Shown piece after piece: positions 1 to 38,574 of a DNA stretch of 38,574 bases. Source of the stretch: Candidatus Zixiibacteriota bacterium (GTDB lineage Bacteria > Zixibacteria > MSB-5A5 > CAIYYT01); NCBI GenBank assembly GCA_040235515.1, contig JBECKX010000210.1, forward strand, positions 1-38,574. The letters are read 5' to 3'. The notes beneath the pieces are model-generated. The model was not told where the DNA came from. It searched no databases and worked only from the letters and a program-made list of their open reading frames with translations. Position numbers and translations under genes: made by a program. The stretch's first letter is position 1, and each line of letters opens with the position of its first letter.

Positions 1-33
1 CCCCAGGAGGGATTGACACACAGTGCCATAAAC

Positions 34-1062
34 CTAACCCACTACAATTGGTTGCGGCTGGCCGTTCTCCGGTTGTAGAATCTCGCGTTGCTTGGCGGGG
101 GTGGCGTCACGATTCCACTTTACCAACCGGATGTTGCCATTCTCGATCTCCAGTGAAGTAATTCCATCAGTGTAAAGAGCACAGCCGGAGTTGTAGTACC
201 ACGGCTCCGGATCCTTGGTCGAACCCGCCGGACTGATCTTGCGGTTCTTGGCCTCTTCCACACGGTAGATGGTCCACAATTCCTCAAGCTGCTTGAGTAA
301 CGCTTTCCTGTCCGCTTTGGATCCGGAATGACGCTGAATCTCCCGTTGCATATTCCTGATTTTGATTTTCAGCCTGTCGGTGTACGACATCGAAGCGAAG
401 ATTGCGCGATGCGAATGGCCACACACCACCACCGCATTGTTCGCGGCGCCCCATTCGTGGAAGATTCGTTCATAATTGCCGGCAATCTGAGATTTGGTAG
501 CGGAGGTGTGTTTGTCGAGCTTGATTATCGGTTCGACATACCTGTAAACTCGTACGACAAAGCGGCTGAACCAGGTGTTCTTGTCCGACTCGGTACTGCC
601 CTGGTGGCCATGCACAAGCAAGACCCTGGCTTTGCCATTAGCATCCACAAGTTTGACTGCTTCCGGGCACGACTTGTATGCCTCAGTAGTTGCGGGGTCG
701 AGTAAGGCGCCCCACTCCGAATCGTGGTTGCCGAACAATCTGAGGATACGGTTGGGCGCAAATGCCTGCATTGCCCTGTAAGCGGAGTTCGCATACTGAG
801 CGCGAATATCCTTAAGGTCGAACTGCCAGAACTCCTCGACATCCCCCAGGAGGATCAGTTTATAGCCCTCTCTCAAGTAATAGCCAAGTGCACTGACAGT
901 GACTTTCGCATTTTGGCGGAAGTCGTCAGCCTTTTTGCCATCCCCCATGTGAAGGTCACTCAGGATGACATACTTCGAGTTTTTGATTGGCAACTCAAGT
1001 ACCGAGTTGTCGTTCCACAACTGATCAAGACGTTTGTGGGTAGCTTTGCGGTCCTGCCCCAT
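34..1062 (-). CDS. Calcineurin-like metallophosphoesterase (LpxH-like superfamily)
   Basis: Motifs SDLH, LLGDVEE, FGNHD, VHGH, CGHSH, YYNSG; AGGAGG RBS upstream of ATG. Confidence 0.85.
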   Translation of the reverse strand: MGQDRKATHKRLDQLWNDNSVLELPIKNSKYVILSDLHMGDGKKADDFRQNAKVTVSALGYYLREGYKLILLGDVEEFWQFDLKDIRAQYANSAYRAMQAFAPNRILRLFGNHDSEWGALLDPATTEAYKSCPEAVKLVDANGKARVLLVHGHQGSTESDKNTWFSRFVVRVYRYVEPIIKLDKHTSATKSQIAGNYERIFHEWGAANNAVVVCGHSHRAIFASMSYTDRLKIKIRNMQREIQRHSGSKADRKALLKQLEELWTIYRVEEAKNRKISPAGSTKDPEPWYYNSGCALYTDGITSLEIENGNIRLVKWNRDATPAKQREILQPENGQPQPIVVG

Positions 1063-1131
1063 GTTAGCCTCCTTTGGGTAGGGTGTCGGATCTTTGCGAG
1101 TGATGATGAGATTTGCTTAACAGCGAGTGAT

Positions 1132-1169
1132 TACATTCGAATGTACCGCATGAATCGATGCGATGTCAA
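1132..1169 (-). promoter_or_regulatory. Sigma70-like promoter (TTGACA-18-TACATT) with perfect palindrome TACATTCGAATGTA over the -10
   Basis: tgtcaa at 1164-1169, aatgta at 1140-1145, palindrome 1132-1145, upstream of the phosphoesterase. Confidence 0.5.
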
Positions 1170-1250
1170 GTGGAAATGGCGTGCGCTGAAGTGTCACACT
1201 GCAGGGGCGCTTGCGGGTCCGAGCCGTGGGAGCCAGACCGAATCACTCAC

Positions 1251-2216
1251 TTACTCTACCGCGAGCTTAAGTCGCCTGGCCAATGGGTGGGCGCGCTCAT
1301 TAACACCAATCGGTTTGACGTTGCGGATATCGTGGGCGAGCGCAACTGAGGGGCGGGCATCCTCCAGACTGAAACCGCGGCCAGCCAGTGTCTCCTGATA
1401 GACGACGGTATGGAGATCGGTGAAACCGCCGGAGAATTCGATCTCGCTGCCATCAACTGTGATCGAGCGAAAAGTGGGATGACCCAGTTTTGCAGTATCC
1501 TGCGGTAAGTCATCGCGCTCGATCGAAAGAAACCAGCGCACGTTGGCGTTCTTCAGCTCCACAAAACCGCAGGCCCTGCGTGGTGAGGAGTGGTGGACTT
1601 CGCTATGCTCAACTCCGCCATAAAGCCAGATCAGCAAGTCGAAGAAGTGAATCCCGATATTGGTGGCAAGACCACCGGAGCGTTCGGTTTGCCCCTTCCA
1701 CGACACCAGGTACCAGGCACCACGTGAAGTGATGTAGGTCAACTCGATCTCATGCTTCTTATCGTGCTTCTCGGCGTCAGCTTTCTTCTTCAATTCCAGC
1801 AGTGCCGGATGCACACGCAGTTGCAGCACCGTGAAGATCCGCTGCTTGTATTCTTCCTCCAGTTCCTGCAAAGCGTCGATGTTCCAGGGGTTGAGCACCA
1901 CCGGTTTCTCGCAGATGGCATCCGCGCCGATCCTCAGTGCAAAGCGTGCGTGGGCATCATGCAGGTAGTTGGGTGAACAGATCGAGACGTAGCTGACGCG
2001 ACGGTCATCCCCCTGGCGACGGAGCTTCTCGAGGTGGCGGTCGAAACGTTCGAATTCCGAAAAGAACTTGGCATCGGGAAAATAGCTGTCGATGATTCCA
2101 ACCGAGTCATTGGGATCTACTGCTGCGACCAGATTGTTACCGGTATCGCGTATTGCTTTCAAGTGTCGCGGCGCGACGAAGCCCGCAACCCCGGTTATGG
2201 CAAAGTTTTTTGACAA
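1251..2216 (-). CDS. wbpB: UDP-N-acetylglucosaminuronate 3-dehydrogenase, WbpB/WlbA-like (Gfo/Idh/MocA family)
   Basis: GVAGFVAPRH, SPNYLHDAH, ICEKP, TNIGIHFFD, EFSGGFTDLHT typical of WbpB/WlbA; TTG start with AGGAG RBS. Confidence 0.85.
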   Translation of the reverse strand: MSKNFAITGVAGFVAPRHLKAIRDTGNNLVAAVDPNDSVGIIDSYFPDAKFFSEFERFDRHLEKLRRQGDDRRVSYVSICSPNYLHDAHARFALRIGADAICEKPVVLNPWNIDALQELEEEYKQRIFTVLQLRVHPALLELKKKADAEKHDKKHEIELTYITSRGAWYLVSWKGQTERSGGLATNIGIHFFDLLIWLYGGVEHSEVHHSSPRRACGFVELKNANVRWFLSIERDDLPQDTAKLGHPTFRSITVDGSEIEFSGGFTDLHTVVYQETLAGRGFSLEDARPSVALAHDIRNVKPIGVNERAHPLARRLKLAVE

Positions 2217-2241
2217 TTCAATTTACTCCTGAGCTGCAAGC

Positions 2242-3192
2242 CTATTCCATGCCGATGCGTGAGCCGAAGTTTTGTTCGCGGGGATCGAGTTCCCGTGAGA
2301 GTGCTACGGCATCGACAAACCGGTACGGCAGACGGTCAAAATCAACAGCGGTGGACTCCCCCGCTTCACTGAACTGAATGACGGAATCATCCAATCCATG
2401 CCGCACGAATCTATCGGCAATCAATTTACGAAAACTCTTGTTCACTTCAATACCGATTCCGCGGCGCTGCTCTTCCTCGGCGGCCACGATCGTCGTGCCG
2501 CTGCCGGCAAACGGATCGAGGACCGTCTCGCCGACAAAGCTGAACATCCTGATCAGACGGCGCGGCAATTCTACCGGAAACATGGCAATGTGGCCATTCT
2601 GTTTCTCGCCGGGGAAATTCCAGTGCCCGTAGAAGTACTCGTTCCACTGCTCGGTTGTGAGCCGGGAGGCTTCCTTGATTTCCTTCTTCACACGTGGCGC
2701 CTTGCCCTGTTTGCGAAAGAGGAGGATGAACTCATAGTCGATCTTGACGATTCCGTTGCGCGGATACGGGAATGAGCCCATGATCGTTGCTCCACCGGTA
2801 GTATTACAGGTGGTCACCTTCTGCCAGATGATCGAGCCCATGAAATCGAACCCGATCGTTTCACAGAAGCGGATGATCTCGGTACGAATCGGAATCACCT
2901 TGTAGCGACCATAGTAAACGGAGCGGGCAAACTGGTCACCGATATTGATGCAGAGCCGACAACCATCCTCGAGCACGCGGTAGCACTCCTGCCAGACCAG
3001 GTTCAGGTTGTTGATATAGTCCTGATAGCTGTCATCGAAGCCGATCTGGCCTTCGTCGCCGTAATCCTTCAACTGCCAGTATGGAGGGGATGTCACAACC
3101 AGATGTACGCCTTTATCCTTGATCATCGACATATCGCGGGCATCGGCAAACACAAGTTGGTGTTTTTTCTCTATTTTCCGTCTGGATGCCAT
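2242..3192 (-). CDS. Site-specific DNA methyltransferase, beta class (probably N4-cytosine)
   Basis: VTSPPY (motif IV) precedes VLDPFAGSGTT (motif I); HIAMFP; ATG at 3192 overlaps the rodA stop (TGATG). Confidence 0.88.
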   Translation of the reverse strand: MASRRKIEKKHQLVFADARDMSMIKDKGVHLVVTSPPYWQLKDYGDEGQIGFDDSYQDYINNLNLVWQECYRVLEDGCRLCINIGDQFARSVYYGRYKVIPIRTEIIRFCETIGFDFMGSIIWQKVTTCNTTGGATIMGSFPYPRNGIVKIDYEFILLFRKQGKAPRVKKEIKEASRLTTEQWNEYFYGHWNFPGEKQNGHIAMFPVELPRRLIRMFSFVGETVLDPFAGSGTTIVAAEEEQRRGIGIEVNKSFRKLIADRFVRHGLDDSVIQFSEAGESTAVDFDRLPYRFVDAVALSRELDPREQNFGSRIGME

Positions 3193-4427
3193 CAGTATTC
3201 CTGCCAGTTTCTTTCGGTATTGGCGATCAGTCCGGCCAGCACCCAGCATGCAAGCATCGACGATCCCCCGTAGCTGACAAAGGGGAGCGGCACGCCTGTG
3301 ACCGGCAACAGCCCCAGCACCATGCCGATATTGACGAACATCTGGAAGGCGATGGCGGTGGTCGCACCGATCGCAACCAGCGAGGCGAAATCACTTCGCG
3401 TCCGTTGAGCCGACTGCAGGCCTTTGTAGATCAGAACGGCAAAAAGGATGACGATGATCATGGCGCCGAGCATGCCGAACTCCTCCGCGCCTACGGAGAA
3501 GATGAAGTCGGTATGTCGCAACGGGAGATAATCCAGCTTGTTCTGGCTCCCGGATAGGTAACCTTTTCCCAGCAATCCCCCTGAGCCGATCGCAACCTTC
3601 GACTGGATGATCTGGTAACCGGCGCCGAGTGGGTCCTGTCCCGGATCGAGAAAGATCTTGATTCTCATTTTCTGGTAGTCATGAAGCTGGTTCCAGGCGA
3701 TCGAACTGAGTGCCCCGACGACCAGGTTGACAGCCACCAGCAGGATCATAAACCGCATGGAACGTCTCAACAACAGCAACACCGCCACCAACAGCACGAC
3801 GAAGAAGATGATCCAGGAATAGACGCTTGATGATGCAATGACGCTGATTACGGGGGTAATCAACAGCAGCAGGTAGCGCGTCGGCATCCCGGCCCAGAAC
3901 ATCATCACGAGGAACATCACGACGAAGATCAACGCCGATCCCAGATCCGGTTGCCTTAAGACGAGCACGGAGATGAAGCCGCAGATCGCGCAGGCGATGA
4001 TGATCTTGCGCAGTGAGGAGATTGGTTTTCGATAGTAAGTCAGAAATCGCGCGAGGGTGAAGATAAATGCTATCTTCGCCAGTTCCGATGGCTGGACGCT
4101 AAAGAAGCCGAGTGAGTACCAGCGCTGGCCGCCGAACTTGGAACTGCCGAAGAAGATCAAGCCGAGCAACAGCGCGCAGGCTCCGATGTAGTAGACGTAG
4201 GCGAACACCTCATGCACGCGCATGGGGACAAGCGCAACGGCAAAGAAGATACCGATGCCACCGAACAGCCAGATGGTTTGCTTGATGAAGTCATCCTGCA
4301 GTCGCGGGTCGGGGCTGAGATGATTCGCCGAGTAGATCAGAAAGATCGAGATCAGCGAGAGCAGCCCCGCGGCGATGAAGGTGGTCCAGCCACCGGGGAT
4401 AAATATGTCACTCGATTGACGTTTCAT
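3192..4427 (-). CDS. rodA: Rod shape-determining SEDS protein RodA
   Basis: QPSELAK, QPDLGSA, GYQIIQS, HTDFIFS, GVPLPFVSYGGSS; follows PBP2; start placed at ATG 4427. Confidence 0.95.
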   Translation of the reverse strand: MKRQSSDIFIPGGWTTFIAAGLLSLISIFLIYSANHLSPDPRLQDDFIKQTIWLFGGIGIFFAVALVPMRVHEVFAYVYYIGACALLLGLIFFGSSKFGGQRWYSLGFFSVQPSELAKIAFIFTLARFLTYYRKPISSLRKIIIACAICGFISVLVLRQPDLGSALIFVVMFLVMMFWAGMPTRYLLLLITPVISVIASSSVYSWIIFFVVLLVAVLLLLRRSMRFMILLVAVNLVVGALSSIAWNQLHDYQKMRIKIFLDPGQDPLGAGYQIIQSKVAIGSGGLLGKGYLSGSQNKLDYLPLRHTDFIFSVGAEEFGMLGAMIIVILFAVLIYKGLQSAQRTRSDFASLVAIGATTAIAFQMFVNIGMVLGLLPVTGVPLPFVSYGGSSMLACWVLAGLIANTERNWQEY

Positions 4428-6255
4428 CCTGCTCCATTGGCTCCTGGAATTGCGCCACATCCTCCATCGGCTTCGGCAGTGCCGGTGCGAGATAGCCGTT
4501 CTTTTGCAGGTGGCGAATGAACACTTTCTTTACTATCGGCGCTGCGGCGGTGCTACCGTGGCCAGCAAGTTCTGCCAGCACAACGCCGACGATAATCGGG
4601 TTTTCTGCTGGAGCGTAACCGGCGAACCAGGCATGCTCATTTCCGTGCGGATTTTGTGCTGTGCCGGTCTTCCCGCCCATCTTGATTCCCCCCGGCAGTT
4701 TCGATCCGCTGGCGGTTCCGCTTGTCCCATGCACAACCATAAGTGCGGCATCACGCAAGACCTGCAGCGTTTCTTTCTTGAATGGGAGTGTGCGTCTTAC
4801 CTCTGGATGGGTCCAGACGGTATCTCCACCGGGCGGAATTGAATAGCGAATGAGGTGTGGTTTGTACTCGACTCCATCGTTGACGATTCCGCAGTAGAAT
4901 TGGGCCAGCGCCAGGGGTGTCGTCAGGAATTCCCCCTGACCGATTGCCAGGTTGAGCAACACGGCCTTGGTCCAACCATACTTTCCGTAGGTCTTCATGT
5001 ACCACGCTTCATCGGGGACGTGGCCGGCCTTCTCGGCGGGCAAGTCGATCCCGGTGAGTTCGTCGAAGCCGCAGCGGTGGGCGTACTCCTTGAAGTTGCT
5101 GAGCCCCAGCTTGAGCCCAACCTGATAGAAATAGGTATCGCAAGATTGCTCGATTGCCTGGTAGAGGTTAACATCACCATGCCCGGAGCGTTTATGGCAG
5201 CGGAAGAAGCGATTGCCGAATTGAAAGCCCCCGTAGCAAGGTTTCAGCCTCGTTTGTGGCGTGATGATACCCGCCTCAAGCGCAGCCCCGGCTGTGAGCA
5301 GCTTTGAAGTGGAACCGGGGGGGTAGGTCCCCCTGATGGTTCGATCGAAGAGAGGGCGCCGCTCATCGTTGATCAGTCGCTTATAGTCATCTGCCGGCAC
5401 AAAACCGGAAAAGAGGTTGGCGTCATAGTCTGGTTGCGATACGAGCGCCAGTATCTCGCCGTTGCGCGGGTCCATGAAGACGGCGGCTCCGGCGAGGGTA
5501 TCGCCGAAGAGAGAATCCACCAGCAACTGCAAGTCCAGATCGATAGCGAGACCGAGTTCATCGCCCGGCAGCGGCTCCCTGTTTGGCTTATCCTCGAGAA
5601 AGCCGATGATCCGGCCGGTCGCAGCGACTTCGTAGTAGTCGATCCCATCCAGCCCGCGCAATTGTTGATCATATTGCTTCTCGATACCTGCACGACCGAT
5701 CATTGATCCGAGTCTATACTGCGCCTTGGTTTCAGCCTCGTCGACTTCACCGGTATAACCGAGCAGATGCGCACCGACATTATCGTATGGATAGAAGCGA
5801 GCATGATTGAGCTGGTAGATTACGCCCGGAAACAGCTCATTAGATTCTTCAATGACGCAGACCGCCGGGAACGCCAGATCCTGCCTGATCGGAATCGGTT
5901 CATATTTCCGAAAACGCCGCTCCTTGACCTTCTGAACGATGCGGTCATCCTCCATCTGGAGCAGCGGCGACAACTGATCAGCCAGGAGTGGGAGATTGTT
6001 GGCCTCGGAGGGAATGATCGAAACGGTGTACGCCGGCCGATCAGACGCGAGCAGACGACCGAAGCGGTCAACGATCTTTCCACGCATGGCCGTCTTGGGG
6101 AGGATACGGATTCTATTCTCCTCAGAGATCTGCGTGTAGTAGTCGAAGGAGAACACCTGGAGGTGTATCAGCTTGCCGACCAACAGCAAAAAGATCGCGG
6201 CGAGCGCGATGGTCAGGAATCGCGTACGGGATGTTTTCGATGCAAGTTCTGCCAA
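4408..6255 (-). CDS. mrdA: Penicillin-binding protein 2
   Basis: RGKIVDR, YPPGSTSK (SxxK), SCD (SxN variant), KTGTAQ, N-terminal TM; between mreD and rodA. Confidence 0.95.
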   Translation of the reverse strand: MAELASKTSRTRFLTIALAAIFLLLVGKLIHLQVFSFDYYTQISEENRIRILPKTAMRGKIVDRFGRLLASDRPAYTVSIIPSEANNLPLLADQLSPLLQMEDDRIVQKVKERRFRKYEPIPIRQDLAFPAVCVIEESNELFPGVIYQLNHARFYPYDNVGAHLLGYTGEVDEAETKAQYRLGSMIGRAGIEKQYDQQLRGLDGIDYYEVAATGRIIGFLEDKPNREPLPGDELGLAIDLDLQLLVDSLFGDTLAGAAVFMDPRNGEILALVSQPDYDANLFSGFVPADDYKRLINDERRPLFDRTIRGTYPPGSTSKLLTAGAALEAGIITPQTRLKPCYGGFQFGNRFFRCHKRSGHGDVNLYQAIEQSCDTYFYQVGLKLGLSNFKEYAHRCGFDELTGIDLPAEKAGHVPDEAWYMKTYGKYGWTKAVLLNLAIGQGEFLTTPLALAQFYCGIVNDGVEYKPHLIRYSIPPGGDTVWTHPEVRRTLPFKKETLQVLRDAALMVVHGTSGTASGSKLPGGIKMGGKTGTAQNPHGNEHAWFAGYAPAENPIIVGVVLAELAGHGSTAAAPIVKKVFIRHLQKNGYLAPALPKPMEDVAQFQEPMEQDETSIE

Positions 6256-6343
6256 CTCTTACCTGCCAAACCAATCATGATCGCCAACGTTGCCTCGATT
6301 GAACTGACGTTGGACGGACGATCTCTCCCGGTAATTCGAGATC

Positions 6344-6847
6344 TCAGGTGATCTTTCGTTTCGTGATCTCCAGCTTGTACTCGAGATCGAGAAGGAACAT
6401 CGCGGCGAAGCCCACTATTGTTGTATACACCAAAGTGGGCAGGGAAACTTCCCAGTATATCTGCCCCACAGTAGAAATATCGAACTTATTGGCTACGAGT
6501 TGATAGAGAAGCTGATGGACGAACTCCGCACCGGCGATCAGGTACAGTCTGCTGAAGAGCTGTTCGATGTTGAGTGCACGGCGGAGCTGATACGCGGCGA
6601 CACCGATACCAAATCTGATGATCGTACCGATTCCCAGCAACTCCGGAGTCAGCGCATCGATGATAAGGGCACACATGAAGATCGCAGGGAGCGCGACCAG
6701 GTAATCTTTGCGCAGAGCGATCAACAGGATCACGATCAACCCGAAATCAGGCACAATTCCATGGATTGACGTGAGGTTGGCGAGGATCGTCTGCGAGAAC
6801 GCCACGAAGTAAGCCAGGACGATGAATTTGGCGACCCGTGCTGCCAT
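6344..6847 (-). CDS. mreD: Rod shape-determining protein MreD
   Basis: Hydrophobic 167 aa, GIVPDFGLI motif, between mreC and mrdA. Confidence 0.75.
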   Translation of the reverse strand: MAARVAKFIVLAYFVAFSQTILANLTSIHGIVPDFGLIVILLIALRKDYLVALPAIFMCALIIDALTPELLGIGTIIRFGIGVAAYQLRRALNIEQLFSRLYLIAGAEFVHQLLYQLVANKFDISTVGQIYWEVSLPTLVYTTIVGFAAMFLLDLEYKLEITKRKIT

Positions 6848-6849
6848 GA

Positions 6850-7644
6850 TTACGGTCCACCCTCCTCAACCGGTTCTAAGATAATCACATTATCGAGGGA
6901 TGAAAAGTCCACCGCCGGATCGACATTGATCTGTTTGAAGAAAGCCGAGCTCGGCGTCGTGATGCTCGTAATGGTACCCAGGATCAACCCTTCAGGAAAG
7001 ACTCCCCCCATCCCGGAAGAGATGATAGTGTCCCCAACGGCGACCTCCGCCTCGACGGCGACATCGTCAAAGATCAGCCCGCGGCCCGATTGCCATTTGA
7101 CTATCCCGAGGGAGCGCGTCTCTTTATCCCGTGCAGCCACGCGGCAGTTCGGACCGATGAGCAGCGAGACGTTGGCGATCTTACCGGTTGTGCTGGAGGT
7201 CTTGCCCACGATACCATTCTCGTCGACTACCGCGCGGAAACGGCGGATATCTTCATTGGCCTTGATCGTGACCGCCGAGTAGCGTCGGCCGGGATCATAC
7301 GCGACTACATCTGCGGCGATGTAGCGATACTGCTCGCCGGGGAGTACGTTGATCATAGCGCGGTAGCGCTCGTTTTCGATCAGGTCAGATTCATAGCCGA
7401 GGCGTTCGTAGCGAAGATGAACGACCTCTTTGCTGAGTTCGACGTTTTCCTGATAGACGTCGAGGAGCGAGTTCACTTTGTTGGAAAGCGCCCAGAAGGG
7501 AGAATAAAAGAGGTCCTGGAGTACGCGGGCAACAAACGTTTTCTCAGGGAGCAACAGCAATGACAGCAGCAGTGGGATGAGAAATCCCGAGATGATCAGT
7601 AATGCTTTTCTGTTCCGGTAAAGCCGATCGACAGACCATCTCAT
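6850..7644 (-). CDS. mreC: Rod shape-determining protein MreC
   Basis: TM, coiled coil (ENERYR), GIVGK, GDTIISSGMGGVFPEG, PAVDFSSL. Confidence 0.93.
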   Translation of the reverse strand: MRWSVDRLYRNRKALLIISGFLIPLLLSLLLLPEKTFVARVLQDLFYSPFWALSNKVNSLLDVYQENVELSKEVVHLRYERLGYESDLIENERYRAMINVLPGEQYRYIAADVVAYDPGRRYSAVTIKANEDIRRFRAVVDENGIVGKTSSTTGKIANVSLLIGPNCRVAARDKETRSLGIVKWQSGRGLIFDDVAVEAEVAVGDTIISSGMGGVFPEGLILGTITSITTPSSAFFKQINVDPAVDFSSLDNVIILEPVEEGGP

Positions 7645-7669
7645 TGACGTTCTTCAGACGTTTCAGACG

Positions 7670-8122
7670 CTATTCAATAGTGTCAAGGATTTGCAGTAGT
7701 TCTCCCGGGCTCTTGACCTGCATCAGCTTCTCGCGGTTCTTCTCAGATTTCATCAGGTAAGAAAGATGCGCCATCACCTTGAGGTGCGCGCCGATGGCAT
7801 CCTCAGGTGCGGCGATCAGGAAGAACAGGTTCACCGGCTGTTTATCCATCGCTTCAAAATCGATCCCTTCGTCGGAACGACCAAAGGCGATCACGATGCC
7901 GCGTGTGGCTTTGGTTTTGGCGTGCGGGAACGCAACACCGTAGCCCACTCCGGTGGTAACCAGGTTTTCGCGGGTGATGATATCTTTCAGAAGCTGATCT
8001 TTATCTTTTACAAGTTTCGACTGCGCGGCAAGTTCGACGAGCTCTTCGATTACGTCGTTTTTCGATTTTGCCTCGATATCGAATTTTATCAGATGCTCTT
8101 CACAAAACTTTGACAGTTTCAT
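7670..8122 (-). CDS. PTS EIIA domain protein (PtsN/fructose-mannitol family)
   Basis: RE..TTGVGYGVAFPHAK with phospho-His; GIDFEAMDKQPV; HLKVMAHLS. Confidence 0.9.
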   Translation of the reverse strand: MKLSKFCEEHLIKFDIEAKSKNDVIEELVELAAQSKLVKDKDQLLKDIITRENLVTTGVGYGVAFPHAKTKATRGIVIAFGRSDEGIDFEAMDKQPVNLFFLIAAPEDAIGAHLKVMAHLSYLMKSEKNREKLMQVKSPGELLQILDTIE

Positions 8123-8150
8123 CGATTCGCGGGCTCCTTCCTAAATCTCT

Positions 8151-8363
8151 TCAAAATGGCCGCGCTTCTTCTTCCAGCATCACAGGAATGCCCTCATCAA
8201 TACGGTAGCGCAAGCGGCATTTCATACAATCAAGCGAATCTGTCTCGTCGTTGTAGGCTACGCTTTGTTTGCACTTGGGGCAAGCGAGAATTTCAAGTAG
8301 ATCGGGGCTGAGCCCGCTTTTTTTCTTACTCGATTCTGAAGTCGAATTTGAATCAGATTTCAT
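8151..8363 (-). CDS. Trm112-like (YcaR/UPF0434) protein
   Basis: LLEILACPKCK...LDC..CRLRYRIDEGIPVMLEEEAR; start at ATG 8363 or GTG 8372. Confidence 0.88.
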   Translation of the reverse strand: MKSDSNSTSESSKKKSGLSPDLLEILACPKCKQSVAYNDETDSLDCMKCRLRYRIDEGIPVMLEEEARPF

Positions 8364-9315
8364 CGTACACACCTATGGTTCGGAACTTGTCTAGCCGGCG
8401 TCGGAGGAGGTCCTCTCTGGAGAGTTCTCCCAATTCATCGAGGGACGCCGCCAATTCTGCCTTAACGATATTCGCCGCCAACTGATGGTTACGGTGAGCG
8501 CCGCCGCTGGGTTCCGGCAGGATCTTGTCGATTACCCGAAGTTCCAACAGGTCAGTTGCCGAAAGTTTGAGAGCCTCGGCGGCATCCGGCGCTTTGGCGT
8601 TGTCACGCCAGAGAATGGCCGCACAACCCTCGGGTGAGATCACTGAGTACCAGGAATTTTCCAGCATCAGGATCTTGTCCCCGATACCAATACCGAGCGC
8701 ACCGCCAGAAGCGCCCTCACCAATGATCACCAGCACGATCGGCACCGGAAGATTGAACATCTCAAGAATATTGCGGGCGATTGCTTCCGCCTGACCGCGT
8801 TCTTCCGCCCCGACACCGGGATATGCCCCGGGGGTGTCAATGAAGACAATAATCGGGCGTTCGAAGCGAGCGGCGGTACGCATGATCCGGAGAGCCTTGC
8901 GGTAGCCTTCCGGGTGCATCATCCCGAAGTTGCGCTCCAGCTTGGCTTTGGTATCGCGCCCCTTCTGCTGACCGATGATACATACTTTGCGGCCATCCAG
9001 CTTGCCGAAGCCGCATACGGCAGCTTTGTCATCGCCAAAACCGCGATCGCCGTGTAGCTCCACGAAATCGGTGAAGATATGGCCGATATAGTCAAGGGTG
9101 TAGGGGCGTTTCGGATGACGGGCAAGCTGCACCCGCTGCCAGCGAGAAAGCTTGGAGAAGATATCTGTCTGCAATTTCTCCAGTTTTCGCTCGAGCGAGA
9201 CAATCTCCGAGGATAATTCGACTCCTCCACCAGAGGAGAATTCCTTCATTTCCCGGATTTTCTTTTCCAATTCGAGAATAGGCTTCTCGAATTCCAGATA
9301 GCCGCCTGCTGCCAT
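8353..9315 (-). CDS. accA: Acetyl-CoA carboxylase carboxyltransferase subunit alpha
   Basis: YLEFEKPI, ARHPKRP, RNFGM, PEGYRKA, DTPGAYPG, GEGASGGALG, YSVISPEGCA; ATG at 9315. Confidence 0.97.
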   Translation of the reverse strand: MAAGGYLEFEKPILELEKKIREMKEFSSGGGVELSSEIVSLERKLEKLQTDIFSKLSRWQRVQLARHPKRPYTLDYIGHIFTDFVELHGDRGFGDDKAAVCGFGKLDGRKVCIIGQQKGRDTKAKLERNFGMMHPEGYRKALRIMRTAARFERPIIVFIDTPGAYPGVGAEERGQAEAIARNILEMFNLPVPIVLVIIGEGASGGALGIGIGDKILMLENSWYSVISPEGCAAILWRDNAKAPDAAEALKLSATDLLELRVIDKILPEPSGGAHRNHQLAANIVKAELAASLDELGELSREDLLRRRLDKFRTIGVYDEI

Positions 9316-9316
9316 G

Positions 9317-10357
9317 CTAGCGTACCTCTTTCCTGGATAGCTGCCGGAACCAGCCAGCAACGATCAGCATAAATAGCACCAATATAGAGAATACGATACG
9401 GCGGTCAAACAAAAACAAAGTAAAGACGAAGACCTGCAGCGCGGTTGCAACTCCCCAAAACACAAGCAGCGTATGGACTTGGCTGAATCCGCGTCTGGGG
9501 AGTACATGGTAGAGGTGGCCGAGGTCGGCCCGGAAAACCGGCCTGCCGGTGGCCAGGCGGCGCGAGAAACTGAGGGCAAGTTCGAGCAATGGAACACCGA
9601 GCGCCAGCAGCGGAATGAACATCGCCACGACCGTATAGCTCTTGATCGGACAGTAGATAGCCATCACCGCGAGAATGAAACCGAGCGATTGCGAGCCGGA
9701 GTCCCCCAGGAAGATTTTTGCCGGTGGAAAATTGTAGCGTAAGAAGGCGAGGACGACCGCAATGGTCACCGTCGAGATCGCCGCCACGACCGGAATACTC
9801 AGCGCAAGCGCCGTGTAGAGCAGCCCGACTGCCGCGATGATCGAAAGCCCCGAGGCCAGGCCATCCATTCCGTCGATGATGTTCAGTGCATTGACTATCG
9901 CCATCAGCCAGAACGCCGTGGCAAGAAAGCTGATCAACGGCGGCAACGGGAAAGAACCGGTGAACGGAACGTAAATAGTGTGCACCTTCAGCCCGCCTGC
10001 GAAGAGAATCGCAACTGAACCAAGTTGAATGGCAAGCTTCGTGATCGCAGACAGCGGCTTGCGATCGTCGATTACGCCACCGAGAAAGATCACCAGGTGT
10101 GCGAGCGCGATGTAGAGCAGATATGGCGTCAGTTCTGCGGCGACACGCTGGTCCACCTGCAGAAACGCCAGGACGCCGAGCCAGAATCCGATGAATATCA
10201 GCCAGCCGCCTGTGTTGGGGATCGGGGTGCGGTGCCGCTTCCGCCCCGCCGGGTGATCGAGGAAGCCAATCGCGATCGAAAGGCGGATCAAAAGCGGGTA
10301 GGCAAAATAGCAGACCAGGAACAGTGCGATGGCAACGGCGATGTATGTGATGATCAT
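9317..10357 (-). CDS. WecA/TagO/MraY-family polyprenyl-phosphate sugar-1-phosphate transferase (GT4)
   Basis: RKRH..PIPNTGG, GVIDD, NALNIIDGMDGLA, YNFPPAKIFLGDSGS, HLYH; multiple TMs. Confidence 0.9.
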   Translation of the reverse strand: MIITYIAVAIALFLVCYFAYPLLIRLSIAIGFLDHPAGRKRHRTPIPNTGGWLIFIGFWLGVLAFLQVDQRVAAELTPYLLYIALAHLVIFLGGVIDDRKPLSAITKLAIQLGSVAILFAGGLKVHTIYVPFTGSFPLPPLISFLATAFWLMAIVNALNIIDGMDGLASGLSIIAAVGLLYTALALSIPVVAAISTVTIAVVLAFLRYNFPPAKIFLGDSGSQSLGFILAVMAIYCPIKSYTVVAMFIPLLALGVPLLELALSFSRRLATGRPVFRADLGHLYHVLPRRGFSQVHTLLVFWGVATALQVFVFTLFLFDRRIVFSILVLFMLIVAGWFRQLSRKEVR

Positions 10358-11223
10358 GCTTCCTCCCTACGACGGAAAAGCTGAAGCACACTGACGATCG
10401 CCAGGTTGATCATTAGTTTGACACCAAGCCAGAGGTTTGCCAGTCGTTTTTCGGGATAATGCTTCCGGAAGAACAGCCAGACCGACTTGTGTTGATGAAA
10501 CTTCATGCGTAGTGGGTGCTGTTTGGTTGAGGCCCCCCACTGGTGCCGGACCGTCAAATCACCCAGATAGGCCAGGTCATACCCGGCTGCATGTAGCCGC
10601 TTGCAGAGATCGGTGTCTTCCACGTACATGAAAAAGCGTTCGTCAAATCCTCCGAGCTGGCGGAACGTGTTCGTGGTAATCAACATAAAGGTCGCCGCCA
10701 TAGCCTCGACCGACTTACGCGATTCGTCGGCTTCCAGTGTGTAGTCTCCCTTTCCGACCTTCAGGACAGCACCGCGTGATCGCCCGATATTTGCATGAGT
10801 AGGCATCCGTCTGATCGTCGAACAGGGGCGACCGTCAGGATAGAGCGTCCGGGGTGAACACGCTGCGCAATCGGGCTTGTGCTGCAAGTACTGAACCATC
10901 GGGGTTACTATGTCAGCCGTTATCTCGCAATCGGAGTTTGCAAAGAGAAGATAATCTCCGCGGGCCTTCGTGGCCAGCCGGTTACAGCCGGCGGCAAATC
11001 CGAGATTACTCTCGCTGGCTTCAACAATGATGCCTTTTGCGGGCAGATCATTCGGGGTAACGAGAAAGCCCGGTCGACAACCATTGTTCAGGATCAGCAC
11101 TTCGTATGAAATGGAGCCGAGATTTTTCAAGATCGATTCGACCAGGGTTCTAACGAGCCGTGGGGTATTGTAGTTGAGTATCAGGATTGAGACTGCCGGG
11201 CGCGTCTCAGCACTAGCAGGCAT
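10354..11223 (-). CDS. Glycosyltransferase family 2 (WbbL/rhamnosyltransferase-like)
   Basis: ILNYN, NLGFAAGCN, FANSD, GGFDERFFMYVEDTDLC. Confidence 0.9.
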   Translation of the reverse strand: MPASAETRPAVSILILNYNTPRLVRTLVESILKNLGSISYEVLILNNGCRPGFLVTPNDLPAKGIIVEASESNLGFAAGCNRLATKARGDYLLFANSDCEITADIVTPMVQYLQHKPDCAACSPRTLYPDGRPCSTIRRMPTHANIGRSRGAVLKVGKGDYTLEADESRKSVEAMAATFMLITTNTFRQLGGFDERFFMYVEDTDLCKRLHAAGYDLAYLGDLTVRHQWGASTKQHPLRMKFHQHKSVWLFFRKHYPEKRLANLWLGVKLMINLAIVSVLQLFRRREEA

Positions 11224-11235
11224 ACGATTGCTCGG

Positions 11236-11985
11236 TTATTTCCGCTTGCCGAAACCAAACAGACGCTTCAGGCGGTGCGGTATTGACTGGAGCCCGAGAT
11301 AGAGCACCATAAATACAGCCTCGTAGATAATTCTCTTGGAGAACTTTGAGTGGCCCGCCTCGCGCTCGACGAAGACGATCGGGATTTCCCTGATCCTGTA
11401 CCCCTTCAGCCAGACGCGGAAACTGACTTCGATCTGGAACGAGTAACCATTCGATCGAATTGAATCGAGCTCAAGCGACTCAAGGACTTCCCGGCGGAAA
11501 CACTTGAACCCGCCGGTGGCATCTTTGACCGGCAGTCCGGTAACAACCCGGGAGTAGACATTCGCATAGTAGGAGATCGCCCAGCGAGTTTTGGGCCAGT
11601 TCTCCACTCCACCTCCGGGGATGTAGCGCGATCCGAGGGAGAGGTCACAGGTCTCGATATTCTTGAGGTGGTCAGCCAGATACTTCGGCTGGTGCGAGAA
11701 GTCGGCATCCATCTCGAAGATATAGTCATACTTTTTCTCGATGCCGTACTTGAACCCGGCGATGTATGCACGCCCCAGTCCCTGCTTGCCGGGCCTGTGC
11801 AGCACACTGACGCGCGGCTCCGAGGCAGCCATTCGGTCGGCTATCTCACCGGTGCCATCGGGCGAGTTGTCATCCACAACCAGTACTTCAATGCGCGGGT
11901 CCACCTCGAGAATCCGAGCGGTAATCCGTTCAACATTGTCTTTTTCATTGTAGGTTGGGAGAAGGACGAGGGCGCGTTCGCTCAC
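11236..11985 (-). CDS. Polyprenol monophospho-sugar synthase (Ppm1/DPM1-like GT2)
   Basis: PTYNEKDN, VVDDNSPDGT, GLGRAYIAGF, EMDADFSH, GSRY, DATGGFKC, GYSFQIE. Confidence 0.92.
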   Translation of the reverse strand: MSERALVLLPTYNEKDNVERITARILEVDPRIEVLVVDDNSPDGTGEIADRMAASEPRVSVLHRPGKQGLGRAYIAGFKYGIEKKYDYIFEMDADFSHQPKYLADHLKNIETCDLSLGSRYIPGGGVENWPKTRWAISYYANVYSRVVTGLPVKDATGGFKCFRREVLESLELDSIRSNGYSFQIEVSFRVWLKGYRIREIPIVFVEREAGHSKFSKRIIYEAVFMVLYLGLQSIPHRLKRLFGFGKRK

Positions 11986-14483
11986 GCTGTATTACCTCCG
12001 GTTGCCTGGTCGCCGGTGGTATTCTTTTTTCTACCTACGATCACCAGTGCGACTAATCCAAGGATTGAAACGGCGAATGTTAAGAGCGTAATCCATTTGC
12101 CGGTCTGAAAACGGGGCCAATCCCAGTAGAACTGAACTTCGTGAGTTCCAGCCGGCAGCGCAACCGCACGAAAAGTATGGTTCGCTTTCAGGATCGGCTG
12201 AGTCGTGCCATCCACCCTGACTTTCCAGCCGGGAAAATCGTTATCTGAGACAAACAGCAGCCCCGGGGCGGCGAGTGTGACGCGGTAGGTCTGTTGCTCG
12301 ATCTCATAACTGACGACTTCGGCGCTTTCGCGGGCTGTCGAATCTGGTAGCTGCGGTCGCGGCTCAGGCTCCTCGTAAAGCATCAGCGTCGACAGGTAGG
12401 GATAGTCCGGCGACAGCAACCTGTTGAGTGATGTCGTGTCATCTTCTACAACTTCATACTGATGAAAGATCGTCGCGCGTGGAAGGACACCGGGCACCTC
12501 AAAGACATTGACCTCACGGCCATACACGCGGGTGTAGCCCTCCTCTTTCGGCAGTCCGACATTCTGATCGACCACAACATAGCGAGTATTGGTAAGCTGG
12601 AATGCCGGTTTGAGTAGTCCACTCGGTCCCATCAGATGGCGGAAGCTGAGGCCGCCGACGAACTCATCGAAGCTCTTCAATTGAGCACCATGATAGCCAG
12701 TCAACTGCTGGATATGATTCATGGCAAAATAGTTCTTGGAAGAGAAACTCTGCCGCGTGAGATTGATCACCCGGAAGGGGCCCGGTTGGGATTCGAGCAT
12801 ATCGACAACCGGGGCACGCGGGAAAAACTGTGCAAATGGCGCGGTGTCGATAAAGCGGAAATCGACGCGCCAGAGATCAACGAGTGAGATGAAGATCAAT
12901 GCTGCGATCGCTGCCTGGCCTAATGCCCTGCCCATATAGGCACGGATAATGAAAATCGCAATCCAGGTTAATATGGTGATCAACCACAGGCTGGTTTTGA
13001 TCGTCCCCAGGGTTCCGATCATCGCCTGCTGATTGTCGGGAGTGATCTGTGTATAGAAGATCGATTTGTAAACCGACATCAATCCCTCACCCGCAAATGT
13101 GAACAGGATTGCAGCGAGAGTCAGCACACCGGCGAAGATGATCAGCGCCCTGTTCAGCTTCTCGCGAGTCATCGCTCCCGCGTTCTCACGCAAGCTGCGG
13201 ATGGCATCAAGGCCAAATGCCGCAAGCATAGTGAAGGAGAAGGCGAAGAGGAACATGATCATCGATGGCGCACGCATTTTGCTGACATTCGGGATCACGG
13301 CAAAGAAGAGATGGAAGATTGGTGTCGTATCGCCGAGCGCGTAGATCAAAGCAAAGGCTGCCAGAGCAAGCAGGAACCAGGTTTCCCGGCGTGGCCAGAG
13401 GAAGATCCCCACGATTCCGAGCAACAGGGGGAAGAATCCGGCGTACTCGGTGTTATCCTTAAAAGGGTTCTTACCCCAGTAACCGCCGGCGTCCTTGCCA
13501 TCATCTACACCCGGGAAGAATGGAATAACCTGTCCCACCGCTTCCTCCGGGTTCATATCCCATGATGTCGCCCACTCGTAGCCACCCCGCCCTTCGGCGC
13601 CCTCACCTGCTCGAGGTGAGAACTCCTGAATATACTTGTAGGAGGGTAGCATCTGAATTGCTGAGCCGGCCAGCCCAATCACCACGGCCAGAACGAACAT
13701 CACAACCAGCCCGCCTGTTCGGGCGATACCGCGCTTGTCGACCAGCATCAGAATCACCTGATAGCCAAACCAGAAACCTAACGCCCAGAGGCTGAAGTAT
13801 GCCATCTGTGGGTGCGGCGTGAGTATGATAAAGGCGATCGTGAGACCGAGCGAAATGAACCATTTAAGCTGGAGCGTTTGAGTCCCCCGGTTGAGGAAGT
13901 AGAACGCCAGAGGAAAGAGCGCGGTAACGAACATTTTACCGTCATGGCCCGGGGCAACCATCGACACCAGGTAGCCGGAGAACATGTAGGCGACTCCTGC
14001 GAATGCCGAAGCCAGCTTCGAGAGCCCAAACCCACGCGCTGACAGATAAGCAAACAGCCCTGCCAGATAAACATGCAGCACCAGGCCCCAGCCGAAGGCG
14101 CGATAAACTTCATTAACCGGCCACAGTTCTTTCAGAATCAGGGTTGGGAGATAGAAGATATCACCGTGGAAAGCGTCCACGGGCGGCATGCCGCCGAAGA
14201 TATATGGGTTCCACTGGGGGACGGCGAAGTGAGTCTTGATATATTCAGTAATAAACTGGCGAAAGAAGATACCGGCTTGAATTGTGTCGGAGCTGTACAG
14301 CATCTCCGTAGCGGCGGAGAAGATAAACTTGTTGAAGAGGATGATCGTGAAGATCAGTGTGGCGCCGGCGTAGTAGAGCCAGAAGTGTTTGCCTCTCTCC
14401 AGGTCACCGATAAAATCCCCTCTTGGCCCGCGTTGAAGCGGTTCTCTGTTATCTTTCTGCGGTTGTCTTTTCTTTTTAGCCAC
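11982..14483 (-). CDS. YfhO-family GT-C membrane glycosyltransferase
   Basis: N-terminal SSD and WNPYIFGGMP, many TMs, C-terminal periplasmic domain with FPGWKVRVDG, ANHTFRAV.LPAGTHEV. Confidence 0.82.
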   Translation of the reverse strand: MAKKKRQPQKDNREPLQRGPRGDFIGDLERGKHFWLYYAGATLIFTIILFNKFIFSAATEMLYSSDTIQAGIFFRQFITEYIKTHFAVPQWNPYIFGGMPPVDAFHGDIFYLPTLILKELWPVNEVYRAFGWGLVLHVYLAGLFAYLSARGFGLSKLASAFAGVAYMFSGYLVSMVAPGHDGKMFVTALFPLAFYFLNRGTQTLQLKWFISLGLTIAFIILTPHPQMAYFSLWALGFWFGYQVILMLVDKRGIARTGGLVVMFVLAVVIGLAGSAIQMLPSYKYIQEFSPRAGEGAEGRGGYEWATSWDMNPEEAVGQVIPFFPGVDDGKDAGGYWGKNPFKDNTEYAGFFPLLLGIVGIFLWPRRETWFLLALAAFALIYALGDTTPIFHLFFAVIPNVSKMRAPSMIMFLFAFSFTMLAAFGLDAIRSLRENAGAMTREKLNRALIIFAGVLTLAAILFTFAGEGLMSVYKSIFYTQITPDNQQAMIGTLGTIKTSLWLITILTWIAIFIIRAYMGRALGQAAIAALIFISLVDLWRVDFRFIDTAPFAQFFPRAPVVDMLESQPGPFRVINLTRQSFSSKNYFAMNHIQQLTGYHGAQLKSFDEFVGGLSFRHLMGPSGLLKPAFQLTNTRYVVVDQNVGLPKEEGYTRVYGREVNVFEVPGVLPRATIFHQYEVVEDDTTSLNRLLSPDYPYLSTLMLYEEPEPRPQLPDSTARESAEVVSYEIEQQTYRVTLAAPGLLFVSDNDFPGWKVRVDGTTQPILKANHTFRAVALPAGTHEVQFYWDWPRFQTGKWITLLTFAVSILGLVALVIVGRKKNTTGDQATGGNTA

Positions 14484-14514
14484 TTAATCCCAATTCTTCA
14501 GACTGCGTTCCGAG

Positions 14515-15432
14515 CTAACGAACCCGCCAGGCGATGATAGTACAGATAACCTCTCCGATCATCGACCAGAGACGCGCTCCAATCACGACAATCCCGGCGC
14601 GTTCAGCCCCGATTACCGGTGCAAGCAGCAGTATGAGTGCCGCTTCGCGTGCCCCGATGCCGGCTGGAAGGACAATAGTCCAATAGCCTACGAGGTAGGC
14701 CAGGGTCCAGGCACCGATAGTTTCAATCAGGTTGAACTCGTAGCCCGGCAACACGGAGTTCAGGAAAAGATAAAAGCAGACTCCGTATAGGTTCCAGGTC
14801 AGAAAATAGTAGAAGAGCACTTGTAGACCTACCATTTTTTGCAACTGAAACTCCACCGCGGGTTGACGCGCCAGCCTGGTGAGTCCGAAGTTGAGGAGCT
14901 TTTTGAACAGGTTGGGCTGCAGGAAGATCACGAGGAAGATCACCAGTGCCAGAACCCCGGCCCAGGAGAAAGCGGAGTATTTGGCGTACGCGTTCGATGC
15001 CTGAATCACGAATAGGTAGAGGATAACAATCAGCAGTCCCGGCGGGGTTGCAAACACCTGTGCGAGGATAAATCCCGCGGTAGCTTCCTCGACCCGCACG
15101 CCCTCCTTCTTGGCCAGATAGGCAACCGCAAGCAATTGCCAGACTTTGCCCGGTACATAGCGACCAAGCTGGCCGAGGTATGCGACCTTGAACGCCTTCC
15201 AATAGCCGATTTTGCGCTGGAACAGGCCGATCATCTTTGACCAGATGGCGGATTGGCCCCAGAGCACAATCTGCATCAGGATCAACGATGCGCCCAGCAG
15301 CCAATAGTTGATTTCCCATTCAGCGGGCCGGAACTGTTTGAAGCTCTTGATGAAGACGGGCACCGTGAAATAGGCGAGAATGGCGATTACCGCCACCTGT
15401 ATGATATACTTGATGATCTTGTTACGTGTCAT
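14515..15432 (-). CDS. Lysylphosphatidylglycerol-synthase-TM/flippase-like (UPF0104) membrane protein
   Basis: GQLGRYVPGKVW, PAGIGAREA, RLWSM motifs; ~8 TMs. Confidence 0.8.
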   Translation of the reverse strand: MTRNKIIKYIIQVAVIAILAYFTVPVFIKSFKQFRPAEWEINYWLLGASLILMQIVLWGQSAIWSKMIGLFQRKIGYWKAFKVAYLGQLGRYVPGKVWQLLAVAYLAKKEGVRVEEATAGFILAQVFATPPGLLIVILYLFVIQASNAYAKYSAFSWAGVLALVIFLVIFLQPNLFKKLLNFGLTRLARQPAVEFQLQKMVGLQVLFYYFLTWNLYGVCFYLFLNSVLPGYEFNLIETIGAWTLAYLVGYWTIVLPAGIGAREAALILLLAPVIGAERAGIVVIGARLWSMIGEVICTIIAWRVR

Positions 15433-15591
15433 TTCAGTGCTGCAATCGTCGTCCAGAAATACTAAGGAGAGAACTTCCGCTATTTAGGAGGTGATGTCAA
15501 GGAATGAAGTAGAGAGTTGTGTTGCATGGTAAGCCTCGCGCAGTCGGTTTGTGATAATCAACTGCCTGTGAATCAATGGTTCGAATCGATA

Positions 15592-15606
15592 CCGGGTCAA
15601 GCCCGG
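15592..15606. repeat. REP-like hairpin CCGGG-TCAAG-CCCGG
   Basis: Perfect 5-bp stem with TCAAG loop in an intergenic region; single copy in the window. Confidence 0.35.
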
Positions 15607-15674
15607 AATACGACTCCCGGAGGTACGGTAGAGGGGTAAACGACGGTGTCGCTCCTGCTGTGAGAGATATTCCC

Positions 15675-15702
15675 TTGACTCGCAGGCACATTGGCATAGA
15701 AT
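15675..15702 (+). promoter_or_regulatory. Sigma70-like promoter TTGACT-16-TAGAAT
   Basis: Lies ~36 nt upstream of the formyltransferase ATG (15739). Confidence 0.5.
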
Positions 15703-15738
15703 TAGAGACCACTCGATTATGGAAGCTTGAAGAGAATA

Positions 15739-16434
15739 ATGACTGAAACTGACACAACCCCGCAGTTGCGCGATTTCATTCTGGTTGGAGAGGGCCGCCC
15801 GGCTCTCTACTGGCTGGCGCAACAACTTCAACCGAAGCTGACAATCGTCGAGCAGGAGTTGTGGAGCTACAAGCGACTGTTCAAGAAAGCCCTGCAGATC
15901 GGGATTCCGGCCATGCTGGTCAACGCTCGTTTGCGAAAGGAATTCGACAACCACCCACTATTCGAGAACGCCGGCCTGCTGCATCACATGCCGCGCAAGT
16001 TCGTGGAGAAAGTGAAATCGAAGGATGTGGAGGGGGAGCGGGTCTGTATCTTCGGGTCGTCAATCATCCGAAAGAAGACAATCCGGTTGTCGAAGGAGAT
16101 CGTGAATCTGCACCTTGGTTACCTTCCCGAGGTTGGGGGGAACAAGCCCGAGGTCTCTGCGATCGCAGATGGAAAGAAGGTTGGTGCGACGGTTCATTGG
16201 GTTACGACTGTAATCGACGGTGGGACGATTCTCGCTCGATGTGAGATTCCGGTTACAGCCAGGACGATCGTCGATCTCAAAATCGACCTGCTCAAGGCGG
16301 GCGTTGAACTGATCAAGCAATGGTACGAGGGGAATGTCGAGGAGATCGAGAATCCGCGCAGTGGATATTATGCAACTCCATCGTGGCGTGAGGTAAAAAA
16401 GGCGGAGCGACTACTCAGGGAAAGAAACCCGTAA
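15739..16434 (+). CDS. Formyltransferase family protein (Formyl_trans_N)
   Basis: IVNLHLGYLPEVGG, GATVHWV, IDGGTIL: Asn-His-Asp catalytic triad of PurN/Fmt-type enzymes. Confidence 0.8.
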   Translation: MTETDTTPQLRDFILVGEGRPALYWLAQQLQPKLTIVEQELWSYKRLFKKALQIGIPAMLVNARLRKEFDNHPLFENAGLLHHMPRKFVEKVKSKDVEGERVCIFGSSIIRKKTIRLSKEIVNLHLGYLPEVGGNKPEVSAIADGKKVGATVHWVTTVIDGGTILARCEIPVTARTIVDLKIDLLKAGVELIKQWYEGNVEEIENPRSGYYATPSWREVKKAERLLRERNP

Positions 16435-16600
16435 GCCACACCAATACGCGCGAGTATCAACTGATTTCCATACAGCAACAACCGCTGATATAGGCGTACG
16501 TCAGTACTGCTCTGGTTTGTGTGAGGGAATGAGTATGTGGTGCTGATCACAGTGTGATCAAGCGGTGAGCGTGCGAATGGTCGCGAAGCTGCAGGGTACG

Positions 16601-17143
16601 CTAGTCCTGAAGTTCAAACTTCAGCTTAGCCTTCACCGTAACTTCACGATCTCCGTGACCCGCCAATCGCGCTTCCAACGCTGCCGCCAACACCGCCTGC
16701 TCGAAGCCCCAGTTGGGAGTCGTGCAGGAAACGATCTTGGCATCCTTCATTTTCCCTTTCTCGTCGAAGGTCAGGTGGACCTCCACAACAGCCTCCTTGT
16801 TAACAAGGCGGGCTTTGCGCGGGAAAATGGGCTCAATGTACAACTTGTACTTTGAGGCATCCTCGACCCGGGTCGTATCGGCGGTGGTGATTTTACCCTG
16901 AGTCGTTGGCAACGCTCTCTTGATAGGTCGAGCTTTCTTCGGACCCATCAGTTTGTTTTCGATATCGATGAGTGGTTTGGTCTTACCACTCGATATGCCG
17001 GTGGCATACTTCTCCTCCGCGGCTTGCGCGGAGTCAGTCGGAACCACGATAGCGAAAACAAAGAGAACCGCGACAGCGATCAGCATAAGACGCGCGAGAT
17101 GGCTCTCTGGCGCGAATTGCCGAGCAGATGAGTTCGCTGTCAT
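16601..17143 (-). CDS. TonB C-terminal domain protein with predicted cleavable signal peptide
   Basis: Hydrophobic h-region then SAQA|AEE; PIFPRKAR..KEAVVEV, FEQAVLAA; GAGGAGG RBS before ATG 17143. Confidence 0.75.
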   Translation of the reverse strand: MTANSSARQFAPESHLARLMLIAVAVLFVFAIVVPTDSAQAAEEKYATGISSGKTKPLIDIENKLMGPKKARPIKRALPTTQGKITTADTTRVEDASKYKLYIEPIFPRKARLVNKEAVVEVHLTFDEKGKMKDAKIVSCTTPNWGFEQAVLAAALEARLAGHGDREVTVKAKLKFELQD

Positions 17144-17421
17144 TTTTCCTCCTCTCAACCGGGTCTGAGCTGGTGAGTGCTCAATCCTCCGGTTCCCTAA
17201 TCGCCTGGACTCCATCGAGAGTCCATTGTCTATAAACAACAGAACCTGTCTTATAGTTTCGTCACACGAATGTAAAATGAACGTAGCGAAATTCACACAA
17301 TTTACAGTCGCGAACTATATTCATCCACCTCGGCGTGCTCGGATGCCGCTCGGCCCATGGCCGTTGGGATGCTGTCAATGCGGGTTGTTTGGGTCTGTTG
17401 AGACAATTCCTATCTGAATAT

Positions 17422-17449
17422 AATACGTAACACTCTACATCCGTCAAGA
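17422..17449 (-). promoter_or_regulatory. Candidate sigma70 promoter (TTGACG-16-TATTAT) for the fourth TonB-domain gene
   Basis: cgtcaa and ataata on the + strand in an AT-rich intergenic stretch. Confidence 0.35.
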
Positions 17450-17502
17450 GGATTCAGACCGATTTAGTGCATTTCGCGCAGTGAAACCGGCAGTTGGCAC
17501 CT

Positions 17503-18000
17503 TTAGCCTTCAGCCTCGTGGTGTTCTCTGAGCCTGAACTGGACCTCATACGCTACCCAGATTGAAACAGGCTGCTCTTTCGCCCTGGCCGGCTCCCAGG
17601 TCGTATTGATCGCCGACTGCAGAGCGGCTTTTTCGAAGCCGACATTTTTCCCCGCTGGCTCCAGAATTCGAGCTTCCGCAACTCTTCCGCTCAGATCAAC
17701 CAGGACCTGTACCCAAACCTCTCCTTCGATTCCGTTTTCTCTTGCCTCCTCAGGGTAGATGGGAGCTGATTTCTCCAACATCTTCGGCTGCTGATCGACC
17801 TCAATGAATGCCTCCGTCGAGGGACGATCAGTACCGGCTTCTGCAGCTTCGATCTCTACCTTCCAGTGCCATGAGCCGACGATCGAAACGGCCTCACCAA
17901 ACTGCGTCTTGGTGACAGCGGTCTCTTCCTGGGATACGATTTCGCTTTCAGCACACCCGAGAGCACACAGCAGAAGTATGCCCATTACCAGACAACGCAT
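17503..18000 (-). CDS. Lipoprotein with TonB C-terminal domain
   Basis: MRCLVMGILLLCALG|C lipobox; PIYPEEARENGIEGEVWVQVLVD, WEPA, VQFRL; AGGAG RBS. Confidence 0.8.
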   Translation of the reverse strand: MRCLVMGILLLCALGCAESEIVSQEETAVTKTQFGEAVSIVGSWHWKVEIEAAEAGTDRPSTEAFIEVDQQPKMLEKSAPIYPEEARENGIEGEVWVQVLVDLSGRVAEARILEPAGKNVGFEKAALQSAINTTWEPARAKEQPVSIWVAYEVQFRLREHHEAEG

Positions 18001-18148
18001 TTCATTCTCCTTTCGACAGAGCAATTAGATTCCCGCACGTCGCCGGAGCAATGACAGTTCCAAGGTGGAGATTCTAAGACCTGCAGGGTATCCCACTCGC
18101 TATTCCGAATGATGGATACTACGGTATAAGATAGTTGTCAGCCCCTCC

Positions 18149-18901
18149 TCAGCGCAACCTGAACTTGATCTCATAAGCCACCCAGACCCGCACCGGTTGC
18201 TTGTTTTGCAGTCCGGGGCTCCACTTGCCGAGGCGTGCCGATTCGAGTGCGGCTTCCTCGAATCCTGCGTTGGCCCCCGATTCGTGCAGGATGATTGCAT
18301 CCATAACCGAACCGTCGAAGTCGATCAGGACCTTCACCCAGACAGTTCCTTCAATGCCTGCTCGTTTGGCGATACTCGGATATCTCGGCGAGACGAGATC
18401 GATCGCCTGAGGCCGAACCTCAATCGCAATGAAAGTGTCTGGCGGTGGCACAAAGCGGAGGGCAACACCGGCTTGATCGCTCCCCCAAAGGCTACCGCCG
18501 TCGTTGCCTCCACTCCCTATCTGCCGCGAAATCTCCTCTTGAGAAGCCATTACCGGATCGAGCGGGATCGGCACGGTGTCGCTGACCACGTCAAATTCAC
18601 AGACATCGATGATTACCTGGTCGGGAAGCGTCGGGGGTAGTGCCGGAACGACCTCAGACGGAGTCTCGACAGTGGGGGGAGGGAGGCTCAGATCAATCGT
18701 AAAGGTATCGGTCAGGGCCACAGTGCGGGGTTCCGGTCCTGCCGGTGGCGCAGCCGAGGCGAGCATAGTTGTCACCAACAACATCAGAGCCGTCGCCCCC
18801 AGGATGATCAGCACTGCAATGAACAGGTTGCGGTGGTAGCACCGTTTCAGTTCCAGCGCTCCCATGAGAGCGGTCACTCCTGCATCACGAATCGTACGCA
18901 T
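18149..18901 (-). CDS. Energy transducer TonB (paralog 2)
   Basis: GALELKRCY N-terminal motif, TM, Pro-rich linker, PRYPSIAKRAGIEGTVWVKV; AGGAGG RBS before ATG 18901. Confidence 0.88.
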   Translation of the reverse strand: MRTIRDAGVTALMGALELKRCYHRNLFIAVLIILGATALMLLVTTMLASAAPPAGPEPRTVALTDTFTIDLSLPPPTVETPSEVVPALPPTLPDQVIIDVCEFDVVSDTVPIPLDPVMASQEEISRQIGSGGNDGGSLWGSDQAGVALRFVPPPDTFIAIEVRPQAIDLVSPRYPSIAKRAGIEGTVWVKVLIDFDGSVMDAIILHESGANAGFEEAALESARLGKWSPGLQNKQPVRVWVAYEIKFRLR

Positions 18902-19169
18902 GGCGTTATCCCTCCTTGTGAATGGCGCCGGCGTGGACAGGGCGCGCATTCGACATTGTTTGAATCTGGCTGCTCTAAAAGCGGGTTGTGATGTCGCTGA
19001 GTCAGTTGCTCAGACTGTTTCTATCGGGAATACAGCCTGGGTGCCCGGTCTATTCCCGCTGACGAAGGAGATTCGTTCGTCAGAATTGCAGGAGCACCAT
19101 CGAGTCGATCTGGGCCACTAGACGTCGATGTTTGGTGTGAGGGAAAATCTAGTTGTTGGTGAGGGAACG

Positions 19170-19197
19170 GACCGGCGGTCGGTTACAACCGCCGATC
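19170..19197 (-). terminator. GC-rich stem-loop downstream of tonB1 (no clear U-tract)
   Basis: CGGCGGT...ACCGCCG inverted repeat ~27 nt after the stop. Confidence 0.35.
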
Positions 19198-19223
19198 TGC
19201 AAATTTCGAACAAGCCTGAGGGT

Positions 19224-19961
19224 TTAGCGGCCACCCTTAAGCTGGAACTTCACTTCATAAGCTACCCAGAGCGCCACCGGCTGCTTGTTCTGCATGGCGG
19301 GTCTCCAGATACTCTTCTTAGCGGCTTCAAGTGCGGCCTCTTCGAACCCGGCATTAGCACCTGATTCCTTGAGGATAATCGCGTCACGCACATTGCCGTC
19401 CTTGTCGACGAGCACCTTTACCCAGACAGAACCCTCGATACCGGCCTTGCGGGCGATTTCAGGGTACTTCGGGGATTCCTTCTGCAGTAGCTGTGGTTGT
19501 TCTTCAACCGCGATAAACTCATCCGGCGCCGGCAGGTAATCCTCGAGCGGGATATCCACCTGGATGTTGCCTGTGCCTTCACCCTCCGTGATCACCGGCG
19601 AGGTGATTTCGGCAAGTTCATCCTGCGAGACCACCACGAAGTCCTCGACGACTTCTTCATCCGGTACAGCTTCCGGCAGCGTGAACTTAGGCGCCGCAAC
19701 TTCCTGCGTTACCTTGATCTGCTGCGGTTTCCGCGCCAGCGACGGCGGCGGGCCGAGTTCGGAGATGTCGCGGATGATCAGCGTGGGTGCCTCGACCGCT
19801 TCGGAAGCGGTCAGCATCCGGATCAACGCGATTCCGCCAATAATCACCGCGAAGCCTAGCAGGACAAAGAGAGTAGCCTTGAACATGTTGCCCCAGTAGG
19901 TGCGCTTCATTTCGAAGGCGCCAATCGGGGACCATCTGACAGCGCGAGTTGCAGTAGTCAT
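19224..19961 (-). CDS. tonB: Energy transducer TonB (paralog 1)
   Basis: GAFEMKRTY, TM, acidic/Pro linker, PKYPEIARKAGIEGSVWVKV; directly follows exbD. Confidence 0.92.
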   Translation of the reverse strand: MTTATRAVRWSPIGAFEMKRTYWGNMFKATLFVLLGFAVIIGGIALIRMLTASEAVEAPTLIIRDISELGPPPSLARKPQQIKVTQEVAAPKFTLPEAVPDEEVVEDFVVVSQDELAEITSPVITEGEGTGNIQVDIPLEDYLPAPDEFIAVEEQPQLLQKESPKYPEIARKAGIEGSVWVKVLVDKDGNVRDAIILKESGANAGFEEAALEAAKKSIWRPAMQNKQPVALWVAYEVKFQLKGGR

Positions 19962-19963
19962 GG

Positions 19964-20590
19964 CTATTCCCCTCCTCCTACGGACTCTCCGTGCGCCAGC
20001 GCCATCCTGCGATCATGTTTGCGATCCCAGTGATCGATCGAATAGCGGAAGCTGAAGCTGTCGAAGTCGGGGTTTGCCTCAAGGTAGGTCTTCATGAAAT
20101 CCTCGTTATTGCGCAACAGGGCTTCAGAGACCTCGACTTCATCGAGCAAATCGATCATTCTGGAGTATGGAGCTTCGGGGTGAATAATCAGCAATGTATT
20201 CAGTTTGGGACGATCCCAGTTATAGCGGATGAACAGCGTCCTCAGCGAATCGGCGCTGACCTCGATCGGTACCTTGATATCTTCGCCGGTCTCCAGAGAC
20301 TTGCCGATATCGTAGTAGATGTCGCCTTCCTCATCGACGTAGACATTCAAAAGATTCGATGTCTTGACCTTCTGGCGGTCAGCGGTCTCATCCTCAGATT
20401 TCGGAGGAAGGTTGATTTCCATTGCCTGTGGCATGGCGAACACTGTCGTGACCATGTAGAAAATCAGCAACAGGAAAGCGATATCGACCATGGGAGTCAT
20501 GTCGATACGAATGGCAAGTCTGCGCTTGGGGCGCCTTAGACCTTTCTTTTTCCCACCACTAGGTTCTTTTTGGGGGGCATCAACAGCCAT
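19964..20590 (-). CDS. exbD: Biopolymer transporter ExbD/TolR (long form)
   Basis: IDMTPMVDIAFLLLIFYMVTT with conserved Asp; APYSRMIDLLD. Confidence 0.9.
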   Translation of the reverse strand: MAVDAPQKEPSGGKKKGLRRPKRRLAIRIDMTPMVDIAFLLLIFYMVTTVFAMPQAMEINLPPKSEDETADRQKVKTSNLLNVYVDEEGDIYYDIGKSLETGEDIKVPIEVSADSLRTLFIRYNWDRPKLNTLLIIHPEAPYSRMIDLLDEVEVSEALLRNNEDFMKTYLEANPDFDSFSFRYSIDHWDRKHDRRMALAHGESVGGGE

Positions 20591-20605
20591 TCAGTCTCAC
20601 CTCCT

Positions 20606-21079
20606 CTATATTGCCTCAGATTCAAGTTCGGTCACGACCTGGAACCGTGGCAGGTTTGACTCCACCATCGTATCCATGATCTTCTGCATAGTACCGAACT
20701 TGGCATCTTTGTCAGCTTTGATGATAACCAGCGCGCTCAGGTTGCGAGCACGGATCTGGTTGACGATGCTACCCACCTGGAATGGAGTGGTTTCGATGTA
20801 GACACGGTCCAGCTTGTTGACCGTCTGTCCATTGATTTCTTCCTCGACTCTTTCAACGTAGTCGACGAAGACCGAATCCTGGGAGGTAACGGTAATCATG
20901 ATCTTATCTTTTGATGGCAATTCGATCTGCGAATGCGACACCGGAAGGGTAACTTCCTTCTGCTCCGGTGGTTTGAACTGCGTCGTTGCCATATAGAAAA
21001 TCAATAGCAGAAACGCGATATCCACCATAGGTGTCATGTCGATTCGGATCGACAGTCGCCGTTTCTTCTTAATTGCCAT
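20606..21079 (-). CDS. exbD: Biopolymer transporter ExbD/TolR
   Basis: IDMTPMVDIAFLLLIFYMATTQF; IKADKDAKFG. Confidence 0.92.
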   Translation of the reverse strand: MAIKKKRRLSIRIDMTPMVDIAFLLLIFYMATTQFKPPEQKEVTLPVSHSQIELPSKDKIMITVTSQDSVFVDYVERVEEEINGQTVNKLDRVYIETTPFQVGSIVNQIRARNLSALVIIKADKDAKFGTMQKIMDTMVESNLPRFQVVTELESEAI

Positions 21080-21082
21080 CTC

Positions 21083-21844
21083 TTATGCCGCCTTATCAGC
21101 CTGAGCCTTGAACAGCTGCAGCACTTCATAGGTTGCTTCGTCCGTCGTGTAGTTGAATGAGTCAACCTTGTTGACGAAGAAGTTATAGAAGAAAATACCG
21201 AGGATACCGGAGACGAGACCACCGGCGGTATTCACCAGCGCCTCGGCGATACCCTTCGCCAGCGAGTTCGCGTCGATCACGCCACCCTGCGCCGAACCGG
21301 TAGCCGCGAAGGCACGAATCATACCAATCGTTGTACCGAGAAGACCGACCATGGTTGCAATCGATGCGATCGTTGACATGGCGATCAGGTTGCGCTCAAG
21401 CAGCGGTCCTTCGAGTGCGTTGGCTTCCTCGATCGCGGCCTGAACCTGGGAAATCTTCTTTTCGGTATCCATGCTTGAATCGTTCTTCACGTTCATGAAA
21501 CGCTCGATGCCGGCGCGAAGCACATTAGCGGTAGTACCGCGCTGCTTCTCGCAGGCAGCGATGGCGTCCTCGTATTTGCCGTCGCGCAGCATCTTGATCA
21601 GGTTCTTGAAGAATACCTGAATCGAGGATTTGCCCTTGGCGACGCGCAACGAGAGGAAGCGCTCGACCACGAATGCCAGCAGCATAAACAGGATAGCGAT
21701 AAGCACGATAACGAGCGGACCACCCTCATGTACGGAATGAGGAATTGTGCCGGGCTCCTGAGAGCCCAGAATCGGTCCCCAGATTACGTAACCGAAGACT
21801 ATTGCAACGATCGTTATGATTGTTACGAAGATGGTTTGTTTCAC
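21083..21844 (-). CDS. exbB: MotA/TolQ/ExbB proton channel protein
   Basis: ATMVGLLGTTIGMIRAF, GIAEALVNTAGGL; GTG start with GGAGG RBS. Confidence 0.93.
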   Translation of the reverse strand: MKQTIFVTIITIVAIVFGYVIWGPILGSQEPGTIPHSVHEGGPLVIVLIAILFMLLAFVVERFLSLRVAKGKSSIQVFFKNLIKMLRDGKYEDAIAACEKQRGTTANVLRAGIERFMNVKNDSSMDTEKKISQVQAAIEEANALEGPLLERNLIAMSTIASIATMVGLLGTTIGMIRAFAATGSAQGGVIDANSLAKGIAEALVNTAGGLVSGILGIFFYNFFVNKVDSFNYTTDEATYEVLQLFKAQADKAA

Positions 21845-21953
21845 CGGAAAAATCCTCCGAGTTTCTTCATTAAAACGTCAGCTAATTTCTAATCATCCAA
21901 TCGAGGGGTCAACATCTGGTAGACTGTGCTGACCGCCTGCGCGTTTAATCTTG

Positions 21954-22703
21954 CTAAAGCTCTCGAGACTTGTTGAAGTTGAGCATCATGCCGAAGAAGG
22001 CGATCCAGAAGCCATAGCTCGAGAACTGGATCAACGTTATTACCGTGTACCTGCTTCCCAGATCATAGACACCCAGATGTTCACCGAACGGGATCCTCTG
22101 GGTTACTATGCCCAGCACTATTATTGCGAGAAAGATGAGCAGGGGAATGAGGTTGAGCCTGAGGATTGACTTCACCCGGCCAACGTAGGCCGCCTCTGAC
22201 TTCGCTTTAAGAAATGGTGCCGCGAGCCCGAGGATTCCGAGGATTATACAGAGCGCAGCCATGGCGGCGAGGAGATAGACCGTCGTCGGGATGACCCAGC
22301 CATCCATCTTCTCGACATAGAACCAGAAACCGTCGCGATTGAAGAATCCGAGCAGTCCTGAGAAGGTCTCGGGACCATAAATAGTTTTGACGGAGAACCA
22401 GGTCAGGAATGGCGCGATGATCATAGCCAGGCTGGCGATGACAATGAAGATGCGATCAGTTGCGCCAATCGCCGTTGAATAAACTACCGAGTTGCGGTAG
22501 ATTGAGCCTACCTGACCCTTGACGCGCTCAACGTAGCTTTGACGTTCATTATCACTCTTCCAGAAATTACCGACCTTGGAGCCGAAGGCTTCAAAGCCGA
22601 TATACTGGTAGCGCTCATCTCCCAGCGCGGCAGATTCGGCGCTTGCCGCGCCGGCCGCTGCTGAGGCGTTCCCGGATTTGTTATCAGTTTTTTCTTCAGC
22701 CAT
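21954..22703 (-). CDS. Hypothetical membrane protein (~4 TM)
   Basis: Clean ORF with RBS between TPR and exbB genes; soluble N-terminus then hydrophobic segments. Confidence 0.7.
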   Translation of the reverse strand: MAEEKTDNKSGNASAAAGAASAESAALGDERYQYIGFEAFGSKVGNFWKSDNERQSYVERVKGQVGSIYRNSVVYSTAIGATDRIFIVIASLAMIIAPFLTWFSVKTIYGPETFSGLLGFFNRDGFWFYVEKMDGWVIPTTVYLLAAMAALCIILGILGLAAPFLKAKSEAAYVGRVKSILRLNLIPLLIFLAIIVLGIVTQRIPFGEHLGVYDLGSRYTVITLIQFSSYGFWIAFFGMMLNFNKSREL

Positions 22704-22740
22704 TAAACAAAGTCCTTAGCGTAAGTCAGGCGGGAGCCCT

Positions 22741-24522
22741 CTATTCAAGCGACTCCTTCAGACTTTTGAGTGTCTCATTATTGGGATCGCACTTGAGGCC
22801 ACGATTCGCCCACTTGAGTGCATCGTTGTCATGTTCAACGGTCTCATAGAAACTATGAGCCTGAGCAAGCCATGTAATCACGTCGATTTCTGTGCAAATG
22901 TCAACACCATTTGCCTCCATCTTATTGATGCTCTTGGTGAGATTCGCGACGGCTGCGTCTTTCTCCACCGGCTTGGCCGAGACGTGCGCGAAACCGATCC
23001 ACTTGTAAGGCTCGTATGCGTTCGGATCAGCTTTGGCCCACTTGCCATACCACTCAAGACCCTTCGCACGGTTCTTCAGTGTGTGCATGTAGGTATTGGC
23101 AATAGTCTTGTAAGCGAGGATGTAGTCCGGCTTCAACTCCGTAACCTTGATCATCTGCTGCATCGCTTCCTCTTCGCGATTAAGCTTGAGGAGTGCAAAG
23201 GCGAGATTGAGGTAGGTGTTGTAGACATCCGGCTCGGCCGCGATCTTCTTCTCGAACCATGGCACCGCGTTCTCGTAATCACCGATATAGTAGTAGCTCA
23301 GGCCCAGCTGGACATACATCTGGGGATCCTCGTCCTTCAGCGAAATGGCCTTGAGATAGTTGGGGATGGCGCGCTCAAGCAGTGTTGAGTCGGCGGTTCC
23401 GCCGTTCTGTTTCCCATCCATATAAAGCTGGAAGAAGGTGACGGCGCGTTCGCGGAAGAAATCGTAGTACTCCGGCGTCCACTCATAATTGGGGTCGCCG
23501 CCGGTGATCTTGTTCTCGTAATCCTGATAAGCCTGCACGGCTTCATCGAATCGCTGCAGCCGGAAGAGCGCCTTCGCCTTCTGGTCATAGGCCTGCGACT
23601 TATCGGTACCTGAGGCGATCGCCCGGTCAAGGTACTTCACGGCTGATTCGTATGCGTTGACGTAGTAGTACGCCTGCCCCAGACGATAGTCGACTTCATC
23701 AGTCTCCTTACCGTTGGTGCTGAGGTACTTCTCGTATGCCCAGATCGCGCTACGGAAGAAGTCTTGAGCTTTGGCGGCATCGCTGTTCAGCGTAGAGAGG
23801 CCGGTGATCATATAGATGTCGGCCATCATGTTGTAAGCGGTAGTGTAGTTGGAGTCGAGGCCGATCGCTTTCGACACATCCTTGAGAGCGTCCGTGAACT
23901 GGCGCTGTTTGTATTGTGCGCGCCCGAGTTTGTACCAGGTTTCGGCATCCGTGGAATCCTTCTTCAGGATATCCTGATACTTGCCGATCGCCACGGCGTA
24001 CACTTCATTCTCGTAGTTCATATCAGCATGATCGCGCTGGAATTCGATGTTATCCGGCTCGGCGATCAGGGCTTTGCGGAAATTGATGTCGGCGTTTGAG
24101 TAGTCACCCTGGGCGAGGTAGAGATGCCCGAGGTGGTTTTCGAAACGCGCCTTATAATCCTTGCTCTTCTCGGCGCCTTTTTCAAGGATCTTCTTGGCCT
24201 CGTCATACTTGCCTTCGTAGACGTAGGTTAACCCGAGGTAGGCTTTGGCCGGATCATAGTTGCCTTTCTTGTCAAGGCAATCATCGAAGGCCTTTTCGGC
24301 CAGGGAATACTCCTCTTTCTCAAGGTAGCAGCGACCGAGCCAGTAATACAGCTCATGGTAACGCGAATCCTTCTCGATTGCTTTCTGCAATGAAGCGATG
24401 CATTGGTCGTACTTACGTGCCTTGAATAGCTGTTCCGCATCAGAGGCGGCATCGGCCAAGACCATGCCTGCGCTGAACAACCAGACCAGTAGAAGTATAC
24501 TAAAAAACTTGATAAATTTCAT
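22741..24522 (-). CDS. Exported tetratricopeptide-repeat protein
   Basis: Signal peptide MKFIKFF...VLA|D; many TPR units (YYWLGRCY, AYLGLTY, WYKLGRAQY, YLNLAFAL); GGAG RBS before ATG 24522. Confidence 0.88.
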   Translation of the reverse strand: MKFIKFFSILLLVWLFSAGMVLADAASDAEQLFKARKYDQCIASLQKAIEKDSRYHELYYWLGRCYLEKEEYSLAEKAFDDCLDKKGNYDPAKAYLGLTYVYEGKYDEAKKILEKGAEKSKDYKARFENHLGHLYLAQGDYSNADINFRKALIAEPDNIEFQRDHADMNYENEVYAVAIGKYQDILKKDSTDAETWYKLGRAQYKQRQFTDALKDVSKAIGLDSNYTTAYNMMADIYMITGLSTLNSDAAKAQDFFRSAIWAYEKYLSTNGKETDEVDYRLGQAYYYVNAYESAVKYLDRAIASGTDKSQAYDQKAKALFRLQRFDEAVQAYQDYENKITGGDPNYEWTPEYYDFFRERAVTFFQLYMDGKQNGGTADSTLLERAIPNYLKAISLKDEDPQMYVQLGLSYYYIGDYENAVPWFEKKIAAEPDVYNTYLNLAFALLKLNREEEAMQQMIKVTELKPDYILAYKTIANTYMHTLKNRAKGLEWYGKWAKADPNAYEPYKWIGFAHVSAKPVEKDAAVANLTKSINKMEANGVDICTEIDVITWLAQAHSFYETVEHDNDALKWANRGLKCDPNNETLKSLKESLE

Positions 24523-24592
24523 TTTTGGGACTCCGTATCGTGCCAAGCGACGCGACTAAAGGCTGGCAATATAGCCCGCCCTCTAGAGCGCG

Positions 24593-24790
24593 TCAAGGCT
24601 TTTTGGCTCGCCCACGACCACCCATGTAGGTCATTGCCAAACGGATGGCGCCGTAGACTATAATTACTACTCCAAACCCGACTTGATAAGTCGAATCAAA
24701 CACTCCAATCACTCCCGTCACGAACAAAACGCCGACAGTCATGATGATCAGGATCGAGAGATAATTGACAATTTGGTCAACTCGTATCAT
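24593..24790 (-). CDS. Small 2-TM membrane protein
   Basis: 65 aa, two hydrophobic helices, FG..II.YG.IR motif; AAGGA RBS. Confidence 0.65.
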   Translation of the reverse strand: MIRVDQIVNYLSILIIMTVGVLFVTGVIGVFDSTYQVGFGVVIIVYGAIRLAMTYMGGRGRAKKP

Positions 24791-25206
24791 ACCAAGCAGG
24801 TCCTTCTTCTGCTATTTATACAGATTTGGCGACGATATCTTCCAAGGCCTGCAGAAAATCTACGAATTTGGCGGTTTTGGTCAATTGCCGCTGCTTTCCC
24901 ATTATCCGATACTATTACTACCAATTTACGTGCCAATTCGGTACCTCTTAGTGACGTTGTAAGTGACTATTTGTCAAGTGATTATGAAGTGTTGCAGGCG
25001 ACCCCGGCAACGCGAATACTGCGCAAACGCAGACTCTGCGGCACCGGAAATGTGCCCTGATTGTAAGTCGTTCAAAAATAGTAGTTTAGGCAGATCATTA
25101 CACCACCTTGTGGCGTGAGATTTCGCGCACTCTTTTTTCGTGTCTGCATAGCTGCAAGGTGTGATCTGCGATAGAAGGATTACAGTATCCATCATCTTTT
25201 GAGTCT

Positions 25207-27933
25207 CTAACTGGAGCTTGATCGGTGAGCTGACAACCACTCGTTGACCGCGCTGATCAGTTCTCCCTCCTGGTCGTAGATATCAACCTCCACCGGGGAG
25301 GCAGCGATGAATATTTGACCGTAGCGTTTGTGTCCCATGCGTGAATCAGAAACCACAACCACTCCCCAGTCAGCCGCGCTCCTGATCATGCGTCCGATCC
25401 CCTGCCGATACTTGAGTACCGCAGAAGGAATCGAGACGGTCATGAAGGCGTTTTCTCCCGCCTGCGTCGCGCGCTCCTGCCGAGCCTGTTCGAGCGGGTC
25501 ATCGGGGACGGCAAAGGGCATGCGGGTAAGCACGAGCAGACGCAGCAGATCACCCGGAAGGTCAACCCCCTCCCAGAACGACTCGGTACCGATCAGCACT
25601 CCCCGCTTCTGTCGGCGGAAGCGATTGAGCAGTGCTTGCGCCGGAACATCGCTGCGCTGCACCAACAGGTTTGCAGGTTCGACATCAGCGGCCATGAAAT
25701 CAGCGAGTCGCTCCACCATTGAGTATGAAGTACAGAGTACCAGTGTAGGTAACGGATTCTGTTTGACGATCCGGCCCAGCATCCTGCCAAGCCGTTTAAC
25801 ATAATCGGGTTGATTGGGTGGCGGGAGGAATCTCGCGAGGACGATTCTCAGTTGATCGCGCAGCGGGAAAGGTGAAGGGAGCTTGAGCTGTTCAGCTTCG
25901 TATTCGCTGTCTCGTCGCAGGCCGAGTCTGGCCTTGATCCAGCTGAACTCATCCTCGGAATCGAGCGTGGCTGAAGTAAACAAGAGCGAGTGATAGCGCG
26001 GATATAGTTCGCTATGCAGAAGCTGCCCCACCTCAACCGGTGCGACGGTGACATAGATATCGGAATTCATGCCCAGCAATGCCCAGAACACCAGTTCATC
26101 AGAGGTGGAAACCTCCGGTGACGCCTCCCGCTCTGTCACTGCGATCTTCACCAGCGTCTCAATATGCGAGATGATGGTGGAGGCGACTCTGCGAAATGAA
26201 GTGACCCCTTCAAGGTCGCTGTCGTCGGTTGCGCCGGGTGACGATTGCTGCAGTTCGGCCAACGTGGAGCGCACGGTGTTAAAGGCATCCTCGTTTGCGT
26301 GCACCACGCGCGTGATTTCCGCGTGAAGCTGGTCTCCGGGGAGGAACCGCACCCGCGCGCCCGGTTCCCGTTGACGCCGTTCGAGCTGATCCCTGATGTT
26401 CTGGTAGAGTATCTTGACATTATCCGAGAGCAATGCCGCAGTGTTGCTGAAGTCGGCGACCTCAAAACTGCTGTCGTCATCAACGTCGAGTGACGATACC
26501 AGAAAGCTGCGAAACTTCTCGCCGCTGATCCGTTCAAGCCAGCGACTGAGCGCCTGCAGTCCCACCGTTTCCGAGAAGGCATTTACTGCTTCCGCCTGAA
26601 TCCGGTGAGCTTCATCGAATATGATATGATCCGCTTTACCCAGCAAGTCCGCATTGGATACCAGGTCGGAAAAGAGTAGCGCGTAGTTGGTGATCACAAC
26701 CTGTGACCTGGCAGCTTGTTTCCTGGCTCTGAACCCGTAGCAGTCGCTGTAAAACTGGCAATTGCGACGGAGGCAACTCCCCTCATCGACGGTTACGCGG
26801 AACATCAGTCGATCGGCACCACCCTTCTCAAAGATGGCAGTCTCGGTGAGATCACCCGACTTCGTATCCTGCTCCCAGACCACAAGTGCGGCGAGCGCTT
26901 CCGCGGGATACCGCCCCATCTGCTCGGCGAGCTCGGAGATGAAGACTTTGTAGCGCAACAGACAGAGATAGTTGCCGAGCCCTTTAAGGATCGATATCTG
27001 CATTCCATTCGGAATCAACCTGGCGATCTTCGTCAGGTCGGAACGGAACAACTGCTCCTGGAGTGACTTTGTCCTGGTGACCACGATACCGCGCTCACGA
27101 TGGGTGTGGCAGACTGAAATCAGTGGGAGCAGATAGCCGATCGACTTGCCGGTGCCGGTTGCGGCTTCCACCAGGCTGACGCCACCGTTCGCGAGGTTGG
27201 TCAGGACCTTTTGGGCATAGAATGATTGACCGCGGCGAACCTCGAACTCGCTGACGACTTCGCCGCGCGAGGACTTCCCTGTAAAAAAGTCCTCGAGTTC
27301 CTCCGGCTTGATTCCCTCACCAGATGTCAGGTTCTCGAACCGGTCGAGGCTCACCAGCATCTCGGGTGCAATCTCCGGTGCGGTTGTGGCAGCCAGTGCG
27401 GACACTCTCTCGATCCACTCGCTGTATTGCCCCGGCAGGCCGCGAAAGATAGTCCGCAACTGCCGTTGTGCGGCACCGGGGAGCGACCTCAGCTTATTGC
27501 AGGTCACGCCGTAGAGGTTGCGGCATTGCGTGGCGATTGGCTGATCACTCTCCAATGCAAACGCGCGGTTGAACCCTGACAGAGTATCAGTTGCCAGTTG
27601 CGGAAAGAACACCGAGACGAGCAGTTTCAGGTCGATGAAGGGGAGCTCGCTCAGGAAGCCTGTGATTCTCTGCCATTCGGGATGAGCCGATTCGATCGGA
27701 TCGGCGACATACAACGCGCCCCGCAGGCCGTGCAACCGGGTGAACAGCTTATCGGTGACGGCTGCATCGTAGCGAGCTTCGGGGTCTTCAGCGATGATGA
27801 GTGAGTCGGTCGCTGCAGCGGCAGACCCAAACAACTCCAGGGTCAGTATCCTGGTCGGTGGTCGGGAAGTCTTTATGTCAACATAAAGCAGATTGCCGAT
27901 GAACTGATCTCTTACCGAAGTATCCGGGGTCAT
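25207..27933 (-). CDS. DinG/YoaA-family SF2 helicase with degenerate N-terminal exonuclease-like region
   Basis: EAATGTGKS, LKGLGNYLC, Cys cluster CLRRNC..C, DEAH, TSATL, SFWEGVDLPG, QGIGRMIRS. Confidence 0.9.
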   Translation of the reverse strand: MTPDTSVRDQFIGNLLYVDIKTSRPPTRILTLELFGSAAAATDSLIIAEDPEARYDAAVTDKLFTRLHGLRGALYVADPIESAHPEWQRITGFLSELPFIDLKLLVSVFFPQLATDTLSGFNRAFALESDQPIATQCRNLYGVTCNKLRSLPGAAQRQLRTIFRGLPGQYSEWIERVSALAATTAPEIAPEMLVSLDRFENLTSGEGIKPEELEDFFTGKSSRGEVVSEFEVRRGQSFYAQKVLTNLANGGVSLVEAATGTGKSIGYLLPLISVCHTHRERGIVVTRTKSLQEQLFRSDLTKIARLIPNGMQISILKGLGNYLCLLRYKVFISELAEQMGRYPAEALAALVVWEQDTKSGDLTETAIFEKGGADRLMFRVTVDEGSCLRRNCQFYSDCYGFRARKQAARSQVVITNYALLFSDLVSNADLLGKADHIIFDEAHRIQAEAVNAFSETVGLQALSRWLERISGEKFRSFLVSSLDVDDDSSFEVADFSNTAALLSDNVKILYQNIRDQLERRQREPGARVRFLPGDQLHAEITRVVHANEDAFNTVRSTLAELQQSSPGATDDSDLEGVTSFRRVASTIISHIETLVKIAVTEREASPEVSTSDELVFWALLGMNSDIYVTVAPVEVGQLLHSELYPRYHSLLFTSATLDSEDEFSWIKARLGLRRDSEYEAEQLKLPSPFPLRDQLRIVLARFLPPPNQPDYVKRLGRMLGRIVKQNPLPTLVLCTSYSMVERLADFMAADVEPANLLVQRSDVPAQALLNRFRRQKRGVLIGTESFWEGVDLPGDLLRLLVLTRMPFAVPDDPLEQARQERATQAGENAFMTVSIPSAVLKYRQGIGRMIRSAADWGVVVVSDSRMGHKRYGQIFIAASPVEVDIYDQEGELISAVNEWLSAHRSSSS

Positions 27934-27967
27934 CAAGCAGTGACCTGGCTAGATTGAGATGGTAGCC

Positions 27968-28801
27968 CTAGTGGAACACCAGGGTTTCTCGCTTTGTCTG
28001 GTAAATGTAGTCGAATTCGATAACACGCTTCTCTCCTCCTTTTATGGAACGCACGTAGATCAGCCCATACGAATCGTCCGCATCCTTGAACAGCACGGCG
28101 TCCCCTTCAGAAACCGCGAGCAGACGCACCGGGTCTGTCGGCGCCCGGGAGACTCTAATACTGTCAATCGCTGCTGCCTTGCCCAACGGATAGAACCTGG
28201 TCGTGCGCAATACATAGTCGACGCGGTTCGGGGATGCCAGGTTCACCCTGCCATTGATAACGGCGAGGTAGATATCATTGTCGATATCATCGGTGGGGAC
28301 ATGTTCATCGCGCGCGAATGAGAACCCTTCATTGCTCCCGCTGAAGGATTCGGCCAGCAGGGTTCTGCCAGCAGGCCGGGGGATGCTCCAAACGGTATCG
28401 GTAGGCGAAGACTCCGTATTGCCGGAGAATACCGTGGTGACGAATACTCTGTATTCCTCGCCGTTTCGCAGCCCCTCGAGCGGATAGGTTTCAAACTCGA
28501 TCTCAGGATTCAAGTCACCCGGATAAGGCTGGTCATTGTGACGCTTGAAGTCGCCATCCTCCGCGGCCAGGTAGATATTGAATCCGCTGATCACATCATC
28601 CGCATTACGATTGGTATCCCAGCGCAGATCGAGCGCGCCACTGCGTGGTGCCACGGTCAGGTTTGACGGGTTGGGTCCCGTTGCGCCACCCTCGATGGGC
28701 GGCTTGGTTGCGGCACACCCTGCAAATATCAAAGCTGCTAACGCAACCAGTGGCAGTCTTACGATTGAAGCGAATTTGACCGGTAGTGTGGAATTCAGCA
28801 A
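27968..28801 (-). CDS. Lipoprotein with fibronectin type III-like domain
   Basis: Lipobox IFAG|C; PSNLTV..LRW..GFNIY..LEGLRNGEEYRVFVT..ES FN3 pattern. Confidence 0.72.
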   Translation of the reverse strand: MLNSTLPVKFASIVRLPLVALAALIFAGCAATKPPIEGGATGPNPSNLTVAPRSGALDLRWDTNRNADDVISGFNIYLAAEDGDFKRHNDQPYPGDLNPEIEFETYPLEGLRNGEEYRVFVTTVFSGNTESSPTDTVWSIPRPAGRTLLAESFSGSNEGFSFARDEHVPTDDIDNDIYLAVINGRVNLASPNRVDYVLRTTRFYPLGKAAAIDSIRVSRAPTDPVRLLAVSEGDAVLFKDADDSYGLIYVRSIKGGEKRVIEFDYIYQTKRETLVFH

Positions 28802-28864
28802 AGCCTCATGACCTCATTTCTGCGGGCTTAATGATCGGCGACAACGGTTGTCCGGCGCAGTATG

Positions 28865-29635
28865 CTACGACAGCTTTCGATGTGGCGGGCCGACGTATTG
28901 CGCATTGGTATCTCCCAATTTTCGCATCGGCCGCTGCGTAGTCTTCTCCTCGTACGCGTGGGCAGCCAATCCGGCGACACGTGAGAAAATGAAAAACGCT
29001 TTGCCAAGCTGCCAATCGAATCCAAGGTCGGAGATGACTGCAGCGATAGCGCCATCGACATTCAGCGGTAGTTTCTTGCCGGTACTTTGTTCCAGTGCGC
29101 TTTCGATCGCGAGAGCCAGTTCCAGGTGGCGTCCATTGAAATTGTTGCGTCTGGCGATTTCGAACAGCTTGGCCGTCCTCGGATCAGCGGTATGAAGACG
29201 GTGACCGAACCCGGGCATCCGCTTTTTCGATTGCGCCAACTCCTCCACCAGCCTGCGGGCAAGGTCACTCGGGGTGCCTTCCCTGGCGGCCCATTGCTGC
29301 ATAATGCGGGCCGATTGTTCGATCGCGCCGCCGTGGACATCACCAATCGCCAGCACTCCCGCCGCTACCGCGGTATTGAAAGAGTTGCCGGCGGACATGA
29401 CCGTGCGGGTCGCGAGAACCGAAGGAGGGCTGACGCCATGATCGACAGAGGAAACCAGTATCGCGCGCATCATCTCCGACTCGGCATCCGAGGGGAGTTC
29501 GCCCTTGAGCACCAGGAAGATGGCATCACTGAAGCTGAGCGATTCCATCAGTTCGGCGACATCGTAACCTCGCACGCGGATCAGGTTGGCGCCGATCTCG
29601 GTGATGGAGGTTTTCCACGGCTCTGAACTGTTCAT
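28865..29635 (-). CDS. Citryl-CoA lyase (citrate-synthase-like family)
   Basis: WKTSIT, VRGY, DHG, HGGAIE, PGFGHR..DPR, LNVDGAIAA; ~256 aa; ATGA overlap with upstream gene. Confidence 0.85.
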   Translation of the reverse strand: MNSSEPWKTSITEIGANLIRVRGYDVAELMESLSFSDAIFLVLKGELPSDAESEMMRAILVSSVDHGVSPPSVLATRTVMSAGNSFNTAVAAGVLAIGDVHGGAIEQSARIMQQWAAREGTPSDLARRLVEELAQSKKRMPGFGHRLHTADPRTAKLFEIARRNNFNGRHLELALAIESALEQSTGKKLPLNVDGAIAAVISDLGFDWQLGKAFFIFSRVAGLAAHAYEEKTTQRPMRKLGDTNAQYVGPPHRKLS

Positions 29636-30480
29636 CGTCCATCCCCGGCTTTCTCGCGATTGGAGATCGCTTCGTCGGTTTGAGTCGGGAGGAATGCCAA
29701 CCAACGTTCCTCGATCTCATCAGGTGTTACCCCCAGCAGTACTTCGACCGCAGTGGCGAAATCATCCTGGCTGTCATAGACCTGCCGGAACTCCGATTTT
29801 TGCTGGAATGTGATCGGACCCCACTGCGTCAGCATGAATGCGCAAAGTGACGCCGCCTGAGTCTGACGTTTATTCTCGTCAAGCCTCATATACTTGTCGT
29901 TGTCGATCATCTCCTCGATGTCGAAATAATCGTCATCCTGCACGCGCTGGTAAAGCATGTCATGGAAGTTGCGACCACTGTAGTCGAACGCGAGTTGTAA
30001 GCCTTCCTCCATGAATTTGTGTCGCGGGTGACCGATATCATCCATGACCATCTGGGTCAACTGCTTGCCATAAATGGGGCCGTAGCCATAGAAAATCGAA
30101 TCCCCCTGCACCGTCGTGAAATTCAAACCCGTAGAACTGAGCAGGTCTCTCAGGTCGGCGAAGCAGAAGAAGTAGATCGTGTCGACCTCCTGGTCCTGCA
30201 GGCCGAAGATGATATTGGCATACATCTCCTCCGTTTTCTTCAGCAACGCCGGAGCCTTGGCGGCAAGCGTGTCGACCGGCTGGTAGTAGAATTGGACATA
30301 CTGACCGGGAAGCTTCTGCCACTCGAAGTCAACATTGAGGGTTACCGGGCCGGAGTGCCGTTGCTGTGACTGCGACATCGAACCGGATGAATCGGAATCG
30401 TTGTCATCGGAACCACAGCTCCAGAGTAGCAGCATCGGGACGACCAGGATAAATGCAAACAGGAATCTATATCGTGTCAT
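29632..30480 (-). CDS. Hypothetical lipoprotein, peptidase MA-like fold lacking HExxH
   Basis: Lipobox LWS|C; Ser-rich linker; KQLTQ...FMEEGL...QAASLCAFML..WG; GGAGG RBS before ATG 30480. Confidence 0.65.
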   Translation of the reverse strand: MTRYRFLFAFILVVPMLLLWSCGSDDNDSDSSGSMSQSQQRHSGPVTLNVDFEWQKLPGQYVQFYYQPVDTLAAKAPALLKKTEEMYANIIFGLQDQEVDTIYFFCFADLRDLLSSTGLNFTTVQGDSIFYGYGPIYGKQLTQMVMDDIGHPRHKFMEEGLQLAFDYSGRNFHDMLYQRVQDDDYFDIEEMIDNDKYMRLDENKRQTQAASLCAFMLTQWGPITFQQKSEFRQVYDSQDDFATAVEVLLGVTPDEIEERWLAFLPTQTDEAISNREKAGDGR

Positions 30481-30591
30481 TACTCCTCCAGGATTCGAGA
30501 ACTCATCGGCAAGGATGATAGTCGATTGCCGGGGGGATGTCAACAATACCGAACCTCGGCGGTATCAGTAGGTGGCGGGGAATGGTGACAT

Positions 30592-30623
30592 AAAAAAACG
30601 GGAAGCCGCCGAGCGGCGGCTTC
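30592..30623 (-). terminator. Rho-independent terminator ending the oxidoreductase operon
   Basis: GAAGCCGCC-loop-GGCGGCTTC followed by CCGTTTTTTT on the minus strand. Confidence 0.85.
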
Positions 30624-30668
30624 TCAAACGGGCCTGTAGGCGATAGAATCGGTCGGTGAGAGTCGGTC

Positions 30669-31094
30669 TCAGCCTGCGTGCGACAGTGCCGACTTGTAGA
30701 CGAGCGCCTGCGTCGGACAGAATTTCGCACAGGCCGGATCTCCCCCGCAAAGATCGCATTTCACGACGCGATTCTGATGATCATCGAACAACGAACAACC
30801 GAACGGGCACGCGGCGACGCATGCCATACATTTGACACAAATCTCGTGATCGATCTCGTAAGCACCGGTTTCCGGATTCAACTTGATCGCATCCACCAGG
30901 CACGACTTCACGCAGGCGGGATCATCGCACTGCAGACAGACCACCGGTACCCAGAGGTCTTTCATTCCACCATCGAGCGGATAGATTCGGCTGCGACCCT
31001 GCTTGCCGTCGACGGCGTGCGTAAATGAACACGCCAGCTCACAGGTACGACAACCGATGCAGAGGTTCGGGACTACTTCGAAGCGCATTTTCAT
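30669..31094 (-). CDS. 4x[4Fe-4S] electron-transfer subunit (DmsB/CooF/HydN/AOR-small-subunit-like)
   Basis: CIGCRTCELAC, CLQCDDPACVKSC, CVKCMACVAACP, KCDLC..DPACAKFCP. Confidence 0.9.
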   Translation of the reverse strand: MKMRFEVVPNLCIGCRTCELACSFTHAVDGKQGRSRIYPLDGGMKDLWVPVVCLQCDDPACVKSCLVDAIKLNPETGAYEIDHEICVKCMACVAACPFGCSLFDDHQNRVVKCDLCGGDPACAKFCPTQALVYKSALSHAG

Positions 31095-31885
31095 GATTCG
31101 ACCTCCTTCGGGCCGGCATCCACACGCGACCAGGCCGCTATCTTGCCAAAACTTCGGGCCGTGCGCTTCCGGTGACTTTCGTCTCCTTCGCCGAAGTACT
31201 CTGCCGGAATCTCGCGATGTTGACTGAGATACTCGGCAAACTCGCGTGTGATCGTCGGCTTGCCGGTCTGCGGGTCACGCAGCATCTCGAAAGTCTTGCC
31301 CCAGATTTCCCTGGTCACACCGGTATCGGTGTACTTGATGTAGTTGGTCGGGCAGTTGAGCGCGCACGCGAGACAGCCTGTACAATCAGGCGGCGGTTCG
31401 TTCAAAGGTGGCGCAACCTCGCGACCATGCCCGCGGTTGACCAGAGAGATCGCCGAGAAACCCATCGCATCGCAGATACGAGTACAGATGGAGCAGAGGA
31501 TACAATCATCTGGCTCGGCAACTTCCTGATATTTGCTGCGCACGATCCCGTATTCGGCGGCAAGGTCCTTGATTTCTTTTGTATGCGGATTTCGCGCGAG
31601 TAGCAGATGCAGCACGGTTTTGCGTTCTTCGATCACCGCCTCGGAATCGGTTTGAACTTCGAGATCCGCGCTCACCGGGTAGAGACAGGAAACCACCAGG
31701 TCTTTCCAACCCTTCCACTGTGGCTTGGTGATCTCCACCATGCAGAGACGGCAACCGCCGTACGGCTCGACTGCCTCATGGTGACAGAGCGCCGGTACGC
31801 CGAATCCGGCACGTTTCAAGACGGCCAGGAGGTATTCCCCCTCCTCCGCCTGAACCAGTCTGCCGTTGATAGTAATATTGATCAT
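31091..31885 (-). CDS. NuoG/HydA N-terminal-like Fe-S subunit without catalytic domain
   Basis: LCHH...GGCRLCMVE...SC [2Fe-2S]; CILCSICTRIC and CTGCLACALNCP; start 31885-31912 uncertain. Confidence 0.85.
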   Translation of the reverse strand: MINITINGRLVQAEEGEYLLAVLKRAGFGVPALCHHEAVEPYGGCRLCMVEITKPQWKGWKDLVVSCLYPVSADLEVQTDSEAVIEERKTVLHLLLARNPHTKEIKDLAAEYGIVRSKYQEVAEPDDCILCSICTRICDAMGFSAISLVNRGHGREVAPPLNEPPPDCTGCLACALNCPTNYIKYTDTGVTREIWGKTFEMLRDPQTGKPTITREFAEYLSQHREIPAEYFGEGDESHRKRTARSFGKIAAWSRVDAGPKEVES

Positions 31886-31908
31886 CGTCATCTCTCCGTC
31901 ATCATTTC

Positions 31909-33837
31909 TCAAGCCACATCGATCGCGTCATACCTGCACACCGCCACACACGCGCCACACTGCGTACATTTATCCTGGTGTATGAAGTGCGGCTTTTTCT
32001 TCTCACCCGTGATGGCATTGTAGGCACACGCCGCTATGCAGGCGACACAGCCGGTGCATTTTTCTTCATTGATAGTGTAAGTGATCAACTCGCGGCAGAC
32101 GCCTGCGGGACACCGCTTCTCGCGGATATGTGCTTCCCATTCATCGCGGAAGTAGCGGAGTGTTGAGAGGATCGGATTCGGCCCCGACTTACCCAGTCCG
32201 CAGAGGGAGGCTTTCACCACGACATCAGAGAGCTGCTCGATTTTCTCGAGATCACCCTCTTCGGCACGTCCCTCACAGACAGCGACCGTCATCTGGTGCA
32301 GTTGATAGAGCCCTTCGCGACACGGCACGCATTTGCCACAAGATTCAGATACCAGGAACTGCAGGAAATAGCGGGCGACATCGACCATGCAGGTACGATC
32401 ATCCATCACGATCATGCCGCCGGAGCCCATCATCGACCCCGCCTTAGTAAGCGAATCGAAGTCCACCGGCAGGTCGAGCATCGATTCCGGCAGACAACCA
32501 CCCGAGGGTCCTCCGGTCTGGACTGCCTTGAAGGGTCGATCTCCGAGAATGCCGCGACCGATGTCATAGATGATCTCGCGCAGAGTCGTCCCCATCGCCA
32601 CTTCGATAAGGCCCGTATTGCGCACCTTACCGACCAGGGAAAATGCCTTGGTACCGCTGTTGTTTTCGCAACCGATTGATGTGAACCAGGCGGCGCCCCG
32701 GTCCAGGATGACCGGGACATTGGCGTAGGTTTCTACGTTGTTGAGAACCGTCGGCTTGTCCCACAGTCCTTTGATCACCGAACGAATATATTTCTCGCGC
32801 GGCTCGCCCACCTGCCCGGCTACAGATTTCATCAAGGCCGAGGATTCACCACACACGAACGCGCCTGCGCCACGCGCAATTTTGATATCGAAACAGAAGT
32901 CGGTTCCGAGTATTTTCTCACCCAACAAGCCATACTCGCGACAATCATCGATTGCCTTCTGCAGGTGCAACACCGCGAGGGGGTATTCTTCACGTACGTA
33001 GATGAATCCGCGCCGGGCGCCGACTGCGTATGCAGCAATCATCATCCCCTCCAAGACAGTATGCGGATCGCCCTCCATGATGCTTCGATCCATGAATGCA
33101 CCGGGGTCCCCCTCATCTCCGTTGCAGATCACGAAGCGCTCATCCGCGTCGACACTCGCGCATTGACGCCACTTTCGCCCCGCTGGAAAACCGCCGCCAC
33201 CTCTACCGCGCAGGTTGGCTTTGTCGACTTCATCGATCACTTGCTCCGGCGTCATCTTGAGGATGGCTTTGGCGAGTCCCTGGTATCCCCCGACTGCGAT
33301 GTAGTCACCGATCGAGTGCGCCGCTATCTTTCCCAGGTTTCGCAGCGCGATTCGCTCCTGATGTTTGAAGAAGGAGACATTTCCGTAGCATTCGATCTTC
33401 TTTTCATCCTTCGGATCGACATAGAGATGCTTCTCGATGACATCGTCACTCTCAATCGACTTCGCGATGATGTCGGGAATATCTTTCGGTTTGACCTTGG
33501 TGTAAAAAGTGCCCTTCGGCTCGATCACAACCAGCGGTCCCTGCTCGCAAAAGCCGTGGCAGCCGGTCTCTTTGATCGCCTTGACTTCGAAGTCTTTGAT
33601 CTTGCGTTGCTTGAGCACATCGTGGAACGCCTCCACCAGCTTGGCGGCGCCGTTGGCGAGACAGCCGGTACCGCAGCAGATCATCACCTGCTTCGGGAAC
33701 CTGGCATTCTCTGCGCGGCACTGAGTGCGCATCAGGTCGAGCTGTGCCCTGGAGGTAATCTTGCCCGTGAATTCGGTTTTCGGCTTCGCAGCGGCCCCGG
33801 TCTTCTTCTTCTGAGTCTTGGTAGTCCTGGCCATCAT
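31909..33837 (-). CDS. NuoF/HydB-like NAD(H)/FMN-binding subunit, long bifurcating-type architecture
   Basis: N-terminal CCGTGC/GCHGFCEQGP, LRGRGGGGFPAGRKW, GDEGDPGAFMDR, GGPSGGC, ESCGKCVPCREG, CPAGVC, two C-terminal 4Fe-4S motifs; ATGA overlap with nuoE-like gene. Confidence 0.93.
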   Translation of the reverse strand: MMARTTKTQKKKTGAAAKPKTEFTGKITSRAQLDLMRTQCRAENARFPKQVMICCGTGCLANGAAKLVEAFHDVLKQRKIKDFEVKAIKETGCHGFCEQGPLVVIEPKGTFYTKVKPKDIPDIIAKSIESDDVIEKHLYVDPKDEKKIECYGNVSFFKHQERIALRNLGKIAAHSIGDYIAVGGYQGLAKAILKMTPEQVIDEVDKANLRGRGGGGFPAGRKWRQCASVDADERFVICNGDEGDPGAFMDRSIMEGDPHTVLEGMMIAAYAVGARRGFIYVREEYPLAVLHLQKAIDDCREYGLLGEKILGTDFCFDIKIARGAGAFVCGESSALMKSVAGQVGEPREKYIRSVIKGLWDKPTVLNNVETYANVPVILDRGAAWFTSIGCENNSGTKAFSLVGKVRNTGLIEVAMGTTLREIIYDIGRGILGDRPFKAVQTGGPSGGCLPESMLDLPVDFDSLTKAGSMMGSGGMIVMDDRTCMVDVARYFLQFLVSESCGKCVPCREGLYQLHQMTVAVCEGRAEEGDLEKIEQLSDVVVKASLCGLGKSGPNPILSTLRYFRDEWEAHIREKRCPAGVCRELITYTINEEKCTGCVACIAACAYNAITGEKKKPHFIHQDKCTQCGACVAVCRYDAIDVA

Positions 33838-34316
33838 TTGTCCCTCACCAACCGCTTCGCCCCACTTACCTTCACGGAGCCGTGATACTCCTCGTTGACA
33901 ATCACAACCGGCGCCATCGCACACGCCCCGACGCAGGCGACGACTTCGAGCGAGAATTTGCCATCTTCGGTGGTTTCGCCCGCTTTGATCCCCAAATGGT
34001 TCGATATCTGATCCAGGATCAGTCCGGCTCCACGAATGTGACACGCCGTACCCATGCAGACGCGCACGACTTTCTCACCCTTCGGGTTGAGGCTGAAAGC
34101 GTTGTAGAAAGTCGCTACCGAGAATACTTTGCTGAGTGGGAGCTGCAGATACTCTGCGGCTTGCTTGAGCGCTTCACAAGGCAGGTAGCGGTACTCCTTC
34201 TGGATATCCTGCAGGATCATGATCAGCGAGGACGCATCCTGTGAATGTCTTTCGAAGATCCCCGTCAATTTCGAAAAGTCATGACTGAGCGCGGGGGATT
34301 GAGTCGTCTGCGTCAT
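33834..34316 (-). CDS. NuoE/HydC-like [2Fe-2S] subunit
   Basis: VATFY, VCMGTACHIRGA, VACVGACAMAPV. Confidence 0.93.
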   Translation of the reverse strand: MTQTTQSPALSHDFSKLTGIFERHSQDASSLIMILQDIQKEYRYLPCEALKQAAEYLQLPLSKVFSVATFYNAFSLNPKGEKVVRVCMGTACHIRGAGLILDQISNHLGIKAGETTEDGKFSLEVVACVGACAMAPVVIVNEEYHGSVKVSGAKRLVRDK

Positions 34317-34879
34317 ACCCTGGCCCCCTGCTGTTTCATCCGTTGTTCGCCCAGCTGATAACTCTCTTCAATAACCTTCAGGTTGATCTCCAGCAGGTCC
34401 TCCTTATGGCCCATTTTCTGGCGCACGATATCTTTCAGACTCTCAAATTTCACTACCTTAGTAGCACCGACAAACACACCCAGCATTACCATGTTGACGA
34501 TTTTGGGGCTCCCCGCCTTGATCGCGATGTCGTTGCCTTCGACCAGTATCTCCGTGATGTCATCCCGCTTCGAGACCAGGTCGATCAGCGATTTGTTTAC
34601 GACGATGATCCCACCCGGTCGGACGCGCGGTGCGAATTTCTCCATCGATGGGCGGTTGAAGACAACCAAACCGCGCGGGGTATTGATGATCGGTGAGCCG
34701 ATGCGTCCCTCGGAGATGACGACCGTGCAATAGGCGGTGCCGCCACGCATCTCAGGTCCGTATGAGGGAATCCATGCAACCTGTTTGCCCTCATGGATGC
34801 CGGTGTACGCGAGCAACTGTCCGGCGGTCATGATGCCCTGCCCGCCGAACCCGGCGAAGGTGACTTCGAACTGCGTCAT
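34313..34879 (-). CDS. 2-oxoacid:ferredoxin oxidoreductase gamma subunit
   Basis: AGFGGQG, PSYGPEMRGGTA, NMVMLG. Confidence 0.93.
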   Translation of the reverse strand: MTQFEVTFAGFGGQGIMTAGQLLAYTGIHEGKQVAWIPSYGPEMRGGTAYCTVVISEGRIGSPIINTPRGLVVFNRPSMEKFAPRVRPGGIIVVNKSLIDLVSKRDDITEILVEGNDIAIKAGSPKIVNMVMLGVFVGATKVVKFESLKDIVRQKMGHKEDLLEINLKVIEESYQLGEQRMKQQGARV

Positions 34880-35664
34880 ACTTCCATCACCTCCGGTGGT
34901 TCTTTGAAAACCCCCAGCGGGTAGTAGGGTGACATCTCACGCTCCAGCCATTTGGTTGACTCGCATGGAGTGAGCCCCCAGTTGGTGGGGCAGGTTGAGA
35001 GCACTTCGACCAGCGAGAAACATCGTCCTTCTACCTGATTTTTGAAGGCACGCCTGATGGCGCGTTTGGCGCGCACGATATTCTGTGGCGTGTGAACGGC
35101 GACGCGTTCGATATAACCCGGTGTCTGCAGGGTAGCGAGCATCTCGCTCATGCGCATTGGCCACCCCGCCGTGTTGACGTCACGACCCTTCGGTGAAGTC
35201 GCGGTCACCTGGCCCGGCATCGTGGTCGGGGCCATCTGTCCACCGGTCATGCCATAGATAGCGTTGTTCACGAAGATCGTCGTAATTTTCTCACCTCGAT
35301 TGGCTGCGTGGATGATCTCGTTCGTACCGATCGAAGCCAGGTCGCCGTCACCCTGGTAAGTAAACAGAATCAACTCGGGTGAGACACGTTTGAGCCCTGT
35401 CGCCAGCGCAGGGGCGCGACCATGGGGGGCTTCCAGAAAGTCGGTGCGGAAGTAGTTGTAGATCAGCACCGAGCAACCAACCGGCGCGACACCAACGGTG
35501 CGTTCGCGGATGCCCAGCTCGTCGATCGTTTCAGCGATCATGCGATGGATAACACCATGCGTACAGCCGGGGCAGTAGTGCGTGACGACATCAGTAAATG
35601 CCTTCGGTCGCGCGAAGGTGATGTTCGGATCAGCTTTCGGATCAGCTTTCAAGTCAATTACCAT
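34876..35664 (-). CDS. 2-oxoacid:ferredoxin oxidoreductase beta (TPP-binding) subunit
   Basis: HYCPGCTHG, PVGCS, HGRA, YQGDGDL, NNAIYGMTGGQMAPT, CPTNW. Confidence 0.94.
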   Translation of the reverse strand: MVIDLKADPKADPNITFARPKAFTDVVTHYCPGCTHGVIHRMIAETIDELGIRERTVGVAPVGCSVLIYNYFRTDFLEAPHGRAPALATGLKRVSPELILFTYQGDGDLASIGTNEIIHAANRGEKITTIFVNNAIYGMTGGQMAPTTMPGQVTATSPKGRDVNTAGWPMRMSEMLATLQTPGYIERVAVHTPQNIVRAKRAIRRAFKNQVEGRCFSLVEVLSTCPTNWGLTPCESTKWLEREMSPYYPLGVFKEPPEVMEV

Positions 35665-35675
35665 CTGTCATCACC

Positions 35676-36827
35676 TCACTTTGCCTTTTTCTTGCCGGCA
35701 GGCTTCTTTGCTTTAGCGGCAGGTTTCTGCGCAGCCGTTTTTGCGGTTTTCTTTGCAGCCGGCTTCGCTTTGAGGAGTTTGAGGATATGCTCCTTCACCT
35801 CTTCCGGTGATGGAACGATACCGCCGGTACGTCCATAGAATTCCACCGGCTTTTTACCAAGTACCGATTTCTGCACATCCTCGAGCATCTGCCCCATACT
35901 CATCTCAACGGTGAGTACCACTTCGATGTTTTTCCGGGCAGCTTCTGCATGGATTTCCTTCTCCGGGAAGGGGAAGAGGCTGATTGGTCTGAGCAGCCCG
36001 ATGCTGATCCCTTCCTCCTCGAGTTCGTCGATCACTGTCTGACAGATGCGCGCCATCGTGCCGTAGGAAATGACCAGCATGCGGTTCTTGCTGCTGACTT
36101 TGTAGTTTTCGTAGCGCACCTCCTCACGCCGCATCTGCTCATATTTCTCCGCCAGAACGAAGCTGTTCTTCTCAAGGGCGTAAGGATCTAGGAAGAGTGA
36201 CTTGGCTATCAACGGCTCGCGATCCTTGCAGCCGACAATCGCCCAATCCTTCGGCGGAAGCGGATCTTCCTTGTACTCATCCGGAAACTCAACCGGCTCC
36301 ATCATCTGCCCGATCATGCCATCACCGATCACCATGACGGGATTGCGATACTTGTCGGCCAGGTGGAACGCCAGCATAGTCAGATCGACGGCTTCCTGCA
36401 CCGTTGACGGCGCCAGCACGAGCAATCGATAGTCGCCGTGACCGCCCCCCTTGGTGGCCTGGAAATAGTCGGACTGCGCCGGGAGGATACCACCGAGCCC
36501 CGGTCCGCCGCGCATGATGTTGATCAACACCACGGGTAATTGCGCACCCGCCATGTAGGAGATCGACTCCTGCATCAGGCTGATCCCGGGCGAGGAGGAG
36601 GAAGTGAACACGCGCTTGCCCGAGGCTGCGCCGCCGAAGAGCATATTGCCAACTGCTACTTCGCTCTCGGCCTGCACGAAGACGCCATCGACTTCCGGTA
36701 AACGTTTTGCAAGGTATTCGCCCACCTCGCTTTGCGGAGTGATAGGATAGGCGAAGTAGTACTTGCCACCGGCCCGGACAGCCGCTTCACCGATGGCTTC
36801 GTTGCCCTTCATCAATATTCTGGTCAT
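35676..36827 (-). CDS. 2-oxoacid:ferredoxin oxidoreductase alpha subunit (VorB/KorA-type)
   Basis: MKGNEA, YPITPQSE, QAESE, TSSSSPGISL, RGGPGLG, GGGHGDY; Lys/Ala-rich C-terminal tail. Confidence 0.94.
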   Translation of the reverse strand: MTRILMKGNEAIGEAAVRAGGKYYFAYPITPQSEVGEYLAKRLPEVDGVFVQAESEVAVGNMLFGGAASGKRVFTSSSSPGISLMQESISYMAGAQLPVVLINIMRGGPGLGGILPAQSDYFQATKGGGHGDYRLLVLAPSTVQEAVDLTMLAFHLADKYRNPVMVIGDGMIGQMMEPVEFPDEYKEDPLPPKDWAIVGCKDREPLIAKSLFLDPYALEKNSFVLAEKYEQMRREEVRYENYKVSSKNRMLVISYGTMARICQTVIDELEEEGISIGLLRPISLFPFPEKEIHAEAARKNIEVVLTVEMSMGQMLEDVQKSVLGKKPVEFYGRTGGIVPSPEEVKEHILKLLKAKPAAKKTAKTAAQKPAAKAKKPAGKKKAK

Positions 36828-36844
36828 AGCTTCCGCCTTACATC

Positions 36845-37078
36845 CTAATAGTCATAGAGCACAAAGCGTGTGCCGTGCATGTGAACTGAGATCGCAGCAT
36901 CGGGACAGGTGATCGCACAGATCTGACAGCCGATGCATCGCGACGGGTCATGGCAGACTGCGTAGAAATAGCCTCGTTTGGTGATGTCCTTCGACATCGA
37001 GAGGATTTCCTGCGGACAGGCTTTCACGCAAAGCTCACAGCCTTTGCAGTAGTTCTTATCTATCGTAACACCCGGCAT
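36845..37078 (-). CDS. 2x[4Fe-4S] ferredoxin, oxidoreductase delta subunit
   Basis: CKGCELCVKACP and CIGCQICAITCPD. Confidence 0.92.
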   Translation of the reverse strand: MPGVTIDKNYCKGCELCVKACPQEILSMSKDITKRGYFYAVCHDPSRCIGCQICAITCPDAAISVHMHGTRFVLYDY

Positions 37079-37116
37079 AGCATCTTCCTTCGCCGTTCAC
37101 GTGACCAGCTCTTGGT

Positions 37117-37860
37117 TCAAAGGTCACGCAATGTAAGTTTAGATTTCTGGCCTTTCTCCCACGGCTTAAGCATCCTGCGCGCCAGGCTGAAGAGCGGCGC
37201 ACCCGCCGATTCGGGATCCATCTTCTCCACCACTTCCGCCATCGCGCTGGCAAACACCAGTGGCAACCCGGTCGCATCGCTCACTTCCCGCGCCAGCTTG
37301 ATCCCCGCGAGCACCGTTTCCGGAGTTGTTTCGCCGATCAGATGCGTGTTGGAGACGATGCCGGTAAACTTCAGCCGGGAAGAGTACTCAATGGCGTGGA
37401 TCATCTTTTGCGTACCCTCCACTGTGGAAGTGAAGGGTCGATTGGCGTTGAGGACCAGCAGGAACTGGTATTGGCGCTGTTCGAAGACATCCACCATCGA
37501 GCCGAGTACGCGAGCGCCAAGGTCATCGCCGCCGACGTCAAGCACCGTCGTGCCCTCTTCCTCCTCAAGCGTCGACCTGATTTGAGGGACAATGATGGGC
37601 AAGTCGGCGTGGCAGTGCTCTCCGAGCGGCATGATAACATTTATGCCATGTTCTTCCATCTCTCCGCGGGCTTCGCGAGATCGGAAGTAGGGATTTACGA
37701 TGTCCAAATCGATGATACTCAGGGGGTGAGACGCAGGGTCTTCGACCAGTTTAAGTGCGTAATTGACAGCAACTTCTGTCTTACCTGAGCCATACGCGCC
37801 GGCGAAGATTATCACCTTCTCCGCGAACGGCTTGATGTTGCTGTCGATCATAGTTATCAC
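37117..37860 (-). CDS. P-loop NTPase (MinD/CobQ-like) associated with 2-oxoacid oxidoreductase operons
   Basis: GAYGSGKTE, DLDIVNPYFRSRE, ADLP, DVGGD..GA, N..RPFT; start GTG 37860 or ATG 37851. Confidence 0.82.
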   Translation of the reverse strand: MITMIDSNIKPFAEKVIIFAGAYGSGKTEVAVNYALKLVEDPASHPLSIIDLDIVNPYFRSREARGEMEEHGINVIMPLGEHCHADLPIIVPQIRSTLEEEEGTTVLDVGGDDLGARVLGSMVDVFEQRQYQFLLVLNANRPFTSTVEGTQKMIHAIEYSSRLKFTGIVSNTHLIGETTPETVLAGIKLAREVSDATGLPLVFASAMAEVVEKMDPESAGAPLFSLARRMLKPWEKGQKSKLTLRDL

Positions 37861-37867
37861 TCACTTC

Positions 37868-37885
37868 ACGTGACTTTTTTCACAA
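37868..37885. promoter_or_regulatory. Rex/CRP-like operator (TTGTGAAAAAAGTCACGT on the minus strand)
   Basis: Near match to TTGTGAA-N4-TTCACAA, located between promoter and start codon. Confidence 0.55.
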
Positions 37886-37911
37886 GTATTCAGACAACTA
37901 TCGTCGCCCTT

Positions 37912-37940
37912 AGTGTATATTATCGGACAACTTTAGTCAA
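37912..37940 (-). promoter_or_regulatory. Sigma70 promoter TTGACT-17-TACACT for the oxidoreductase operon
   Basis: agtcaa at 37935-37940, agtgta at 37912-37917. Confidence 0.6.
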
Positions 37941-38080
37941 GTAATAAACTCAACTTTATTATACATGTTTTCCGGTCTATTTCCAGTCATTTTAGAGATT
38001 TGTGGAAGAGGAGATTCTTCGCATTGAGGACTTCACAAAAATTCAGGCAGACCGCGCAACTGAGCATCACACACTAGAGC

Positions 38081-38100
38081 TTTGTGATTTGCTTCACAAA
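38081..38100. promoter_or_regulatory. Rex/CRP-type palindrome TTTGTGA-TTTGCT-TCACAAA
   Basis: Perfect 7-6-7 inverted repeat in the divergent intergenic region. Confidence 0.7.
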
Positions 38101-38334
38101 TTATTGAGCCTCAGCGACAGATAAAGTCTTGCAGCAGAATAAGAAAGACGACAGGGGACTCCGCAAATACTCTGCGATTTTATCCGCAAACTCAGCTGCG
38201 GGCAAAGTTCGCCAATTTTCCAATCGCCTGTCGTCGTTACCAGTAATATATTGGCACAGTGGGTATTAGGATAGATTCGACCGATATAGAGGCTGTGAGA
38301 ACCGTATCGGCGTAGGCGTTTCAGGGAGAGTCAA

Positions 38335-38574
38335 TTGAGCAAAGTCAAATTCTGTTTCGGAATACATAATCATCAACCGGTCGGTAACTTCGGCTGGGTG
38401 ATCGAAGAAGCTTGGCAGAAATCATACCTCCCCTTCTTGAAGCTGCTGGAGCGAAATGAGTTCTTCCGGATATCGCTGCATTTCACCGGCATCCTCTACG
38501 ATTGGGTCAAACAGAACCATCCCGATGGTCTGGCGCTGATCGGAGATCTGGTTGATCGTGGCCAGGTGGAGTTG
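38335..38574 (+). CDS. Glycoside hydrolase family 57 (alpha-amylase/4-alpha-glucanotransferase), 5' part, truncated by window edge
   Basis: My translation from TTG 38335: MSKVKFCFGIHNHQPVGNFGWVIEEAWQKSYLPFL...SLHFTGIL..W...GQVEL, with the GH57 HxHQP motif; GGAG RBS. Confidence 0.88.
   Translation, partial: MSKVKFCFGIHNHQPVGNFGWVIEEAWQKSYLPFLKLLERNEFFRISLHFTGILYDWVKQNHPDGLALIGDLVDRGQVEL

Follow-up and report, generated by a model that had tools for sequence, protein, structure and literature searches.

A conserved operon joining a Vor-type 2-oxoacid oxidoreductase to a WorABCS-like module: a candidate electron-bifurcating dehydrogenase in a Zixibacteria genome

A nine-gene operon in the window, meaning the whole 38,574-nucleotide stretch of Candidatus Zixiibacteriota DNA analysed here, on balance appears to encode one Rex-controlled enzyme, in which a Vor-type 2-oxoacid:ferredoxin oxidoreductase (OFOR) would be wired through its delta subunit and the S subunit into a BfuABC core that would reduce both NAD+ and ferredoxin. 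A more specific version is offered tentatively: a bifurcating branched-chain 2-oxoacid dehydrogenase, in which the tungsten head of WorABCSL would have been swapped for a TPP enzyme and a nine-residue tail on delta would be the plug into S. As the original prediction proposed, the otherwise headless HydABC/Bfu core most likely has the OFOR as its catalytic partner, because of the synteny of the operon, a delta tail that tracks the module, two natural deletions (L306 and L307) and the lack of another partner, neither WorL (AFOR_N) nor prismane/CODH nor an FeFe large subunit having been found in the 100%-complete genome.

Composition of the operon

Nine minus-strand open reading frames extend from 37860 to 30669 and encode, in order, an ATPase, delta, alpha, beta, gamma, NuoE, NuoF, a short NuoG and S (Table 1). 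The ATGA overlaps of 4 nt at beta/gamma, gamma/nuoE, nuoE/nuoF and nuoG/S were confirmed together with this gene content, and the remaining junctions are gaps of 38, 17, 11 and 23 nt. The start of NuoF was corrected to the ATG at 33837 from the GTG at 34044 of the ORF list, and the short NuoG most likely starts at the ATG at 31885, which is preceded by GGAGAG. The operon had also been described as a promoter-to-terminator unit. A hairpin with a T-run does lie at the 3' end, while the sigma70-like site at the 5' end is weak alone, nine such sites being found versus 4.7 +/- 2.3 in shuffles. No H-cluster, molybdopterin, NiFe or membrane Nuo domain was detected in the nine proteins with Pfam and NCBIfam, in line with the earlier reading.

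Table 1. Coordinates of the operon and its associated features within the window
Feature	Position	Strand	Remarks
Rex-like operator, distal	38082..38099		1 mismatch to TTGTGAA-N4-TTCACAA
Sigma70-like promoter	37912..37940	-	TTGACT-17-TACACT; consensus match only, 9/12 positions
Rex-like operator, proximal	37868..37885		Between -10 box and start codon; 3 mismatches
P-loop NTPase/ATPase	37117..37860	-	GAYGSGKT, DLDIVN; no Pfam/NCBIfam match
OFOR delta	36845..37078	-	2x[4Fe-4S], 77 aa
Delta aromatic C-terminal tail	36848..36874	-	G69..F72..Y75.Y77; putative docking element for S or BfuA adaptor
OFOR alpha	35676..36827	-	VorB family (PRK07119); YPITP and R-G-P motifs
OFOR beta	34876..35664	-	TPP-binding GDGD..N and cluster cysteines
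OFOR gamma	34313..34879	-	GFGGQG motif; TIGR02175 above cut-off
BfuC/NuoE	33834..34316	-	[2Fe-2S] cluster C1
BfuB/NuoF	31909..33837	-	FMN/NAD site, B1-B5 ligands; AFM, GAFVCGE, GGPSG
Short BfuA/NuoG	31091..31885	-	WorA type; clusters A1, A2, A4
BfuA C-terminal helix	31118..31183	-	Residues 235-256; AlphaFold model aligned to WorA
S subunit	30669..31094	-	4x[4Fe-4S]; WorS/AorA/CooF-like
Intrinsic terminator-like hairpin	30602..30623	-	9 bp, then T-run

The alpha subunit scores above the curated cut-off of the VorB family PRK07119 (521 bits, cut-off 399) and far below that of PorA_Arch (117 bits, cut-off 550), and the TPP and cluster motifs of the OFOR are intact. The GFGGQG motif of gamma is presumably CoA-binding. 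Alpha is thus not of the pyruvate type, and a separate PFOR is encoded on contig C72 of the genome; KOR-type and IOR operons cover further 2-oxoacids. Branched-chain 2-oxoacids are the probable substrates, with some uncertainty because relatives of VOR include arylpyruvate enzymes (PMC13285125). The operon contains no acyl kinase or ligase that would hint at the substrate. The ATPase is the usual companion of Vor operons, including those that are unlinked to a module, and belongs to Vor operons generally rather than to the OFOR-BfuABC link.

Judged by homology, the NuoEFG and S half corresponds to the WorABCS chassis of a tungsten aldehyde oxidoreductase without WorL. The best PDB matches of NuoF and the short NuoG are WorB (9MQX_B, 746 bits) and WorA of Acetomicrobium mobile, and S matches AorA (8C0Z) first and WorS (9MQX_E) second. 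In BfuC, cluster C1 has the ligands C87/92/128/132. BfuB combines an FMN/NAD site with clusters B1-B5, including the His/Cys site of B2 (C54/59/93/97, C483, C500/503/506/546, C521, H570, C576, C581, and CxxCxxCxxxC at 594 and 624), which, with C1, places the core in the Bfu family. BfuA has only A1, A2 and A4, as in Type 2 enzymes; it contains exactly 12 cysteines in three sets, none of them in the A3 region, and has no catalytic domain. Its AlphaFold model aligned with 9MQX_A over 244 of 247 residues (Z 25.6, rmsd 3.2), including the C-terminal helix, whose equivalent in WorA recruits WorS (PMC12318220). Both CxxC pairs of the BfuA zinc finger are replaced in the window and are kept in 21 of 39 relatives. 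The S subunit ends 13 residues past its last CPT, versus 32 in the WorS of locus L049, and is therefore too short for the WorS nanowire helix; one S per ABC would be expected.

The link between the two halves

Among 49 loci with orthologous short NuoG and S, the complete nine-gene set occurs in 35 (33 distinct). Of the other 14, 13 end at the edge of a contig or stretch and one has beta and gamma in a single frame. This gene order, for which a synteny check across genomes had been suggested, is conserved far beyond chance and in several phyla (Zixibacteria/Ignavibacteria, Acidobacteriota and Myxococcota). Distances of alpha and BfuB are correlated over 38 loci (rho 0.82), as shared descent alone would also produce.

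Stand-alone VorDABG/PRK07119 operons resemble the window operon in gene order, with the ATPase upstream and an alpha of the same family. However, gamma is their last gene, and their delta has either only a few residues beyond its final cluster or a short C-terminal stub without aromatic residues. The aromatic tail was present in 71 of 71 linked operons and in none of 94 stand-alone ones. In the first set it was found in 45/45 linked and 0/38 unlinked loci; in the second, 26 loci were linked with the tail and 36 unlinked without it. It was likewise absent (0/20) from stand-alone Vor of the same class, and link-specific alignment columns fall almost only on delta. When mapped on the tree, this covariation comes down to few events: the tail changes six times, and four independent pairs lie on well-supported branches (sign test p=0.125). 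This test counted L306 and L307 as linked, yet neither has the BfuBC core; what the tail tracks is therefore S and the adaptor, and not bifurcation as such. Both loci have lost NuoE and the NADH/FMN domain and kept the tail and S, with the B3/B4 domain fused to the C-terminal part of BfuA, including its helix. Together, the covariation of the tail and these core-less loci appear to be new evidence for direct wiring of the OFOR to the module.

The operon might instead encode two co-transcribed but separate enzymes, with an ordinary Vor delivering its electrons to soluble ferredoxin and BfuABCS being fed at S by ferredoxin or another carrier. Vor can evidently function without the module, as the linked clade has given rise to stand-alone Vor operons more than once, and the genome encodes a free 2x[4Fe-4S] ferredoxin. 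This arrangement is nonetheless rather unlikely: each switch to stand-alone Vor was accompanied by loss of the delta tail or its disappearance through fusion, S and the adaptor remain with Vor in L306 and L307 after the NADH core is gone, and a loop from ferredoxin to S and back to ferredoxin would have little purpose.

A catalytic subunit encoded elsewhere (WorL, CooS, FDH or a hydrogenase) as the partner of BfuABCS, whose position behind vor would then be incidental, is very improbable. Two points favour it: the module is structurally equivalent to WorABCS, and AFOR_N was found in two of the five Acidobacteriota/Myxococcota carrier genomes tested. In contrast, AFOR_N, CODH and FeFe subunits were not found in the window's genome, only 1 of 28 genomes of the class carrying the short BfuA has AFOR_N, and the translational overlap of gamma and nuoE is widely kept. 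NiFe and Nfn/Fdh-like units in the genome adjoin NuoEFG sets of their own.

Known relatives and electron bifurcation

The general idea of an OFOR-Bfu enzyme has been in print since 2022, and the window operon is a differently wired version of it. Por-Bfu, a predicted Type 2 Bfu enzyme of Dehalococcoides and syntrophs (Schut 2022, PMC9304861), also has four OFOR subunits in one operon with BfuCBA and a BfuA with A1, A2 and A4 only. In its published description, however, it has seven subunits, its oxidoreductase is a pyruvate enzyme, its BfuA lacks the C-terminal helix and a homologue of WorS is missing, whereas the window has a VorB-type alpha, the order delta-alpha-beta-gamma, the BfuA helix, S and a tailed delta. 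Loci L051, L052 and L054, which have the Por-Bfu build (PorA-like alpha, gamma first, no S, and a BfuA ending at the zinc finger), group near the window BfuB clade. The view that such complexes had at most been predicted from genomes agrees with the literature searched, in which Por-Bfu appears as a prediction and coupling to flavin-based bifurcation was found for no characterised 2-oxoacid oxidoreductase; in a November 2026 review of PFOR, 'Bfu' is absent from the text. WorABCSL (Wor-Bfu) of A. mobile (PDB 9MQX; PMC12318220) shares BfuB, the short BfuA with its adaptor helix, S and a low-potential third substrate. It differs in its tungsten WorL, which is neither in the window operon nor found in the genome, in the long nanowire helix of S and in its BfuA zinc-finger cysteines. 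If the proposed wiring is true, the pair of BfuA helix and S would serve as a reusable socket into which catalytic heads of unrelated kinds can fit, and the delta tail would be a sequence marker of the wired form.

BfuABC is predicted to couple NAD+ and ferredoxin reduction to a third substrate. The window BfuB carries A247, M249 and GGPSG at 442, and F327 of GAGAFVCGE is presumably the counterpart of F367, a mapping made by motif, as 367 does not fit the same offset. In Bfu enzymes the bifurcating-type residues are A/E232, M234, F367 and GGPSG (PMC7311640). The same wired complex could still be non-bifurcating, a NAD-linked 2-oxoacid dehydrogenase like PadEFGHI in which BfuBC is only a NAD+ reductase. 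This has a modest chance, the largest among the alternatives considered. NAD+ reduction alone would be strongly downhill (-85 kJ per 4 electrons). Moreover, the whole Acidobacteriota/Myxococcota branch reads AFK in BfuB (9 of 43 in one set, 17 of 26 in another), and this lysine is typical of non-bifurcating enzymes (PMC7311640). The window BfuB, however, retains AFM, GAFVCGE, GGPSG and B2-B5, which are absent from non-bifurcating enzymes, B3 and B4 occur in all 43 linked BfuB, and WorABCSL, the closest solved relative, requires both acceptors even though each alone is downhill.

The Pad enzyme reportedly has a single FAD subunit and works without ferredoxin. PadI, the beta subunit of the NADH-dependent phenylglyoxylate dehydrogenase, joins an S-like domain to an OFOR beta, which also counts in favour of the non-bifurcating reading. 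The best NCBIfam match of S is the N-terminal domain of PadI (positions 10-138), and beta matches positions 225-364 of the same profile. PadEFGHI (NCBIfam NF045762/64/66) is similar as a NAD(H)-coupled OFOR with an S-like 4x[4Fe-4S] domain joined to beta, but its alpha is PorA-like, while the window operon has S as a free subunit and a BfuABC core at its acceptor end. The pathway role of this phenylglyoxylate:NAD+ oxidoreductase is given in PMC5109826.

The operon offers a concrete and widespread test case, with a docking element predicted and deletable, a predicted direction and natural controls in stand-alone Vor, the core-less L306 and L307 and the AFK branch. If the proposed bifurcating enzyme is right, annotations that label the genes as subunits of a hydrogenase or of complex I are in error.

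Direction and control

In the proposed bifurcating enzyme, TPP-dependent decarboxylation of a 2-oxoacid on alpha, beta and gamma would release electrons that pass from the delta clusters through S1-S4 and A4-A2-A1 to B1/FMN. There the electrons would divide, one pair reducing NAD+ and the other reaching ferredoxin by way of C1/B3/B4. The overall reaction, 2 R-CO-COO- + 2 CoA + NAD+ + 2 Fd(ox) -> 2 acyl-CoA + 2 CO2 + NADH + 2 Fd(red), would amount to about -42 kJ. Amino-acid oxidation could then continue even with a reduced ferredoxin pool, and half of the electrons would go to NADH, usable by the complex I of a cell in whose genome no Rnf was found. If so, Rnf-less, amino-acid-degrading uncultured bacteria would adjust the balance between ferredoxin and NADH in the decarboxylation itself.

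The redox potentials favour this oxidative direction. NADH (-280 mV) and ferredoxin (-500 mV) have a mean of -390 mV and carboxylation lies at about -500 mV, which speaks against the earlier suggestion that the complex possibly drives reductive carboxylation: mixed donors make the reaction harder by about 42 kJ per 4 electrons, leaving it uphill by 42-50 kJ per 4 electrons and worse than with ferredoxin alone. A complex that uses NADH and reduced ferredoxin to carboxylate acyl-CoA, either to supply 2-oxoacids for biosynthesis or to dispose of NADH, is improbable. The reductive direction has been proposed for Por-Bfu (Schut 2022, PMC9304861) and a reverse reaction for a methanogen VOR; in 21 loci, including two duplicates, a citryl-CoA lyase homologue adjoins the operon, and Rex derepresses at high NADH, according to PMC2883068. 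However, Rex-like sites are found before catabolic genes too, for example that for citrate synthase, and the Si-citrate synthase, complex I and Qrc/alternative-complex-III-like cluster of the genome fit a respiring heterotroph.

The operon itself is likely Rex-controlled. Judged against the window by itself, its two Rex-like sites do not reach significance. Among 13 same-family loci including the ATPase, the distal site recurs in 11, at about -220 nt, and the proximal site keeps its position in 12 of the 13. The genome carries a rex gene (259 bits, cut-off 126), and the one perfect site in the whole genome lies 57 nt upstream of this gene. Sites with two mismatches or fewer number 37, 30 of them intergenic, versus 6-8 in three shuffles. 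The genome also encodes one protein of the CRP/FNR type.

Rex control would imply induction at high NADH, and this fits an NADH-consuming role at least as well.

Organization and regulation of the operon

Re-reading of the open reading frames confirmed the organization claimed in the original prediction, with nine genes on a shared strand and four ATGA overlaps. A promoter-like site lies 5' of the nine genes and a strong hairpin 3'. In profile searches, alpha was identified as VorB (PRK07119, 521 bits versus a cut-off of 399), beta carried a TPP domain, gamma was POR and delta was a 2x[4Fe-4S] protein. Gamma is followed by NuoE (BfuC), NuoF (BfuB, starting at 33837), the 264-aa N-terminal part of NuoG (BfuA, most likely starting at 31885) and finally S, a 4x[4Fe-4S] protein. 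The source genome has a completeness of 100% and a contamination of 0.16%.

The operon is real and conserved. Among the 49 loci that carry short BfuA and S, the nine genes occur in order at 35 (33 distinct); of the remaining 14, 13 are truncated by the end of a contig or stretch and one carries beta and gamma in a single frame. Further linked loci, in which Vor is accompanied by NuoEFG and S, came from metagenome contigs and from phylum samples around one Acidobacteriota and one Myxococcota genome. The ATPase was ruled out as a component of the link because it also heads stand-alone Vor operons.

Two Rex-like palindromes are found upstream of the operon, one of them between the -10 box and the start codon, and of 24 related ATPase-containing loci, 21 have at least one Rex-like site with up to three mismatches. 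The source genome encodes rex, and its sole perfect site lies 57 nt upstream of this gene. Genome-wide, 37 near-consensus sites were found compared with 6-8 in shuffles; 30 are intergenic, and energy genes with such a site upstream include those for the Hdr-hydrogenase, the Nfn-type Bfu and citrate synthase. A clear Rex regulon is thereby predicted in this uncultured lineage. Since NADH relieves Rex repression (PMC2883068), expression of the operon under anoxia is likely.

Coordinates of features in the window and in compared loci
Locus	Position	Feature
Window	17503-24546	Three consecutive TonB C-terminal genes behind ExbB/ExbD/ExbD and a TPR protein gene; a usual type of cluster for energising the outer membrane
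Window	28865-29704	Citryl-CoA lyase homologue (PRK06224, above cut-off)
Window	29632-30546	304-aa lipoprotein-like ORF
Window	33770-33837	Lys/Ala/Thr-rich low-complexity stretch at NuoF start; absent from most relatives
Window	35676-35780	Lys/Ala/Thr-rich low-complexity stretch at alpha end; absent from most relatives
L154 (source genome, contig C67)	1589-11284	HdrC-HdrB-HdrA(N-terminal part)-NuoE-NuoF-NuoG-NiFe small-NiFe large operon, with hypothetical genes and Rex-like sites
L155 (source genome, contig C151)	1031-7077	Nfn/Stn-type BfuCBA; 1258-aa alpha subunit (GltD-like and Fdh-like domains); Rex-like site upstream
L306	449-4953	Core-less ATPase-delta(tail)-alpha-beta-gamma-fusion-S set
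L307	4608-9312	Core-less ATPase-delta(tail)-alpha-beta-gamma-fusion-S set

The acceptor half and its published relatives

NuoEFG and S together are the WorABCS chassis of the Acetomicrobium mobile tungsten enzyme WorABCSL. The best solved relative of NuoF is WorB (9MQX_B, 746 bits), that of short NuoG is WorA (9MQX_A, E 8e-52; runner-up 1e-20), and those of S are AorA (8C0Z) and WorS (9MQX_E). For short NuoG, the AlphaFold model (mean pLDDT 91.8) contains a C-terminal helix at 235-256, and its alignment with WorA spans 244 of 247 residues (rmsd 3.2, Z 25.6; second-best Z 18.1). In WorABCSL the equivalent helix recruits WorS, which places S4 10.7 A from A4 (PMC12318220). The zinc-finger cysteines of BfuA are lost in the window but retained in 21 of 39 relatives. 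S ends only 13 residues after its last CPT, compared with 32 in the WorS of the Wor-type locus L049, so a nanowire is unlikely. Within the PadI profile, positions 10-138 are matched by S and positions 225-364 by beta, and PadI is a precedent for S joined to an OFOR.

By criteria taken from PMC9304861 and PMC7311640, BfuB possesses all of the B1-B5 ligands plus the bifurcating-type motifs GAFVCGE, GGPSG and AFM. That the complex is an NAD-only enzyme is a minor possibility. In a FastTree analysis of BfuB (104 rows), a single clade with support 99 unites 44 of the 45 rows from this operon type; its neighbours are L049 and Por-type loci without S. In the Acidobacteriota/Myxococcota branch (L039-L046, L055, L105, L260-L271, L300-L309), BfuB has AFK (once AFE) rather than AFM, and the position of the variable B2 ligand often lacks Cys/Thr. 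This branch is possibly a non-bifurcating offshoot.

Based on sequence, the operon product is a predicted member of the Bfu family, Type 2. In Schut 2022 (PMC9304861), Por-Bfu is predicted from 12 sequences as a seven-subunit complex that includes a pyruvate oxidoreductase; its BfuA is without the helix and it has no WorS (Feng 2025). The window operon would work like the predicted Por-Bfu but falls outside the printed definition; without WorL, it does not qualify as a Wor-Bfu either. A full-text literature search for 'Por-Bfu' returned only Schut 2022 and Feng 2025, and no characterised case appeared in broader searches or in the accessible part of a 2026 PFOR review. The accessible part of a Zixibacteria genome paper makes no mention of NuoE-type genes. 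Clades 35 or 44 of Supplementary Table 1 in Schut 2022 may include members of this operon type, in which case its novelty could be lower.

The delta tail and rearranged Vor operons

The first alignment of linked copies comprised 36 deltas, all of them 77 aa long and ending in an aromatic tail, G-x-x-[FY]-x-x-[FYI]-x-Y. Among 112 distinct alpha loci, all 45 linked ones had the tail and none of 38 unlinked ones did (29 unscorable); it was also found in none of the 20 stand-alone Vor loci fetched, out of 24, from the class of the source genome. The initial tail pattern missed two linked loci, and the positional rule was framed after those two were known. A second set of 74 loci (40 of 55 plus 34 of 35 hits, including two duplicates of first-set loci) contained 26 with the tail and E-F-G-S, 36 with neither, two with the tail and no NuoE, and 10 unscorable. 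With V permitted at +16 for this set and for a 165-row alpha tree, the tail occurred in 71/71 linked and 0/94 unlinked rows of the tree, L306 and L307 being scored as linked.

On this tree, tail and linkage each change six times. Independent pairs on well-supported branches, compared by their scored tails, were concordant in 4 of 4 cases; because the sign test gives p=0.125, the association is not significant as an event count. A single clade of linked rows was rejected by the AU test (p=0.027, 62 rows), which fits repeated loss. Link-specific columns comprise Q23, G69, F72, Y75 and Y77 of delta and E268 of alpha; beta, gamma and the ATPase have no such column. The tail is a putative docking element for S or the BfuA adaptor. 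Complex prediction for S and delta from 43-row alignments scored 0.01, against a mark of 0.32, which counts neither for nor against contact between them. That Vor and BfuABCS are two separate enzymes is considered unlikely. Loss of a basic ferredoxin-docking face in linked deltas was ruled out, as these are more basic than the unlinked ones (mean +1.5 vs 0.0).

In L306 and L307 the tail is present, but NuoE and the NADH/FMN portion of NuoF have been lost. Their gamma is followed by a B3/B4 ferredoxin-like domain fused to the C-terminal part of BfuA, which in L306 is reduced to the zinc finger and helix, and then by S. This build indicates that tail, S and helix remain with Vor after the bifurcating core is lost; the core-less sets are likely a plain ferredoxin-reducing wire. 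Other BfuB copies, with 48-49% identity, are present in both genomes. Overall, a wired, oxidative, bifurcating Vor-BfuABCS is the best reading of the operon, and it is favored somewhat beyond even chances.

Relatives of the linked clade also include Vor operons with the order delta-beta, gamma, alpha (L193, L195, L216, L274-L277, L310, L313, L316-L318). Here delta is fused to beta, as shown in L193, L195 and L216, or lies immediately before it, and no Bfu genes follow where the sequence extends far enough.

Direction, substrate and other catalytic heads

Calculated with the redox potentials of PMC9304861, oxidation of a 2-oxoacid to NADH and ferredoxin yields about -42 kJ per 4 electrons, compared with about 0 for ferredoxin alone. 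The original prediction that the complex might drive reductive carboxylation was not borne out, since the reverse reaction costs what oxidation yields and confurcation therefore cannot drive it. Reductive operation, in which carboxylation with NADH and ferredoxin would bear this cost of about 42 kJ per 4 electrons, is improbable.

The source genome encodes PFOR, a KOR-type operon with SucCD, and an IOR with butyrate kinase elsewhere. Because these cover other substrates, branched-chain 2-oxoacids appear the likeliest substrates of the predicted enzyme. VOR relatives can favour arylpyruvates (PMC13285125). Literature searches for direct study of VorB substrates and for the PadI domain structure found nothing usable.

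A further alternative is that BfuABCS serves an unlinked catalytic head. AFOR_N is present in two of five Acidobacteriota/Myxococcota carriers, contrary to the pattern in the class, where it occurs in only 1 of the 28 carriers of short BfuA. Moreover, a profile search of the complete source genome found no match for AFOR_N, prismane/CODH or the FeFe large subunit. Its NiFe hydrogenase and Nfn/Fdh-like protein each adjoin their own NuoEFG set, and complex I is encoded separately. An unlinked head is thus very improbable. Within the class, orthologous short BfuA occurs in 28 of 61 genomes and a close alpha in 27; 24 others have a distant VorB, with one Vor locus each. Absence of Rnf failed to discriminate carriers from non-carriers, as none of the 61 genomes reached the cut-off. 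The source genome encodes a ferredoxin on contig C185 (31473-31658).

In the hydrogenase operon of the source genome, the Bfu core is sandwiched by heterodisulfide reductase and hydrogenase genes. A second headless set occurs in this class and others (L057, L059, L061, L062, L138-L150), with a long NuoE (about 280-320 aa), a 225-aa NuoG and a NuoF that is frequently a GltD-like fusion (about 1060 aa). In L057 and L059 it is followed by a 527-aa ORF, which in L057 has no NCBIfam match at 1e-40.

A reverse TCA cycle via the citryl-CoA lyase homologue was unsupported, given that the genome has a Si-citrate synthase and that the homologue does not adjoin the operon in Acidobacteriota loci. Across the class, the homologue and the lipoprotein-like ORF adjoin the operon at 21 loci (two duplicates), either downstream on the same strand or divergently upstream.
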